A DNA stretch of 64,000 nt, taken from contig OY762911.1 of the NCBI GenBank assembly GCA_963666565.1, forward strand, positions 1,408,001-1,472,000, read 5' to 3'. The DNA comes from Thermoanaerobaculia bacterium (lineage in GTDB: Bacteria > Acidobacteriota > Thermoanaerobaculia > Multivoradales > Multivoraceae). Positions within the stretch are counted from its first letter, which is position 1, and every line of letters starts with the position of its first letter. A program made the translations under genes and the position numbers. Below the pieces are notes generated by a model. The model had not been told where the DNA came from. It worked only from the letters and a program-made list of their open reading frames with translations, and ran no database searches. Positions 1 through 64,000 of this stretch are shown here, piece by piece.

Positions 1-1
1 G

Positions 2-751
2 TTCCTGTGGGCGCGGCCGACCGTGCCGCAGAACGTCGTCGTCGACATCGATGAGACGACGGGGCGGGCGGTCGAGAACACCGAGATCGTCTTCACGGAG
101 CTGGACCAGGAGATGCTCGTGTGCCCGACCTGGATCGGCGGCAAGGACTGGGAGGCCGGTTCCTACAGCCCGCTGACCCGGACGATGTACTACCCGCTGC
201 GCAACATGTGCGCGCGGATGCTGGTGACGGGCGACACGAACAGCCCGCGGGCGCAGGCGTTCGAACAGCAGGTCGCGATCTACAACCTGGCCGCCGACCA
301 CATCCAGGCGCCGGGCGAGGAGTTCCTCGGCACGGTGTACGCGATCTCGGCCGTGACCGGCGAAACGAAGTGGCTGTTCGAGACCGAAGGCGCGACCTAC
401 TCGGTCGTTGCGACCGGCGGCGGCCTGATCTTCGGCGGCGATTCGAGCGGCAGCTTCCGCGCCTTCGACCACGAGACCGGCGACGTGCTGTGGGAGGTGA
501 ACCTCGGCGCTCCGGCGATGGGCTACCCGATCTCCTACGCCGTGGACGGGCGGCAGTACGTCGCCATCTCGACCGGACCGGGCAGCCTCAGGCACACGCC
601 CGAGGGCGCCGCGAGAGCCAGGGGCGGCAACCTGTACGTCTTCGCCCTGCCGGAACGCCGCCAGGAGCTTGCGCGGCAGAAACCGGGTGCGCCGGCGTCC
701 TCGCCGGCATCCGGCGCGGAGCGCCGGCTTCAGGGCCTCCTGCCGCGCTAG
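2..751 (+). CDS. PQQ-binding beta-propeller dehydrogenase, C-terminal part (5' truncated by window edge)
   Basis: Frame open from position 2 (FLWARPTV). GGKDW, ATGGGLIFGG and YPISYAVDGRQYVA motifs; paralog of 53130-54905. The C-terminal tail is REP-encoded. Confidence 0.85.
   Translation, partial: FLWARPTVPQNVVVDIDETTGRAVENTEIVFTELDQEMLVCPTWIGGKDWEAGSYSPLTRTMYYPLRNMCARMLVTGDTNSPRAQAFEQQVAIYNLAADHIQAPGEEFLGTVYAISAVTGETKWLFETEGATYSVVATGGGLIFGGDSSGSFRAFDHETGDVLWEVNLGAPAMGYPISYAVDGRQYVAISTGPGSLRHTPEGAARARGGNLYVFALPERRQELARQKPGAPASSPASGAERRLQGLLPR
683..727 (+). repeat. REP-like element type B, inside the CDS 3' end
   Basis: CCGGGTGCGCCGGCGTCCTCGCCGGC followed by the hairpin CCGGCGC-GGA-GCGCCGG. 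Confidence 0.8.
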
Positions 752-1359
752 CGGCCGCTCGGCCGCAGCCCCTCCAGCAGCGTCCGCGTCGTCTGCCGGG
801 TCAGTTCGTCGACGTCGACGTTCGGGTCGATCTGCCCCTCGATCAGCAGGGAGGCCAGGCCGTGGACCGCGCTCCACGCCACGTAGGCCCGGGTGCGCGG
901 GTCTCCGGGCGCGATCTCGCCGCTCTCCTGGTGCGATTCGATGATTCCCGCCAGGTGCTCCAGCAGGGCGCCGGCCGCCTCGCGGAGTTCCGGTTCGCCC
1001 TGGCGGGCGATCGCCTCCTTGCCCCACATCAGGCGGTAGTGGGCCGGATGCTCCAGGGCGAAGCGGACGTACTCCTCGCCCATGCGGAGGAGCCGGTCCA
1101 CGCGGGACGGGGCGCCGGCGCCGGCGAGCGACTCCAGGCGCAGGCGGAGACGGTCGAAGCCCTGAACCGCCACCGCGACGAGCAGCGCCGTCTTGTCCGG
1201 GAAGTGCCGGTAGGGGGCCGCTCGCGACACGCCGAGACGGCCGCCGATCGCCCGCATCGTCACGCTGGCGGCGCCCCCCTCGGAGATCATGGCCGCCGCC
1301 GCCTCGACGAGGGCGGCCCGGAGGTCTCCGTGGTGGTAGGCGTGGACCCGCTCGGCCAT
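748..1359 (-). CDS. TetR/AcrR family regulator with WHG C-terminal domain
   Basis: YHHGDLR N-terminus, HTH with APYRHFPDK, and WSAVHG motif. Confidence 0.92.
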   Translation of the reverse strand: MAERVHAYHHGDLRAALVEAAAAMISEGGAASVTMRAIGGRLGVSRAAPYRHFPDKTALLVAVAVQGFDRLRLRLESLAGAGAPSRVDRLLRMGEEYVRFALEHPAHYRLMWGKEAIARQGEPELREAAGALLEHLAGIIESHQESGEIAPGDPRTRAYVAWSAVHGLASLLIEGQIDPNVDVDELTRQTTRTLLEGLRPSGR

Positions 1360-1386
1360 GGGCGATTATGGGCCAGGGCCGCGGGT

Positions 1387-1430
1387 GTTGACAATGTCAA
1401 CGGAGGCGTGTATGTTGACGATGTCAACAT
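1387..1430. promoter_or_regulatory. Two palindromic TetR operators overlapping a sigma70 promoter for the 1464 gene
   Basis: GTTGACA-A-TGTCAAC (1387-1401) and ATGTTGAC-GAT-GTCAACAT (1412-1430); TTGACA(1388)-N17-TATGTT(1411). Confidence 0.85.
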
Positions 1431-1463
1431 TCCCCGGGACCGGAGAACGGGAGAGGAGGCATC

Positions 1464-3062
1464 GTGAAGAACGGACCGAAGAACCAAGGCGCCAGGCGCC
1501 ATCGACCGAGCCGGATCTCGTGGCTGGCCCTGAGGATCTGCCTGACCGGATGCGTGATGCCCGGTCTCGGGCAGGCGGGTTCGGCGACGCCGCCGGCCTA
1601 CGTCCCGGCGCGCCACGAGGTCGTCTTCGGCGCCGCCGAACGGCTGACAATGCTTGCCGGGTTCCTCTGGGGCGGCCCGGTAGCCGACCTCGTCGCCCTG
1701 AACGTCGACGTCGACGGCGACCGCCGGCTGCGGATCTTCCGGTTCGCGGACGGCGCGTGGTCGCCGGCCGTCGAGACGTCGCTGCGGCGCGACGTCTCGT
1801 TCGTGGACATCGCGAGCATCGACGGTCGGGACCGGCTGATCGCTTACGGCGGCGGCCGGCTGACCTGGTTCGATCCGGTTTCCGGGGAGGAACGGGAACT
1901 CGTCGCCGTGACCTCCGACTTCAGGGCGTCGCCGAGACGCGAGGTTCTCCACGTGGACGTCGCCCGCGACCTGAACGGGGACGGTCGCGACGACCTGGCG
2001 GTGCCGCACGGCCACGGATTCCAGGTCCTCGTTCAGGAGAGCGGCGGCTCGTTCTCGGAACCGCTGGCGATCGGCCCGTCCACGGGCCTGGACCGGGTCT
2101 ACGGGGCCGACGGGTACCGCTACGCGCCCTGGGAAGAAGGCGGCCGGATCCACGAGATGGACTACGACCTGGACGGCCGCACCGACCTCGCGTTCTGGAA
2201 CGAGGACAGGTTCGTCGTCCATCTCCAGGACGGGAGCGGTCGGTTCCGCGCGGAGGCCGAGACGTTCACTACCGCGATCCCCTTCGACTCCGACCAGATC
2301 GCCTCGCTGGCCGCGCCGGCGGGCATCCGCAACCGGCGGATGGACCACATGCCGGAAGGCGAGAGCACCGGCAGAGTGCTCCACTCGCTGACCGACATGA
2401 ACGGCGACGGCGTCGCCGACCTCGTCGTCTTCTCGCTGAAGGGTTCGAGCCTGTGGAAGATGCACTCCTCGTACGAGGTGTACTTCGGCGCTCGGGGGCC
2501 AGGGGGAAACGTGGAGTTCTCGGCGGACGCCGGAGCCGTCGTGGAGTCCCAAGGCATCATCGCCGGAATCGACCGGCACGACTTCGACCGCGACGGCCAG
2601 GTCGACGTGATGGTGACCGCCTTCGAGCCGACGGTCCTGAGCGCGGCCCGCGTCCTCATCATGTCGCTCTTCACCGGCGCCGGATCGTTCGACCTCGAGT
2701 TCTTCCGCATGGAGGACGGCCGCTTCGCACGGCGCCCCGCCGCGGTACGGGAGATCAGGCCGCGGTCGCCCAGGAAGTCGGGGGAGAGGTCCTTCTGGCC
2801 GGCGGTCCGGCTGGGAGACCTGAACGGCGACGGACGTTCGGACCTCGTCGTGGCGCGAAACCGCAAGCGGCTGCATGTCCATCTCGGCGTGCCGGGACCG
2901 GACCTGTTCGCGAGAAAGCCCCAGCGGATCGCGGTCGCAGTCCCCGAAGACGAGGAGTACACCTGGCTGGCCGACCTGAACCGGGACGGCAAGGACGACG
3001 TGCTGATGCACCACGCGTCGGAGGCGGCGCCTCACCGGCTGACGGTGCTGATGTCCCGGTAG
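1464..3062 (+). CDS. FG-GAP/VCBS repeat exported protein
   Basis: Repeated DxNGDGxxD motifs (DLNGDGRDDL, DMNGDGVADL, DLNGDGRSDL, DLNRDGKDD); GGAGAGGAGG RBS before GTG. Confidence 0.85.
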   Translation: MKNGPKNQGARRHRPSRISWLALRICLTGCVMPGLGQAGSATPPAYVPARHEVVFGAAERLTMLAGFLWGGPVADLVALNVDVDGDRRLRIFRFADGAWSPAVETSLRRDVSFVDIASIDGRDRLIAYGGGRLTWFDPVSGEERELVAVTSDFRASPRREVLHVDVARDLNGDGRDDLAVPHGHGFQVLVQESGGSFSEPLAIGPSTGLDRVYGADGYRYAPWEEGGRIHEMDYDLDGRTDLAFWNEDRFVVHLQDGSGRFRAEAETFTTAIPFDSDQIASLAAPAGIRNRRMDHMPEGESTGRVLHSLTDMNGDGVADLVVFSLKGSSLWKMHSSYEVYFGARGPGGNVEFSADAGAVVESQGIIAGIDRHDFDRDGQVDVMVTAFEPTVLSAARVLIMSLFTGAGSFDLEFFRMEDGRFARRPAAVREIRPRSPRKSGERSFWPAVRLGDLNGDGRSDLVVARNRKRLHVHLGVPGPDLFARKPQRIAVAVPEDEEYTWLADLNRDGKDDVLMHHASEAAPHRLTVLMSR

Positions 3063-3077
3063 CGCAAAGGTGAGGTC

Positions 3078-3187
3078 GCCGCTTCGCGGCGCGCTTTCCT
3101 CGGAAGCCGGCGGGGACGCCGGCGCACCCAGTGTGCAGCGTCTGCTGGGTGCGCGGGTCTTCCGACCCGCTGCCGCCGGAGGCGGCC
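3078..3187. repeat. Back-to-back REP pair (type B on -, type A on +) between convergent genes
   Basis: GCCGGCGGGGACGCCGGCGCACCCAG (3106-3131) and CTGGGTGCGCGGGTCTTCCGACCCGCTGCCGCCGGAGGCGGCC (3145-3187). Confidence 0.85.
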
Positions 3188-3206
3188 AGGGACCGCGCCG
3201 CCCTTC

Positions 3207-5753
3207 TCACAACCGAAACAGCCGCGTGACCTTCACGATCAGCGCCCGGTTCTCGAGCCCCGGGAAGCCCTCCGCCAGGGTGTCCCGCTGCTCGTTGTAG
3301 ACGACGAACAGCTCGCTGCCGGGCGTGTACTCCCAGCGCAACCGCACGTTCGCGGCCAGTCCGCGGCTCTCGGAGTCGTACTGAAAGAGCGCGGTCACGA
3401 ACATGCGCGGGTTCATCGTGTAGACCGCGCGCAGGTCGACAAGTTCCACATCGAAGTCGCCCTCGGGCAACTCCACGCGGTTGAACGAGATGCCGGGTTC
3501 GAGCAGGAACCGTGAACTCAGGTTCACGCGCCCCCAGCCCCAGCCGAAGGACGTCTTGCGGCCGCTGTAGAAGTCGCCGTACTCGATGAAGAACTCGCCG
3601 GAGATCCGCCGCTGCTGGCCGAGTTGATACTCGGCTTGCACGTAGTCGAAGTCGTAGCCGCCGACGCCGAGCGTGATGTCCGAGGCGATGGGGAACGGAT
3701 AGGGGAGGAACTCGTAGGTCCGCGCGTACGTCAGCCCGAACTCGTCCCCGCTGTGGAACTCGATCTCCAGCTCCCACTCGGACTCGCGGGTCTCGACCAC
3801 GCCGGCGCCGTTCTCGATGTAGGCCATCGACCCGGACCACGAGTACTTGCGCACCAGCCTGCTATCGGCCGGGCGCGGGCTGAACCGGAACTGGCCGAAG
3901 GAACGGCGCATGTCGTGGCGGCGGACGAAGCCGATGCCTGGGTTGAAGTGGCCGCCCACTCGCAGGCGCTCCAGTTGGACTCCGTAGCGGTCGCCGTTGA
4001 AGTCCATCTGGAAGCGATAGCTGGCGTCGTCGTCCTTGAGTCCGGGCGTGCTCGTCTCGGCCCAGTAGGCGTTGAACGTGAGGTTGTCGAAGAAGGCGAA
4101 CGTCCCGTCGACGCCGTAGGCCTCGTTGCGTCCGGCGCCTGTCAGGTCGATCGAGCGGCGCGTGTAGATGACGCCGACGCTGCTCCGGCGCAGGATGTCC
4201 CGCTTGAGCCGCAGCACGCCGAAGTTCGTCGCGACCGCGCCGGACAGCGGTTCGTCGTCCGCCTGGATGTTCAGCAGGCCGAGCGTGTAGCGGCCGGCCC
4301 GTCCGGTCAGCCGGGCGCCGGCCTCGATGGGTACCGCCCGTCCCTCGTGCAGGCCGATGCGCCGGCTGTAGAAAAGGGTCGGCGTGTCCCAGGACCCCCC
4401 GAACGGGCCGCCTCCGGCCCCGCCGAAGGCGAAGGTTCCCTGGTTCTCGAGGAAGAAGTCGCGCTTCTCGGGGAAGAAGAGGCTGAAGCGCGTCAGATCG
4501 ACCTGCTGCTGGTCGGCTTCGACCTGGGCGAAGTCGGTGTTGACCGTGAAGTCGGCCGTGAGGTTCTGGCTGAGTCCGTACTTGACGTCGATGCCGAGGT
4601 CGGCGCTGACCTCGTTCGAGATCTCCGGGTCGACCAGGCGGTCGCTCGCCATGTCGGCCACCATGTAGGGCTTGAACTCGAGGTTCCTCGATGCCGGCGG
4701 CGCTTCCAGTCCGACCAGCTTCGCCGCCAGCGACATCTGCATGATGCCCATGGTGCCCCGCGCCTCCGGCATGCGGGTCAACGTGGAGCTCTCGTTCTTC
4801 CACTGCGTGTAGCGCTGGAAGTTGACGCCCCAGATCTGCGTCGCGCCGGGGCGATACCGGAGCGACCGGAACGGGATGGCGGCTTCCGCCGTCCAGCCGC
4901 CCTCGAACCGGCCCGTTCTGAGGTCCCATACCGGGTTCCAGTCCATGTTCATCTGGCTCTCGTCGGTGATCTGCGCGTCGAAGCGGCCGCCCGAGGCGTA
5001 GACGGTGAAGATGGCGGCGTTGCGGTGGTCGTGGAACGTGTCGAGAGCGATGTCGACGTAGTCGTCCTCGCTGAACGAGTCGCGCCTCATGTCGTTGGCG
5101 GCGATCCGGTCGGGGTCCTGCCAGCAGCGGAACGAGACGAAGACCGTGGCGTCGTCGAACGCGACCCAGACGTCCGTCCTGTCGGTGGCCGGCTCACCCG
5201 GCCGGGGTTCGACCTGGAGGAAGTCCGAAATCGGCGGCACGGCATCGTAGAGGACCTCGTCGAGCCGGCCGTCGATACGGAGCGGCGTAGCGAGGCGCAC
5301 GGCTCGAACCGTGGCCTCGCCCGAGTCGTTCCGGTTCATCACGGCAGGCGGCACGGGTGGAGGCGGCCCGTCGAAGTTGGGGGGAAGGTCCAGCGGCGCC
5401 GTTCGCGGCGCGGGCGAGCCGGGCGGAAGCGAGGCCGGTGCCGGCTCCGGCGCCTGTGCCGCGACGTCCGGCGCCAGGAAGAGGGCGCCCACGAGCAACC
5501 AGCGGAAAGTCGCCTGCCGGGTGCGCGGGTCTTCCGACCCGCTGCCGCCGGAGGCGGCCGGAAGGACAGACCGGCCGTTAGGCCGGCTCCGCTCGGGCTG
5601 GCGCCTCGTTTGGTGCGGTCGCCGGCCTTCGGCCGGCGGTCCTGTCGTCCGGGCAGCGCCGCTCCGCGGCACAGGCCGTGGGCGGGTCAGAAGACCCGCG
5701 CACCCAGTGGGCTGGCTTCGCCGGCCGCCGGTTCCATGCAAGCGGTTCGTCAT
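3207..5753 (-). CDS. DUF5916 / CBM9-like domain outer-membrane protein
   Basis: [32 protein letters not shown] and FYSRRIG motifs. The start is placed at the ATG overlapping the upstream stop (ATGA 5750-5753), not at 6380. Confidence 0.8.
5517..5707. repeat. Inverted type A REP pair (REPIN-like) inside the 5' end of the DUF5916 CDS
   Basis: Type A on + at 5517-5559 and on - at 5682-5707. Confidence 0.85.
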
Positions 5754-8119
5754 CCGATCCGGTTCCTGCCGACGTTCTCGTCCTGATGCACGGTCACCGG
5801 CCAGCCGGGGAACTGGGCATCCTCGCCGTCCGCGTCTCCGGCAGTGCTCAGGAAACGGAACGCCTCGATCCGGTAGGTCTTCGCCTCGGTGTCGATCGTG
5901 ATCAGGCCGAAGCCGCTGCTCTTCTGGTGCGCCCGCTCGTACGGGTCGGGCGCGGTGCCCACCTCCGGGTTGCCGATCGCGTAGACGTAGACGCGGTTGC
6001 CCAGCGGATCGAGGAACTCGCCGGTGTGCTCCCGGCCGTGCCGGGGCCGGTTCCGGTGGGGGATGCCGACCTCGTCGGGCCGCCACCAGCGCGGATAGCC
6101 GGCGCTGATCGCCGGCGTGCAGAACGCCCAGCAGCCGTCGCGCTGGGCGTCGGCCCCGTACTGGACGAGCGAGGGCAGGTGCTGGTCGCCGCAGACGTGC
6201 AGGCACTTCGCCTTCCGGAGGATGCGGACGAGCCGGTTGCGCGGCGTCTGCGGCCAGCCGCCGCAGTCGAGATCGGCGATCAGGTAGTCGTCGTAACCGC
6301 CGTGGTGCGTAGCGACGCCCGCGAACACCGTCTGGCTGAGCAGCACCTTCATCGTGTGGCCCCGCCAGTCGCCGGCCCACTGCTCCAGGAACGCTTCCTG
6401 CCGGTCGCCGAGCAGCGCGAGGCCGGGCCGGTCGAGCGCGGAGGTGTCGACGCTTTCGTCCAGCACGTGGTCGGCCCGGCCGGGCCCGGTGTCCACGTGC
6501 TCCGGGCCGCTCTTGAACTGCCGGTCGGCGAGGATCGCGAACCCCACGCCGCCGTAGACCATGTCGCCGTAGTAGACGCCGATGTCCTGGTCCACAGGCG
6601 CCGGGTCGAACGGGTCCGGGTGATGCGATGCGTTCGTGCGGTGGACGACGTTCACCATCCGCGCCGGCTCCCGGTAGCCGCCGAGCGAGGAGGTGCCCCG
6701 GCCGGCATCCATCGCCTTGCCGCCCTCGCCCCAGATGTTGCCCTGGAACACGTCGTGATCATCCGGAACACACAACGTCGGCCGGTCCCGCATGGTTTCC
6801 CGGAACGCCCAGCCGAACATGTAGTACTTGCGCAGGTAGTTCAGGATCGCGGGCCCGGCCGGCTCGCGGATCAGGCCGTAGCCGCCGTGGTTCTCGTAGA
6901 GCTGGTCGCCGGAGAAGAAGAGCAGGTCGGGGTCGCGCGCCAGAACGTGGTCCGCGACCGGGGCGTACGGGAAGGAGTAGTCGTTCTGGCAGGTGAGACC
7001 GGCCAGCCGCAGCGGCCGCCCGGCCGGATTGGCGCGGATCGTGCCGCGCCACTCGTGCTCCGTCTCGCCGCCGTCCGTGTGCCGCTCGCGGTAGACAAGC
7101 CGGAACGGCGCCGCCTCGCCCTCGTTCCAGTTGGGCAGCCGGAACGTCGCCGTCCAAGCGTCCGGGTCGAGTTCGGCGAAGCCGTGGGAGCGCCATTCCC
7201 CGTCCCGCTCCGTCAGCAACTCGACCCGCCGGTCGTCGTCCGCGCCCAGCGGCGGCAGCAGCGCCGTCATCTTGACGACGAACCCCTCGTCGCCGCGGAA
7301 GTCGCTCATCGAGTACATCGTCCACAGGATCGGCCCGAACCGGTGGCCCTCGTCGACCTCTAAGGCGTCGCCGTCCGCCGTCCACTCGCCGAAGCGGTAC
7401 CGGGTGCCCTCGCCCTTCGGGATCTCCCGATCGAAGTTGCTGACGATGGCAACGTTTCCCTCGATCTCGGCCGCCTGCACCGTGTGAGTGAGGCTGCCCA
7501 GTTCAGTTCCGGAGGCGGTCCGGGCCGTCAGGCTGAGTTCACAGTCCTGGCCCTCGGTTCTGCCCTCAAGAACCAGGATGATCCCCTTGGCCGCCACGCC
7601 GTCGCCGTCGGCCGCCTCCGCGCTGGCTCCTCCAAGCACAAGCCGCCCATCGATCAGCCCCGCATCGACCCCGACGCCGCGCGCGAAGCAGTTGCTGCGA
7701 TGGTCATCGATCCGGTTGCGAATACCAATCCGGAACCCCGCGCCGCCGTCCCGCTCGCCGACTTCCACCTGCCGGCAACGCACCGACATCCGGAACCGCC
7801 CCGGCCCGCCGGTCAGTCGGTGCGTGATCAGGTGAACGTTCCGGTCGCCGCCCGATGTCTGCGCCTCGGCGGCGCCGTCCACCACCCGCCAGTCCTCCAT
7901 CGGATTGGCCCAGAACCGCTCGCCGAGCCAGACTCGGTCGTGCGTCCGGTGCCAGCGGTCGACCCGGGTGCCAGAGACCCGATCGCTTCCCTGCTGTCGT
8001 GCCTCGGCCCGTCCGATCCGCCTTGGCAGGGAAACCACAGCGGCCAGGAATCCCAGGAGTCCGCGTCGCGTGAAACCGTCCCTTGAATCGGAACCGCTAT
8101 CGCCACCTCGCCGGGCCAT
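5750..8119 (-). CDS. Tat-exported PhoD-like (alkaline phosphatase D family) metallophosphoesterase
   Basis: FTRRGLL twin-arginine signal; GDQLYE, DDHDV and GDQH metallophosphoesterase motifs. Confidence 0.8.
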
Positions 8120-8262
8120 GACCGCAGTATCGCACCACAAAGTTGCGCTCGGACGCCGTACCAGGGCTCGCCACTACGCGGCATCGCGCTACAGCCGGCC
8201 AGAAGGCCGGCTCACCGGCACTCGGACAGCGATCGGATGCCGCCACGCACCGATGATGTCCA

Positions 8263-8441
8263 GCCCGCAGCGGGTCCGAGGGGGGAGGGCCCCAGCGGGC
8301 TCGGAGCGAGCGACTTCCGGTGACCTGACCGTAGGCACCGACCACCCGAAGCGAGCGGAGTGAAGTGAACGCCAGCTTTCCCCTCTTCCGAGAAGGCGTG
8401 AACGTCCGGTGGGACCCTCCCCCCTCGGACCCGCTGCGGGC
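8263..8441. repeat. Approx. 180-bp element bounded by a 27-bp perfect inverted repeat (MITE-like)
   Basis: GCCCGCAGCGGGTCCGAGGGGGGAGGG (8263-8289) with its reverse complement at 8415-8441. Confidence 0.7.
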
Positions 8442-8468
8442 GGGTGCTACCGACGCGTCGCCGCGGCG

Positions 8469-8918
8469 CTACTCGCCGTGCCGTTCCTCCGCGGTCTGCT
8501 TGAGCGCCCTGCCGACGGCCGCGAAGCCGCGGTGCATGGCGCCGCCGAACAGGAGGCGGGCCACGGGCGCCAGCGGCCCTTCGAGGGTGTCGGTGTTGAA
8601 GTAGGTGCAGCTCGTCTCGCTTCGCTTCTCGAGTCGCTGGACACGGAGCGCCTTGACGAGTCCGAGGGCGACGTTCGTGGTCCAGGCCAGGCGGGTCGGC
8701 GGTTCGACGATGGCGATGCGCTCGGTCTGCTTCCGGTTGTAGCGGTCGAGCTTGACGTCGAAGTGGATCGTGGAGCCCACGCGGACATCGGTCTTCCTGC
8801 AGGTCCGGGCGAAGGGGTTCCACTCGTGGTAGCCGTCGAGGTCGGCGAGGAGGTCCCAGGCCACCTCGATGGGAGCGTCGATCTCTACCGGTTCCGAATC
8901 GATGGAGCGCTTGAACAT
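8469..8918 (-). CDS. SRPBCC (polyketide cyclase/START-like) domain protein
   Basis: VEIDAPIEVAWDLLADLDGYHEWNPF; GGAGG RBS before ATG 8918. Confidence 0.85.
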   Translation of the reverse strand: MFKRSIDSEPVEIDAPIEVAWDLLADLDGYHEWNPFARTCRKTDVRVGSTIHFDVKLDRYNRKQTERIAIVEPPTRLAWTTNVALGLVKALRVQRLEKRSETSCTYFNTDTLEGPLAPVARLLFGGAMHRGFAAVGRALKQTAEERHGE

Positions 8919-8940
8919 CTGAGCCTCCTCCTGCTCGCTT

Positions 8941-10056
8941 CTACTCCTGGCCGAGCGACCGGAACCAGCGGTCCGAATCTTCCCAGAGGCGTCGCGACGC
9001 GCCTTCGTCGCGGGCGTCGGGGATGGGCTCGGCCTGCGCGCAGCGCTCATGGTAGTGGCCGCCTTCCAGGTGGGGATCCGTCGCGCACCGGATCGTCGTC
9101 TGGGCGGCCTGGGCCGGCGTCAGGAGGATCAGCGGCGCCAGCGGCACGATCAGGCGCTTCATCCGTCTGAGCAGCCGGGGTTCGTCCTGCCAGCCGAACG
9201 TCATGTTCGAGTAGGCCGACCCCGGATGCAGGGCGGCCGCCCGGAGGTTGCCGTCCGCGGCGTAGCGGCGGTGCAGCTCGAAGGCGTGGTGGATCAGCGC
9301 CAGCTTGGACACGCCGTAGGCGGTCCAGGAGTCCGGGGGCTTCATCCCCGCGCCGGGCGGTCGCGCGGAACGGTCGGCGGCCGGCGCGCGAGCGTGCCGC
9401 TCGGGTGTCGTCCGCGTACCCGATGGCGGGCGCGCGGACGGGTCCACCGCCGGTTCGCGAACGGGCGCGAAGAGACGGTCGTTGCTGCCCTTGTCGTGCT
9501 GGTGCGAGGAGACGTTGATCACGCGCGCGTCGCCGGTTCGTCGACCGGACTCGAGCAGCATCGGCAGCAGCAGGCGGGTCAGGTGGAACGTGCCGAGGTA
9601 GTTCGTCCGCCAGTGGATCTCGAAGCCGTCGGCGGATAACCGGGGCTTTCGCCAGCGCCAGAGCACGTCGCGGAGGATGCCGGCGTTGTTGATCAGGACG
9701 TCCAGGCGCGCGCCGGACGTCTCGCGGTACCAGGCGGCGAAGGCCGCGACGCTGGCCGCGTCGGCGAGGTCGAGCCGGTGGGCTTCGATTCCGGCCTGAC
9801 GCTCGCCGCTGTCCCGCAGGTCGCGCAACAGGGCCTCGCGGGCGGCGCCGCTGTCGCGCGGGTCGGTGACGGCGACGTCGGCGCCCCAGGCGGCCAGCGT
9901 CCGGGCGACCTGGTAGCCGATCGATCCCGGCGTTGCGCCCGTGACGATCGCCTTGCGGCCCGACATGTCCACCCGCTCGGCCATCGGCTTGCGGGAGCAG
10001 AGCTCCCAAAGGTGGTGGAAGGCCTTGGAGACCGCTGATCCGGGTCGGTAAGCCAT
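8941..10056 (-). CDS. SDR oxidoreductase (retinol dehydrogenase/WWOX-like)
   Basis: TGATPGSIG, NNAG, NYLG, YGVSK (YxxxK) and HPG motifs. Confidence 0.88.
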   Translation of the reverse strand: MAYRPGSAVSKAFHHLWELCSRKPMAERVDMSGRKAIVTGATPGSIGYQVARTLAAWGADVAVTDPRDSGAAREALLRDLRDSGERQAGIEAHRLDLADAASVAAFAAWYRETSGARLDVLINNAGILRDVLWRWRKPRLSADGFEIHWRTNYLGTFHLTRLLLPMLLESGRRTGDARVINVSSHQHDKGSNDRLFAPVREPAVDPSARPPSGTRTTPERHARAPAADRSARPPGAGMKPPDSWTAYGVSKLALIHHAFELHRRYAADGNLRAAALHPGSAYSNMTFGWQDEPRLLRRMKRLIVPLAPLILLTPAQAAQTTIRCATDPHLEGGHYHERCAQAEPIPDARDEGASRRLWEDSDRWFRSLGQE

Positions 10057-10082
10057 GAAGTTGGTGGCGCGCGACGGACCGT

Positions 10083-11129
10083 TCAGAGCCGGCGCTTCGC
10101 GCCGGATGCCGGCGGGGACGCCGGCGCACCAAGTTTCTGCCCTGCGAGCTCCCAGCTCGGCGGCAACTGCGTCTCAAGCAACGCCTCGCTGGCCCGCCAC
10201 AACCTGGCGCCGTTGGCCGGGTCCGCGGCGTGCCGGGACGGCCGCTTCTCGCGCAGCATGTGCAGGTAGATGCCGCTGCGCTTGCCGGCCTCGCCGGCGC
10301 AGCACAGGTAGCTCACGGGCCGGGCGGCCTTCTCCGGCGTCAGGAAGAACAGCTTCATCATCGGGACCACGAGCGGCTTGAGGAACCACGGCGCATCCCG
10401 CGCGATCGCCGTGTTCACGGGGCCGGGACAGAGCGAATGGACGACCACGTGCTCTTCGCCGTCGCGGTTCAGGCGCCGCGATAGCTCGGTCGCGTAGGTG
10501 CAGACGACGAGCTTGCTCGCGCCGTAGTGCCGGATCCCGTCCCGGACGCCGTAGTCCGTGAACTCGCCGAAGCGGTCGAAGTCGATCGGCTCGGCGGAGC
10601 GGTGCGCGTCGGAGGAGACGAGGACGATCCGGGGCGCCTCTTCGATCCGGGTCGCCGGGCGGACCGTTCCGTCCTTCAGCCAGCGATCCACCAGGACCCG
10701 GTTGGCCAGGAAGTGGACGGCGAACATCGTCTCGAAGCCCTGCGGCGTCCGGCGGGCGCGGCGCGGCACGACGCCGGCGTTGAGGATCGCGATGTCGAGC
10801 CGGGCGTCCCGTTCGCGCAGTTCGTCGCAGAGCGCATGTACCGAGCGCAGGTCGGAGAGGTCGACCCGAAGCATCTCGACCCGGTCGGAACCGGAGGCGT
10901 CCCTGACCTCTTCGCCGGCCTCGGGGTGGCCGCTCCGGCAGGCCATCAGGACGTGGCCGCCGCGCCTGGCGAGGTCGATGGCGACGGCCTTGCCGAGACC
11001 GCTGTTGGCCCCGGTCACCAGGCAGGTCCTGCCGTCGATCCGAACGGAATCGGCAAGCGGCTCGATCTCCGGCCGCTCGGCCGCCCGGTCCCGGACCGCC
11101 TTGCGGAGCACCTTGAAGAGCTTCTTCAT
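10083..11129 (-). CDS. SDR oxidoreductase (retinol dehydrogenase-like)
   Basis: TGANSGLG, NAG, YGASK and CPGPVNT motifs; REP-encoded C-terminal tail. Confidence 0.9.
   Translation of the reverse strand: MKKLFKVLRKAVRDRAAERPEIEPLADSVRIDGRTCLVTGANSGLGKAVAIDLARRGGHVLMACRSGHPEAGEEVRDASGSDRVEMLRVDLSDLRSVHALCDELRERDARLDIAILNAGVVPRRARRTPQGFETMFAVHFLANRVLVDRWLKDGTVRPATRIEEAPRIVLVSSDAHRSAEPIDFDRFGEFTDYGVRDGIRHYGASKLVVCTYATELSRRLNRDGEEHVVVHSLCPGPVNTAIARDAPWFLKPLVVPMMKLFFLTPEKAARPVSYLCCAGEAGKRSGIYLHMLREKRPSRHAADPANGARLWRASEALLETQLPPSWELAGQKLGAPASPPASGAKRRL
10088..10133 (-). repeat. REP-like element type B inside the SDR 3' end
   Basis: Reverse complement of CTTGGTGCGCCGGCGTCCCCGCCGGCATCCGGCGC-GAA-GCGCCGGC. 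Confidence 0.8.
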
Positions 11130-11186
11130 GCGAGGTCGTCGCGCGGCCGGGAAAGCGGAAGAGCTCGACGGGCGCGGGGCGCGAGC

Positions 11187-12566
11187 TTACTCGCGCGGGA
11201 TGCCGTGGCGCTTCCGGTAGGCCGCCATGCGCGTCTCGATGGCCTCGCGGCTCAGTCCGAAGCTCTCCGGTTCGTAGACGTGCCGCCCGTAGCGGTGCTG
11301 CACGTTGCGGCTCGCGGTCCGCTCGGCGGCTCGGAGCGCGTCCGGTCCGAAGGGGATGCCGGTCCGCTCGCAGACCTGGTGCAGCACCGCCATCGGTTCG
11401 CGGACCAGGTCGTAGTAGGAGACGTCGACGAACCGCCGCGGATCCGCGGACGCCCGGACGCTCGCGGCGCGCTCGACCAGGCGGCACGTCTTGGCGAACC
11501 AGTGCGCGCCGATCTCCCGCGAGTCGACCCGGTCGCTGAACAGTCCGCGGGCGTGCGCGACCATGCTGCAGAAGGAGGGGATGGACTTCCGCGGATCGCG
11601 GTGGGTGCGAACGATCGTGGCGGTCGGGAAGACGTCGAGAGCGACGTCCAGGTACTCCATGTGATGCGGCGTCTTGAGCACCCAGTGAAGGCGAGGCCGT
11701 TGCCATTGCAGGATCTGGAGCAGGGTGCGGAACTCCTCGTATGCGCGTGCATGGTCCGGCCAGGATCTGCCTGAGGGGGCTTGTGTGCGGGTGGCCTCGT
11801 ACGCGCGCGCATGGTCCCGGCTTGATGCCGGCGGGGACGCGGGCGCGCCCTGGGCCTCGTGCGCGTGCGTACGATCCCGGCCTTCCAGCCAGCGGGCGTA
11901 GGCGGGCACGTGCATCGTCGCCTCCGCCGACTGGCTCATGAAGGACACGTCGAGCAGCAGCACGTCCTCCTCCGGTGCGTCGTGTTCGGCGGGATGGACG
12001 GCGAAGAAGGCGGGCGCCAGGTAGGCGACGGCCCGCTCGGCGATCAGGGCCTGCCGGATCCGGGCGTGAGGATCGCCCGGTTCCTCGCGCGGCAGGGGCA
12101 GCGGGTTCAGACCCTCCCAGGCCGCGATGGCGCGCATCTCCGGGAGCGAGGCGAGCAACCGGTGCAACGTGGTGGTGCCGGTCCGCTGCAGGCCGGCGAT
12201 GAGGACGATCGGGCCGAGTTCGATGTCCCGAATCTCCGGCCGGCGGCGGAGGAGTTCCTCGACCCGCAGGCGCGTCGCCAGCGCTCCCTCGATCCGCCGC
12301 CGCTGGATCAGCCGGCCGAGGAGCGTGAGGTCGGCTTCCTCGTCGATGGAGCGGACGAGGACGGAGAGCGGTTCCATGAACCAGTCGTCGCCGAAGCTGG
12401 ACAGGCCGGTCTTCCTTCGGGCCTTCGCGACCATCGAGTCGACGTCGAGCCGCCCGCTTGCGCCGAGGCGTCCCGCGGCGCGACCGGCCGCGTTCAACAG
12501 CGCGACGGGGAGCGGCCGGTAGGGCCGCTCGTAGTCGGTCGGCGTCTCGCTTACCCGCTTCGCCAT
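11187..12566 (-). CDS. PAPS-dependent sulfotransferase (Sulfotransfer_3 family)
   Basis: 5'-PSB loop GLQRTGTT, WVLKTPHH, 3'-PB HRDPRKSIPS; carries an internal 40-aa insertion. Confidence 0.88.
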   Translation of the reverse strand: MAKRVSETPTDYERPYRPLPVALLNAAGRAAGRLGASGRLDVDSMVAKARRKTGLSSFGDDWFMEPLSVLVRSIDEEADLTLLGRLIQRRRIEGALATRLRVEELLRRRPEIRDIELGPIVLIAGLQRTGTTTLHRLLASLPEMRAIAAWEGLNPLPLPREEPGDPHARIRQALIAERAVAYLAPAFFAVHPAEHDAPEEDVLLLDVSFMSQSAEATMHVPAYARWLEGRDRTHAHEAQGAPASPPASSRDHARAYEATRTQAPSGRSWPDHARAYEEFRTLLQILQWQRPRLHWVLKTPHHMEYLDVALDVFPTATIVRTHRDPRKSIPSFCSMVAHARGLFSDRVDSREIGAHWFAKTCRLVERAASVRASADPRRFVDVSYYDLVREPMAVLHQVCERTGIPFGPDALRAAERTASRNVQHRYGRHVYEPESFGLSREAIETRMAAYRKRHGIPRE

Positions 12567-12621
12567 CGGTCCGAGCCGTGGCCGGCGCATCCAGCAGGGC
12601 GGAACCCGGTCCGGCGCACGG

Positions 12622-13815
12622 TCAACCGCGGGAAGCCTTCAGGTCGGCCAGCTTGACGACCCGGGTCGCCGGCTCCGGGTGCTCCTCGGCGCGGATCCAC
12701 CGGAAGCACATGGTCCCCGAGGAGTGGCCGGCCGTGTCGAGCCAGTTCGGGAATCCGGGATCCTCGTGTGCTACCACCAAGCGCACGGAACCGTCGGGCT
12801 CGTACTCCGCCAGATGCTTGTTCGTGTGGATCGTGTGGTAGCGGTAGTCCAGCGACTCCATCCAGTAGTTGTTGAGCTGGAAGTTCCAGTGCTCGCATTC
12901 CGGCGGCGTGGCCTCGATGACCAGCGCCTCGTCCTCGGCCAGCCGCCAGTGCGAGTGGTAGTAGGCGATGTTCGGGTCGCCGCCGGCCTGGTTCGACGTC
13001 TCCTGGTCGAAGCGGGGCAGCCTGTTCGAGTGCTTCTGGAAGTCGCGCGCCCACTTCGCGAACAGGAGCGAGGCGCCGGCGACCAGGGTGCTCGCCGAGC
13101 GCAGCCCCTCGTCGACCTGGGCCGGCGTCAGGGGCGCCGGACGCTTCTCTTCAGGAGCGCAGTCGATCCGCTCGATGCGGAGCTCGGCCGGGACCTCCGT
13201 TCGCCGGTCGAGAAAGGTCTGGCGCACGATGAGCATGCCCGTGTCGGGCTTCATCGGCAGCCAGTTGCCCTCCTGCTGTTCGCAACTGAGGATCAGCTCG
13301 AATCCGCCCTCGTCGTCCATCTCGAGTTCCGCGGCCTCGACGTAACCGGTCGGCGGCAGGCCGCCGCCCTGGCCGTAGTGGCCGGCCTGGGTGCCGAAGC
13401 CGAGGTAGGCGACCGTGTTGCGGCGTCCGACGATCCGGTACTCGTACTCGCCCGAGAGCGCGGCCGTCAGGTAGTGGTTGTCCGGGTTGTCGGCGCCGAG
13501 CTTGACCGTCTCGTGCGCGACCCGGTGAAGGACCGGCGCCCGCGGGTCGGCGTGCTCGACGAAGGCCATCAGGCCGGCGCGCGCCAGCCGGCTGAGATAG
13601 CGGTAGCCCTCGGCCTGGTTGAAGGCGTCGCGCGGCGTTCCCGGGAAGTTCAGCGACGCGCCGGCGGCCTTCAAGGTGTCGCAGAACTCGTCCCAGGCGC
13701 GGCCGGAGACCACCCGCTGCGCCGCGACATCGTCCTCGGACTGGCCGCGGAGCTTCCGGATCGCCAGCGATACACGGCGAAACAGCGCAAGCAGGGCGAT
13801 CGCGAGCTTTCTCAT
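12622..13815 (-). CDS. DUF1214-domain protein (sulfotransferase partner)
   Basis: AEGYRYLSR, GADNPDNHY, WNFQLNNYWMESLDY and DPGFPNWLDTAGH motifs. Confidence 0.82.
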   Translation of the reverse strand: MRKLAIALLALFRRVSLAIRKLRGQSEDDVAAQRVVSGRAWDEFCDTLKAAGASLNFPGTPRDAFNQAEGYRYLSRLARAGLMAFVEHADPRAPVLHRVAHETVKLGADNPDNHYLTAALSGEYEYRIVGRRNTVAYLGFGTQAGHYGQGGGLPPTGYVEAAELEMDDEGGFELILSCEQQEGNWLPMKPDTGMLIVRQTFLDRRTEVPAELRIERIDCAPEEKRPAPLTPAQVDEGLRSASTLVAGASLLFAKWARDFQKHSNRLPRFDQETSNQAGGDPNIAYYHSHWRLAEDEALVIEATPPECEHWNFQLNNYWMESLDYRYHTIHTNKHLAEYEPDGSVRLVVAHEDPGFPNWLDTAGHSSGTMCFRWIRAEEHPEPATRVVKLADLKASRG

Positions 13816-13832
13816 CGTTCCTTCTCCCGCCG

Positions 13833-14312
13833 TCAGTCGGCGGGACCGACCGGCGTGCCGTAGGGAACCGGCGGTTCGCGCTCGTGCGTCGGGCCGAGGG
13901 CAACGATGCGCCAGCGTCCGCGGAAGACGCGCAGGTCGAGGTCCTGCGTCTCGTAGCTCGCTTCCCGCACGTACTCGACGTCGAGCCGCACGGTGTCGCC
14001 CAGGTCCTCCTTGCCGGTCACGGCGACCCCCTTGAGGCCGGCGACGCGCTGGCGGAGGTACTGCCGGAAGGCGGCATCCCCCATCTCGTCGCGCACCGTC
14101 TCCAGTTGTTCGCGGACCTCGCCGGTGAAGAGGTCGAGGTAGGCACCGGCCTCTCCCTCGCGGCTGACGTCGATCATCTGCCAGAAGACGTCGCTCGGAT
14201 CGCCCGCATCCGTCCCGCGCTCCGGCAGCCGGTCGCGCAGCGCCGCGAGCAGGCCGGCCGCGAGCACCGCGACGGTCAGCGCGGTCGCGCCCAGGTTGCG
14301 GCTCATCTTCAC
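13833..14312 (-). CDS. Hypothetical membrane-anchored protein (possible NTF2-like fold), last gene of the ATPase-SPFH operon
   Basis: GTGA overlap with the hflK stop (alternative ATG at 14306); N-terminal hydrophobic helix; ends GRWRIV. Confidence 0.7.
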   Translation of the reverse strand: MKMSRNLGATALTVAVLAAGLLAALRDRLPERGTDAGDPSDVFWQMIDVSREGEAGAYLDLFTGEVREQLETVRDEMGDAAFRQYLRQRVAGLKGVAVTGKEDLGDTVRLDVEYVREASYETQDLDLRVFRGRWRIVALGPTHEREPPVPYGTPVGPAD

Positions 14313-15241
14313 GGCTGGCCGTTCGCCCCGGGCGTCAGCTCCCGGCGGAGGAAGTCGATGTCGATCGTGCTCTGGCCGGGCTCCAGGATCGTCTTCCGCA
14401 TGCGGGGAAGGACCCGCTCCATCGTCTCGAGATAGGTGCGCGTGCGGATCTCGGCGCGCGCCCCCTGGTCGGCGTTCGCGATCGAGCGGAACCGGTCGGC
14501 TTCGCCGGTCGCCCGCTCGACTTCGGCGGTGCGGAAGCTCTCGGCTTCGGCCGTGAGGGCGCGCGCTTGGCCCCGCGCCACCGGCACGACCTCGTTGCGG
14601 TAGCTCTCGGCCTCGCGGATCAGCCGGTCGCGGTCCTCGCGCGCGCTGGCGACGTCGTTGAACGCCTCCCGCACGAGACTCGGCGGGCTGACGCCCTCGA
14701 GGCTCGCGGAGAGGACGGTGACGCCGGTCCCGAAACGATCGAACAGCTCCTGCGAGGCGGCCTGGACGCTCTGCTGCACCGCGACCTTGCCGGTCGTCAG
14801 CAGCTCGTCGACGCCCATGCCGGCGACCACTTGGAGCAGGGCGCTGCGCCCGCTGGTCTCGAGCAGCGAGTCTGTGTCCGCGAAGCGCAGCGAGTAGGCA
14901 AGCGGATCGTGGATCGCGTAGAGGACGACGAGCCGCACGTGGACGACGTTGCGGTCGCCGGTCAGCCAGCGCGCCTCGGCCGGCGTCGCGTCGCCGCCCA
15001 GCACGCGGTCGGCCGCGGCGAAGCCGAGGGTCAGCCGCTTCGCTTCGCGCACCTTCAGCTTGTCCACCCGGCCGACGGGCCGCGGCCAGTTCCAGTGCAG
15101 GCCCGGCCCCGCCGGGGTCGCGCCGGCCCGACCGAGAACGCGCACGACGGCCTCCTCGTCCGGCGCGACGAAGTAGACGCCCCAGGCCAGCCACATCAGC
15201 GCCAGGGTCAGCGCCGCGGCCGGGACGGCTCGGAACTTCAC
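14309..15241 (-). CDS. hflK: HflK-like SPFH/band-7 protein
   Basis: N-terminal TM, GPGLHWNWP, LTGDRNVV, PP..VREAFNDVASARED and AESYRNEVVPVARGQA. Confidence 0.85.
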   Translation of the reverse strand: MKFRAVPAAALTLALMWLAWGVYFVAPDEEAVVRVLGRAGATPAGPGLHWNWPRPVGRVDKLKVREAKRLTLGFAAADRVLGGDATPAEARWLTGDRNVVHVRLVVLYAIHDPLAYSLRFADTDSLLETSGRSALLQVVAGMGVDELLTTGKVAVQQSVQAASQELFDRFGTGVTVLSASLEGVSPPSLVREAFNDVASAREDRDRLIREAESYRNEVVPVARGQARALTAEAESFRTAEVERATGEADRFRSIANADQGARAEIRTRTYLETMERVLPRMRKTILEPGQSTIDIDFLRRELTPGANGQP

Positions 15242-15309
15242 TCGGCGGCTCCGTCCAGCCGGATCGGCGTCATCGTCGGCACGGCGGCTTGAATGGCGCG
15301 ACGCCTCAC
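15238..15309 (-). CDS. 23-aa mini-ORF 2 (VRRRAIQAAVPTMTPIRLDGAAE), coupled by GTGA at both ends
   Basis: Its GTG overlaps the stop of mini-ORF 1 and its TGA overlaps the hflK GTG; it is one 68-bp repeat unit. Confidence 0.55.
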   Translation of the reverse strand: MRRRAIQAAVPTMTPIRLDGAAE

Positions 15310-15377
15310 TCGGCGCCTCCGTCCAGCCACATCGGCGCCAGTGTCGGCACGGCGGCTTGGATGGCTCGGAACTTCAT
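15306..15377 (-). CDS. 23-aa mini-ORF 1 (MKFRAIQAAVPTLAPMWLDGGAE), coupled to hflC by ATGA
   Basis: ATG overlaps the hflC TGA; copy of the hflK N-terminus fused to the hflC C-terminus. Confidence 0.55.
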   Translation of the reverse strand: MKFRAIQAAVPTLAPMWLDGGAE

Positions 15378-16444
15378 TCGGCGCCTCCGCCCAGCAGGGA
15401 GAAGAGTTCCGAGTCCGCCGACAGGATGACCGTCGTCTGGTCGTCGAGGATCGACTCGTAGGACTCGAGAGTCCGCAGGAACCGGTAGAGGGACGGGTCC
15501 TGCCGGTAGGCGTCGCCGTAGATGCCGGCCGCCTCGGCGTCGCCCTGGCCGCGGAGGATCTCGGACTCGCGGTAGGCGCCGGCGAGGATCAGTTCCCGGT
15601 CCCGGTCGGCTTCGGCGCGGATGATCATCGCCTGTTCCTCGCCCTGGGCCCGGTACTCTTTGGCGATCCGTTCGCGCTCGGCCCTCATGCGCGCGAAGAC
15701 GGACTCCAGGTTCTGCTCCGGGAAGCTCAGGCGGGTGAGTTGGACTTCGAGGATCTCGACCCCGAGCTGGGGGAGGGAGACGGCGACCGCGGACTCTCGG
15801 ACCTCGGCCGAGACCTTCTCGATCCGCAGTTTCTTCGGCTCGGTCGACACGAGTTGGGAGAGCTCCGTGCGGCCGAGCGCAGCCGCGAGGCCGGCCCAGA
15901 CCACGTCGTGAAGCCGCATCTCGGCGCCGGAGCGGTCGCCGATCGTCTCCAGGAACCGCGCCGGATCGGCGATCCGCCAGACGACCGCGGTGTCGACGAC
16001 CAGGTTCTTCTTGTCCTGGGTCAGGAACTCGGCCGGCGCCGGATCGTAGAGGAGCACCCGGTTGTCGAAGCGGAGCCGCCGGTCGATCGGCCACTTGAGC
16101 TTGAGGCCCGGCTCCTCGATCGTGCGGACCGGCTTGCCGAACCGGGTGACGATCGCGCTCTCGGTCTCCGGCACGACGAAGACGGACCGGGCCAGCGCGA
16201 CGATCGCCAGTACGGCCAGGCCGGCGTGCCACCAGGCGGTTCGGCGCGGCGAAGGCTCGTGCCCGTTGCCGCCGTCGCGAGGCTGGGCCTCGTTGTGGCG
16301 GCGCGTTCCGTCGTGGCGGTTCGCTCCGTCGTGGCGGCGTGTTCCGTCGTCGCTGTTCGCGCCGGCGGATCTGGGCGCGCGGGCATCCTTGCCCGCGTCC
16401 GCGTGGTGAGGGTCGTGGTGCTGATGATGGTCGTCGTGGGTCAT
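15374..16444 (-). CDS. hflC: HflC-like SPFH protein with His-rich N-terminal extension
   Basis: VTRFGKP, LTQDKKNLVVD, WRIADP, RMRAERERIA and FLRTLESY; starts MTHDDHHQHHDPHH; ATGA overlap with the ATPase. Confidence 0.88.
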   Translation of the reverse strand: MTHDDHHQHHDPHHADAGKDARAPRSAGANSDDGTRRHDGANRHDGTRRHNEAQPRDGGNGHEPSPRRTAWWHAGLAVLAIVALARSVFVVPETESAIVTRFGKPVRTIEEPGLKLKWPIDRRLRFDNRVLLYDPAPAEFLTQDKKNLVVDTAVVWRIADPARFLETIGDRSGAEMRLHDVVWAGLAAALGRTELSQLVSTEPKKLRIEKVSAEVRESAVAVSLPQLGVEILEVQLTRLSFPEQNLESVFARMRAERERIAKEYRAQGEEQAMIIRAEADRDRELILAGAYRESEILRGQGDAEAAGIYGDAYRQDPSLYRFLRTLESYESILDDQTTVILSADSELFSLLGGGAE

Positions 16445-19400
16445 TGCTCTACCTCGTTCTGGCCCGAGCCCGGTGGAGGAACGAAGACATCGAGGAGGCG
16501 GTTCGGCGTTTCGTCGACGAAGACGAAGCGCTTGCGGCCGCCGGTCGCGTCGGTGATCAGTTTCGGTTTGCCGGCAAGCGAGCCTTCGATCGTCCGGAGC
16601 TGGAGCCGGAACCGGTGCAGGTCGTTCGCACGCCGGTAGGCTGCGGCGCGCAGCGCGAAGCGTTCGCTCTCGCCGCGGCCGGCCTCTACGCGCCGGTTCC
16701 GGTAGGCCTCGGCTTCGAGGAGTTGCCGGCGCGCTTCCCCGCGGGCGATCGGCAGGCGCTCGAGCGCGTAGCCCTCGGCCTCGTCGATCAGGGTCTCCCG
16801 CTCCTCGAGCGCGCTGGCCGCGTCACGGAAGGCGTCGACGACGTCGAGCGGCGGGTGGGCGTCCTGCACGGTCGCGCTCACCACCTCGACGCCCGCGCCG
16901 AGGCTCTCGAGCATCGCTTCGAGATGCCCGTGCCAAGCGTCTTCGATGCCGTCGCGCCTGCCGGTCAGCACGTCGTCGAGTGAGTGGCCGGCGAGCACGG
17001 TGCGCAGCGACCGCTCGGCGCTCGTCTCGACCAGTCGCGCCGGATCGGCCGCGGCGAAGGCGAAGGCGGCGGTGTCGGCGACCCGGTAGTGGATCCGGGC
17101 CGCGACCTCGACCAGGTTCTCGTCGCCGGTCAGCATCAGGCGTTCGAGCGGCGGCGTCTCGTCGAAGCCGGCGTGACGCACGTTCCACTCGTAGCTCGGC
17201 GCCGCGTCGCCGTCGGCGGATGCGGCGTCTCGCGGCGAACCGACCGCCGCCATCCGCAGGCGATTCGGTTCGACGCGGGTCATCCGGTCCACCGGCCAGG
17301 GGAAGCGCCAGTGCAGGCCGGGTCCGAGTTCGCCACCGACGTGGCGGCCGAAGCGCTGCACGAGTCCGACTTCCCGGGGCTCGATCGTGCGAAGGCCGGT
17401 CGCTGCCCAGAGTGCGACCAGCGCGAACGGCGCCGCGCGCAGCAGCCGCGGTGCCGCGGACCGGATCCGCGCCGGGCTGTCTTCGAGCGCGTGTTCGAGG
17501 CGGTGGACCGCCGTGCGCCGGCCGGCGTTCCAGGCGTTCCAGCCGGCGGCCAAGCCGTCCACCGGACCCGCGAGAACCGGGAAGCGGCGCCAGCCGTGGC
17601 CCTCTCGCGCGGCCACCGCCCGCCCCTCGTAGAGGAGGCGGACGCAGTTCAGGATGACGAGCAGCGACGCCGCCTGGTGGACGATCGCCGCCGCGGCCGG
17701 GGGCAGCCAGCCGAAGGCGGCAAAGCCGACGGCGACGAAGTTGATGCCGAAGGCGAAGATCAGGATGCTGCTGCGGATGCGGGCGACGACGCGGCGGGCG
17801 TAGCGGAGCAGGGGCGCCAGATAGTCGAGCCGGTCGGGCAGCAGCACGACCTGGGCCGCCTCGGCCGAGAGGTCGGCGGCGCCGTGGCCGAATGCGGCGC
17901 CGACGGACGCGGCGGCGAGGGACGGCGCGTCGTTGATCCCGTCGCCGACCATGAGGACGTTGCGGCCGCCGCGGGAGAGCTCGCCGAGCCGGCCTACCTT
18001 GTCTTCGGGCAACAGTTCCGCCTGGACCTGGTCGATGCCGGCCCGGCGGCCGATCGTGCGTGCCGTTCCCGCGGCGTCGCCGGTCAGCATGACGATCGGA
18101 TCGACTCCGGCCTGCCGCAGGTCGGCGACGGCGCAGGTCGCTTCGTCCCGGAGCGGATCGGCGAGGGCAAGCGCGCCGCCGATCGCGCCGTCGATGGCGA
18201 CGGCCAGCCGCGTCTCGCCGCTTCCCGGAGTCGGCACGACGCTCTCGGCCACGGCTTCCATCCCGTCTTCGCCGACGACCTCCGCCAGCAACGCCTGGTT
18301 GCCGACCGCGATCTCGTGCCCGTCGACGGTGGCCGTCACGCCGCGGCCGGGATGGAGTCTGAAGCTCTCGGGCTCGGCGAGATCGAGCCGCCGCTCGCGG
18401 GCCTCGGCGACCAGCGCCCGGCCGAGCAGGTGCTCGGACGTCAGTTCGGCGCTCGCGGCGAGCCGGAGCAGGCGATTCTCGGCCATGTCGCCGGCGGGCG
18501 CGATCGCGGTCAGCGCCGGCCGTCCGCAGGTCAGCGTGCCCGTCTTGTCCAGCACGCAGGCGTCGATGCGCGACAGCGACTCGATCACGTCGCCGCCCTT
18601 GACCAGCGCGCCCTCGCGCGCCAGCCGGGCGATCGCCGAGGCCATCGCCGCCGGCGTCGCCAGCACCAGGGCGCACGGGCAGGCGACGATCAGCGCCGCC
18701 ACCGTGCGCATCATCTCGCCGGTGAAGAGGTAGATGCCGCCGGCGGCGACCAGCACCGCGGGCAGGAAGTAGCGGGCCAGCTTGTCCGCCGTGCGCACGA
18801 CCCGGGCGCGGCGGCTCTGCGCGTCCTCGATCAGGCTCGCGATCCGGGCGACGGTCGTGTCGCTGCCGGTCCGCTCGGAGCGGATGTCGAGGACGCCGTA
18901 CTCGTTCAGGCTGCCGCTCCACACCGCGTCGCCGACGGCGAGCTGGGCGGGCAGCGGCTCGCCGGTGACGCTGCTCTGGTCGACGGACGACGTGCCGCGC
19001 TCGATCGTCCCGTCCACCGGCACGCGCTCGCCGGCGAGCACGCGCACGAGGTCCCCGATCTCGACCTCGCCGAGCGCCACGAGCTCTGCGGTTTCCCCGG
19101 TGCCGTCGCGCAGCACACGCGCCTGCTCGGGCTGGCTGGCGACGAAGCCGGCGATCGCCCCCTTGGCGCGGTCGACCGTCCAGTGCTCGATGCCCTCGCC
19201 GATCAGCATGATGAACATGACCTCGGCGGCGGCGAAGTACTCGCCGATCCACACCGCGGCGCCCGCCGCGATCGCGATCGTCAGGTGCGACGAGAAGTGC
19301 CCCTGGAGCAGGTCGAGGATCGCGTGGCGGATGAGCGGATAGCCAGCGACCAGGGTGAGGACGAGCGCCAGGTCGATGCCGGCGACGGTGCGGACGACCC

Positions 19401-19536
19401 CGAGCAGGTAGAGCAGCAGCAGGACGCCGACGGCGACGCAGAGCGCGACGTAGCCGATCCGCTGCAGCAGCCCGTGGCTGTGCGAGTGGCCGTGGCCGTC
19501 GTCGTGGCCGTGAACCTGGAAATTGGGCGCGCCCAT
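16441..19536 (-). CDS. Heavy-metal P1B-type ATPase fused to a C-terminal HflK/SPFH domain
   Basis: His-rich N-terminus, TGE, CPC, DKTGT and GDGIND, then an extra TM plus GPGLHWRFPWP, LTGDENLV and HPP..VVDAFRD in one 1031-aa frame. Confidence 0.9.
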   Translation of the reverse strand: MGAPNFQVHGHDDGHGHSHSHGLLQRIGYVALCVAVGVLLLLYLLGVVRTVAGIDLALVLTLVAGYPLIRHAILDLLQGHFSSHLTIAIAAGAAVWIGEYFAAAEVMFIMLIGEGIEHWTVDRAKGAIAGFVASQPEQARVLRDGTGETAELVALGEVEIGDLVRVLAGERVPVDGTIERGTSSVDQSSVTGEPLPAQLAVGDAVWSGSLNEYGVLDIRSERTGSDTTVARIASLIEDAQSRRARVVRTADKLARYFLPAVLVAAGGIYLFTGEMMRTVAALIVACPCALVLATPAAMASAIARLAREGALVKGGDVIESLSRIDACVLDKTGTLTCGRPALTAIAPAGDMAENRLLRLAASAELTSEHLLGRALVAEARERRLDLAEPESFRLHPGRGVTATVDGHEIAVGNQALLAEVVGEDGMEAVAESVVPTPGSGETRLAVAIDGAIGGALALADPLRDEATCAVADLRQAGVDPIVMLTGDAAGTARTIGRRAGIDQVQAELLPEDKVGRLGELSRGGRNVLMVGDGINDAPSLAAASVGAAFGHGAADLSAEAAQVVLLPDRLDYLAPLLRYARRVVARIRSSILIFAFGINFVAVGFAAFGWLPPAAAAIVHQAASLLVILNCVRLLYEGRAVAAREGHGWRRFPVLAGPVDGLAAGWNAWNAGRRTAVHRLEHALEDSPARIRSAAPRLLRAAPFALVALWAATGLRTIEPREVGLVQRFGRHVGGELGPGLHWRFPWPVDRMTRVEPNRLRMAAVGSPRDAASADGDAAPSYEWNVRHAGFDETPPLERLMLTGDENLVEVAARIHYRVADTAAFAFAAADPARLVETSAERSLRTVLAGHSLDDVLTGRRDGIEDAWHGHLEAMLESLGAGVEVVSATVQDAHPPLDVVDAFRDAASALEERETLIDEAEGYALERLPIARGEARRQLLEAEAYRNRRVEAGRGESERFALRAAAYRRANDLHRFRLQLRTIEGSLAGKPKLITDATGGRKRFVFVDETPNRLLDVFVPPPGSGQNEVEQ

Positions 19537-19552
19537 CAGGAGGGTGCGGCGC

Positions 19553-20308
19553 TCACACCGCGAACAGCATGATGGCGAGGCCCGAGCCGGCGATCGCGAG
19601 GCCGCTCAGCGTGTGCGCGTGCGCGCGCAGGCCCGGGAAGCGCACGAAGTCGAGGCCGCGGTAGGCGAGCGTCACGACGCCGGCCATCGTCGCGATGGTG
19701 GTCGCGCCGAAGGCAACGGTCACCGGGACCACCGCCCACAAGCCGACCTGAAAGGCCGGCACCATGAGGATGGGGATCAGCGGCTCGCAGGGGCCGAGCA
19801 CGAAGATGACGAAGAGGCTCCAGGCGGTGAGACCGGCCACTCCGGCGGCGTTGCCGGACGGATGCTCGTGGCTTCCGGCCGCCGGATGGTCGTGCGAATG
19901 GACGAGGCCGCTTGCGTGGGCGTGGGCGTGGCGCTGCCGCCTGCGATTGCGGGCCAGCGACCAGCCGGCATAGGTAAGGCCGAAGGCGATGAGGGCCCAC
20001 GAAGCGAGGTCGCCGCGGACCGCCTCGATCGACTCGAAGACGCCGACGCGGCCCTCCATCCAATGGTGCCCTTCGCGGAGGTCCAGCCCGGTCGCGAAGA
20101 TCGCCAGCCCGATGCCGGCGCCGCCGAGCAGAACCGACGACGCGACATGCCCGCCGCCGCACAGTCCGGTGATCCACAGCGTCCGGCGCAGCGACCATCC
20201 GCGGGCCTTGCCGAGGACAACGAACGGCAGCGTGTGGTCGATGCCGATCAGCGTGTGGACGAAGCCGATGCCGACCGCGGCGCCGACCAGGACCCAGACC
20301 GCGTCCAT
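19553..20308 (-). CDS. His-rich Ni/Co transporter-like permease (UreH/RcnA/DsbD_2-like)
   Basis: HTLIGIDH in TM1, GGGH, HAHAHASGLVHSHDH loop, GPCEP, about 6 hydrophobic segments. Confidence 0.75.
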   Translation of the reverse strand: MDAVWVLVGAAVGIGFVHTLIGIDHTLPFVVLGKARGWSLRRTLWITGLCGGGHVASSVLLGGAGIGLAIFATGLDLREGHHWMEGRVGVFESIEAVRGDLASWALIAFGLTYAGWSLARNRRRQRHAHAHASGLVHSHDHPAAGSHEHPSGNAAGVAGLTAWSLFVIFVLGPCEPLIPILMVPAFQVGLWAVVPVTVAFGATTIATMAGVVTLAYRGLDFVRFPGLRAHAHTLSGLAIAGSGLAIMLFAV

Positions 20309-20315
20309 CTTCTAG

Positions 20316-20413
20316 GACCTCGCGCCGCAAAACGCGGCGAGGCGAGGGCCGCGGCGCGAGGTCGTGGAGAGGTGGGGGCTGGGGCCGAACATGGAGCTTG
20401 CGACAGGTTCGGC
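20316..20413 (-). promoter_or_regulatory. Structured intercistronic leader with a 13-bp stem covering the permease SD
   Basis: GACCTCGCGCCGC (20316-20328) pairs with 20351-20363; GAGGT lies 8 nt before the ATG; second hairpin 20384-20413. Confidence 0.45.
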
Positions 20414-20417
20414 GGCG

Positions 20418-23267
20418 CTACTCGACCGTCACCCAGATCGGCGACGACCAGGCGATCTCCCTGTTCTTCTGGATCACCCGCACATAGTAGTAGTGCTCGC
20501 CGGGCTCGACGTCGCTGTCGACGAAGGTCAGGTCGACTTCCCGGTCCAGGTTCTGGCGGTTGTAGAGGAAGGTCCGGTCGCGGATGATGTCGATTTGCTC
20601 GATGCGGGCGGTGCCGATCGCCTTGACCACCAGCTCGAAACGGCCCGAGACGGCGGGGACGATGTCGCCCTGCAGGTACTCCCGGCCGTTCGCGCGCATC
20701 CGGTAGTCGAGGATGATGTTGTCCGTCGCGGCGTACGAGTGGCGCCGCTTCATCGCGTCCAGGAGGCCTTCGGTGGTGAAGTCCTCGGCGATCGTGGCGG
20801 CGTAGGAGATGTGGGTCGAGATGTGGTCGGACGCGGCCTGCACGCCCAGCTTGTAGCCCTTGGCCCAGGCGTTCCAGACGAAGCCGGCGGGCTGGAAGCC
20901 TCCCTGCTGGCCCATCGGCTTCTCCGCCGTCGGGGCGCGCGGGGCGCCCTCGTACTCCGCCGACGTGCGGTCCCCCTGGTAGATCTCGACGAGCGGTTCG
21001 ACTTCCGGGTCGTTGTCCCGCCAGTCGGTGCCCATGCCGGTGGCCGAGGTATGGGGGATCGAGATCGCGTCGTGCTCCCGGAGGTACGCGAACAGCCGCG
21101 CCGCGCCCTTCTCGTGCCGCCGTTCGGCCTCGGTGATCTCGAGGGTCGGGATGCCGCGCCGGGGCGAGAGGATGTTGCGGTGACCGTCCGGGTAGCCGAT
21201 GCTGCGCTCGTAGGTGTAGACCGGCACGAAGCTTCCCGGCAGGCGGAAGATGTCGGCGATCTGCGGGTGCAGCCAGTTGACGTACTCGATGTCCTGGCCG
21301 CCCCGGTTGTTGTGCTCGCTGACGCCGAGGAAGTCGAGCTCGGCGGCGTCCAGAGCGTAGCGGTAGGCCTCCATCAGCGAGCCGTCGTTCAGGCCGTCGT
21401 GCGAGAACTCCGTGTGGCGGTGGGTGTCGCCCCGGTAGATGCGGTAGGTGCGGCCCTCCGACTCGATCGTGTACGCCCGGATGCGGGCGACGTCCTCGGC
21501 CTCGTTGGGATGGACCGGGTAGGTGTGGTACTCGCGGACGTCGGGGTCGACGAGCCGGGGCGGCGCGGCTTCGCCGGTCAGTGCGGGCAGTCTCGCCGCG
21601 TTGATCGAGGAGTGCTCGAAGAGGTACTCCTCGGAGTCGCGGTTGTCCGTCGGCCAGGCCGCGAACAGGTTGCCGCGGCCGTCGGCGGCCAGTTCCCAGC
21701 GCACGTCCTGGCGGCCGCGGCTGAAGGGCAAGTGGAGCGGCCGCGTCCATTCGCCGCCGGCGTAGGCGGTGCCGAAGATCTGCCAGGCGGCGCGGTGAGC
21801 GGGCGTGAAGTCCGGCGTGTCGCGGGCCCGGATCGTGCGGTGGCGGAAGAAGAGCCACATCCGGCCGTCGCCGTCGGCCTGGAGCACGGGCAGGTCGTTG
21901 AAGCCGGGGATGTACTCGGGAAGTTCGCGCTCGAGCGTCTCGTTCACGTCGGCCGCGGGAACCTGCCAGCGGCCGCCGTCCCACACCGCCACGGCCAGCG
22001 TGCGCCATTCGTAGAGGCGGGTCGCCTCCTTGTAGATCTCGAAGCCGGAGTCCTTGCCCCACTGGAAGCCGCTCTCGTTCCAGGCCGCCCAGAGGCGGTC
22101 CCGGGAGTCGCACGCGACCGAGACGTGGGCCTCGAACTTCGGCGTGCCGGCGACCGGCGCGACGTCCCCCCAGGCGCCGTCCGCGAAGCGCCGCGTCAGC
22201 ACGTCGTAGTTGCCCCGGTCGTAGGTGTCCCAGGCGACGTGGACGGAACCGTCGCCGCAGGCCGCGACCGCCGGCGTCCAGTCGTTGGCGGGAGAGGCCG
22301 AGACGGTTTCCTCGGCCGACCAGCGCGAGCCGTCGTGGCGGCGGGCGAGGATGTCCGAGCGGCCGCCGCGGAAGCCCTGCCAGACGAGCCAGAGGTTGCC
22401 TTCGGCGTCGGTGGCGAGTTCGTGCTCGATGTCCGCCTGGGGCGCCGAGGTCAGGCGTTCCGTCGCCGACCAGACGCCGTCGTCGGCGTTCTCCAGGTAG
22501 CGGCCGTAGAGGTCGAAGTTGCCGTCCGCCTGCTCGGACCAGACCGCCCAGAGCCGTCCCCGGCCGTCGCGCCCGAGCTTCGGCATCAGGCGATCGCCCG
22601 GTTCGCCGGTCACGGCGACGGCCGGTTGCCAGGTCGAACCGTCGAAGCGGCGGGCCACGATGGAAACGCCGCCGTCCCGGTAGGCGGTCCAGGCGGCCCA
22701 GACTTCGCCGTCCTCGCCGCTCGTCATCGTCGCGAAGTCGCTCTCATGGTCCGGCGACGACAGCGGTTCGGCCGGCGCGACCCGGTCGGCCAGTACGGCG
22801 CCGTCGAGGAATGCGAGTTCCTCGCCGACCCGGAGGTCGTGCGGCCGCAGGTCGAAGTCGCCGCGAAGAGTCGAGAAGGCGAGCCGGGTCCCCGACCGGG
22901 CCGCGACATCGACGACGACTCCCGGGTGGTGGAGGTAGGTCACCGTGCCCTTCGGGTCCTCCCACTGGTAGACCCGCCGCGGGTAGTTCATCCCCGGCCT
23001 GGTTGCCATCGTCCAGCTCGCGCCGTCGACTGACTCCGACGGGTGAACGCTCCAGTTCCGCAGAGCCAGCAGGTCGCCGCCCGAGACCTCGACCGAGCCG
23101 TCCCAGGACCGCGGCTCCGTGTCGGTGATCCCGAAACGGACTCGCACGGAGACGACGTCGTCGCCCGTGAGAGGAGGAACCGCCTGTGCGGCGAGCGTCC
23201 CGGTCAGGAGGAGAGTGCAGGCTAGACCGCTGACGGCGGCATGGAGCAGGGCGGGTCTTCGGGCCAT
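20418..23267 (-). CDS. Large secreted beta-propeller + PHP/DUF3604-like metallohydrolase domain protein
   Basis: Signal peptide, Trp-rich propeller-like repeats, GDTHRHTE, EHN, PHTS, ASDH and YYYVRV..AWSSPIWV. Confidence 0.75.
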   Translation of the reverse strand: MARRPALLHAAVSGLACTLLLTGTLAAQAVPPLTGDDVVSVRVRFGITDTEPRSWDGSVEVSGGDLLALRNWSVHPSESVDGASWTMATRPGMNYPRRVYQWEDPKGTVTYLHHPGVVVDVAARSGTRLAFSTLRGDFDLRPHDLRVGEELAFLDGAVLADRVAPAEPLSSPDHESDFATMTSGEDGEVWAAWTAYRDGGVSIVARRFDGSTWQPAVAVTGEPGDRLMPKLGRDGRGRLWAVWSEQADGNFDLYGRYLENADDGVWSATERLTSAPQADIEHELATDAEGNLWLVWQGFRGGRSDILARRHDGSRWSAEETVSASPANDWTPAVAACGDGSVHVAWDTYDRGNYDVLTRRFADGAWGDVAPVAGTPKFEAHVSVACDSRDRLWAAWNESGFQWGKDSGFEIYKEATRLYEWRTLAVAVWDGGRWQVPAADVNETLERELPEYIPGFNDLPVLQADGDGRMWLFFRHRTIRARDTPDFTPAHRAAWQIFGTAYAGGEWTRPLHLPFSRGRQDVRWELAADGRGNLFAAWPTDNRDSEEYLFEHSSINAARLPALTGEAAPPRLVDPDVREYHTYPVHPNEAEDVARIRAYTIESEGRTYRIYRGDTHRHTEFSHDGLNDGSLMEAYRYALDAAELDFLGVSEHNNRGGQDIEYVNWLHPQIADIFRLPGSFVPVYTYERSIGYPDGHRNILSPRRGIPTLEITEAERRHEKGAARLFAYLREHDAISIPHTSATGMGTDWRDNDPEVEPLVEIYQGDRTSAEYEGAPRAPTAEKPMGQQGGFQPAGFVWNAWAKGYKLGVQAASDHISTHISYAATIAEDFTTEGLLDAMKRRHSYAATDNIILDYRMRANGREYLQGDIVPAVSGRFELVVKAIGTARIEQIDIIRDRTFLYNRQNLDREVDLTFVDSDVEPGEHYYYVRVIQKNREIAWSSPIWVTVE

Positions 23268-23352
23268 GGCTCCTCCAAACGAGGCCAACAGGAACGAGGT
23301 TAGCGGTTCATCCTAGCGAGGAGTCTGCGCCGCACAACGTCGACGGTCCAGA

Positions 23353-23424
23353 CTGGGTGCGCGGGTCTTCTGACCCGCTGCCGCCGAAGGCGGCCGTAAG
23401 ACCGCGCCGGCCGCAAAGGCCGGC
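23353..23424 (+). repeat. REP-like element type A with hairpins 2 and 3
   Basis: CTGGGTGCGCGGGTCTTCTGACCCGC, GCCGCC-GAA-GGCGGC, GCCGGCC-GCAAA-GGCCGGC. Confidence 0.85.
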
Positions 23425-23510
23425 TCCGCTAGCCGCACTCGCCTTCGCCGCCGCTACACTGAGTCCATATCCGTCCGAAGGCAGAACTCACCGTCCGAAG
23501 GGAGATCGCC

Positions 23511-25448
23511 GTGCAGCGACTGGCCGTTTCGATCCTGACCCTGGCCGCACTCGTGGCGTTCGGCTGCGCCACCGACGACTCCGCCGACCCGGCCGCGACC
23601 CCGGCCGGCGACATCGCGCAAGGCACCGGCAACCCGGCCGACCGCCAGGCCTTCTACGGCGACCTGCACGTCCACACGAAGTACTCCTACGACGCCTTCG
23701 TGTTCGCGACCCGCGCCGGACCGGACGAGGCCTACGAGTTCGCCAAAGGGAACCCGATCGAGCACCCGGCCGGGTTCGAACTGAAGCTCGACCGGCCGCT
23801 CGATTTCCAGGGCGTCTCGGACCACGCGAACTATCTCGGCATGCTGCCGGCGATGGTCGACCCCGACCAGCCAGCCTACAATCACCCTGCGGCCGAGACG
23901 GTGCGGAACGCCGAAACCGTCCAGGAGCGGCGAGGCATCTTCGCCGCCTTGCAGCCCTACGTGCGCTACATGGCCGACGCCGATCCGAGCATCCGGGAGC
24001 ATCTCGACAAGAACGTCGTCCGTTCCGCCTGGAGCGAGATCGCGGCTTCGGCCAACCGCCACTACGAGCCGGGCGTCTTCACCACCTTCATCGCCTACGA
24101 GTACACCTCGGCCGGCGCCGGCGGCATCTACGAGAACCTGCACCGCAACGTCGTCTTCCGCGGCGCCGAGGCGCCGGACATCCCCTTCTCGCGCCTCGAC
24201 TCCTACAACCCGGAGGACCTCTGGGCGCGGATGGACGAGTGGCGAGCCGACGGCTTCGAGGCGATCGCGATCCCCCACAACACGAACGGCTCGGGCGGGC
24301 GGATGTTCGAGTACGAGTACTTCGAGGGCGGCGCCATCGACCAAGCCTACTCGGATCTCCGCAGCCGCAACGAGCCGATCGTCGAGATCACCCAGACCAA
24401 GGGGACATCCGAGACCCACCCGGCGCTGTCGCCGAACGACGAGTGGGCGGGCTTCGAGATCATGCCGTATCGGGTCTCCACGAGCATCCTGAGCGAGCCG
24501 CCCGGCAGCTACGTGCGGGACGCCTACCGCCGCGGCCTGACGATCGAGGCCGGAGGCGTGTCGAACCCGTACAAGCTCGGCGTCATCGGCTCGTCCGACA
24601 CCCACGTCGCCGCCGGCTCGTTCGACGAGGCCAACTACTGGGGCGCCTCGGGCCTGATGCAGCAGACCGCCGAGCAGCGCGGTTCGGTGCCCAGCGAACC
24701 CGCGGCCGGAGCAGACTTGCAGAACCCCACCGCCGCGGCAGAACCGATCGACGACGGGACCGGCCGCATCTACCCGTTCACGACGGCGATCACGAACGGC
24801 GCCTCGGGCCTCGCCGCGGTCTGGGCCGACGCCAACACCCGCGAGGCGATCTTCGACGCCATGCGCCGCAAGGAGACGTTCGCCACCAGCGGTACTCGCA
24901 TGAAGGTTCGCTTCTTCGGCGGTGCCGGACTGGGCGACCTCGACCTCGACGACCCGGAATTGGTCGCCGCGGCATACGAGGCCGGCGTCCCGATGGGCGG
25001 CGACCTCACCGGCGACGACGACGACGAGGCGCCGAGCTTCCTCGTCTGGGCAATGCAGGACACGATGGCCGCATCGCTCCAGCGCGTCCAGATCGTCAAG
25101 GGCTGGGAATCCGGCGGCGAGACGGCGGAGATGGTCTACGACGTCGCCTGTTCAGACGGCCTCGAGGTCGATCCGGCAACCAACCGCTGCCCCGACAACG
25201 GCGCCACCGTCGACCTCAACGACTGCTCAACCAGCGCCGACGTCGGTGCCGCCGAACTCAAGACGATCTGGACCGACCCCGACTTCGACCCGGACCAGCG
25301 CGCCTTCTACTACGCGCGGGTGCTGGAGAACCCGACCTGCCGCTGGTCGTCCTGGGACGCACTGCGAGCCGGTACCGCGCCGCGCCAGGACTTCCCGGCA
25401 ACCATCCAGGAACGCGCCTGGTCGTCGCCCATCTGGTACACCCCCTGA
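23511..25448 (+). CDS. DUF3604 domain lipoprotein (PHP-like)
   Basis: Lipobox AFGC; FYGDLHVHT, IPHN, KGTSETHP, YYARVLENPTCRWS and IQERAWSSPIWY. Confidence 0.9.
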   Translation: MQRLAVSILTLAALVAFGCATDDSADPAATPAGDIAQGTGNPADRQAFYGDLHVHTKYSYDAFVFATRAGPDEAYEFAKGNPIEHPAGFELKLDRPLDFQGVSDHANYLGMLPAMVDPDQPAYNHPAAETVRNAETVQERRGIFAALQPYVRYMADADPSIREHLDKNVVRSAWSEIAASANRHYEPGVFTTFIAYEYTSAGAGGIYENLHRNVVFRGAEAPDIPFSRLDSYNPEDLWARMDEWRADGFEAIAIPHNTNGSGGRMFEYEYFEGGAIDQAYSDLRSRNEPIVEITQTKGTSETHPALSPNDEWAGFEIMPYRVSTSILSEPPGSYVRDAYRRGLTIEAGGVSNPYKLGVIGSSDTHVAAGSFDEANYWGASGLMQQTAEQRGSVPSEPAAGADLQNPTAAAEPIDDGTGRIYPFTTAITNGASGLAAVWADANTREAIFDAMRRKETFATSGTRMKVRFFGGAGLGDLDLDDPELVAAAYEAGVPMGGDLTGDDDDEAPSFLVWAMQDTMAASLQRVQIVKGWESGGETAEMVYDVACSDGLEVDPATNRCPDNGATVDLNDCSTSADVGAAELKTIWTDPDFDPDQRAFYYARVLENPTCRWSSWDALRAGTAPRQDFPATIQERAWSSPIWYTP

Positions 25449-25450
25449 GC

Positions 25451-25492
25451 CTGGGTGCGCGGGTCTTCCGACCCGCTGCCGCCGCAGGCGGC
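25451..25492 (+). repeat. REP-like element type A
   Basis: CTGGGTGCGCGGGTCTTCCGACCCGCTGCCGCC-GCA-GGCGGC, 3 nt after the stop. Confidence 0.85.
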
Positions 25493-25526
25493 GTTCAGCA
25501 GCGTCGCGGGCCTGCGGCCGGTGACC

Positions 25527-25739
25527 TCATTGTCCGGACTGCGCCTTCCCGGCCCGCCGACGGGCCTGAAGGAGATAGACGACGAGCCCCATCGCGCCGC
25601 CGAGCAGCGCGAGCGCCGGCGTGTCGGCGCCCCTGTCGCCGAGCATGGCGTTGAATCCGGCCCCGGCGAGGAAGCCGATCAGCACGGCGAGCAGAGCCTT
25701 GCCCACACCGATGGAGCGTGCTTTGGTGCGGGAATTCAC
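25527..25739 (-). CDS. Small 2-TM membrane protein (70 aa)
   Basis: Two Gly-rich hydrophobic segments with basic flanks. Confidence 0.55.
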   Translation of the reverse strand: MNSRTKARSIGVGKALLAVLIGFLAGAGFNAMLGDRGADTPALALLGGAMGLVVYLLQARRRAGKAQSGQ

Positions 25740-25777
25740 GGTGACCTGGCCCGAGCGACGGAGCGGAGCCTATCGAG

Positions 25778-25878
25778 GCTTGCATGGAGCTGGCCGCCAA
25801 AGCGGTGCCGGCCTTGCGGCCGGCGCGTGCTCCTGACCGCCTGCGGCGGTAGCGGGTCGGAAGACCCGCGCGCCCAGC
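25778..25878 (-). repeat. Full-length (about 100 bp) REP/MITE-like element
   Basis: Aligns by eye over its length with 62585-62680 and 28894-28991. Confidence 0.8.
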
Positions 25879-25981
25879 GGGCGGCCAGTTCCATGCGCGT
25901 CAGCGCTGCGCGGACGCAGCGCCTGCTGCTAGCTTGGCCGTCCGGCGGCGACCGCCGGCACTTCGACGGAGACGCGCACCC

Positions 25982-27097
25982 ATGAAGATCGACGATCTCA
26001 GAATCACCCTCTTCGCCTGGAACGACATCCCGCCCCACTCCTACCTGGGCCGGGGTCCGTTCGACCCGGCGGGCAAGCCGAACCGGGTCGGCGAACTGGC
26101 TCTGGTGACGATCCGTACCGACGACGGGATCGAGGGCCACTCCTTCCTCGGCATGGGGGCGAGCATCGGCGCCAAGCAGTTGCTGCAGATGTTGAAGCCG
26201 ATGCTGATGGGCCGCGATCCGCTAGCCCGCGAGCGGATCTACCAGCAGATGCTGGAGCGGCGGCTGGTGGTTCAGCCCTGGGTGGTCGGCGCCGTCGACG
26301 TCGCCCTTTGGGACCTTGGCGGCAAGGCGGCGGGGGAGCCGATCCACCGGTTGCTCGGGACGTACCGGGAGAAGCTGCCGGCGTACGCGAGCTCCGAACA
26401 GCAGCCCAGCGTCGAGGCGTACGTCGAGCAGGCGCTCTCCTACCAGGGCAACGGCTGGCGAGGCTACAAGATCCACCCGTTTCGCGTATGGCGGGACGAC
26501 ATGAAGATCTGCCGGGCCGTGCGCGAGGCGGTGGGAGACGGCTTTCCGCTGATGCTCGACTCGACCTGGGGCTACGACTACCCGCAGGCCCTGCGGGTAG
26601 GCAAGCTGATCGAAGAACTCGACTTCGAGTGGTACGAGGACCCGCTCGGCGACCAGGACATCTACAACTACACGAAGCTCCGCCAGCAGCTACGGATCCC
26701 GATCCTGGCCACCGAGTTCCCGGGCGCCTGGTACGACTCGTTCGCGCCGTGGATCTACAACCGGGCAACCGACTACCTGCGCGGCGACGTCGCGCTCAAG
26801 GGCGGCATCACGGGCTGCCTGAAGGCGGCCCACCTGGCCGAGGGTTTCGGGATGAACTTCGAGATCCACCACGGCGGCAACTCGCTGAACAACGTCGCGC
26901 ACCTGCACCTGAGCGCCGCGATCCGAAACTGCGAGTGGTTCGAGGTTCTGCTGCCGGCGGGAGCGCAGAAGTACGGCCTGGTCGAGGACATCGAGGTCGA
27001 CTCGGAGGGCTACGTCCACGCCCCGACGGGCCCCGGCCTCGGCGTCGAGATCGACTTCGACCTGATCGAGCGGAACAAGACCGCCGAGCTCCGGTAG
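25982..27097 (+). CDS. Mandelate racemase/muconate lactonizing enzyme family enolase
   Basis: VDVALWDL, KIH, LMLD, WYEDP, ATE, GGITG and PTGPGLG motifs. Confidence 0.9.
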   Translation: MKIDDLRITLFAWNDIPPHSYLGRGPFDPAGKPNRVGELALVTIRTDDGIEGHSFLGMGASIGAKQLLQMLKPMLMGRDPLARERIYQQMLERRLVVQPWVVGAVDVALWDLGGKAAGEPIHRLLGTYREKLPAYASSEQQPSVEAYVEQALSYQGNGWRGYKIHPFRVWRDDMKICRAVREAVGDGFPLMLDSTWGYDYPQALRVGKLIEELDFEWYEDPLGDQDIYNYTKLRQQLRIPILATEFPGAWYDSFAPWIYNRATDYLRGDVALKGGITGCLKAAHLAEGFGMNFEIHHGGNSLNNVAHLHLSAAIRNCEWFEVLLPAGAQKYGLVEDIEVDSEGYVHAPTGPGLGVEIDFDLIERNKTAELR

Positions 27098-27101
27098 CCC
27101 G

Positions 27102-27238
27102 CTGGGTGCGCGGGTCTTCCGACCCGCTCGCGGGCGAAAGCCGCGGAGCGGCGCAGTCCGCACAAATCAGGCCGCCGGCCGGCGACGATGCTGGACGCCG
27201 CCTCCGGCGGCAGCGGGTCGGAAGACCCGCGCACCCAG
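27102..27238. repeat. Inverted type A REP pair between convergent genes
   Basis: Type A on + at 27102-27127 and on - at 27197-27238; internal GCCGC-GGA-GCGGC. Confidence 0.85.
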
Positions 27239-27245
27239 TGCGTTG

Positions 27246-27977
27246 CTACTTGCCGGTCAGCTCTGTCTTCAGCCACCCGATCAGCGTCGGCTCGAGGTCC
27301 GCGTTCTTCGCGAACATCGGCAGGCCGTGCTCGGGGCCGTCGTAGATCTTCGCCGTCGAGTTCGGATGCTTCGAACCCTTGACGGCGCCCTTGAGCTGCT
27401 TGTCGACACCGGCCGTGATCGTGTCGCCGGTCGCCGCGGCGGCGAAGACCGCCAGGTCGGACCTGGCCGCCATGTTCTTGACGGCCGCCTCGCTCGGCGG
27501 GCCGGACAGCAGCATCAGCGCCTTGACCGGCCGGCGCGCGGCCAGGTCGGCCGTCAGCATCGCGCCACAACTGGCGCCGCCCGCGCCCATCCGGCCCGTG
27601 TCGACGCCTTCCTGCTTGCTCAGATAGTCGAACGCCATGTCGACGTCGCCGGACGCCGTCTTCAGGAACGGCGGGAACCCGCCGGCCTCACGAATGCCGG
27701 CGCCGCCGCTCTCGCCGAAGCCGCGCAGGTCCATCGTCAGCACGTGGACGCCCGCGTCGACGAGCTGCGAGGCGATTCCCTTCCAGGACTTCCGGTCTAG
27801 GTTGCACTGGTGGATCAGCAGCATCGCCGGGCCAGGCTTGCCGGGCGACATGTAGGTCGCCTTCAGCATCGTGCCGTCGGACGCCTCGAGATCGACGTCC
27901 ATCGATCCGGCCGCCGCCGGCATGGCCGCCAGCGCCAGGAGCGCCGCCGCCGCAAGAAGGGAAGTGGTGTACCGCAT
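27246..27977 (-). CDS. Secreted alpha/beta hydrolase
   Basis: Signal peptide, DLRGFGES, GASCG nucleophile elbow, C-terminal EHG; GAGGAG RBS. Confidence 0.85.
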   Translation of the reverse strand: MRYTTSLLAAAALLALAAMPAAAGSMDVDLEASDGTMLKATYMSPGKPGPAMLLIHQCNLDRKSWKGIASQLVDAGVHVLTMDLRGFGESGGAGIREAGGFPPFLKTASGDVDMAFDYLSKQEGVDTGRMGAGGASCGAMLTADLAARRPVKALMLLSGPPSEAAVKNMAARSDLAVFAAAATGDTITAGVDKQLKGAVKGSKHPNSTAKIYDGPEHGLPMFAKNADLEPTLIGWLKTELTGK

Positions 27978-28064
27978 GAGTGTCTCCTCGTGGTTCGACG
28001 CGGCTGCCCGCATCGCTGGTTCCGGCGTGCCGGCTGTTGAGTCGTGGTTGCGAGGCGGACTCTA

Positions 28065-29012
28065 CTACCGCGGAACGAGCGCCACGATCCGCACCGGCGC
28101 GCCGGTGCCGTTTTCAATCTTCATCGGGAGGGCCGCGAGCAGGAAGCCCGCCTCGGGCACTTCGGACAGGTCGCCGACGTTCTCCAGGTTGGGGATGCCG
28201 GCGGCGCCGCCGATCTGGTGGACGATGAAGTCGGTCGACTGGCCGTAGTCGATGCTGGCCGTGTCGATGCCGAGAAGGCCGATGGCCCGCTCCTCGATGA
28301 GCAGGCGGGCCGCGTCTTCGCCGACGCCGGGGAAGTGGAGGTTGCTGGCGTCGCCGGGAGTGTCGTCGCCGAGGTAGGCGAGGGCGTCGGGCCAGCGGGC
28401 GGCCCAGCCGGTGCGGATCAGCACGGCCGACGCGGCCGGCACCGGGCCGTGCTTCTCTTCCCAGGCGAGGACGTCTTCGGCGGTCACGAGGTAGTCCGGG
28501 TCGGCCGCCGCCGATTCCGTGACGTCGACGACGATGCCGGGCAGGATCAGGCGGTCGAGCGGGATCGACGCGACGTCGTCGCCGCCTTCCGCGAAGTGGA
28601 CGGGCGCGTCGAGGTGGGTGCCGCCGTGCTCGGCGGTCGCAAACTCCTTGGCGGCATAGAAGTAGCCGGCCTCCGTCATGCCCTCGGCGAGCGTCTCGAG
28701 CGCGAAGCCCTTGGTGTCGGTGGGCCAGTAGAGGGTGTCGCCGCCGTAGGCGTGGCTGAGGTCGATCATCCGCCAGTTGGCAACGTCTTCCACGCCGACT
28801 GGCGCGGCCGCTTGCTCGGGCGGCGGTGCTGCGCAGGCAGCGAGGTGCAACGCGCAGAACAGGCTGACCAGGACAAAGGAAGGCGGCTTCAGACTGGGTG
28901 CGCCGGCGTCCTCGCCGGCTGCCGCCGGAGGCGGCCAGGTAGTTGCGCCGGTCGCAAGGCCGGTGTCCGCTTCAGGGCGGGGTCGATGCAAATCGAGTGG
29001 TTGGCGGATCAT
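28065..29012 (-). CDS. Cyclase family (kynurenine formamidase-like) lipoprotein
   Basis: EHGGTHLDAPVH, GIDTASID, LEN and GTGAPVR; lipobox LAAC; GGAGG RBS. Confidence 0.9.
   Translation of the reverse strand: MIRQPLDLHRPRPEADTGLATGATTWPPPAAAGEDAGAPSLKPPSFVLVSLFCALHLAACAAPPPEQAAAPVGVEDVANWRMIDLSHAYGGDTLYWPTDTKGFALETLAEGMTEAGYFYAAKEFATAEHGGTHLDAPVHFAEGGDDVASIPLDRLILPGIVVDVTESAAADPDYLVTAEDVLAWEEKHGPVPAASAVLIRTGWAARWPDALAYLGDDTPGDASNLHFPGVGEDAARLLIEERAIGLLGIDTASIDYGQSTDFIVHQIGGAAGIPNLENVGDLSEVPEAGFLLAALPMKIENGTGAPVRIVALVPR
28894..28991 (+). repeat. Full-length REP element (type B core) inside the 5' end of the cyclase gene
   Basis: CTGGGTGCGCCGGCGTCCTCGCCGGCTGCCGCC-GGA-GGCGGCC..CCGGTC-GCAA-GGCCGG..ATGCAA. 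Confidence 0.8.
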
Positions 29013-29038
29013 GGCGTTCCTCCTCTCAGCAGTCCTCC

Positions 29039-30084
29039 CTACAATGCCAGCGCGGTCGAGAAGTCCGGCACTCCCTCCCAGCGCCCCGGATTGCTGGCCC
29101 GCATCACCGCGATCGTCTTGATCGCTTCCGGGTTCGCGATCCCGTGGGCATCTGGCCGGTGAGCACCCGGATCACGTTCTCGGCCTGGCGGATCGGGCAC
29201 TCGCCCAGGAACACGGGCGAGAAGCCGGCGATGTGCGGGGTCACGATGCAGTTGGGCAGCTTCAGCAGCGGGTCGTCCGGGTCGATCGGTTCCTTCTCCG
29301 TGACGTCGAGCGCGGCGGCCTCGATCCGGCCTTCGGCGAGCGCTTCGGCCAGCGCCGCGCCGTCGACGATCTTCCCGCGTGCCGCGTTGACCAGCAACGC
29401 CGTCGGCTTCATCAGCGCCAGGGTGTCCCTGTCGATCAGGTGGTGTGTCTCCTCGGTCATCGAGCAGTGGATCGTCACGTAGTCGGCCTCGGCGAGCAGC
29501 TCCTCGAGCGGCACGATCCGGACGCCGTAGAGGTCGGCCGCGACCTGGTCGACGTACGGGTCGGCGGCGATGATCCGCGCCGGGCCGAAGCCACGGACGC
29601 GGGTGGCGAAGGCGCGGCCGATGTTGCCGAAGCCGACGATGCCGACGGTGTGGCCGGCGATCCGGCGGGCGCGGGTGAGGAGTCCGATCATCGTTTCCCG
29701 ATGGCCCCAGCGGCCGTCGCGGGTCGTGCCGGCGGCGTCGACCACGCACCGCGTCAACGCGAGCATCAGCGCCATCGCGTGGTCGGCCACCTCGGTCGTG
29801 TTGGAACCGGGCACGTTGGTCGCCAGGATCCCGAGCTCGGTGGCGGCGTCGAGGTCGATCGAGTCGACGCCGACGCCCAGCCGGCTGACCACCTTGAGCT
29901 TCGGACAGCGCTCGAGCACCGAGCGCGACGTCAGCGGCATGACGCCGATCAGCGCGCCGTCGGCGTCGCCGAGGAGATCGGCCAGGTCGTCCTCGCTCCG
30001 GCAGACGCCCTCCACGACCTGGAAGCCCTGCGCTTCGAACAGATCCCCACGGTTGAAGGGGCTCTTCTGCATCGCTACTTTCAC
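29039..30084 (-). CDS. D-2-hydroxyacid dehydrogenase (CtBP/SerA-like) with an apparent 1-nt frameshift near the 3' end
   Basis: GIVGFGNIG, NAARG, LDV and TPHIAG motifs. The frame stops at 29104, but a more protein-like tail (HGIANPEAIKT...) runs in another frame to 29039. Confidence 0.85.
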
Positions 30085-30169
30085 GTTTCGCTCCTTGGGC
30101 CGGGGTCCTGGCGGCCGGGTTCGCGATGGGGTGTCCGGCCGGGGACGATACCGGTCGTCGGACTGGTCA

Positions 30170-30949
30170 TCACACGACGGGACAGAGTCCGCCGTCCAGG
30201 TTGATGGCGGTGCCGGTGATGTAGGCGCCGCGCTCCGAGACGAGGAACGCGATCAGGTCGGCGTACTCCTCGGCCTCGCCGACGCGGCCCAGGGGGACGC
30301 GCTTGCCCATCGCCTCGTAGACCGACTCGACGTCGACGCCCTGGCCTTCCGCCCGGCGCACCCACTGCTCGCTCTTGATCAGGCCGATGCAGATCGTGTT
30401 GACGCGGATGTTGTCGGCGGCGAGTTCGTTGGCGAGCGACTTCGTCAGGTTGATTCCGGCGGCCCGGGTGACGCTGGTCGGCAGCGCCCGCGCCGGCGCC
30501 GCCTTGCCGCCGCCGATCGTCGCGTTGACGATCGCGCCGCCGCCGCGTTCCCGCATCGACGGCACGACGCCCCGGCAGAAGCGCACCGCGCCCATCACCT
30601 TGAGCTGGATGTCCGCCATCCAGGCGTCGTCGTCCAGGGCTTCGAGCCCCTGGGCGGCCGAGGCGCCGGCGTTGTTGATCAGGATGTCGACGCCGCCGAA
30701 CTCGGCCGTCACCGCGTCGATGAAGCGGTCGACGTCGCTGCCCGACGTGACGTCGGCGGGCCGGGCGAAGACGTCGCCGCCGCCTCCCGCGCGCAACTGG
30801 GCCGCCGCCCGCTCCAGGTTCTCCGCCCGCCGCGCGCAGATCGCGACGTGGGCCCCCTCGCCCGCGAGCCGTCGCGCCGTCGCGAGCCCCATCCCATCGC
30901 TGCCGCCGGTGACGATCGCCACCTTGCCGTCAAGACCGAGTTCCAGCAT
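30170..30949 (-). CDS. SDR oxidoreductase (FabG-like)
   Basis: TGGSDGMG, NNAG, VPLGRVG and YITGTAINLDGG; GGAAGG RBS. Confidence 0.9.
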   Translation of the reverse strand: MLELGLDGKVAIVTGGSDGMGLATARRLAGEGAHVAICARRAENLERAAAQLRAGGGGDVFARPADVTSGSDVDRFIDAVTAEFGGVDILINNAGASAAQGLEALDDDAWMADIQLKVMGAVRFCRGVVPSMRERGGGAIVNATIGGGKAAPARALPTSVTRAAGINLTKSLANELAADNIRVNTICIGLIKSEQWVRRAEGQGVDVESVYEAMGKRVPLGRVGEAEEYADLIAFLVSERGAYITGTAINLDGGLCPVV

Positions 30950-31170
30950 TCGTTCCTTCCTCCGAGTTGTCCGCGTGAACCGCGAGTGTGCCTGCCACGA
31001 ACGGGTCGCGCAAGGCGGGGCGTCGCAGGCGGCGTCCGGCCTGGTCGCCGTCATCGGGGCGACGCGCTGTGCGGGCCGCCCATCGCCGAGTGATAGCCTC
31101 GCCTCGTCTGCGAGCGACCTCGGTCCATCGCCCCTTCCGAGGGAGGATCCTTCGTGGCGGCGGTGAGAGC

Positions 31171-31377
31171 ATGAACGGACGGGAGTTCATCAGACGAACC
31201 AGGCGATATGCGCGGAGGACGGAGCAGGACTTCCGTTTGGACACCCGCAGAGGGAAAGGAAGCCACGCGTTGCTCCGTCTGGGCAGCCGTCGGACCACCG
31301 TGCCGCAGGGGGAGATCGGCCGAGGGCTGCTGGCTTCCATGTTGAAGGACCTGAGTATCGACAGAGGAGAGTTCTGA
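31171..31377 (+). CDS. hicA: HicA family toxin
   Basis: 68 aa, basic, GKGSH motif, TTVP; directly upstream of HicB. Confidence 0.85.
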   Translation: MNGREFIRRTRRYARRTEQDFRLDTRRGKGSHALLRLGSRRTTVPQGEIGRGLLASMLKDLSIDRGEF

Positions 31378-31380
31378 CCG

Positions 31381-31809
31381 ATGCGCTACGCCTATCCCTG
31401 TGTTCTCAACCCTGAGGAGGATGGTGGCTTCTATGTTGTCTTTCCCGACGTTCCGGGCGCGCTGACGTGCGGCGACGACCGAGCCGAAGCGCTGGAAATG
31501 GCGGTGGACGCCCTTGTAGCCATACTCGCCAGTCACGTCCACAACGGAGAGGACCTTCCGACCCCAAGCGCCGTTGTGGATGGCCAGGAGGTCGTGGCCG
31601 TTCCGCCCGTTCCCGCCGCCAAGCTGGCGCTCTACTCGGCGATGCGGGAACAGGGTCTCAGCGAGGCGGCTCTGGCCAAGCAGCTCGGCTTGGACGAGGC
31701 TTCGGTCGGCAAGCTGCTCGATCCGGACCGCTACTCCCACATCAGCAGAGTCACGAACGCCCTTAGAGCCGTCGGGCGCAGTCTCGTGGTCGAAGACAGG
31801 GTGGCTTAG
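31381..31809 (+). CDS. hicB: HicB family antitoxin
   Basis: YP..EDGGFYVVFPDVPGALTCGD..EAL, C-terminal HTH. Confidence 0.9.
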   Translation: MRYAYPCVLNPEEDGGFYVVFPDVPGALTCGDDRAEALEMAVDALVAILASHVHNGEDLPTPSAVVDGQEVVAVPPVPAAKLALYSAMREQGLSEAALAKQLGLDEASVGKLLDPDRYSHISRVTNALRAVGRSLVVEDRVA

Positions 31810-31853
31810 CGCCGCCAGTTCGACGTGGCGGTCGTTGACAGGCAGCGAGCGGC

Positions 31854-32816
31854 TTGAGTGATGGCCTGAACCTGGCGATCCTCGCCGCCGGCCGTTCGGC
31901 GAGGTTCGGCCGACCGAAGACGCTCGAGCCGGTGGGGCCGAGCGGCGAGGTGCTGTTCGAGTATGCGATCTGCGAAGCGATCCGCGCCGGCTGCGGGAAG
32001 GTGGTCTTCGTCACATCGGCGGACTGGAACGACCAACTCATGAGCCGGGCGGCCGAGCGGGCCGGCGGGGCGGTTGCCCTTGACTCCGTGATCCAGAGCC
32101 TCGACGACACGCCGGGCGGTGCGTCGCCGCCGGCGCAGCGGGCCAAGCCGTGGGGGACCGGCCACGCCGTGTTCGCGCTGCGGAAGAAGATCGAGGAGCC
32201 GTTCCTGGTCGTCAACGCGGACGATTTCTACGGTCCGCGGGCGATCGAGTCGTTCGGCCAGCGGGTCGGTGATCTGCTGGATGGCGGGGACGACTCGCAT
32301 TTCCTTGCGGCGTACGAGCTCCGCCGCACCGGCGTCTCCCGCACGAGCGGCGTCAACCGGGGCATCCTCTCCGTCGGCCCGAACTCCACCTTGGAGAGGA
32401 TCGACGAGGTCTACGATGTGCGGGAGACAGACTCCGGCCTCGTCGGCCGCGACGGTGCGGGGGCGATCCGGAAGCTGTTACCCGAAACGCCGTGCTCGAT
32501 GAATCTCTGGGCCTTCCGGCCCTCGATCTTCGGCCTCCTCGAAGCCCGCTTCGAGGCCTTCCACGCCGGTCTCGGTCGTCCCCCAACGGACCCGCTGACC
32601 AGCGAGTTCCTGCTCAGCGAGATCGTCGGCAATCTCGCAAAGGAGGGTGCGGCTCGGGTTCGTCTTCTCGGGTTGACTCAAAGCACTGCTGGACTCACGT
32701 ATCCGGGGGACCTGCCGCCCGTCGCGACGACGCTGCAGCGGTGCGTGGAAGCCGGCGACTACCCGGCCGACCTCGGCGACTGGTTCGCGGACCGCGCCTC
32801 CCGGAGACCCGCGTGA
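31854..32816 (+). CDS. Sugar-phosphate nucleotidyltransferase
   Basis: ILAAGRSARFG..K, KPWGTGHA, NADDFYG and SMNLW motifs. Confidence 0.88.
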   Translation: MSDGLNLAILAAGRSARFGRPKTLEPVGPSGEVLFEYAICEAIRAGCGKVVFVTSADWNDQLMSRAAERAGGAVALDSVIQSLDDTPGGASPPAQRAKPWGTGHAVFALRKKIEEPFLVVNADDFYGPRAIESFGQRVGDLLDGGDDSHFLAAYELRRTGVSRTSGVNRGILSVGPNSTLERIDEVYDVRETDSGLVGRDGAGAIRKLLPETPCSMNLWAFRPSIFGLLEARFEAFHAGLGRPPTDPLTSEFLLSEIVGNLAKEGAARVRLLGLTQSTAGLTYPGDLPPVATTLQRCVEAGDYPADLGDWFADRASRRPA

Positions 32817-34573
32817 GGCTGAACGCCCTCGACTGGACCGTCCTCGCCGCCTACGGCGCGCTCGCGCTGGCCGTCGGGCTCGTCTTCGCGCGGCGGGCCG
32901 GCGCGGGTACCGGGCAGTTCTTCCTCGCCGGGCGGAACCTGCCGTGGTGGCTGCTCGGCACCTCGATGGTCGCCACGACCTTCTCGACCGACACGCCCAA
33001 CCTGGTGACCGACCTGGTGCGCAACGGCGGCGTTTCCGGCAACTGGATGTGGTGGGCGTTCCTGATCACCGGGATGTGCACGACGTTCTTCTACGCGAAG
33101 CTCTGGCGGCGCTCGGGCGTCTTCACCGACATCGGCTTCTACGAGCTTCGCTACTCGGGGCGGGCGGCCGTCTTCCTGCGCGGCTTCCGCGCCGTCTACC
33201 TGGGCGTGTTCTTCAACGTGATGATCATGGCGACGGTGCTGCTCGCCGGCATCAAGATCGGCGGCGTCCTGCTCGGCGCCGACAAGTACACGACGGTGCT
33301 GGTCGCGGCGGCCGTCACCGCCGCCTACTCCGCCACCTCCGGCCTCTGGGGCGTCGTCGTCACGGACCTCATGCTGTTCGTCATCGCGATGGTCGGCTCC
33401 GTCGCGGCGGCCTGGTACGCGCTCGCGCATCCGGCCGTCGGCGGGCTGGACGGCCTGGTCTCGAACCCCGACATCGCGTCGCGGCTCGCCCTGCTGCCCG
33501 ACTTCGCGGACTGGCGGACCGCCGCCACCGTCTTCCTGATCCCCATCGCCGTCCAGTGGTGGTCGACGTGGTACCCGGGGGCCGAACCGGGCGGCGGCGG
33601 CTACGCGGCCCAACGCATGCTCGCGGCCCGGAGCGAGCGGGACTCGATGGGCGCGACGCTCTGGTTCAACATCGCCCACTACGCGCTGCGGCCGTGGCCG
33701 TGGATCCTGGTGGCGCTGGCCTCGCTCGTCGTCTACCCGACCCTGGATTCGATCGCCGAGGCCTTCCCGCACCTCGATCCGTCGATCGTCCGGCACGACC
33801 TCGCCTACCCGGCGATGCTGGTGTTCCTGCCGCACGGGCTGCTCGGCCTGGTGGTCGCGTCGCTGGCGGCGGCGCTCATGTCGACCATCTCGACGCACCT
33901 GAACTGGGGCGCCTCCTACATCGTGGACGACGTCTACCGTCGCTTCGTCCGGCCGGGTCACGGCGAGTCGCACTACGTCCTGGTGGCGCGGCTGTCGACG
34001 ATCGCCCTGGTGGCGCTGGCGGCGGTGGTCGCGCTGTGGCTGGAAAACGCGATGCAGGCGTTCCAGATCCTGCTCCAGATCGGGGCCGGCACGGGCCTCA
34101 TCTTCCTGTTGCGCTGGTTCTGGTGGCGGATCAACGCCTGGTCCGAGATCTCGGCGATGGTCGTCTCGTTCGGCGTGGCCGTGTGGTTCCAGTTCGGCCA
34201 CGAGGGGGTGGGGCTGGCGTTGCCCTCGGCTGCGGCTCAACTCCTGCTCGGTGTGGCTCTGACCACTGCGGTCTGGTTCGGCGTCACGATGGCCACGCCG
34301 CCGACCGAGACTGCGGTGCTGCAGTCGTTCTACGACCGCGTGCGGCCGTTCGCGCGCGGCTGGCGGCGGGCCGTCGAGACCGGGGCCGAACCGCCCGGCG
34401 GCGCCGCCGCGGCGCTGCTCGCCTGGATGCTCGGCTGCGCCGCCGTGTACGCCGCCCTGTTCGCGACCGGAATGGCTCTCTACGGCCGGGCGACCGAGGC
34501 GGTCCTCCTCGCCGCCGCCGCGCTGGCGGCCGCGTACGGCCTGTTCCGCCTCCTCCCGCGCACGACCGCGTAG
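32813..34573 (+). CDS. Sodium:solute symporter
   Basis: FFLAGRNLPWW, SMVATTF and AALMSTISTHLNW; GTGA overlap with the upstream gene. Confidence 0.9.
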   Translation: MRLNALDWTVLAAYGALALAVGLVFARRAGAGTGQFFLAGRNLPWWLLGTSMVATTFSTDTPNLVTDLVRNGGVSGNWMWWAFLITGMCTTFFYAKLWRRSGVFTDIGFYELRYSGRAAVFLRGFRAVYLGVFFNVMIMATVLLAGIKIGGVLLGADKYTTVLVAAAVTAAYSATSGLWGVVVTDLMLFVIAMVGSVAAAWYALAHPAVGGLDGLVSNPDIASRLALLPDFADWRTAATVFLIPIAVQWWSTWYPGAEPGGGGYAAQRMLAARSERDSMGATLWFNIAHYALRPWPWILVALASLVVYPTLDSIAEAFPHLDPSIVRHDLAYPAMLVFLPHGLLGLVVASLAAALMSTISTHLNWGASYIVDDVYRRFVRPGHGESHYVLVARLSTIALVALAAVVALWLENAMQAFQILLQIGAGTGLIFLLRWFWWRINAWSEISAMVVSFGVAVWFQFGHEGVGLALPSAAAQLLLGVALTTAVWFGVTMATPPTETAVLQSFYDRVRPFARGWRRAVETGAEPPGGAAAALLAWMLGCAAVYAALFATGMALYGRATEAVLLAAAALAAAYGLFRLLPRTTA

Positions 34574-34581
34574 GCCCTCCG

Positions 34582-34632
34582 CTGGGTGCGCGGGTCTTCC
34601 GACCCGCATCGAGCGCGATGCCGCGAAGCGGC
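34582..34632 (+). repeat. REP-like element type A
   Basis: CTGGGTGCGCGGGTCTTCCGACCCGC then GCCGC-GAA-GCGGC. Confidence 0.85.
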
Positions 34633-34699
34633 GAGCACGAGCCGTTTCTGCATCCGGCGCAGGCGGAGGAAGCTGGTGGCCTTCCTATACTGGACGGAC

Positions 34700-35725
34700 A
34701 TGCCTCTACCGTCCGATCTGCTGCGGCGGGACGCGGAGGAGGCGGTTCGTCTGATCGCGCTTCATCTTCTCTCGCAAGCGCGGGAGGCCGCGCCCCGCAC
34801 CCTCGATCCGAAGGACGAGGAGGGTCTCCACGACTTTCGGGTAGCCATCCGGCGGCTGCGGAGCAGCTTGAGCGCCTGGAAGGTACAGCTTCGGGGAGTC
34901 GTCAGGAAGCGGGACCGACGGCCGCTCGCCGCGTTTCAGAAGCGGACCGGCGCTAGCCGCGACGCCGAGGTGGCGCTCGAGTGGCTGGAGGAGCAGGCCG
35001 GCGAATTGGCACCGGAGCACCGGCTTGGCTGTGAGTGGGTCAGGGCGCGACTTCGTTTGGCATCGCGAGCGCAATCGGGCGAAGCGAACCGGGCAGTGTG
35101 CGCCGAGTTCTGCGCGTGGGCCGACGACTTCGCTTCGCGCGTGACCCGCCACGCGCCGGCGCGGGACGTGGCCCGGGCGGACGCGGAGGCGCGGCTGGAC
35201 CGAAGCGCCGGCCAGATTGGCGCGGGCCAGCACACGGACGCCGGCGCGACTTGCGCGGAGGCTCTGGCCGAGCGGCTGGATCGTGTCGCCCGCAAGCTGG
35301 CCGAATGCGTCGACAGCCTCGGCGGCGACCGGAAGCGGAGCCCGCACAAGGTGCGCATCGCCTGCAAGCGCCTCCGCTACCTGGTCGAACCGGTGGCCGC
35401 GGAGAGCGGGATGGCGGACTCGCTCGTCGGTCGCTGCAAGCGGCTCCAGGACGTCCTCGGCACGCTGAACGACGGGAACGTCCTCGACGACCTTCTGAGC
35501 GCCTACCTCGCCGAGGCCCGCCCAGCAAGCGAGTCCGGAGTCGCGGAGCTGGTCCGCCTCAACGCGGCCAGGGCAGAGGCCAGCTATCGTTTGTTCCGAC
35601 GCGACTGGCTGGAAGGCGAGGGCATGCTCGCACTCCTCGATGAAGCGGCTGCGTTGGCTCGCCAACTCCGGGATGCCGACGATCTGGCGGACCGTCGCCC
35701 TACACGGCCGCGGGCGTCAGGCTGA
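34700..35725 (+). CDS. CHAD domain (polyphosphate-binding) protein
   Basis: LHDFRVAIRRLRS and HKVRIACKRLRY..LQDVLGTLND; TATACT 8 nt upstream suggests a leaderless mRNA. Confidence 0.88.
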   Translation: MPLPSDLLRRDAEEAVRLIALHLLSQAREAAPRTLDPKDEEGLHDFRVAIRRLRSSLSAWKVQLRGVVRKRDRRPLAAFQKRTGASRDAEVALEWLEEQAGELAPEHRLGCEWVRARLRLASRAQSGEANRAVCAEFCAWADDFASRVTRHAPARDVARADAEARLDRSAGQIGAGQHTDAGATCAEALAERLDRVARKLAECVDSLGGDRKRSPHKVRIACKRLRYLVEPVAAESGMADSLVGRCKRLQDVLGTLNDGNVLDDLLSAYLAEARPASESGVAELVRLNAARAEASYRLFRRDWLEGEGMLALLDEAAALARQLRDADDLADRRPTRPRASG

Positions 35726-35751
35726 ACACGCACGGCGGTTCGCACGAGGGG

Positions 35752-36948
35752 CTACTGCGCGCTCCGCCAGTCCTCGCCGGGCATCATGCGCCTCATGAAC
35801 TGGTCGAAGGAGGGCACGGTGAAGGCCGTGTCGCCGTGGCTTGGACTCCAGACCATCCCCTTGCCGATCAGCTTCGCGCGCATCGGGCCGAGCGAACTGA
35901 CCTTTCGGTGCAGCGCGGCAGCGATCTCGCCGGAGCGGTGGGGACCGGGTCCGAGTTCCGCCATCGCCCGGAGATAGCGCTTCTCGCCGGGCGTCAGGCG
36001 GTCGTAGCGTACGCGGAAGAAGCCCCGGTCGAGCGAAGCGACGACCTGCTCCTCCGCGTCCCGCACGTCGGCCAGCCGAATCGGCGACCGGGGCGCGACG
36101 TTCCACGCCTGCTGTCCCCATTCCTGCAGGAAGTACGGATAGCCCTCCGTACCGGTCAGGATGCGCTCCAGAGCGCCGTCCTCGATGTCGGCCGAGCGGC
36201 TCTCGAGAGGCCGGCGAATCGCCGTCCGGGCGGACTCCGGGTCCAGGGCGCCGAGCTCCCTGAACTCGAAGAGCCTCTCCGCGTACGAGCGGGCCCGGCC
36301 GAGCCGGCCGCGAAGCTGGGGCAGGCCGGCAACGGCCAGCATGAGCGGCCATCGCCGTTGCGCCGCGCGGTGAAAGGCCGCGACGAGCGCCCCCAGTTCG
36401 CGCTCGCGGGCATACTGGAGCTCGTCGACGATCAGCATCAGCGCGGACCCGGACTGGCGCGCCGCTTCTCCGACCGCGTCCAGGAGGGCCGTCAGGTCGA
36501 ACTCCAGATCGCCGCTGTCGGCCAGGCCGAGTTCCGGCGTCACGTCGAAGCCGAACTCCAGGTCCTCGTAACGGACCTTGAGCGCCGAGACGAAACCGGC
36601 CAGCGCTCTCATCGCCCGCTGCGCCGCCTCGCGGCGCCGCTTGGCGCCCGAAAGACGGAGCAGGACGTGCCGAAGCTCCGGCGCCAGGAGCGAGGGCAGG
36701 GAGCGTGCCTCCGACGCCTCGAACATCGCGGACACGACGCCCCGATTCTCGATTTCCTCGCGCGCCCGAGCGAGCACGACCGTCTTGCCGACGCCGCGGA
36801 GCCCAAGGAGCGCGAGGCACCTGGCGGGGCCTCCTCGCCTGCACTTCTCGGCAGCGAACTCGAGCGCGTCGAGAAGCTCGTCGCGCCCGGCGAGTTCAGG
36901 CGGCGGCGTTCCCGCACCGGGCGCGAAGGGGTTGTCGAAGCGATCCAT
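35752..36948 (-). CDS. AAA_16-type ATP-binding protein with C-terminal winged helix
   Basis: NPFAPGAG..PPELAGR, Walker A GLRGVGKT, Walker B IVDELQ, GYPYFLQ. Confidence 0.88.
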   Translation of the reverse strand: MDRFDNPFAPGAGTPPPELAGRDELLDALEFAAEKCRRGGPARCLALLGLRGVGKTVVLARAREEIENRGVVSAMFEASEARSLPSLLAPELRHVLLRLSGAKRRREAAQRAMRALAGFVSALKVRYEDLEFGFDVTPELGLADSGDLEFDLTALLDAVGEAARQSGSALMLIVDELQYARERELGALVAAFHRAAQRRWPLMLAVAGLPQLRGRLGRARSYAERLFEFRELGALDPESARTAIRRPLESRSADIEDGALERILTGTEGYPYFLQEWGQQAWNVAPRSPIRLADVRDAEEQVVASLDRGFFRVRYDRLTPGEKRYLRAMAELGPGPHRSGEIAAALHRKVSSLGPMRAKLIGKGMVWSPSHGDTAFTVPSFDQFMRRMMPGEDWRSAQ

Positions 36949-36963
36949 GGCGGGAGGAGTCTA

Positions 36964-37014
36964 TACCGAGATTAGCGAGTTTACCTTGTAGAGATAACTT
37001 CGCTAATCTCGGTA
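36964..37014. promoter_or_regulatory. AT-rich 15-bp perfect inverted repeat upstream of the AAA ATPase
   Basis: TACCGAGATTAGCGA-N21-TCGCTAATCTCGGTA. Confidence 0.7.
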
Positions 37015-37166
37015 CAACTCTAGCTGTCGCGTCGACGCCGACGGACTTCGTTCACGAAGGCCGTGAGCTGGTTGCCGCGTCGGCGGCGGAGTTCCTCGTC
37101 GGTCTCCGGGAACGGCCGAACGCGCTCCGTGAGCCCAGGGAGGCGCGGATCGGAGCGATCCGCGGC

Positions 37167-37204
37167 TTGACGATCGCGTCGGCTGTAGCTACGTTAGAGC
37201 TACA
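37167..37204 (+). promoter_or_regulatory. dinJ-yafQ promoter and operator
   Basis: TTGACG-N17-TACGTT; TGTAGCT-N7-AGCTACA overlaps the -10. Confidence 0.75.
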
Positions 37205-37223
37205 TTGCCGAAGGAGAACTCCG

Positions 37224-37481
37224 ATGACGACCGACACCGTTGTCCGCGCCCGAATCGACAGCGCCACGAAGGCGCGTGCCACCGAGGCGCTTCAGGCGAT
37301 GGGCTTGTCCGTCTCCGACGCGATTCGCCTCATGTTGCTGCGCGTGGCGGACGAGAAGCGGCTGCCGTTCGCCATACAGGTGCCCAATCCGACGACCGTC
37401 AGGGCCATGAAGGAGTTGGAGGACGGCAAGGGCAAGCGCTTCGAGAGCGCTGAGGAGCTGTTCCGCGACGTGGACATCTGA
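37224..37481 (+). CDS. dinJ: RelB/DinJ family antitoxin
   Basis: VRARID, GLSVSDAIR, LPF..PN.TT; AAGGAG RBS. Confidence 0.92.
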   Translation: MTTDTVVRARIDSATKARATEALQAMGLSVSDAIRLMLLRVADEKRLPFAIQVPNPTTVRAMKELEDGKGKRFESAEELFRDVDI

Positions 37482-37753
37482 TGCTCATCGCCGTTCGCTC
37501 GTCGCGATTCAAGCGCGACGTCAGGCGCGCGAAGGCCCGAGGCAAGGATCTGAGAAAGCTGCGGCGGCTGCTGGAGTCGCTGATCGAAGAGGAACCTCTT
37601 TCAGCGCGCCACCGCGACCATCCGTTGCGAGGGATCTGGAAGGGATACAGGGAGGCGCACATCGAGCCGGACTGGCTGGTCATCTATCGCGTCAAGGGAA
37701 GCGAACTTCATCTGGTGCGAACCGGAACGCACTCGGATCTGTTCAGGGAGTAG
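37481..37753 (+). CDS. yafQ: YafQ family mRNA interferase toxin
   Basis: FKRD, DHPLRG, HIEPDWLVIY and RTGTHSDLF; TGATG coupling. Confidence 0.93.
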   Translation: MLIAVRSSRFKRDVRRAKARGKDLRKLRRLLESLIEEEPLSARHRDHPLRGIWKGYREAHIEPDWLVIYRVKGSELHLVRTGTHSDLFRE

Positions 37754-37800
37754 ACCTCGTTGACGGCGCGGCCGATCCGCCAAGCGAGCGGCCCGCCGGA

Positions 37801-40533
37801 CTACTCCGCTTCCAGTGCCCGCCGGGGATCGGCGCGGGAGGCCCGACGAGCCGGGAGGAATGAGGCCATCACCGCGATGGCGAGGAGCACCAGCGCCGCG
37901 ACGGCGAAAGCGAGCGGGTCGCGTGGACTCCGGCCGTCGAAGAGCAGAGGTTCGACGAACCTGCCGGCCCACAGCGCGGCGAGCGTGCCGGCCGCGACAC
38001 CGGCCGCCGCCAGCGAGAAGCCCCGCGCCAGCACCATGCGCAGGAGGCGCGACGCCCTGGCGCCCAGGGCGCGACGAATGCCGAACTCCAGTTCGCGTTG
38101 GCGCACACCGAACGCGATAACCGCATAGAGCCCGATGGCGGCGAGCAGCACCGCCAGGGCGGCGGAGGCAGCGAATAGGCGCGTTCCGGTTCTCCAGGTG
38201 CGAATGCGCGATGCGAACTGGGTGGAGAGGTTCCGGACGTGGTGTCCCGGCAGTTCCGGAAAGAGCTCGGCCAAGGCGGCAAGCACCGGCGCCTCGACAC
38301 GCCCGGGGCTCGAGGCGGTGCGGACGAGCAGCGCACGCTGGATGCTCGTCCATCCCGACAGAGTCGGATCGGCTGACGCCTGAGAGATGGGCAGGTAGTA
38401 GACCGGGTCCGCTTCCGGCAGAGTCCAGTTCACTGCTGGTTCCACCACGCCGACGACCGTTGTGCAGTCGGCGTTGCTGCTGACAAACAGGCAACGGCCG
38501 ACGGCGCTCCGGCCGGGCCAGGCCCGCCGGGCGAACGACGTACTGACGACCGCGACCTTCCGCGTGCCTTCGCGGTCCCATTCCGTGAAGCCGCGGCCTT
38601 CCCGAACCTCCAGCCCCGCGACATCGAAGAAGTTGGGCGTAGTGAAGTTCACGTGGGGCCCGGAGCGGAACGGCAGACCGTCAAGCCCCTCGATGCGCAG
38701 GTCCGCGTACGCCGCACCGCTTCCCGACATCGGTGAACTCGTACCCTGAGCGACGTCCAGCACCTCCGGCAGATCCCGTACGCGGGCTTCCATGGCCTGG
38801 ATTGCGCTCTCGTTTAGCGGTGCTCCATCCAGGCCGTCCACGCGGGTGTCGCCGTGGAAGCTCCCCAGAGTCACCGTCAGCAGGTGCTCCTTCGCGTAGC
38901 CGACGTCCACCTGGCGCGCCGCTTCGAACGAACGGTAGAACACGGCCGTTCCGCTGAGCAGCACGACCGACAGCGCGGCCTGGACCACGATCAGGCCGGT
39001 GCGGACGGGCGTTCCGAGCGCGCTGGCGCTCCGGGAGCTGTCGAGCCTCTCGATTCCCCGGCTGCGCGCCGCGTACACGGCGGGGGCCACGGCCGCCGCC
39101 AGGCCGATCCCGAGGACGGCGATTCCGGTGAAGCCGATTGCCGTGGCGCCGAGCGGATCCTCGGTCAACTGGTGGCTCGGCAGGAGCGTGCGGCGGAGGG
39201 CGTCGCCGGTGACCGCCGCCACCGCCAGCGCGACAACGCCAGAGAGTGCGGCGAGCACCAGGCTCTCAGTCACCAGGAGACGTCCGATTCCCCATCGTCC
39301 GAGGCCGAGCGTGTAGCGGACCGCCAGTTCGCGTCGCCTGGCAGCGACCCGCAGCATCAGCAGGTTCGACATGTTGACGGCCGCAATGAGGAGCACGACG
39401 AAGGTGATCCCGCCCGCGATCAGCGGCAGGCGCATGTGGCGCCGCAGCGTGACGGGGCCGCGGGTTCGAAGGATCGGACCGAGAGCCACGGTCGCCTCCC
39501 GGTCCAGGGAGTCCGGGAACCGCGAGCCGGCACGCGCCGCGCGGACAGCGGCCGTCGCCGCGGCGCTGGCGGCCTCCTCCGTCGCGCCGGACGCCAGCCG
39601 TAAGAATGCCGTCAGGTAGAAGGTGGTGCCGTACCGTCTCCAACTGTTCCCCCGGCTGGCCGTTGCCGCGTGTTTGAGAGGCAGCCAAACGTCGACCGCG
39701 TTGGAGCGGGGCCCGGAGAAGCCGGGCGGCATCACGCCGACGACGAGGTAGGTGACGTCGTCGAAACTGAGCGTCGTGCCGAGCGCTTCTTCCGGGGTGT
39801 CGAACCGCTGCCGCCGGTAGCCGTCGCCGATGACGGCAACGGGTTGCGCCGCCAGGTCGTCATCCCCGGCGACGATCGATCTTCCGACCGTTGCCGCCAC
39901 GCCAAGGAAGTCGAAGAACTCCCCCGTGACCCAGGAGACCGTGAGGTTCTCGGCGCGTTGACCGCGTCCGTTCGTTCTGAACGTGACTCTGTGGCCCGCG
40001 ACACCGTCGATGAGTGCGTTGTCGGCGGGCAGGGCGTTGAAGTCGAGCCACTGCATCGCGTCGACCACCCAGCTTCGTCCGGTGGAGGCGCCGCGATCGC
40101 CCGGATCGATGCGCTCGCTGACCCAGAGGCGACGAACGCGGTCCGGCTCGTCGATATGCGGAGGCGGCTGAAGAAAGAGCCTCGACAGCATCTCGTACAT
40201 CGGAGCGTTCAGTCCGATGCCGAGCGCCAGGGTGAGGACCACGGCGCAGGTGTAGCCGGCGTTGCGCCGCATCATGCGGAACGCGGCGCCGATGTCCTTG
40301 AGCAGGCGCTCCGCCGGCGCCCAGCCCCAGGCTTCGCGGGTCAGTTCGCGCGTCAGCGTCACGTTGCCGAAGCTGCGCCTCGCCTCGGCACGCGCCTGTT
40401 CGGGAGGCACTCCAGCCTGGATGCGCTCTTCCGCTTCCTGGGCGAGATGGAAGCGGATCTCCTCCTCGAGTTCGGCGTCCTTGCGGCGCCGGCGCCACAG
40501 GGAGCGAAAACGGTTGTTGACCTGCCGCAGCAT
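37801..40533 (-). CDS. ADOP-type duplicated ABC permease (MacB/FtsX domains)
   Basis: Permease prefix ELEEEIRFHL..ARRSFGN, TLALGIG, RRRELAVR, EFGIRRALGA and PARRASRADP. Confidence 0.9.
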   Translation of the reverse strand: MLRQVNNRFRSLWRRRRKDAELEEEIRFHLAQEAEERIQAGVPPEQARAEARRSFGNVTLTRELTREAWGWAPAERLLKDIGAAFRMMRRNAGYTCAVVLTLALGIGLNAPMYEMLSRLFLQPPPHIDEPDRVRRLWVSERIDPGDRGASTGRSWVVDAMQWLDFNALPADNALIDGVAGHRVTFRTNGRGQRAENLTVSWVTGEFFDFLGVAATVGRSIVAGDDDLAAQPVAVIGDGYRRQRFDTPEEALGTTLSFDDVTYLVVGVMPPGFSGPRSNAVDVWLPLKHAATASRGNSWRRYGTTFYLTAFLRLASGATEEAASAAATAAVRAARAGSRFPDSLDREATVALGPILRTRGPVTLRRHMRLPLIAGGITFVVLLIAAVNMSNLLMLRVAARRRELAVRYTLGLGRWGIGRLLVTESLVLAALSGVVALAVAAVTGDALRRTLLPSHQLTEDPLGATAIGFTGIAVLGIGLAAAVAPAVYAARSRGIERLDSSRSASALGTPVRTGLIVVQAALSVVLLSGTAVFYRSFEAARQVDVGYAKEHLLTVTLGSFHGDTRVDGLDGAPLNESAIQAMEARVRDLPEVLDVAQGTSSPMSGSGAAYADLRIEGLDGLPFRSGPHVNFTTPNFFDVAGLEVREGRGFTEWDREGTRKVAVVSTSFARRAWPGRSAVGRCLFVSSNADCTTVVGVVEPAVNWTLPEADPVYYLPISQASADPTLSGWTSIQRALLVRTASSPGRVEAPVLAALAELFPELPGHHVRNLSTQFASRIRTWRTGTRLFAASAALAVLLAAIGLYAVIAFGVRQRELEFGIRRALGARASRLLRMVLARGFSLAAAGVAAGTLAALWAGRFVEPLLFDGRSPRDPLAFAVAALVLLAIAVMASFLPARRASRADPRRALEAE

Positions 40534-40551
40534 CTCCTGGTCCCTCCGGCC

Positions 40552-40893
40552 TCAGTCCGCCGGACGCAGCACCCTGGTCACGGCGACCGAGAGTTGCTGC
40601 CAACGCGACTGCTCGACGAGGAGTTGCCGCCGCCCCGTCGTGGTGAGCCGGTAGTACTTGGCGCGCTTGCCCTTGTCGGAGGTCTTCCACTCCGCCGCGA
40701 TCCAGCCGCGGGTTTCCAGCCGGTGAAGCGCGGGATACAGCGACCCGGTCTCGATGCGGAGCGCGTCTTCCGACACGCGCTGGATGTGCCCGGCGATCGC
40801 GTGGCCGTGCGCCGGGCCGTAGACCAGCGTGCGCAGGATGAGCAGGTCGAGCGTGCCGTAGAGAAGCTGGTTGCGGGGGCTCGCCGGCGTCAT
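40552..40893 (-). CDS. PadR family regulator (acidobacterial type)
   Basis: LLYGTLDLLILRTL, GSLYPALHRLE and RAKYYRLT. Confidence 0.92.
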   Translation of the reverse strand: MTPASPRNQLLYGTLDLLILRTLVYGPAHGHAIAGHIQRVSEDALRIETGSLYPALHRLETRGWIAAEWKTSDKGKRAKYYRLTTTGRRQLLVEQSRWQQLSVAVTRVLRPAD

Positions 40894-40939
40894 GGTGTAG
40901 ACAAGCTACTCCATATGACGTAGATTGTCTACACCATGA
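40890..40939. promoter_or_regulatory. Symmetric bidirectional promoter/operator spanning both start codons
   Basis: TCATGGTGTAGACAA (40890-40904) / TTGTCTACACCATGA (40925-40939); TAGATT and TAGCTT each 9 nt before an ATG. Confidence 0.8.
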
Positions 40940-41607
40940 GTACGCTGATCCATCTGGAGAACGTCTCCAAGGTCTTCTACACGGACGAAGTCGAGACCCA
41001 CGCGCTCGACGGCGTCACCCTCGCGATCGACTCCGGCGAGTACGTCGCCGTGTCCGGGCCGTCGGGCTGCGGCAAGTCGACCCTGCTGTCGATCCTCGGT
41101 CTGCTCGACACGCCGACCGCCGGCGACTACACACTGAACGGTTACCCGGTGGCGCAGCTCCGGCAGTCCGAGCGGGCGCGCATCCGCAACCGGGAGATCG
41201 GCTTCATCTTCCAGAACTTCAACCTGATCGGCGACCTGAGCGTCTACGAGAACGTCGAGCTTCCGCTCACGTACCGCGGCATCCGGCCGAGAGAGCGGCG
41301 GGAGATGGTGACGGCAGCGCTGGAGAAGGTGGAGATGGCGCCGCGCGCGAAGCACCTGCCGAGCCAGCTCTCGGGAGGTCAGCAGCAGCGCGTGGCCGTT
41401 GCCCGCGCCGTAGCCGGCCAGCCTTCCATCCTCCTCGCCGACGAGCCGACCGGCAACCTCGACTCGAAGAACGGCGGGGCGGTCATGGACCTGCTGCGGA
41501 CGCTGCACGAGGAAGGATCGACGATCTGCATGGTGACTCACGATCCCCGCTACGCCGACCATGCGGAACGGGAGATCCGCCTGTTCGACGGGCGGGCCAC
41601 GACCTGA
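40936..41607 (+). CDS. ABC transporter ATP-binding protein (LolD/MacB-like)
   Basis: GPSGCGKS, LSGGQQQR and ADEPTGNLD. Confidence 0.95.
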   Translation: MSTLIHLENVSKVFYTDEVETHALDGVTLAIDSGEYVAVSGPSGCGKSTLLSILGLLDTPTAGDYTLNGYPVAQLRQSERARIRNREIGFIFQNFNLIGDLSVYENVELPLTYRGIRPRERREMVTAALEKVEMAPRAKHLPSQLSGGQQQRVAVARAVAGQPSILLADEPTGNLDSKNGGAVMDLLRTLHEEGSTICMVTHDPRYADHAEREIRLFDGRATT

Positions 41608-42860
41608 TGGACGTCGCGAGACCGGACCTGGCGCGGAAGAAAAAGGTCCGCCGGGTGACGTACTACTCCCTCGGCGGCTTGCTGCTCGTGCTGGTCACGC
41701 TCGGTCTGCAGCAGGCGGAGCCGTCGGCGCCGCGCGTCGACCGGGACGATCTCTACATCGACACGGTGCGGCGGGGCCCGATGGTTCGGGAAGTCCGGGG
41801 GCGGGGAACGCTGGCGCCGGAGAACATCCGGTGGATTCCGGCGACGACGGAAGGCACAGTCGAGAGGATCGTTCTCGACCCGGGCGCCAAGGTGGCGCCG
41901 GACTCGGTGATCGTCGAACTGAGCAACCCGGAGCTGGAGCACCAGGCGCGGGAGGCTGAGTTGAACCTCCGCGCCGCGGAGGCTCGGTACGAGAACCGGA
42001 AGGTCGAACTCGACAGCGAGCTGCTGATGCAGAAGGCGGGGCTGGCGAGCGTGGAGGCTGCGCTGGTCGTGGCCCGGCTCGAGGCGGATGCCGACGCCGA
42101 ACTGGCGAAGGACGGTCTGGCTTCGGCGATCGAACTCCAGCGGGCGCAGGCGTCGAAGCGGGAACATGAAACGCGCTTCGCGCTGGAGGAGGAGCGTCTC
42201 GGCATCGCTGAAACGACGAAGGCGGCGAAGCTCGCCGTCGAGCGGGCGGAAGTGGATCGTCTGCGCGCGATCTGGCGGCTCCGGCTCGACCAGGTCGCGG
42301 CCCTGCGGGTCCGCGCCGGCATGCACGGCGTCCTCCAGCAGCTGCCGGTCGAGGAGGGGCAGCGCGTCAGCGCCGGAACGAGTCTGGCCCGGGTCGGAGA
42401 CCCGACGGCGCTGAAGGCCGAACTGCGGATCGCCGAGACGCAGGCGAAGGACGTTCAGATCGGGCAGATCGCTGCGGTCGACACGCGGAACGGCATCGTC
42501 CCCGGCAGGGTGGTCCGGATCGATCCGGCGGTCGAGGAAGGGACGGTGACGGTCGACGTCGCGCTGGAAGGCGACCTTCCCCGCGGCGCCCGGCCGGACC
42601 TGACCGTGGCCGGCACGATCGAGCTCGAACGGCTCGAAGATGTCGTCTTCGTCGGCCGGCCCGTCGTCGGCCGGGAAGAGAGCGAGGTCGGTCTGTTCCG
42701 CCTGGACGGCGAAGGGAACGGCGCCAGCCGAACGCGCGTGCTCCTGGGGAGAAGTTCGGCCAACACGATCGAGGTGCTGGACGGGTTGCTGCCCGGGGAT
42801 CGGGTCGTTCTGTCGGGCATGTCCGCCTGGGACGAGTTCGACCGCCTCCGTATCGACTGA
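41607..42860 (+). CDS. Efflux periplasmic adaptor (HlyD/MacA-like)
   Basis: N-terminal TM, coiled coil, GRVVRIDPAV and GLLPGDRVVLS. Confidence 0.9.
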   Translation: MDVARPDLARKKKVRRVTYYSLGGLLLVLVTLGLQQAEPSAPRVDRDDLYIDTVRRGPMVREVRGRGTLAPENIRWIPATTEGTVERIVLDPGAKVAPDSVIVELSNPELEHQAREAELNLRAAEARYENRKVELDSELLMQKAGLASVEAALVVARLEADADAELAKDGLASAIELQRAQASKREHETRFALEEERLGIAETTKAAKLAVERAEVDRLRAIWRLRLDQVAALRVRAGMHGVLQQLPVEEGQRVSAGTSLARVGDPTALKAELRIAETQAKDVQIGQIAAVDTRNGIVPGRVVRIDPAVEEGTVTVDVALEGDLPRGARPDLTVAGTIELERLEDVVFVGRPVVGREESEVGLFRLDGEGNGASRTRVLLGRSSANTIEVLDGLLPGDRVVLSGMSAWDEFDRLRID

Positions 42861-42871
42861 GGAGGGCGGAC

Positions 42872-43048
42872 CTACCCCATGAAGAAGCCCTTCCGGTGCG
42901 AGACGCCGAGCACCTTCCTGCACAGCGCGCAGAAGTAGACGTAGCGCTTGCCCAGAACTCCCGAGACCTTCCGGAAGTAGATGCCCACCGGCTGCTCGCA
43001 GTGGGGGCACAGGGGCGTGATGTCGTTGCGTTCTTCAGCCTGAATCAT
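42872..43048 (-). CDS. 58-aa double-CxxC (zinc-ribbon-like) small protein, absent from the ORF track
   Basis: MIQAEERNDITPLCPHCEQPVGIYFRKVSGVLGKRYVYFCALCRKVLGVSHRKGFFMG; GGAGAGGAG RBS; GC3-rich codons. Confidence 0.85.
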   Translation of the reverse strand: MIQAEERNDITPLCPHCEQPVGIYFRKVSGVLGKRYVYFCALCRKVLGVSHRKGFFMG

Positions 43049-43102
43049 GGCGTTGTCTCCTCTCCGTCGTTTCTGGTTCTGCTTGCCGGCCGTGGTTCGG
43101 TC

Positions 43103-44233
43103 TCAGCCGTGCGTGTCGTTCGGCGGCTCGTAGCCCCAGGCTTCCACGGCGAAGCCCCAATGCCGGTCGACGACGTCGATCGTCTCCGGATCGATCCGGT
43201 AGGCGTTCTTGCGATAGCCCGACAGCGTCCCGAGGTAGTCGGCGACCGGCTGGCGGGCCCGCTCCCAGCCCGGCAGGTCGAGCTCGGCGTAGAGACGCTC
43301 GAGTTCGGCCATCGGGGCTCTCTCCAGATCCTCGAAGCGGACTTCGGCCAGGTGTCCCTTCGGGATCGACTCCCGGTCCTTCATGTACTGCCTCATCATC
43401 GCGGCGTAGGAGTCGAGCATGCTGGCGATCACCTCGTCCGGGTCCGCGTCGGCCAGTTGGCAGATGGGCAGCACCTTCCCGTACAGGTGCTTCATCGACC
43501 GGTAGACCAGGTAGGGATTCCGCACGATGTGGATGAACTTCGCGTCGGGGAACAGGCGCCGGAGCTCGGCGGTGCGGCCGAGGTTGGTCGGACTCTTGAG
43601 CACGAGCCGGCGGCCGCCAGCCGCCAGCGTGGCCTTGCGAAGCACGTCGAGATAGGCGCGTTCCCACCGCGTCATCTCGGAGCTCGTCAGCCGCATCGTC
43701 GCGTACTTCTCCTGGTACTCCCTCGCCCGGTTGGGGAAGGTGAGGTGATGCACGAACGACAGGTGCGACGTGTTGGCGAGCGCGATCTCCTCCTCCTGCG
43801 GCAGCTCCACGGACACGGCCATGTTGTCCATCGGGCGCGTCGCGGGCATTCCCCGGGCGACGAGCCGCTCCAGCCGGCCGCGCGCGACCAGGAACATCGG
43901 CGCCGCGACGGCCTGGAAGGTCGAGACGACGCCCAGGCCCGGGTCTTGCGCGAGCACGTTGTGCAGGTGCGTGGTGCCCGAGCGGCCGAAGCCGTGGATG
44001 TACAGCGGCGCGTGGGCGATCGGGACCCGCGCCATTCGCGCCGGGCCGTAGCGGAGGCGCTCGGCGACCCGCAGCGGGGCGAACAGGGCGGTGATCGCGA
44101 GCACCTTCGCCAGCTTGCCCCAGTACCGCGGCGGCACGCCTCCGTTGTCCGCGATGAGCCGAAGCCAGACGCCGAGCGGCGCCATCGTGAACGGGTGCTG
44201 CCCGGAGGTCCTGGGGGCGTCCACGACGGTCAT
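43103..44233 (-). CDS. PAPS-dependent sulfotransferase
   Basis: GFGRSGTTHLH, RPMDN, PQEEE, LVLKSP and RNPY..S motifs. Confidence 0.9.
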   Translation of the reverse strand: MTVVDAPRTSGQHPFTMAPLGVWLRLIADNGGVPPRYWGKLAKVLAITALFAPLRVAERLRYGPARMARVPIAHAPLYIHGFGRSGTTHLHNVLAQDPGLGVVSTFQAVAAPMFLVARGRLERLVARGMPATRPMDNMAVSVELPQEEEIALANTSHLSFVHHLTFPNRAREYQEKYATMRLTSSEMTRWERAYLDVLRKATLAAGGRRLVLKSPTNLGRTAELRRLFPDAKFIHIVRNPYLVYRSMKHLYGKVLPICQLADADPDEVIASMLDSYAAMMRQYMKDRESIPKGHLAEVRFEDLERAPMAELERLYAELDLPGWERARQPVADYLGTLSGYRKNAYRIDPETIDVVDRHWGFAVEAWGYEPPNDTHG

Positions 44234-44259
44234 GGTAGCGCTGGGGTGAATGCGCGGAA

Positions 44260-44290
44260 GCCGGCGCTTCGCGTCGGATGCCGGCGGGAA
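44260..44290 (-). repeat. Degenerate type B REP
   Basis: GCCGGCGCTTCGCGTCGGATGCCGGCGGG matches 10088-10116. Confidence 0.6.
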
Positions 44291-44441
44291 CCGGGTGGCG
44301 CGGTCCGCGCCACACGCGACTCAGTCCGCGCGTCTGTCAGCGGGCGCGCGGATGGCACCCCGGCGCGCCCGGTGGCCGATTGCGGCGGAGCGTCCCGTCG
44401 GGGAACATAGGCCGCATGTGCTTCAACCAGAAGGACCAGCC

Positions 44442-45728
44442 ATGAAGATCCTCCTCTACTGTCTGGCGGCCCTCGTCGTCATCGTCCTGGCGCTGTACTT
44501 CGCGTTCTTCTTCAATCCCCAGACGGAAGAACAGGAGGAGGTGAACGCGGCCTGGAGCCGGTTCGCCGAGGAGGTCGCGGAGATGGGCCGGGCCGTCGAG
44601 AGCGCGCCGTTCAACCGCGACGAACGGACCGCCGCCGCGGGATACCGGCACCTCGCCCGCTTTCTGTCGACCTTCCTGGCCGACTTCACGGACCTGCGGA
44701 ATCCGGACTACCCGCAATTCTCCCGATTCCCGAACAGCGTCGCCCGAGTCGGCTGGGACAACCCGGACAACCCCTATCTCGCGTTCGCGGTGCGGGGCGA
44801 CCACGTCTACCGGCTGCGCGGGAACGTGACGAACTTCGACCTCGTGACGATCAACGTCTACAGCGGCATGCTCGGCCACACGCCGGTGAGGAAGATCCGC
44901 ACGGTGTCGAGCATCGCCTCGGACGATCTCGACGTCGACGAGAACGGCGGCTTCGTCCTGACGCTGAGCGCCGTGCGGGCCGAGGGCGACTGGCTGAAGC
45001 TGGAGCCGGACGCCTACATGGTCATCGTCCGGCGCCTCGTGTCGGACTGGGAGAAGACGGACGAGGGCCTCTGGGAGATCCTCAACCTGACCACGCTGGG
45101 CGCCGGCGCACCCCGCCCGACGCCCGAGTCGGTCGCGCGCTCGCTCGACGACGCCGCGACCCAGACCCGCTCGCTGCGGGAGCTGCTAACGCTGGTGCAT
45201 CGGATCACGTTCCAGCTCGCGCTCAGGCCCAACAGGGTCTCGGAACCCGCCGAGGCCGACCCGAACCTGCCGATGGCCGACGCCTTCCAGGCGGCCTCCC
45301 GTGGCTGGTTCCGGCTGGAGGAGGACGAGGCCCTGCTGGTCGACGTGCCGGTCGCCGACTGCCGCTACACGAACATCCAGCTCGCCAACCCGTGGATGGA
45401 ATCGCTCGACTACGCCAGCCACCAGTCGAGCCTGAATCACCGTACCGCGCATGCGGACGCCGACGGCCGCGTGCGGTACGTGATCAGCCGCCGGGACCCC
45501 GGCGTACAGAACTGGCTCGACACCGCCGGCTGGGCGGAGGGGTCGCTCTGCGCCCGGTGGACGTACTGCAGCGAGTATCCGACCGGGGTCACGGCGCAGG
45601 TAGTGAAGCTGGACGAGCTCGACAGCCACCTACCCGCCGAAACGCCGAGGGTCGGCCCGGAGGAACGCGCGCGGATCGTGGCGGCGCGGCAGGCCGCGAT
45701 CAGCCGGCGCTATGCCGGCGGCTCGTAG
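44442..45728 (+). CDS. DUF1214-domain protein, membrane anchored
   Basis: N-terminal [25 protein letters not shown] and [12 protein letters not shown]; AAGGA RBS. Confidence 0.82.
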
Positions 45729-45981
45729 CTGGGCCGGCAGAGAGATCGCGAGCCCGGGACGGGGTTTCTGCGTGATCGTGGCGGTTCGCCAACGTGCCGC
45801 TGACTTCCTTCGAGAGTCCGCACGGATGCGCCTGCAAGCGTCCCGCGGCTTCGCCCGGGCGCGCCGGTGGGGGATGGAGGGCGGCTGGTATTGGCTCGGC
45901 GGATCGTCCGGGGTCCCGCCGCCGGCGGGGAAGCGCGGCCTCGGATACACTGGCTTGCGGACTCTGGACGGACCGCTTGCC

Positions 45982-46641
45982 ATGACCGACGACGAACTGA
46001 AGGCGCTTGTTGCCAGGATCGCCGAATCCCAGGACCGGGCCGACGCCCGACAGGCGAAGATCGACGCCCGACAGGCGAAGATCGACGCCCAATTGGCGGA
46101 GAACGCCGCCCAACAGGCGAAGACCGACGCGCAACTGGCGAAGACCGACGCGCAACTGGCGAAGACCGACGCGCAACTGGCGAAGACCGACGCGCAACTG
46201 GCGAAGACCGACGCCAAGCTGAACCGGCTGGCGGAGATGTACGGCGGCCTCGGGAACAGCCTGGGCCAGGCGGCGGAGGAGTTCTTCTTCAACAGCCTCG
46301 ATGCCGACCCGGTACTGGGCGGCGGTCGCTTCGATGTCGTAACCAAGAACTTCCGTCGCAAGCGCGCCGGGCTGGAGGACGAGTTCGACCTGGTGCTGGC
46401 CAACGGTCGCGAGGTGCTGGTCGTGGAGGTCAAGTACAAGGCGCACGAGAACGACCTGCGGCGGCTGCTGGACAAGAAGGCGCCCAACTTCCGGCGCCTG
46501 TTTCTCGAGTACGCGGATCACGAACAGGGTCTGGCCTTGGCGTCTTTCCGCGTTCACGATGAACTCAAGCAGGCGGCCCTGGAGCGGGGCGTGACCGTGC
46601 TGCAGCGCAAGGGCGACGTGATCGAGACCATCGCCGCCTGA
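45982..46641 (+). CDS. Heptad-repeat coiled coil + PD-(D/E)XK nuclease-like domain (DUF3782-like)
   Basis: (AKTDAQL)n, LG..AEEFF and EFDLV....VLVVEVK. Confidence 0.8.
46042..46221 (+). repeat. 21-bp coding tandem repeat
   Basis: Four identical GCGAAGACCGACGCGCAACTG (46117-46200) plus degenerate flanking units. Confidence 0.92.
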
Positions 46642-46679
46642 TCCGGCGGTCCGCCCGCGCACCCAGCGGCCGTCCGCCT

Positions 46680-48146
46680 TCAGGCGAGGACTTCCCGCAC
46701 GACCCGCGCCTTCTCGACGCCGGTCAACCGTGCATCCAGCCCCTGGTGGCGGTAGGTGAACCGCTCGTGGTCGATGCCGAACAGGTGCAGCACCGTGGCC
46801 TGGAGGTCGTGGACGTGGACCGGATCCTCGATGATGTTGTAGGAGAAGTCGTCCGTCTCGCCGTGGACGACGCCGCCCTTGACGCCGCCGCCGGCCATCC
46901 AGATGCTGAAGCAGCGGGGGTGATGGTCGCGGCCGTAGTTGTCCGCGGTCAGGGCGCCCTGGGAGTAGATCGTGCGTCCGAACTCGCCGCCCCAGATGAC
47001 CAGGGTCTCGTCGAACAGGCCGCGCTCCTTCAGGTCCTGAATCAAGGCCCAGGCGGCCCGGTCGACGTCGCGGGCCTGGGCCGGCAGCACCGTCGGCAGG
47101 ATGGAGTGGACGTCCCAGCCCCGGTGGTAGATCTGCACGAACCGGACCCCGCGCTCGACCAGCCGCCGGGCCATGAGCGCCGCGTTCTGGAACTTGCCGG
47201 GCTGCCGGGCTTCCTCGCCCCAGCGTTCCCAGGTGCGCTCCGGCTCGGCCGACAGGTCGGCCATCTCCGGCACCGATGACTGCATGCGAAACGCCATCTC
47301 GTACTGCTCGATGCGGGCCAGGGTCTCCGGATCGCCGATCTGGGCGTGGCGCAGCCGGTTCAGTTCGCTCATCCCGTCGAGCACGCGCCGGCGGACGTCG
47401 GGCGAGACGCCGTGGGGGTCCTTGAGATAGAGGACCGGCTCGTCTCCGGTCTGGAGCCCCACGCCGGCGTACTCGGGCGACAGGAAGCCGGCGCTCCAGA
47501 GCTTTGCCGAGATCGCCTGCAGGCCGGCGCGCGGGTGGCTGCGCTCGGCGTTCATCACGACGAAGGTGGGCAGGTCTTCGTTCATGCTGCCGAGGCCGTA
47601 CGCGAACCAGGAGCCGATGCACGGCCGGCCCGGGATCTGCTGGCCGGTCTGGATGAAGGTGATGCCCGGCTCGTGGTTGATCGCGTCGGTGTGCATCGAG
47701 CGGATGACCGCGATGTCGTCCGCCATGCTCGCCGTGTGGGGCAGGAGCTCGGAGAACCACGCGCCGTTCCCGCCGTGCTGGGAGAACTCGAAGACGGACG
47801 GCGCGATCGGGAAGCGCGACTGGCCGGAGGTCATCGTCGTCAGCCGCTGCCCCTGCCGGATCGAATCGGGCAGGTCCTGGTCGAAGTACTCCTTCATCTT
47901 CGGCTTGTAGTCGAGCAGGTCCATCTGCGGCGGCGCGCCCATCATGTGGAGGTAGATGCACTGCTTCGCCTTCGGCGCGAAATGCGGCAGATCGGGCAGG
48001 CCGCCGAAGCGGTCCCGGGCGACCGGCAGGGCGAAGAGGTCGTCGGCCATCAGGCTGGCCAGCGCCAAGCCGCCGATGCCGCGGGCGGCCGTGCCGAAGA
48101 ACTGGCGCCTCGTCTCGGCTCGAACGGTTTCCTTCAGTGGGTCCAT
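46680..48146 (-). CDS. DUF1501 Tat-exported protein
   Basis: TRRQFFG, HFAPKAK, RRLVERGVRFVQ, GEFGRT and GRDHH. Confidence 0.92.
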   Translation of the reverse strand: MDPLKETVRAETRRQFFGTAARGIGGLALASLMADDLFALPVARDRFGGLPDLPHFAPKAKQCIYLHMMGAPPQMDLLDYKPKMKEYFDQDLPDSIRQGQRLTTMTSGQSRFPIAPSVFEFSQHGGNGAWFSELLPHTASMADDIAVIRSMHTDAINHEPGITFIQTGQQIPGRPCIGSWFAYGLGSMNEDLPTFVVMNAERSHPRAGLQAISAKLWSAGFLSPEYAGVGLQTGDEPVLYLKDPHGVSPDVRRRVLDGMSELNRLRHAQIGDPETLARIEQYEMAFRMQSSVPEMADLSAEPERTWERWGEEARQPGKFQNAALMARRLVERGVRFVQIYHRGWDVHSILPTVLPAQARDVDRAAWALIQDLKERGLFDETLVIWGGEFGRTIYSQGALTADNYGRDHHPRCFSIWMAGGGVKGGVVHGETDDFSYNIIEDPVHVHDLQATVLHLFGIDHERFTYRHQGLDARLTGVEKARVVREVLA

Positions 48147-48163
48147 TTGCCAGAGCCCTCCCG

Positions 48164-51100
48164 CTACTTGTTCAGGGTCTCGTCCAGGTTCATCAACTGG
48201 CTCGCCATCATGGTCCAGGCCGCCGACTCGGACATGGGCAGGCCGGCGTCATGGGCCGACTCGCCGACGTTCACCAACTCCTTTGCCGCCGCCCCGTCGG
48301 CGCCGTAGAGGTCGATCAGGCCGTCGTACGTCCGTCGCGCCACCGCCCGCTCGCCGTCGTCGAAGTCACGGGCCAGCAGCCGGGTCGTGAGGTAGTCGAG
48401 CCGACGGTCGAAGTCGTCGCCGGCTTCCCGCATCGCGCGCTGGGCGAGGAAGCGCGACGCCTCGACGAACTGGGTGTCGTTCATCGTGACCAGCGCCTGG
48501 AGCGGCGTGTTCGTCCGTTCGCGGCGGACCATCGAGTGCTCGCGGTTCCCGGCGTCGAAGATCGTCATCGACGGCGGCGGCGCGGCGCGCTTCCAGAAGG
48601 TGTAGAGGCTTCGCCGGTAGAGTTTGTCCCCCGAATCCCGCCGGTAACGGGACGTGTTGCTCGAGTTCATCGCCACCCGTTCCCAGTGGCCTTCCGGCTG
48701 GTAGGGCTTGACGCTCGGGCCGCCGATCGTGCGCACCAGGAGTCCGCTGGCGGCGAGCGCGGTGTCGCGGACCATCTCGGCGTCCATCCGGAAACGCGGG
48801 CCGCGCGAGAGCAGCCGGTTGTCCGGGTCCTGCTCCAGCTTCTCTGGCGTGAGCGTGGCCGCCTGCCGGTAGGTCGACGACGTCACCAGCCGCCGGAAGA
48901 AGCCCTTGACGTCCCAGCCCGATTCCCGGAACTCGGTCGCGAGGTAGTCGAGGAGCTCGGGGTGCGTCGGCACGTCGCCCTGGGCGCCGAAGTCCTCGCT
49001 CGTCGTGACGAGCCCGGCGCCGAAGACTTGCTGCCAGAAGCGGTTGACGGTGACCCGCGCCGTCAGCGGATTCGCCTCGTCCACCAGCCAGTGGGCGAGG
49101 CCCAGCCGGTTGCGGGGGAGGTGTTCCGGCATCGGAGGCAGCGCGGCGGGGGTTGCCGCCGTCACCCGTTCGCGCGGCTGGTCGTACATGCCGCGATGGA
49201 GGACGCGCGCCGCCGCCTCGCTGCCGGGAAGCTCCTGCATGACGTGGGTGATCGAGCCGCGGCGCCGCAGCTCCCGCCACTCGCCGTCGATCTCCAGCCT
49301 GCGGTCCACGAGGCGGCGATACTCCTCGTCGTTCGTGTTCGCGTAGCTCAGCAGGAGGCTTCGGCGTTCGTCGCCGGTCAGCTTCCGGGCCGGCTTTCGG
49401 GTGGCCGCGCGGATCCCGCTCCACTCGGAGACGACGCGGGCTTCCTCGACCGAGAGGACGCGGTCGAAGACGCGCACGTCGGCGACGCCGCCGCCGGCGA
49501 AGTGCTGGGCACTGCCCTCCGTTCGCCGATCGTGGCGGCCGAGGTAGAACGGCCGGTCCGTTCGGATGCGGCCCTCCACCTTGGCGAAGAACTCGCTGCC
49601 CTGCTCGGGAACGCGGTCGCCGTCGCGGTAGATGTGCAGGCCGCCGCGCTCGCCGGAGCCGTCGTGCGTGAAGACGACGTGGGTCCACTCGCCGGGCGTC
49701 AACCGTTGCGTGTTGTTGGGGTTGATCGAGACGCTGGTGGCGCCGCGGCCGGGTCCGGCGCGGTCGCCCCTGAGGCGGAAGTGCAGCTCGCGAGCTCCGA
49801 GCGTGACCTGCCAGCCGCGGTCGGCGTCGTGCGGGTCGCTCTGGCTGGCGACCGTGTAGCTGCCCTCGGCCTCGGGCATGTAGATCCACGTGGCCAGCGA
49901 GAACGGCGTGCCGGTGTCGAGTTCCAGCGGCGGCAGCTCGGCCGAGGCCTCGTCGCCGAAGAGCAGGGCCGGAAGGCCGTTGGGGCCCGGCTCGACGCGG
50001 ACTTCGCCGTGGAGCGAGACGGGCCGCCGTTCGCCTTCGACCAGGACGGCGGGTTCGAAACCGCCGCCGAGATCGAGACGCAGGATCTCGGAGTCGGCGC
50101 CCAGCGGCGCTTCGATCTCGCGGTGGGCGCCGCCCGTCAGCCACTCGGAGAAGGCGGGCTCCACCGAGCCGAGACGCTTCGCCAGCGCGTCTTCGATCTC
50201 GCCGACCTCCTCGCGCAGCCGGTACCAGGTCTCGCGGTCCTCGTCCCGCGGCACGACCAGGGTCGGCGGCGGATCGGAGATGTTGCCGTCCATCACGTAC
50301 TGCGTCGTGTTGCGGAAGAACGCGGTCAGCGCGTAGAACTCGCGTTGGCTTACGGGATCGAACTTGTGGTCGTGGCAGGTCGCGCATCCGACGGTCAGCC
50401 CCATGAACACGCTGCCGATCGTTTCGGCCCGGTCCTTGGCGTAGATCGCCTCGTACTCCTCGATCACCACGCCGCCCTCGTTCGTCGTGATGTTGTTGCG
50501 CTGGAACCCGGTGGCGATCAACTGGTCGAGGGTCGGTTCCGGCAGCAGGTCGCCGGCGATCTGGTCGAGCGTGAACCGGTCGAACGGCTGGTTCCGGTTG
50601 AACGCCTGGATCACCCAGTCCCGGTAGGCGTACATCTCCCGGTAGTTGTCGATGTGGATGCCGTGGGTGTCGCCGTAGCGGGCCGCGTCCAGCCAGTAGC
50701 GGGCGCGGTGCTCGCCCCAGTGCGGCGAGGCGAGGAGACGGTCGACGAGCCGCTCGTAAGCGCCTTCTTCCGTGTCGTCGAGGAAGGTCGCGAGCGTGCC
50801 GGGATCGGGCGGCAGGCCGGTCAGGTCGAGGGCGGCGCGACGGGCCAGGGTGCGGCGGTCGGCCTCCCCGGCGGGCGTGAGCTCCTCCGCCTCGAGCCGC
50901 GCCAGGATGAAGCGGTCGAGCGGGTCGCGGGCCCAGGCGTTGTCGTCGACCGCGGGCGGCGCCGGCCGCTCGATGGCGGCGAAGGACCAGTGCTCGTCCC
51001 AGGCAGCTCCCTGCTCGATCCAGCGCGTGAGCGCTTCGATCTGCTCGCCGGAGAGCGACTTCTGCGACACCTCGGGCGGCATCCGCCGGAGTGGGTCCGA

Positions 51101-51418
51101 GTGGTTGATGCGCTCGACCAGCAGGCTGGCGCCCGTGTCGCCGGGCACGACCGCGGGACCGCGAGGCCGGTTGCTGCGGCCCGCCGGAGGCCGCGGGCTG
51201 AACGCCCCGTTGCGCGTGTCGAGCCGGAGGTCCGCCTCGCGGGTCGCCTCGTCGGGACCGTGGCAGGCGAAGCAGTTGTCGGAGAGGATCGGCCGGACGT
51301 CGCGCTGGAAGTCGACGGCGGAAGCGGGCTCGGCCGCGGCGGCACCCAGCGAGGTCGCCGGGCTGCAGACGGCGATTACCGTCGCTAGCAGGAACGGGCG
51401 GAACACTCTATGGAGCAT
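48164..51418 (-). CDS. Planctomycete cytochrome c / DUF1549 / LamG / DUF1553 protein
   Basis: Signal peptide, CFACH, CATCHDHK, LamG-like WTHVVFT, PTHPELLD and NTPLQAL. Confidence 0.9.
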   Translation of the reverse strand: MLHRVFRPFLLATVIAVCSPATSLGAAAAEPASAVDFQRDVRPILSDNCFACHGPDEATREADLRLDTRNGAFSPRPPAGRSNRPRGPAVVPGDTGASLLVERINHSDPLRRMPPEVSQKSLSGEQIEALTRWIEQGAAWDEHWSFAAIERPAPPAVDDNAWARDPLDRFILARLEAEELTPAGEADRRTLARRAALDLTGLPPDPGTLATFLDDTEEGAYERLVDRLLASPHWGEHRARYWLDAARYGDTHGIHIDNYREMYAYRDWVIQAFNRNQPFDRFTLDQIAGDLLPEPTLDQLIATGFQRNNITTNEGGVVIEEYEAIYAKDRAETIGSVFMGLTVGCATCHDHKFDPVSQREFYALTAFFRNTTQYVMDGNISDPPPTLVVPRDEDRETWYRLREEVGEIEDALAKRLGSVEPAFSEWLTGGAHREIEAPLGADSEILRLDLGGGFEPAVLVEGERRPVSLHGEVRVEPGPNGLPALLFGDEASAELPPLELDTGTPFSLATWIYMPEAEGSYTVASQSDPHDADRGWQVTLGARELHFRLRGDRAGPGRGATSVSINPNNTQRLTPGEWTHVVFTHDGSGERGGLHIYRDGDRVPEQGSEFFAKVEGRIRTDRPFYLGRHDRRTEGSAQHFAGGGVADVRVFDRVLSVEEARVVSEWSGIRAATRKPARKLTGDERRSLLLSYANTNDEEYRRLVDRRLEIDGEWRELRRRGSITHVMQELPGSEAAARVLHRGMYDQPRERVTAATPAALPPMPEHLPRNRLGLAHWLVDEANPLTARVTVNRFWQQVFGAGLVTTSEDFGAQGDVPTHPELLDYLATEFRESGWDVKGFFRRLVTSSTYRQAATLTPEKLEQDPDNRLLSRGPRFRMDAEMVRDTALAASGLLVRTIGGPSVKPYQPEGHWERVAMNSSNTSRYRRDSGDKLYRRSLYTFWKRAAPPPSMTIFDAGNREHSMVRRERTNTPLQALVTMNDTQFVEASRFLAQRAMREAGDDFDRRLDYLTTRLLARDFDDGERAVARRTYDGLIDLYGADGAAAKELVNVGESAHDAGLPMSESAAWTMMASQLMNLDETLNK

Positions 51419-51467
51419 GGATGTGCTAGAGGATAGACCACCTGCGCCTCGCGCCCCCCGAAGGGAC

Positions 51468-52010
51468 ATGAAGATGATCGAAGAGATCCTGACTTTCTGG
51501 TTCGAGCAGAACGGCCCCAAGCAATGGTGGAGCAGCGATCCGCAGTTCGACGCGGCAATCCGCTCGCGGTTCGGAGCGCTGCACGACCGGGCCGTCCAGG
51601 GGGAACTGTACGGCTGGCGTGACGCGCCGCAAGGCCGCCTCGCCGAGATCGTCGTGCTCGACCAGTTCTCGCGCAACCTCTACCGCGACGACCCGCGCGC
51701 CTTCGCGGCCGACGGAATGGCCCTGGCGCTGGCACAGGAGGCGGTCCGGATCGGCGCCGACCGGGCGGTTCTTCCGGCCCGGCGGCAGTTCTTCTACATG
51801 CCCTACGAGCACAGCGAGTCGCCGCGAATCCACGAGACCGCAGTCTCGCTGTTCGAGAGCCTCGACGACCCGGAGCTCCTGGACTTCGAACTCCGGCACA
51901 AGGCGATCATCGATCGCTTCGGGCGCTATCCGCATCGCAACCGCGTCCTCGGCCGCTCTTCGACGCCAGAGGAGATCGCGTTCCTTCGGGAGCCCGGGTC
52001 GTCGTTCTGA
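51468..52010 (+). CDS. DUF924 family protein
   Basis: ILTFWF, LDQFSRN, FFYMPYEHSE and RFGRYPHRN. Confidence 0.92.
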   Translation: MKMIEEILTFWFEQNGPKQWWSSDPQFDAAIRSRFGALHDRAVQGELYGWRDAPQGRLAEIVVLDQFSRNLYRDDPRAFAADGMALALAQEAVRIGADRAVLPARRQFFYMPYEHSESPRIHETAVSLFESLDDPELLDFELRHKAIIDRFGRYPHRNRVLGRSSTPEEIAFLREPGSSF

Positions 52011-52067
52011 CGAGCGGGCTCGGAGGTCTCTGGACCCGCGAGGCGACCGCGTAGTACGTTGGCGGCG

Positions 52068-52574
52068 ATGGCAGCCCGAAGGGCCTTCCTCACAGTGCTC
52101 GGGGTCACGGTACCGGTCTGGGCGTCCGTCTTGGCCTGCTCGACGGCGATCGTCACGACGCCCCCGTCCGCTCCGGCCGAGGCGCCTCCAGTGGCAGCGG
52201 AGGCTGAACCGGCCGCCCCGCCGACCTCCGTTCTCGACGGCATCTTCACCGAAGCACAGGCGGAACGGGGCCGGGCTGCCTACGGCGAGCACTGCGCCGA
52301 GTGCCACGGCGAAGAACTGCGAGGCGGCGAAATGGCCCCGGGCCTGACCGGCGTGGCGTTCCGATTCCGCTGGCGCGGGCTCAAGGTGGCCGACATCTTC
52401 GAGAGCATCGAGTCGACCATGCCGCCGGAAGAGCCGGAGACTCTGGGCGACCGGACGTACATCGACATCGTCGCCTTCCTGCTGAGCGCCAACGGTTACC
52501 CGGCCGGCGGTCGGGAGCTGGCCGCCGACTCCAGGCTGTTGGAGGGAGTTGCCGTCGAGCGGATGCCTCCGTAG
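52068..52574 (+). CDS. Monoheme cytochrome c lipoprotein
   Basis: VLAC lipobox, QAERG, CAECH and TMPP axial Met. Confidence 0.88.
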   Translation: MAARRAFLTVLGVTVPVWASVLACSTAIVTTPPSAPAEAPPVAAEAEPAAPPTSVLDGIFTEAQAERGRAAYGEHCAECHGEELRGGEMAPGLTGVAFRFRWRGLKVADIFESIESTMPPEEPETLGDRTYIDIVAFLLSANGYPAGGRELAADSRLLEGVAVERMPP

Positions 52575-52616
52575 GGCACGCGGCCCTTGTGCGCCAGGGA
52601 AGACCGGCCGGGACCG

Positions 52617-52655
52617 TTGACTTCATCCGAAGTCAAAGACATCATGTGGAGTCAA
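52617..52655 (+). promoter_or_regulatory. TA promoter and operator
   Basis: TTGACTTC-ATCC-GAAGTCAA palindrome containing the -35 TTGACT; extra half-site GGAGTCAA. Confidence 0.75.
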
Positions 52656-52666
52656 GGAGAACGACG

Positions 52667-52894
52667 ATGGTGCAGGTGACCGCAAGACTCCCCGACGATC
52701 TCGTCGAGAAGGCCGATCACGCCGCGAGCCGGTTGAATCGCTCGAGAGCGCAGTTGGTGAGACAGGCGCTTGAGTACTACCTCGACGATTTCGAGGATCT
52801 GCGTCTGGCCCTGGATCGGCTCAACGATCCCGCCGACCCGGTTCTCGATTGGGAAGACGTCAAGCGTGAGCTACTCGATCAGGATCAAGGGTAG
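52667..52894 (+). CDS. Ribbon-helix-helix (CopG/RelB-like) antitoxin
   Basis: VTARLPDD..SRAQLVRQAL, acidic C-terminus; AAGGAG RBS. Confidence 0.85.
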   Translation: MVQVTARLPDDLVEKADHAASRLNRSRAQLVRQALEYYLDDFEDLRLALDRLNDPADPVLDWEDVKRELLDQDQG

Positions 52895-53120
52895 CGCCGC
52901 CAGAACGCTGAGGAGAATCGACGCCCGGGAGCGAACGCGGCTCGTCGCGGCGATCGACCGTCTCGCTCGGGAACCCTCCGCGGGCGCCGCGCTCAAGGGG
53001 GAGTTCGGGGGTCTGCGTCGACTTCGCGTGGGGCGGTACCGCATCATCTACGAGGCGTTTCACGAAGAGCTGACGATTCTGGTCGTCCGCGTCGCGCATC
53101 GCCGGGAGGTGTACCGGTGA
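52866..53120 (+). CDS. relE: RelE/ParE family toxin
   Basis: YSI..SA, LKG, RLRVGRYRIIY and VAHRREVYR. Confidence 0.9.
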   Translation: MSYSIRIKGSAARTLRRIDARERTRLVAAIDRLAREPSAGAALKGEFGGLRRLRVGRYRIIYEAFHEELTILVVRVAHRREVYR

Positions 53121-53129
53121 GAAGGCCAC

Positions 53130-54905
53130 CTATGGCGCGGCGTACTCCAACGCAAAGACGAACAGGTTGTTCGCGAAACCCGGCTTGAGCTCCGGCGTCA
53201 GCCGAAGGAAGCTCGACGTGGTCGCTGAGATGCCGGTGCTGACCGCCACGTACTGCGTTCCGTCGACGGCGTAGGTGATCGGGTAGCCGGTCACGGGCGC
53301 GCCCAGGTTCACCTCCCACAACACCTCGCCCGTCTCCTGGCTGTAGGCCTTGAAGCGGCCGTTCACGTCGCCGCCGAAGAGCAGTCCGCCGCCGGTGGCG
53401 ACCAGCGAGGTCGTGGAGGCGCGCTGCTCGTGCAGCCACACCGTCTTGCCGGTCTCGGCGGAGATCGCATACACGGTGCCCAGGTTCTCGGTGCCCGGCG
53501 CCAGTTCGTGCCGGACGCTCAGGGCGTAGTACGGGTGGGACGCGCTGGGATCGGTCGTCGTCAGCGTTGGCATGCACATGTTGCGCAGCGGGTAGTACAG
53601 CGTGTTCGTCTCCGGGCTGTAGGCCCCGGCCTCCCAGTCCTTGCCGCCGTGCATGTTCGGGCAGATGAGCCGCTCCTCCTCCAGCGCGTTGAAGATGACT
53701 TCCGGGTTCTCGGTCGCCTTGCCGGTCTCGCCGTCGATGCTCTGGATCACGTTCTGGTAGACGGTGGGCCGCGCCCAGAGGAACTCGCCGGTCTCCCGGT
53801 CGATGGAGTAGACGAGGGCCGTCTTGCCGGGGATCCCGGTGATCACCTTGCGCACCTCGCCGGGCTCGACGTTCGGATTGATCCAGGCCACCTCGTCCGG
53901 GTCGGGCGCCACCGCGGTGTCGACGATCACCCGCTCGAAGGGATGGTCGAGATCCCAGTGGTCGTTCATGTGCTGGTAGTGCCAGACGATCTCGCCGGTG
54001 TCGCCGTCGAGCGCGAGCGTCGAGTTGTGGTACAGGTGCGTCTTGTCCGTGCCGCCGAGCATGAACTTGGGCGCCGGCGCCGTGACGGAGGTACCGGCGA
54101 AGACCAGGTTGAGTTCCGGGTCGTAGCTCGGCGGCATCCAGGAGCCGACGTGGGCCCGCTTCTCGAACGGCACGTCGCCCCAGGTCTCGTCTCCCGGTTC
54201 TCCGGGGGCGGGAATCGTGCGGCGCCGCCAGACTTCCTCGCCGGTGAGCGCGTTGTGGGCCGTGATCACGCAGGCCTCGGGCCCGGCGCGCGGCGAGCAG
54301 CTCCGGCCCGAGAACGCCTTGCCGGCGCCGATGATCGGGCCGGCGCCCTGCAACGCGGGGTGGGTGCGGTAGTCGAGGACCATCGTCTCCCAGACCATCT
54401 TCCCGGTCTCGGCGTCGAGCGCGAAGAGGTGGTCGTCGACGCTGGTGTCGATGATCAGGTTCGCGTAGATGGCGATGTTCCGGTTGTTCTGGGACAGGAA
54501 ACCGCCGACGTAGTCCTTCGCGTCCTCCGGGATCTTGCGCCGGTGCTCCCAGATCAGGTCGCCGGTTGCCGCGTCGAGCGCCTGGATCACGTCGTTCGGG
54601 TTCGGCATGTACATGACGCCGCGATAGGCGAGCGGCGTGCCGGTCTGGCTGCCGTCGTTGAGCGACCGCGTCCACACCATCCGCAGGTCGCCGACGTTCT
54701 CCGGCACGATCTGGTCGAGCGGGCTGTAGCCCCAGCCGTTCGCGGTGCGCCGCCACATGAGCCAGTCCTCGGGCGCCGGGTTCTCCAGCGTCTCGTCGGT
54801 GACCGGGACGAAGGCGTCGCCGGCCTGGGCGCTCGCGTCCGAGACGCTCAGGATCTGGGCAAAGACCGCCGTGGCGGCGATCAGATGTCCGTACCGGTTC
54901 TGCAT
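53130..54905 (-). CDS. Secreted PQQ-binding beta-propeller dehydrogenase
   Basis: Signal peptide, YSPLDQI, ALDAATG, DHWDLD and GGKDW. Confidence 0.9.
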   Translation of the reverse strand: MQNRYGHLIAATAVFAQILSVSDASAQAGDAFVPVTDETLENPAPEDWLMWRRTANGWGYSPLDQIVPENVGDLRMVWTRSLNDGSQTGTPLAYRGVMYMPNPNDVIQALDAATGDLIWEHRRKIPEDAKDYVGGFLSQNNRNIAIYANLIIDTSVDDHLFALDAETGKMVWETMVLDYRTHPALQGAGPIIGAGKAFSGRSCSPRAGPEACVITAHNALTGEEVWRRRTIPAPGEPGDETWGDVPFEKRAHVGSWMPPSYDPELNLVFAGTSVTAPAPKFMLGGTDKTHLYHNSTLALDGDTGEIVWHYQHMNDHWDLDHPFERVIVDTAVAPDPDEVAWINPNVEPGEVRKVITGIPGKTALVYSIDRETGEFLWARPTVYQNVIQSIDGETGKATENPEVIFNALEEERLICPNMHGGKDWEAGAYSPETNTLYYPLRNMCMPTLTTTDPSASHPYYALSVRHELAPGTENLGTVYAISAETGKTVWLHEQRASTTSLVATGGGLLFGGDVNGRFKAYSQETGEVLWEVNLGAPVTGYPITYAVDGTQYVAVSTGISATTSSFLRLTPELKPGFANNLFVFALEYAAP

Positions 54906-54949
54906 TGGGAACCCCTTTCAGTCGGGCGGGAGCCGTAGAGTACTGCCCA

Positions 54950-55055
54950 CTGGGTGCGGACGTTCCCGCCGGCAGCCGCCGAAGGCGGCAAAGAGAATTC
55001 GCTCGCCGCTCCGCGGCATCGCGTCCGATGCGGCCGAGGACGCCGGCGCACCCAG
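54950..55055. repeat. Inverted type B REP pair (degenerate)
   Basis: CTGGGTGCGGACGTTCCCGCCGGCAGCCGCC-GAA-GGCGGC and GAGGACGCCGGCGCACCCAG. Confidence 0.75.
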
Positions 55056-55080
55056 TGTGTGGCGGCTAAGCTAGGCGGCA

Positions 55081-57906
55081 ATGTCGCACAACAAGGTCGC
55101 CTTCGCTTCGGCTGTCGCAGCGGCAGCCGCCCTGTTCGTCCTGTGTCAGCCGACCCCGGCGCAGGAAGCCGGCGCGCTTGCCGGCGACGACGTCGTCTCC
55201 CTCCTCGTCCGCCTCGGCGTGAACGACGCCGCGGCCCGCGACTGGGACGGCTCGCTCGAAGTGGCGGGCGGCGAACTACTGGGCCTCCGCGACTGGCGGC
55301 CAAGGCCCGCCAGCGAGGTCGAGGGCAACGCCTGGAAACTCGCCAGCTACAGCGGGCCGAACTTCAGGCCCAGCGCCATCCACGATACGCAGACCGTCGG
55401 TCCGGTCGAGTACGTCCGCTCGCCCGGACTGGTCGTCGACGTGCGGGGCAACGGCGGCTCGCGCCTGATGTTCGCCACCGCCAACGGCGAGTTCGAGGTC
55501 CGGCTCGCCGATGTCGCGGTCGGCCGGCGACTGCGGTTCCTGGGCGGCGACGTGACGGTCGAGCGCGTGCCCGGAGTCGAGCGGCTGACCTCCGACGACT
55601 ACCAGAACGACTTCGCCACGATCCTCGGCAGCGACGGCGACGAGGTCTGGGCCGCCTGGCTCGGCTACCGCGACAACGCGAACGAAGTGCTGGCGCGGCG
55701 GTTCGACGGTCAGGGCTGGGGAGAGGTCCAGACCCTGACGGAGCAACCCGGCGATCACTATCTGGTGAAGATGGGCCGGGACGGGGACGGCCGCCCCTGG
55801 GTCGTCTGGTCGGCCCAGGTCGACGGCAACTGGGATCTCTACGCCCGCGTCCTCGACGGTGACTCCTGGTCGCCGGCGGAACGGCTGACCGAGGCGCCGC
55901 AGCCCGACATGTTCCACAACCTGGCGACCGACGCCGAGGGCAACCTCTGGCTGGTCTGGCAGGGCTTCCGCGACGGCGCCGCCGACATCTTCGCCCGCCG
56001 CTACGACGGCGAACGCTGGTCCGACGCGGACCGGGTCTCGTCGTCGCCGGCGAACGACTGGGAGCCGGTGATCGTCGCGGACTCGAAGGGCGGCGTGTAC
56101 GTCGGCTGGGACAGCTACGACGCCGGCAACTACGACGTGCTGGTTCGCCGCTGGGCCGGCGGTGAGTGGGGCGAGGAGATGCCGGTCGCCTCGACGGCCA
56201 AGTACGAGGCGCACATCAGCCTCGCCGTCGACGGGCAGGACCGGGTCTGGGCGGCGTGGAACGAGAGCGGTGTCAACTGGGGCAAGGACACCGGCTGGGT
56301 GCTCAACCGCGAGGGCACACGGCTCTACGAGTGGCGCACGATGAACGTCGCGGTCCACGACGGCTGGGAGTGGCGGTCGCCGGCCGCGGACGTCAACGAG
56401 GCGCTGCCCGAGGAACTCCAGGGCTACAACGACTTCCCGGTGCTCTTCCCGGACGCCGACGGACGCATCTGGCTCCATTTCCGGCACCGGACGACCCGCC
56501 AGGCCGACATCCTGAGCGAGTCCCCGGCCCACCGGGCGGCCTGGGAGGTCTGGAGCACGACCCTCCAGGGAGACCGCTGGCTTCGGCCGCAGCACATCCC
56601 GATGACGCGCTTTCGGCAGGACGCCCGCTGGGGCCTGGCTGCCGACGGCAACGGCGACGTCTGGGCGAGCTGGCCGACCGACAACCGGGACTACTCGGGG
56701 TTCCTGTTCGAGCACGCCGACGTCTACGCCGCCAAGCTGCCGCGCCTCATGACGAAGGTCGTGCCGCCGAAGCTGGCGGCGCTGGTCGTCGACGAAGTGC
56801 CGGCCTACGTGATCCACGAGAACGAGGCGGAGGATCTGGAGCGAATCCGCAGCTACGAGATCGAGTCCGAGGGGAAGACGTACCGGATCTACCGCGGCGA
56901 CACCCACCGCCACACCGAGATCTCGATGGACGGCAACAACGACGGCTCGCTGATCCAGACCTACCGTTACGCGATGGATGTCGCCTCGCTCGACTTCCTG
57001 CTGGCCAGCGAGCACAACTTCCTGGGCGGCCCGGACATCGAGTACATCAACTGGCTTCTGCACCAGACGGTCGACGTCTTCTCGGTCTCCGGCCGCTTCC
57101 AGCCCTTCTACGGCTACGAGCGGAGCATCTCCTTCCCCGACGGGCACCGGAACATCCTGTTCGCGGAGCGCGGCAAGCCGACCCTGCCGGTCACCGAGGC
57201 GGAGCGGACCCACGAGGAGGGCGCTGCGAGACTCTACGAGTACCTGAAGGAGCACGACGGGATCGCCATCTCCCACACGTCGGCCTCGAGCATGGGTACG
57301 GACTGGCGCGACAACGACCCCGAGGTCGAGCCCCTGGTCGAGATCTACCAGGGCGACCGGGTCTCGAACGAGTACGAGGGCGCCCCGCGCGCCGCCCGCA
57401 CCGGCAACCTGCGCTCGGCGCCAGGGGGCTTTCGGCCGGAGGGCTACGTCTGGAACGCCTGGGCCAAGGGCTACAAGCTGGGCGTCCAGGCCGCTTCGGA
57501 CCATCTCTCGACCCACATCTCCTACGCCGCCACGATCGCCGAGGAGTTCACGCGCGAGGGGATGCTGGACGCGATGAAGAAGCGCCACAGCTACGGCGCG
57601 ACGGACAACATCATCCTCGACTACCGGCTGCGGACGGGCGGCAGGGAGTACCTCCAGGGCGACATTCTCACCGCCGACGGCGACTTCCGGCTGAGCGTCC
57701 GCGTCATCGGCACGACGCCCATCCGCCAGATCGACATCATCCGCGACCAGACCTTTCTGTACAATCGCCAGAACCTCGAAGCCGACGTCAGCCTCGAGTT
57801 CGCCGACGCCGACGTCGAACCCGGGGAGCACCTCTACTACGTGCGGGTGATCCAGGTCGACGGCAACATGGCTTGGTCCTCGCCGATCTGGGTGACCGTG
57901 GAGTAG
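55081..57906 (+). CDS. Secreted beta-propeller + PHP/DUF3604-like protein, paralog of 20418-23267
   Basis: Long identical blocks (YRIYRGDTHRHTE, MGTDWRDNDPEVEPLVEIYQGDR, WNAWAKGYKLGVQAASDH). Confidence 0.8.
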   Translation: MSHNKVAFASAVAAAAALFVLCQPTPAQEAGALAGDDVVSLLVRLGVNDAAARDWDGSLEVAGGELLGLRDWRPRPASEVEGNAWKLASYSGPNFRPSAIHDTQTVGPVEYVRSPGLVVDVRGNGGSRLMFATANGEFEVRLADVAVGRRLRFLGGDVTVERVPGVERLTSDDYQNDFATILGSDGDEVWAAWLGYRDNANEVLARRFDGQGWGEVQTLTEQPGDHYLVKMGRDGDGRPWVVWSAQVDGNWDLYARVLDGDSWSPAERLTEAPQPDMFHNLATDAEGNLWLVWQGFRDGAADIFARRYDGERWSDADRVSSSPANDWEPVIVADSKGGVYVGWDSYDAGNYDVLVRRWAGGEWGEEMPVASTAKYEAHISLAVDGQDRVWAAWNESGVNWGKDTGWVLNREGTRLYEWRTMNVAVHDGWEWRSPAADVNEALPEELQGYNDFPVLFPDADGRIWLHFRHRTTRQADILSESPAHRAAWEVWSTTLQGDRWLRPQHIPMTRFRQDARWGLAADGNGDVWASWPTDNRDYSGFLFEHADVYAAKLPRLMTKVVPPKLAALVVDEVPAYVIHENEAEDLERIRSYEIESEGKTYRIYRGDTHRHTEISMDGNNDGSLIQTYRYAMDVASLDFLLASEHNFLGGPDIEYINWLLHQTVDVFSVSGRFQPFYGYERSISFPDGHRNILFAERGKPTLPVTEAERTHEEGAARLYEYLKEHDGIAISHTSASSMGTDWRDNDPEVEPLVEIYQGDRVSNEYEGAPRAARTGNLRSAPGGFRPEGYVWNAWAKGYKLGVQAASDHLSTHISYAATIAEEFTREGMLDAMKKRHSYGATDNIILDYRLRTGGREYLQGDILTADGDFRLSVRVIGTTPIRQIDIIRDQTFLYNRQNLEADVSLEFADADVEPGEHLYYVRVIQVDGNMAWSSPIWVTVE

Positions 57907-57917
57907 CAGGCAACGCG

Positions 57918-58346
57918 ATGAAGAACGCTCTCGCAATCGTCCCGTCGTTCTCGTACCTGGCTCGCGGTTCGCGGCTTGCCGCCTGCGCCGCGGCCTTGTG
58001 CGGCCTGCACTGCGCGCTCACGCCGGTCCTGGTCGTGGCGGCGCCGGCGCTCGCGCTCTCCGAAGGCGTCGAGCGGGCCGCCTGGGCCGGAACCGTTCTT
58101 CTCGGCTCGGCGATGCTCCTCCTGGGCCCGGCCCGCGGGAGCGCGCCGGTGATCCTCACCTTTGCCGGGGGAGCGGCGCTCTGGGCGGCCTCCCTGGCGG
58201 GCTGGCTCGAACCGTTGCCCGAAACCGCGACCTCGGCCGCCGGCAGCCTGACGATCGCGGGCGCCATGGTGCTGAGCGCCCGCCTCTGCCACGCCGCCTC
58301 GTGCGAGGTGTGCGCCGACGAGGAGCCGGCGAGTCGGGAAGGCTGA
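57918..58346 (+). CDS. MerC-like membrane protein
   Basis: CAAALCGLHC in TM1, four TMs, C-terminal CHAASCEVC. Confidence 0.7.
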   Translation: MKNALAIVPSFSYLARGSRLAACAAALCGLHCALTPVLVVAAPALALSEGVERAAWAGTVLLGSAMLLLGPARGSAPVILTFAGGAALWAASLAGWLEPLPETATSAAGSLTIAGAMVLSARLCHAASCEVCADEEPASREG

Positions 58347-58347
58347 C

Positions 58348-58430
58348 TCAGTCCGGCGACGCGACCGCCAAACCCGCCTCTTCGGCGGCGGCGCCGAGCC
58401 GCCGGTCGCAGGTCACGAGAGCGTCGCTGG
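58348..58430 (-). pseudogene. Possible 3' remnant of a PIN/VapC toxin gene
   Basis: DALVTCDRRLGAAAEEAGLAV resembles the PIN C-terminus; no matching N-terminus. Confidence 0.4.
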
Positions 58431-58547
58431 CCCGGGTCGATGGCTCCCCGGCAGGCGGCGGAAGATCGAGCTTCGACGTCCCGGCATGGGGGTTCCAGCC
58501 ATGATGACGCGCGCGGTAGCGCATTGCCCCGGCGAAAGCGGCGGACA

Positions 58548-58612
58548 CTGGGTGCGCGGGTCTTCCGACCCGCTGCCGCCGTAGGCGGCCATGAAACGCG
58601 CCGCGAAGCGGC
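58548..58612 (+). repeat. REP-like element type A
   Basis: Type A core, GCCGCC-GTA-GGCGGC and GCCGC-GAA-GCGGC. Confidence 0.85.
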
Positions 58613-58618
58613 GACCTT

Positions 58619-59800
58619 TCAGTGGTCCCGCTCGTAGTGCTGCCGGAGCAGGTCCTTGCCGTAGTCGTTGCCGTTCGGCGTCCGCACGACGGCATGGATG
58701 TGCTGGCGGATCGGCGCGCGGCCTTCGACCAGGTGCCGGATGCCGACGGGGCGCTGGTGGTCGAACTCGATCAGGATGACCGGGCTGTGGATGCGGTAGT
58801 AGAAGACGGCGTCGTCGTCCGTGGCGCCGATCCAGGCGAAACGGGTCTCGTCGAGATGCGCCCCCACCTCGTCCATTCGCACCCTGGCGTGGCCCTCGCG
58901 CATGTTGTGGACGTAGAGGCCGATCAGGTCGAGCAGTTGCTTCCTGGCCCCGGCTGACAGCTCTGCCGCGGGGATGCCCGCGTAGTCCAGCACGATGTTG
59001 TCGCTGAACGCCTCGCCGAGGTTGTCGTTGCCATCCTTCGAGGTCTCGATGATCGCCTTGGCCTGCTGCTCCGGCGAGAGGGAGCGAATCAGTGCCAGCC
59101 CCTGGTCCTGTTCCCGCTGCATGATCGCCGTGCCCTTGTACTTGCCGGACTCGGCGATAACCGGTTCCGAGCCGACGAACAGCGGCGTCATCACGACCTG
59201 GTCGCCAAGCACGAAGTAGTTGACGATCAGGTGGTGGCCGTCGACCTGCCAGCCCCACGGCTGATCGGCGGAGGGCTCGCCCATCACGGTGATCCAGTAC
59301 AGCCACTCGTTGTACTCGTCGAAGTTGTCGCCGTTCAGTTCGCCCAGGGTGCGGTTGAGATTCATGATGTCGCGGCTCAGCTTGAGGCCGTCCGCGCTGA
59401 GCGAGGCGCGCATCATGCCGAAGGCGGCTTCGCGCTGCGCTTCGTTCATCTCGTCGAAGCCGACGCCCTGCCGCACGTAGAAGTGCTGGTTCATCCACTT
59501 GCGCCACTCGTCGTCATCGACCGCGAACGTCGTCCTGGCGCGTTGTTCCGCCGAGAGGGCCGCCAGGAACTTCTCGGCGGCCAGGCGGACAGGCTCGGTC
59601 GACACGCCGGTCGACTCGATCCTGTAGAGGCCGCGTTCGATGCCGGAACTGCCGTGGATACCGACGTACGGGTCGTCGGCGAGTCGGGCGTCGATCTGGC
59701 GACTGCGTTCCCGCATCCGGTCGCCGCGGTCGCCGGGGCGCTGGGCGAGGGCGGTGGTGGTGAGGAGGGCGAGGGTCGTGGCCAGGGTGCAGCGGAGCAT
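58619..59800 (-). CDS. DUF3500 domain secreted protein
   Basis: Signal peptide, [21 protein letters not shown] and [15 protein letters not shown]. Confidence 0.9.
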
Positions 59801-59833
59801 GGTGCCGGCATGCTAGCGGCAGACGGAATGGTC

Positions 59834-59899
59834 GCCGCTTCGCGGCGTGCGTTCCGGGCCGCCTCCGGCGGCAGCGGGTCAGAAGACCCGCGCACCCAG
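59834..59899 (-). repeat. REP-like element type A
   Basis: GCCGCTTCGCGGC..GGCCGCCTCCGGCGGCAGCGGGTCAGAAGACCCGCGCACCCAG. Confidence 0.85.
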
Positions 59900-59924
59900 C
59901 CGGCGCACCGACGCCTTGGTTTCC

Positions 59925-61343
59925 TCAGCCGAAGAGGTAGCCGAACAGCCAGTCGAACTGGTCGGCCAGCACGACGTAGCGGATGACCAGCAGGGCCATC
60001 GCGGCCTCGAACGCGAACACGACCCAGAGGCCGACGTACGTCAGGCGGCGCGGCCGGATCCGTGGGTCCATCCGCGTGCGCTGAAGCCACAGCGTGGCGC
60101 CGGCCTGAATGGGCAGGAAGATCGCCGAGGTCAGGCCGCCGACCATGATCAGGATGACGAAGTCGGTGACGAAGTAGTAGATCCCGAAGGCGGCCAGCGG
60201 CAGGCAGACCAGGTAGCCGCGGATGATCTTCTTGCGCAGCGCCAGGTTGGAGCGCTCGATCAGGCCCATCTCCATCAGGTAGTCGGGGATCGAGCGGCCG
60301 CCGCCGCCGGCGCCGGAGAGCACGGTGGAGAACAGGATGCAGAAGGCGCCGATCGCGAAGATCCACACCGCCCACATGCCCAGGGTCTGGGTGAAGATGT
60401 TGGAGAGCGCCCCGATCGTCTCGTCGTTCCCCTCCGGCGTCAGCCCCATCTTGTTGAGCACCCCGGCGCCGAGGATGTAGTAGGGGATCGTGGCGCAGGT
60501 GACGATGAGCAGGGCGAGCCAGACGTCCGTGTGTAGCACCCGCATCCAGCCGCGGGCGTGGGACTCCCAGTTCGGGTCTTTGCGGTCGGCGCCGAGCAGG
60601 CTGGGATAGCCCTTCTCGATGCACCAGTAGGTGTAGGACGAGATGTCGCCCGAGGTCGTGCCGGTGTAGCCGTAGGCGGAGAGGGCCAGCGCCGCGACGG
60701 CGACGAAGAGCGTCATGTCCGGCTTCATGCCGCCGAGGATCTCGCCGGGCGAGGTGCGGAACTCCGTGAACTGCATCGCGATCAGGCAGACCAGCGTGCA
60801 GAACGTGAAGGCGAGGACCAGGGGCAGCATGACCCGCTCCAGCCACTTGTACGAGCCGGTGCCGAGGATGATCGAGCAGACGACGGCGATCAGGCCGGTG
60901 CAGAGGACCCCGCCGAGCTCGACGTTCGCCAGCGAGGCCAGGAAGGACATCGACTGGCCGGCGCCGCCGATGATGCCGCCCAGGCCCATCGTGCCGGGAA
61001 CGTAGGCGATCAGCCCGAGCCAGATCGGCCAGGAGATCCGCCAGATCTTCCCCGGCAGCCGGTTCATCGCGCGCAGGTAGGTGTCGCCCGACTCGATCGT
61101 GTAGCGGGCCATCTCCGCCTGGACGAGCGACTTGCACCAGCAGGAGAGGAGCATCCACCAGAGCAGCGTGAAGCCGGCGACCGCGCCGAGGCTCGTCGTC
61201 AGCACCAGCTCGCCGGAGCCGATCACGGCACCGGTGACGATCAGGCTCGGCCCGAGGTACTTCAGCCGCTCCCGGAAGGTCGCCGGCGGGGCCACGGCCT
61301 CGCCGTGGCGAACGGTGTACGGATCGAGCGTCTGGTTGGCCAG
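59925..61343 (-). CDS. Nramp-family (MntH-like) divalent metal transporter; start uncertain (CTG 61343 or GTG 61295)
   Basis: LGPSLIVTGAVIGSGEL, YTYWCIEKGY, ILFST and about 11 TMs. Confidence 0.82.
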   Translation of the reverse strand: MANQTLDPYTVRHGEAVAPPATFRERLKYLGPSLIVTGAVIGSGELVLTTSLGAVAGFTLLWWMLLSCWCKSLVQAEMARYTIESGDTYLRAMNRLPGKIWRISWPIWLGLIAYVPGTMGLGGIIGGAGQSMSFLASLANVELGGVLCTGLIAVVCSIILGTGSYKWLERVMLPLVLAFTFCTLVCLIAMQFTEFRTSPGEILGGMKPDMTLFVAVAALALSAYGYTGTTSGDISSYTYWCIEKGYPSLLGADRKDPNWESHARGWMRVLHTDVWLALLIVTCATIPYYILGAGVLNKMGLTPEGNDETIGALSNIFTQTLGMWAVWIFAIGAFCILFSTVLSGAGGGGRSIPDYLMEMGLIERSNLALRKKIIRGYLVCLPLAAFGIYYFVTDFVILIMVGGLTSAIFLPIQAGATLWLQRTRMDPRIRPRRLTYVGLWVVFAFEAAMALLVIRYVVLADQFDWLFGYLFG

Positions 61344-61521
61344 AGGGGACTTCCCGAGCGTCGGAGGCGCTTCGGAAGCGCCGGTCTGTGGGCTGGGCCG
61401 GAGGGAGGGTATCAGCCGCCGTGCGGTGCCGGTTTGGACGGCGTCGGACGCACACGCCCCTCCGGCCCCGACTGGGCTGGAGGTCGTCGCCGTGAGGTTG
61501 GCCCTTGGCCGCTGGGGTCAG

Positions 61522-62691
61522 TCAACGACGAGCCTGGGCGCTCGCCGCTTCCTCTTCCAGCAGCCGGGCGCCGCGGAGCATGTTGCCCATGGAGTAGTTG
61601 CCTTCGTGGCAGGCGTACTCGTAGAGACGCTTGTCGGTGCGGGGCCAGGGCAGGGAGCCGGTGTAGGGCGCGGTGTAGTCGGAGTCCTCCACGGTGAACT
61701 TGTAGAACAGGGTGTCCGCGTCGATGCGGCGGAAGCGCTCGACGACGCGCAGCCCTTCGTGGGGGACGTGCGGCGCGCGCAGGAAGTTCGCCGTCTCGAC
61801 GACCAGGGTGTCGTCTTCCCACCAGCCGATCGAATCGCCGGCGAACGACCGATACGCCGGTGGCGGGTGTGCGGCGTCGAGGCGGACGATCCGGGTCCAG
61901 TGCATCCACTCCACGTGGATCGCCACGTGGGTTTCGGTCTGCACGATCGTCTTCAGGTTGTTGTAGGCCGACGGCCGGACCGGCACCGTGGGGCCGCCAG
62001 CGTAGAGGCAACGGGTGCCCAGGGTCTGGACTTCCGGCTCGTCGTAGAGGTTCTCCCCGGTCTCGAGCCACCACGCCCCGCCCGGGTTCCGGTTGTAAGC
62101 GCCAAGGCCGCGCGGTGTGATTGCCCGTCCGCGCTCCGTCTTGGGCGGCAGCCGGCCGTCGGGCGGGTCCGTGATGATCGAGTTGCGGTACTTGCCGTCG
62201 ATCCGGAAGGGGATCGTGCCGAAGTCGAACCAGAACGGGTTGTGGCCGCCGATGTTGCTGCGGTGACCGTCGCCGCCGACCGGCGGCGCCTTGCGGTTCG
62301 GATCGCTGGGGACGTCGGCTTCGACCTTGGCCGCTTCGGTAGCGGCCGCGATCCCGTGGGCGTCCTCGGCGCTCATGTAGGGGTCGTTGCCGTACTTCGG
62401 ATCGCGCACCATCGGCGTGCGGGTGGCGATGTCGTAGGTGCCGGAGAGGTCCGGCCGGCCGCTCGGGGTGCGGGGGATGTCATCCTGGGCGGCGGCCGCG
62501 GTGGAGGCGGCCAGGATGGCTACGGCGGCCAGGAGCCAACGCCGCGGGAGCAGCCTCGACGCGCAGGGAACGGGCCGTAGTGTCGGTGCGCGGGTCTTCT
62601 GACCCGATGCCGCCGAAGGCGGCCGGAAGGACGCGCCGGCCGCAGGCCGGCACCGCCGCGGCGGCCAGTTCCACGCAAGCTGGATTCGCAT
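61522..62691 (-). CDS. Conserved hypothetical secreted protein
   Basis: CAGGAG RBS; IPRTPSGRPDLSG, GDSIGWWEDDTLVVET and YEYACHEGNY. Confidence 0.8.
   Translation of the reverse strand: MRIQLAWNWPPRRCRPAAGASFRPPSAASGQKTRAPTLRPVPCASRLLPRRWLLAAVAILAASTAAAAQDDIPRTPSGRPDLSGTYDIATRTPMVRDPKYGNDPYMSAEDAHGIAAATEAAKVEADVPSDPNRKAPPVGGDGHRSNIGGHNPFWFDFGTIPFRIDGKYRNSIITDPPDGRLPPKTERGRAITPRGLGAYNRNPGGAWWLETGENLYDEPEVQTLGTRCLYAGGPTVPVRPSAYNNLKTIVQTETHVAIHVEWMHWTRIVRLDAAHPPPAYRSFAGDSIGWWEDDTLVVETANFLRAPHVPHEGLRVVERFRRIDADTLFYKFTVEDSDYTAPYTGSLPWPRTDKRLYEYACHEGNYSMGNMLRGARLLEEEAASAQARR
62585..62680 (+). repeat. Full-length REP element inside the 5' end of the 61522-62691 CDS
   Basis: Aligns with the reverse complement of 25778-25878. 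Confidence 0.8.
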
Positions 62692-62711
62692 CGGCTGTTT
62701 CTCCTGTTGCT

Positions 62712-63998
62712 CTATGGCGCCTCGTTCGCCGGCAGGGCGAAGGCGATCAGCTCCGCCGGTTCGGTCATGCCGCCGCCGGTGACCGCGATGAACTGCCTGC
62801 CGTCCCGCATGTAGCTCACCGGCGCGCCGTGCAGCGCCCTCTCGATGAGCACCTCGGCAAGCAGTTCGCCGGTGAACTTGTCGTAGGCCTGAAGCGAGCT
62901 GCCGAGCACCGTCGAACGGTCGTTGTAGACCTCGAAGCGGGCGGCATGCGTGACGACCAGCGTCTTCGTGACCAGGATGCCGCCCTCCGTCACCGCGCTC
63001 GACGAGCGTCCGCCCAGCGGTCCCAGGTTCAGGTGGCGAATCGCGGGATGGTTGCGCGGTCCGTCGCCGAGCGGCGCCTGCCAGGCGATGTCGCCGCGGT
63101 TCAGGTCGATCGCGGTGATGCGGCGGTACGGCGGTTTGAGCAGCGGCAGGCCGCGCGGCCCGGCCGTCGACACGCGGTCGAGGACGTAGGGCCAGAAGCT
63201 CCGCGCTCCGTCCGGCTCGACCAGCGCCATTCCGCTCGGCCGGGTCATCGACTGGACGTAGAGCATCCCGGTCTCGGGATCGGCCGCGGCCCCCGGATGG
63301 TTGGCGCCGCCGCCCGCTCCGGGCACGGCCAGGATCGCGTCCTTGCCGGCCTCGCCGCGGCGGATCAGCGGCATGAACATGGGCCCGAGGATGAACTTCT
63401 CCGCGATCTCGAGCGCCTCGGCCCGCAGCTCCGGCGTGAAGTCGATCAGGTCGTCCTCGCTCACTCCCTGGCGGTCGAACGCCGGCGGCTTCGTCGGAAA
63501 CGGCTGGGTCTTCGACAGCTTCTCGCCCGGGACGGTGCTCTCCCAGGGGACGGGCCGCTCCTCGATCGGCCACACCGGCTCGCCGGTCGCGCGATCGAAG
63601 ACGTAGGTGAACGCGGTCTTGGAGACCTGGGCGACGGCCTTGATGAGCTTGCCCTCGACCACGATGTCGATCAGGTTCGGCGCCGAGGCGATGTCGTAGT
63701 CCCAGACGCCGTGGTGGACGGTCTGGAAGTGCCACACCCGCTCGCCGGTCGCGGCGTCGACGCAGATCAGGCTCTCGGAGTAGACGTTGTCGCCGTGCCG
63801 CAGCCCGCCGTAGTAGTCGCTGGTCGGCGTGCTGGTGGCGAGGTAGACGTAGCCGAGTTCCTGGTCGGCGGTCATCGGCGCCCACACGTTCGCGTTGCCG
63901 GTCGTCTTCCAGGAGTCGTTCTCCCAGGTCTCGACGTAGTCCTCTCCCTCCTGCGGAATCGTGTGGAAGCGCCACTTGAACTCGCCGGTGCGGACGTC
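62712..63998 (-). CDS. PQQ-dependent (quinoprotein glucose dehydrogenase-like) enzyme, 5' truncated by window edge
   Basis: WHFQTVHHGVWDYD, PVWPIEERPV, TQPFPT and KPPY. Confidence 0.88.
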   Translation of the reverse strand, partial: DVRTGEFKWRFHTIPQEGEDYVETWENDSWKTTGNANVWAPMTADQELGYVYLATSTPTSDYYGGLRHGDNVYSESLICVDAATGERVWHFQTVHHGVWDYDIASAPNLIDIVVEGKLIKAVAQVSKTAFTYVFDRATGEPVWPIEERPVPWESTVPGEKLSKTQPFPTKPPAFDRQGVSEDDLIDFTPELRAEALEIAEKFILGPMFMPLIRRGEAGKDAILAVPGAGGGANHPGAAADPETGMLYVQSMTRPSGMALVEPDGARSFWPYVLDRVSTAGPRGLPLLKPPYRRITAIDLNRGDIAWQAPLGDGPRNHPAIRHLNLGPLGGRSSSAVTEGGILVTKTLVVTHAARFEVYNDRSTVLGSSLQAYDKFTGELLAEVLIERALHGAPVSYMRDGRQFIAVTGGGMTEPAELIAFALPANEAP

Positions 63999-64000
63999 GT

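Follow-up and report, generated by a model that had tools for sequence, protein, structure and literature searches.

The window analysed here, a 64-kb stretch covering positions 1408001-1472000 of the contig, carries a cluster of genes in which a heavy-metal ATPase continues into an HflK-type SPFH protein (HflK'), and all genes of this module and its described neighbours lie on the minus strand (Table 1). A single-frame fusion of a complete P1B ATPase, one extra TM helix and a full HflK-like domain had been proposed in the sequence-only reading, and our examination of the fusion protein P0001 bore this out. The heavy-metal P-type ATPase model TIGR01525 scored 525.8 bits over residues 85-634 (cut-off 346), the HflK model TIGR01933 scored 176.5 bits over residues 716-998 (cut-off 159.4), and Pfam placed E1-E2_ATPase, Hydrolase and Band_7 domains on the protein. 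The motifs TGE (191-193), CPC (286-288), DKTGT (330-334) and GDGIND (531-536) were read in the translation. A hydropathy scan gave eight TM helices ahead of residue 636, and the ninth TM helix with its linker returns the chain across the membrane; the AF2 model shows the extra helix at residues 687-712, followed by the SPFH domain (715-895) and a long helix (897-970). The HflK' part matches the E. coli HflK chain 7vhp_E with an E value of 9.2e-33, and carries a clade-specific loop, Y-E-W-N-V-R-H. This periplasmic loop, in the general form Y-x-W-[EN]-x-x-H, is common to HflK' of P1B and CDF fusions and is absent from HflK'', housekeeping HflK and the 2 SO_0444 fusions compared. His-rich tracts, also noted earlier, were confirmed in the translations at the N-terminus of the ATPase (residues 8-21), in the cytoplasmic N-terminal tail of HflC' and in a loop of the permease.

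Table 1. Genes, protein parts and sequence features of the module and its neighbours (positions within the window).
Feature	Position	Strand	Basis or remark
Exported 956-aa protein, PHP-type metallohydrolase C-terminal half	20418..23288	minus	DUF3604 above cut-off
His-rich polytopic permease, 251 aa	19553..20308	minus	16 nt upstream of fusion
P0001, fusion P1B ATPase-HflK	16441..19536	minus	single frame, 1031 aa
P1B-type heavy-metal ATPase part, residues 1-640	17617..19536	minus	TIGR01525, Pfam, motifs, hydropathy
CPC in M4	18673..18681	minus
HQ in M6	17674..17679	minus	invariant
Cytoplasmic linker and ninth TM helix, residues 641-714	17395..17616	minus	AF2 helices 656-685 and 687-712
HflK-type SPFH part HflK', residues 715-1031 and stop	16441..17394	minus	TIGR01933; 7vhp_E match
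HflK' loop, residues 782-788	17173..17193	minus	clade-specific
HflC-type partner HflC', 356 aa	15374..16444	minus	TIGR01932, 217.3 bits (cut-off 134.4)
68-nt tandem repeat, 3.1 copies	15187..15395		hflC'/hflK'' junction
Second, free HflK-type protein HflK'', 310 aa	14309..15241	minus	TIGR01933, 189.1 bits
Small N-terminally anchored protein, NTF2-like fold	13833..14312	minus	AF2 fold; without family match

As for the transported metal, the Cd-family model passes on the fusion ATPase (440, cut-off 313.5) and the Cu model falls just short (376.5, cut-off 397). Among solved chains, 7qbz comes closest to the ATPase part in sequence, aligning over query residues 8-635 at E 2.7e-97. The ATPase part has no HMA domain. 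When 38 fusions were compared, C286, C288, D330, H620 and Q621 were invariant, with CPC in 36 of them and CSC in the remaining 2. To our knowledge, the M6 motif HQxxS matches no P1B subgroup signature, and we know of neither a Zn/Cd/Pb nor a Co/Zn signature that corresponds to CPC in M4 together with HQ in M6. A scan of the ten neighbouring frames turned up no regulator that senses metal. The transported metal would most likely be a divalent transition metal of the Zn/Co/Cd kind.

ATGA and GTGA overlaps had been taken to couple the fusion to the genes that follow it. This holds at two junctions, where the ATG of hflC' overlaps the stop of the fusion (ATGA) and the GTG of the gene for the small anchored protein overlaps the hflK'' stop, but not between hflC' and hflK'', which lie 132 nt apart in this strain. 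The tandem repeat, which duplicates the hflK'' start, separates the two genes and holds two 22-codon mini-frames; the same-genus loci have no such spacer, and in an RNA-library contig of a ~92% identical relative 14 other letters replace positions 15224-15373. The His-rich tail of HflC' is limited to its own genus (the window and 6 loci), and 0-3 His residues are found there in 12 other loci. Neither Pfam nor NCBIfam gave a family match for the small anchored protein, whose AF2 model (pLDDT 81) matched NTF2-like chains at TM scores of 0.4-0.66. Its homologues adjoin the module in its own genus and in families f47 and f54, and contain no invariant His or Cys.

A His-rich permease had been placed ahead of the fusion, and it is indeed there. 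Its label as a Ni/Co-type permease is only a lead. Pfam and NCBIfam gave no match, and its look-alikes in the language-model Atlas are DsbD_2, UreH-like and NicO clusters. The permease adjoins the module in its own genus and, in divergent orientation, in 3 of 4 loci of family f54; it stands beside the module in none of 81 CDF loci. The exported 956-aa protein has a repeat-rich N-terminal half and scored 26.4 bits with DUF3604 (cut-off 20.4) and 47.2 bits with CehA/McbA, under the cut-off of 80. A secreted metallohydrolase had been counted as a member of the operon; the exported PHP-like protein exists, but its gene sits upstream of the permease across a 109-nt spacer with a strong hairpin, and the adjacency is mostly a trait of its own genus. 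All 6 same-genus loci examined have a full-length PHP protein next to the module, against 1 of 12 more distant ones (L041); L045 and L051 have short, weak PHP matches only. The PHP protein is a neighbour outside the general module, and delivery of metal to it, as had been suggested, cannot be the general purpose because the PHP and permease adjacency holds for few lineages.

The fusion is not unique to this assembly. Full-length matches were found in 22 of 401 sampled Acidobacteriota genomes; all 10 genomes of its own genus have it, as do families f47, f54 and f57 at 40-43% identity, and the linker is variable in length among homologues and His-rich in f57. Among the protein clusters listed, 119 of 120 combine E1-E2_ATPase, Hydrolase and Band_7. 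Whether databases already held the architecture had been in doubt; they hold it in hundreds of clusters named 'FtsH protease activity modulator HflK' or 'Cu+-exporting ATPase'. When we compared gene neighbourhoods, all 18 loci examined (6 same-genus and 12 more distant), fetched out of 21 other carrier genomes, had the fusion, HflC' and HflK'' in this order on a single strand. The frame is unbroken in 21 of the 22 carrier genomes, with an in-frame TGA near the SPFH start/junction in G393. Contigs of 5458 and 5220 nt from two runs, which may come from the source sample, span the whole fusion gene with no differences. Based on these observations, we conclude that the fusion is real and conserved, an HMA-less CPC-type P1B ATPase continuing into a periplasmic HflK-type SPFH protein. 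The module is widespread, and our literature searches found no paper on it, neither a published description of the P1B-HflK fusion nor one of the CDF-HflK or SO_0444-HflK cassettes.

The HflK' clade is also fused to CDF exporters, at 80 loci in many phyla, 75 of which hold the full trio of HflK', HflC' and HflK'' (the other 5 are interrupted by a contig end). This form occurs in at least 298 protein clusters. The 150 best-matching relatives of the SPFH part include 45 of middle length, of which 32 pair Cation_efflux with Band_7 and 3 pair ArsP_1 with Band_7. A further fusion partner of the HflK' clade is the SO_0444 type of Cu/Zn exporter; seven Acidobacteriota genomes carry a cassette of SO_0444 permease, HflK', HflC' and HflK'', and NF033936 scored 369 and 384 bits with SO_0444-type fusions (cut-off 300). 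In the tree, P1B-form HflK' (18 rows, support 98) nests within CDF-form HflK' (clade support 90). Curated models name all three fused transporter families as exporters. Three unrelated kinds of predicted metal exporter occupy the same place in one scaffold module, and the scaffold is tied more strongly to metal export because it is fused to CDF and SO_0444 exporters as well. A large double-parvulin prolyl isomerase directly adjoins the trio in 27 of 80 CDF loci, with Rotamase domains in 4/4 of the scanned neighbours and an N-terminal hydrophobic segment seen by eye in one example. In 16 of the 80 CDF loci, genes for response regulators and histidine kinases are located upstream. Copies were also found in metal islands and on a conjugative plasmid among other metal genes, the annotated plasmid copy being accompanied by PCu(A)C and SCO chaperone genes. 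Rhizobium metallidurans is among the carriers. The isomerase and PCu(A)C/SCO neighbours hint at handling on the periplasmic side, and no single client protein explains the module because the accessory genes differ between lineages.

We lean, with modest confidence, towards a dedicated HflK/C-like ring that would tether divalent-metal exporters and keep the exported metal local, and would not serve FtsH modulation. HflK', HflC' and HflK'' would co-assemble on the periplasmic side of the membrane into a ring or dome like that of HflK/C, in which HflC' would alternate with subunits of either HflK type. One exporter would be tethered to the ring per HflK' subunit, and the free HflK'' would lower the pump count of each ring. 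The pump would move divalent metal out of the cytoplasm into the patch of membrane beneath or next to the dome; the exporters would be held in a private patch so that the metal stays local, and it might then be handed to exported proteins or buffered.

A scaffold for detoxification only, with the ring clustering or stabilising exporters in a microdomain under metal excess and the dome having no metal-handling role, is possible but rather unlikely. It would suit the efflux nature of all three transporter families, the copies in metal islands and on the conjugative plasmid, the response-regulator and histidine-kinase genes, and the occurrence in R. metallidurans. The conserved loop that HflK' has of its own and the prolyl isomerases beside the CDF loci argue against it, as does the unfused analogue, the Pseudomonas aeruginosa hmtA locus, which rises on Zn starvation and not on excess (PMC4542158, PMC8531726), although none of these points is decisive.

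A separate hflK scoring 274.8 bits lies at ~598-600 kb of the genome, next to an hflC match (598475-598816). The sole ftsH of the genome maps to contig position 785421 and hflX to 3798352, and therefore neither lies inside the window, in agreement with the sequence-only reading. The housekeeping pair is kept beside the trio in 9 of 10 carriers checked, and a higher-scoring separate hflK beside a weaker hflC-like match was seen in G000, 4/5 distant carriers and 4/4 CDF-form carriers. In G221, a genome of 100% completeness, no separate HflK exceeds the cut-off, and the trio there may be the sole HflK/C. Fused HflK', HflK'', HflC', housekeeping HflK and housekeeping HflC form five clean clades (SH-aLRT 96-98), and HflK' and HflK'' are sisters (SH-aLRT 83) with housekeeping HflK excluded. 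By these separate clades and the separate hflK with its neighbouring hflC match, the trio is a dedicated paralogous set coexisting with the housekeeping hflK-hflC pair, as had been supposed.

FtsH binding may nevertheless persist because the two HflK-type parts score above the equivalog cut-off that NCBI sets for HflK. The trio might then still recruit FtsH, and the fusion would bring the pump close to the protease so that its degradation could be regulated or its quality controlled. HflC' likewise exceeds its equivalog cut-off, and both G221 and the solved E. coli HflK/C-FtsH assembly (7vhp, 7wi3, 9cz1, 9cz2) are consistent with such turnover. We consider it improbable, since the clades of the trio lie apart from a housekeeping pair that most carriers retain, and ftsH is absent from the window in a genome with one ftsH (the 99 loci were searched with this window's proteins only).

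The closest case in print is the hmtA locus of P. aeruginosa, which is unfused and bound by Zur. In PA2439-PA2435, the P1B ATPase HmtA is accompanied by three genes of the HflK/HflC family, and these genes are up 5.6- to 14.4-fold under Zn depletion (PMC4542158); the PA2439 promoter is bound by Zur (PMC8531726). Overexpressed HmtA reportedly increases the Zn and Cu content of cells, and the importer claim is said to need confirmation (PMC10393844). The main text of a 2026 paper on P. aeruginosa SPFH proteins, in its available parts, does not mention HmtA (PMC13086221). Since HmtA is a reported importer that rises under Zn starvation, it fits poorly with simple detoxification. These reports (PMC10393844, PMC8531726, PMC4542158) would favour an ATPase that brings Zn or Cu in under metal starvation, the SPFH dome gathering scarce periplasmic metal. 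We regard this as very unlikely for the present module, because CDF and SO_0444 transporters, efflux proteins by curated models, take the same place in it, and the import claim for HmtA is itself in need of confirmation (PMC10393844). Finally, misassembly or a recent read-through of two genes, which the TGA in G393 might suggest, was rejected as having a negligible chance in view of the cluster listing, the 21 intact carriers, the conservation across families and the identical contigs from two runs.

The reading that we prefer, a dedicated ring tethering exporters, can be set against known systems. With the solved P1B ATPases 7qbz (Cd/Zn/Co type), 4umv (ZntA) and 3rfu (CopA), the fusion shares a full-length pump alignment and the catalytic motifs, and the alignment with 7qbz includes the two N-terminal helices, with no HMA domain in the aligned stretch; unlike all three, it adds a C-terminal extension of 390 residues and pairs the M4 CPC with an invariant M6 HQ. 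E. coli HflK/HflC-FtsH likewise has side-by-side HflK- and HflC-type genes, whose products share the layout of one N-in TM helix, an SPFH domain in the periplasm and a long helix. Here, however, the set has three members, two of the HflK type and one of the HflC type, against two in E. coli; HflK' is joined to a transporter and has its own loop, ftsH is unlinked, and the clades are separate from the housekeeping pair of the same genome. The CDF-HflK and SO_0444-HflK cassettes have the trio in identical order, but the transporter is a six-TM CDF protein with an HxxxD/HxxxD site in the former and an SO_0444-family permease in the latter, and in the CDF cassettes a double-parvulin isomerase is found at 27/80 loci where the present locus has the NTF2-like protein, the permease and the PHP protein. 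PA2439-PA2435, by its published description (PMC4542158, PMC11761036, PMC8531726), likewise combines a P1B ATPase and three SPFH genes, in a locus tied to zinc homeostasis, but there the ATPase and SPFH proteins are unfused, and HmtA is a reported importer that rises under Zn starvation.

Both halves of the fusion matched curated models. Residues 85-634 matched the curated model TIGR01525 with 525.8 bits against a cut-off of 346.25, residues 716-998 matched the HflK model TIGR01933 with 176.5 bits against 159.4, and Pfam domain calls agreed with the ATPase plus HflK assignment. The motifs TGE, CPC, DKTGT, and GDGIND are all readable in the translation, and C286, C288, and D330 are invariant among 38 fusions. 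When we scanned the hydropathy, eight transmembrane helices were found in the pump part, all before residue 636. P1B ATPases have a cytoplasmic C-terminus, and since the number of helices is even, the pump part also ends in the cytoplasm; the ninth helix thus places the SPFH domain on the periplasmic side, as in HflK. An AF2 model built from 38 sequences (mean pLDDT 73.9) contains helices at 656-685 and 687-712, with the SPFH domain spanning 715-895 and a long helix following it (897-970). HflK', the SPFH part of the fusion, is therefore predicted to have an HflK-type build, in which 687-712 is an N-in transmembrane helix and the SPFH domain is periplasmic. The ninth transmembrane helix is part of the HflK portion and not of the pump. 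The sequence-only reading had seen a P1B-ATPase joined to HflK in this frame, and this was borne out by the scores of both halves, the motifs, and the topology.

Every gene of the module locus in the window lies on the minus strand, and HflK' is accompanied by an HflC-type partner (HflC') and a second, free HflK-type protein (HflK''). The operon layout drawn from the sequence held for the genes and for the fusion, while gene coupling and gene order required small corrections, namely a repeat spacer between hflC' and hflK'' and the PHP gene in first place.

Features of the module locus, in the direction of transcription
Feature	Coordinates	Strand	Remarks
Exported 956-aa protein	20418-23288	-	PHP-like C-terminal half; first in transcription direction
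Spacer between PHP gene and permease	20309-20417		109 nt; strong hairpin, -50 kcal/mol, z -3.84
His-rich permease, 251 aa	19553-20308	-	16 nt upstream of fusion
Fusion, 1031 aa	16441-19536	-	passes NCBI curated cut-offs for both halves
HflC'	15374-16444	-	ATG overlaps stop of fusion
Spacer between hflC' and hflK''			132 nt; 68-nt tandem repeat
HflK''	14309-15241	-	HflK-type
Small anchored protein, NTF2-like	13833-14312	-	GTG overlaps HflK'' stop

The tandem repeat (15187-15395) comprises 3.1 copies with 77% matches, by which the hflC'/hflK'' junction is triplicated. Two mini-frames of 22 codons, which have ATGA and GTGA overlaps, result from it. The two genes are joined directly in same-genus loci, and the extra units are absent from an RNA-library contig of a relative of about 92% identity. 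The GC-rich hairpin upstream of the permease has 15 pairs, was equalled by none of 200 shuffles, and ends 8 nt before the permease ATG with no U-run behind it; among same-genus loci, the length of this spacer ranges from 3 to 730 nt. A consensus scan of the locus found no promoter, one terminator-like site was found against a shuffle mean of 2.2, which is fewer than expected by chance, and no metal regulator was present among the ten neighbouring frames scanned. The neighbours at 11187-12590 (minus strand) and 25934-29012 (a sulfotransferase, a mandelate racemase/enolase-type enzyme, an alpha/beta hydrolase, and a putative cyclase) are not metal-related by family.

The fusion is a genuine gene and not an artefact. 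The whole fusion gene and the repeat are spanned with zero differences by contigs from two public runs (5458 and 5220 nt), which may derive from the same sample as the source genome. Further public runs contained only small shares of the sequence words searched, and an RNA-library run shows depth gaps over the ATPase part. A search for the ATPase plus Band_7 architecture, suggested in the sequence-only reading, was performed with the linker and SPFH part as query among proteins of 567-1805 aa. It found 153 clusters, and E1-E2_ATPase, Hydrolase, and Band_7 occur together in 119 of the 120 listed. These clusters come from Holophagales, Bryobacteraceae, and other Acidobacteriota, and carry source names such as 'FtsH protease activity modulator HflK' or 'Cu+-exporting ATPase'. 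Full-length matches were present in 22 of 401 sampled Acidobacteriota genomes. All ten sampled genomes of the window's own genus have the fusion at 84-100% identity, and outside the genus it was found at 40-43% identity in one, seven, and four genomes of the Acidobacteriota families f47, f57, and f54, respectively. Within the order and class of this genus, no sampled genome from another genus carried the fusion, so the distribution is patchy. The comparison of gene neighbourhoods, also called for beforehand, gave a uniform picture: in all 18 loci fetched from the 21 other carrier genomes, the fusion, HflC', and HflK'' follow one another on one strand, with HflC' in the middle. In one genome (G393), the fusion is split or broken by a TGA and a frame change where the SPFH part begins, and another (G186) has a short insertion within the ATPase part with the frame still open.

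We then compared the trio of HflK', HflC', and HflK'' with housekeeping HflK and HflC. HflK'' scored 189.1 bits against TIGR01933 (cut-off 159.4) and HflC' 217.3 bits against TIGR01932 (cut-off 134.4). The genome, a single contig of 4.79 Mb, contains a separate housekeeping hflK at about 598-600 kb (274.8 bits) with an adjacent hflC match (598475-598816). Its single ftsH lies at 785 kb, about 620 kb from the window (1408-1472 kb), and hflX lies at 3.80 Mb, also outside it; the separate housekeeping set that the sequence-only reading had asked after is thus present. A tree of 68 SPFH sequences resolved five clean clades (SH-aLRT 96-98), one each for fused HflK', HflK'', HflC', and the housekeeping versions of HflK and HflC. 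The sister pairing of HflK' with HflK'' has a support of 83, and HflC' stands apart from housekeeping HflC. Orthology of HflK' or HflK'' with housekeeping HflK is ruled out by these separate clades. A separate, higher-scoring housekeeping HflK was also found in four of the five distant P1B carriers checked. In a 100% complete genome (G221), the two HflK proteins of the module are the only ones above the family cut-off, and the trio may double there as the housekeeping HflK/C.

The SPFH part is not confined to P1B ATPases. When residues 691-1031 alone were searched against 1.84 billion representatives, many of the best 150 matches were proteins of 515-665 aa. Among 45 matches of middle length in this set, 32 combined Cation_efflux (CDF) with Band_7 and three combined ArsP_1 with Band_7, and the remainder were mostly fragments of ATPase fusions. 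The CDF form comprises at least 298 clusters. A scan of one genome per species gave 289 confirmed stretches, from which 80 loci (L089-L168) were kept. These come from Zixibacteria, Eisenbacteria, Gemmatimonadota, Planctomycetota, Nitrospiraceae, Hydrogenedentota, Desulfobacterota, NC10, Rokubacteria, Chloroflexota, Actinomycetota, and Verrucomicrobiota, and from the cultured Alphaproteobacteria Rhizobium metallidurans DSM 26575, Allosediminivita pacifica DSM 29329, Carideicomes alvinocaridis, and Tianweitania sediminis. In 75 of the 80 loci, an HflC-type and then an HflK-type gene come after the CDF fusion on the same strand, and a contig edge cuts off the remaining five.

A third form emerged when the 401 Acidobacteriota genomes were scored with an HflC' profile. 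The 22 P1B carriers reached 443-467 bits, a second tier reached 339-415 bits, and housekeeping HflC reached at most 285 bits. The second tier, counted without one match in an unpublished genome, includes one CDF cassette and seven cassettes of an SO_0444-type permease, HflK', HflC', and HflK''. Three further second-tier HflC-like matches (337-339 bits, in genomes G007, G026, and G042) have in-frame stops and lie beside unfused HflK-like genes. Two permease fusions scored 369 and 384 bits against NF033936 'SO_0444 family Cu/Zn efflux transporter' (cut-off 300), and the CDF fusions pass TIGR01297.

In a larger tree of 186 sequences, HflK' and HflK'' again group as sisters, with housekeeping HflK outside them. 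The P1B form of HflK' (18 rows, support 98) lies inside a CDF clade (support 90), where its exact sister has a support of only 39, and HflK'' of the P1B form lies inside that of the CDF form, beside the CDF loci L127 and L139 (support 90). Based on this nesting, we read the P1B form as the probable outcome of a transporter exchange on an already existing module. HflK' of the P1B and CDF forms also share a periplasmic insertion, the loop Y-x-W-[EN]-x-x-H (YEWNVRH at residues 782-788 in the present fusion), which is absent from HflK'', housekeeping HflK, and the two permease fusions compared. The nearest unfused ATPases of the phylum, in seven published loci (L033 and L035-L040, counted without L034 of an unpublished genome), lack both an HQ motif in M6 and any SPFH gene within 1.5 kb.

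The pump itself has no HMA domain. Its N-terminus is His-rich, and in the own genus this cytoplasmic tract is matched by another in the tail of HflC'; in family f57 (L043, L044, L047-L049), a His-rich tract of HHLQH-type repeat units lies in the linker between the pump and the ninth helix. M4 carries CPC in 36 of the 38 P1B fusions and CSC in the other two, and HQ in M6 is invariant among them. Zn/Cd/Pb P1B ATPases are characterised by CPC in M4, Lys in M5, and Asp-x-Gly in M6, and Cu+ (CopA-type) ATPases by YN in M5 and MxxSS in M6. The fusion belongs to neither subgroup. ZntA/CadA-type (Zn/Cd/Pb) membership was rejected by NF033775 (340 against a cut-off of 1240) and PRK11033 (374 against 1005), and M6 reads HQAAS in place of Asp-x-Gly. 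Cu+ membership was rejected at 376.5 bits against TIGR01511, just under the cut-off of 397, and M6 is also without MxxSS. The broader Cd-family model TIGR01512 was passed (440 against 313.5), the closest solved chain to the pump is 7qbz, and the CDF partners carry an HxxxD/HxxxD site. Since the P1B, CDF, and SO_0444 families are all exporters by their curated model names, we infer from these sequence comparisons that the pump exports a divalent metal of the Zn/Co/Cd kind.

The accessory genes vary among lineages. The own genus, f47, and f54 have the NTF2-like anchored protein next to the module, and this protein was rejected as a metallochaperone because its His, Cys, and Met residues are never invariant. 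The permease is found in the own genus and f54; it matches neither PF03824 nor PF13386, searches at E up to 10 gave only a chance VIT1 match, and its look-alikes in the atlas are NicO/UreH-like/DsbD_2 clusters (scores 0.93-0.97), which serve as a lead only. The 956-aa PHP-like protein scored 47.2 bits against NF038032 (CehA/McbA; cut-off 80) and 26.4 against PF12228 (DUF3604; cut-off 20.4) with no single stretch passing. The sequence-only reading had proposed metal delivery to this enzyme, and this does not hold as a general purpose of the module: a full-length PHP protein lies beside it only in the own genus and at the G221 locus (L041), and two further loci (L045 and L051) gave short, weak matches. 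Divergent to the PHP gene, a full-length DUF3604 lipoprotein (23511-25448, plus strand, 735 bits) places two exported PHP-type proteins side by side; it accompanies the module in the six same-genus loci examined and nowhere else among the loci compared.

None of these four proteins occurs beside the 81 CDF loci. In 27 of the 80 CDF loci kept from the genome scan, an isomerase of 650-775 aa with two rotamase domains (double parvulin) lies directly beside the trio, and the one viewed has an N-terminal hydrophobic segment. In 16 of 80, response-regulator and histidine-kinase genes lie upstream. The CDF form is also carried by a conjugative plasmid of Aquibium oceanicum (L203, NZ_CP018172.1, 8549-26090), where the order is regulator, kinase, 'hflK' (the CDF fusion), hflC, hflK, peptidylprolyl isomerase, P-type ATPase, PCu(A)C, and SCO. 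This metal island also holds Nramp, and the RefSeq name of the CDF fusion there is plain 'hflK'.

Taken together, the fusion belongs to a widespread module that tethers a metal exporter to a dedicated set of HflK', HflC', and HflK''. The best-supported reading, slightly more likely than not on the grounds of homology and gene content, is that the trio would assemble into a ring or dome that surrounds the pump or lies next to it. The module may act in handling exported metal locally, purely as a scaffold, or in a connection to FtsH. A more specific proposal, which we consider rather unlikely, is that the tethered exporters pump Zn-type ions into the HflK'-HflC'-HflK'' dome, a protein-walled periplasmic chamber acting as a metallation compartment. 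Scarce or toxic metal would then be kept at the membrane and passed to exported proteins during folding, with the loop Y-x-W-E-x-x-H as the first metal acceptor and with parvulin foldases as helpers in some lineages. If true, this would be the first SPFH cage whose client is encoded within the same gene.

The role and client choice of SPFH rings and cages (HflK/C, prohibitin, stomatin, and flotillin) are still debated, and the fusion names an SPFH client by a covalent bond. Three unrelated metal exporters are each joined to one HflK lineage, and many phyla retain both partner subunits. The pipeline name 'FtsH protease activity modulator HflK' conceals a metal transporter here. The system is directly testable, including in the cultured and harmless R. 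metallidurans, A. pacifica, T. sediminis, and A. oceanicum.

The fusion is described nowhere in the main texts covered by our literature search, and a 2009 survey of prokaryotic SPFH proteins is silent on fusions, ATPases, cations, transporters, and metal. For unfused hmtA-type loci, the SPFH part is not discriminating, since in a search of 401 Pseudomonadota genomes housekeeping HflK scored as high as any other match; five genomes examined further had only extra two-gene hflK-hflC pairs. The nearest published case by description is PA2439-PA2435 of Pseudomonas aeruginosa. This locus is reported to consist of three HflK/HflC-family genes and the P1B ATPase HmtA and to go up 5.6- to 14.4-fold on Zn depletion (PMC4542158), its proteins are also up (PMC11761036), and the PA2439 promoter is bound by Zur (PMC8531726). 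HmtA is reported as an importer, for which a review wants confirmation (PMC10393844), and HmtA is not named in the main text of a 2026 P. aeruginosa SPFH study that covers a three-gene SPFH operon (PMC13086221). The module described here may account for the unexplained SPFH genes of this zinc-regulated hmtA locus.
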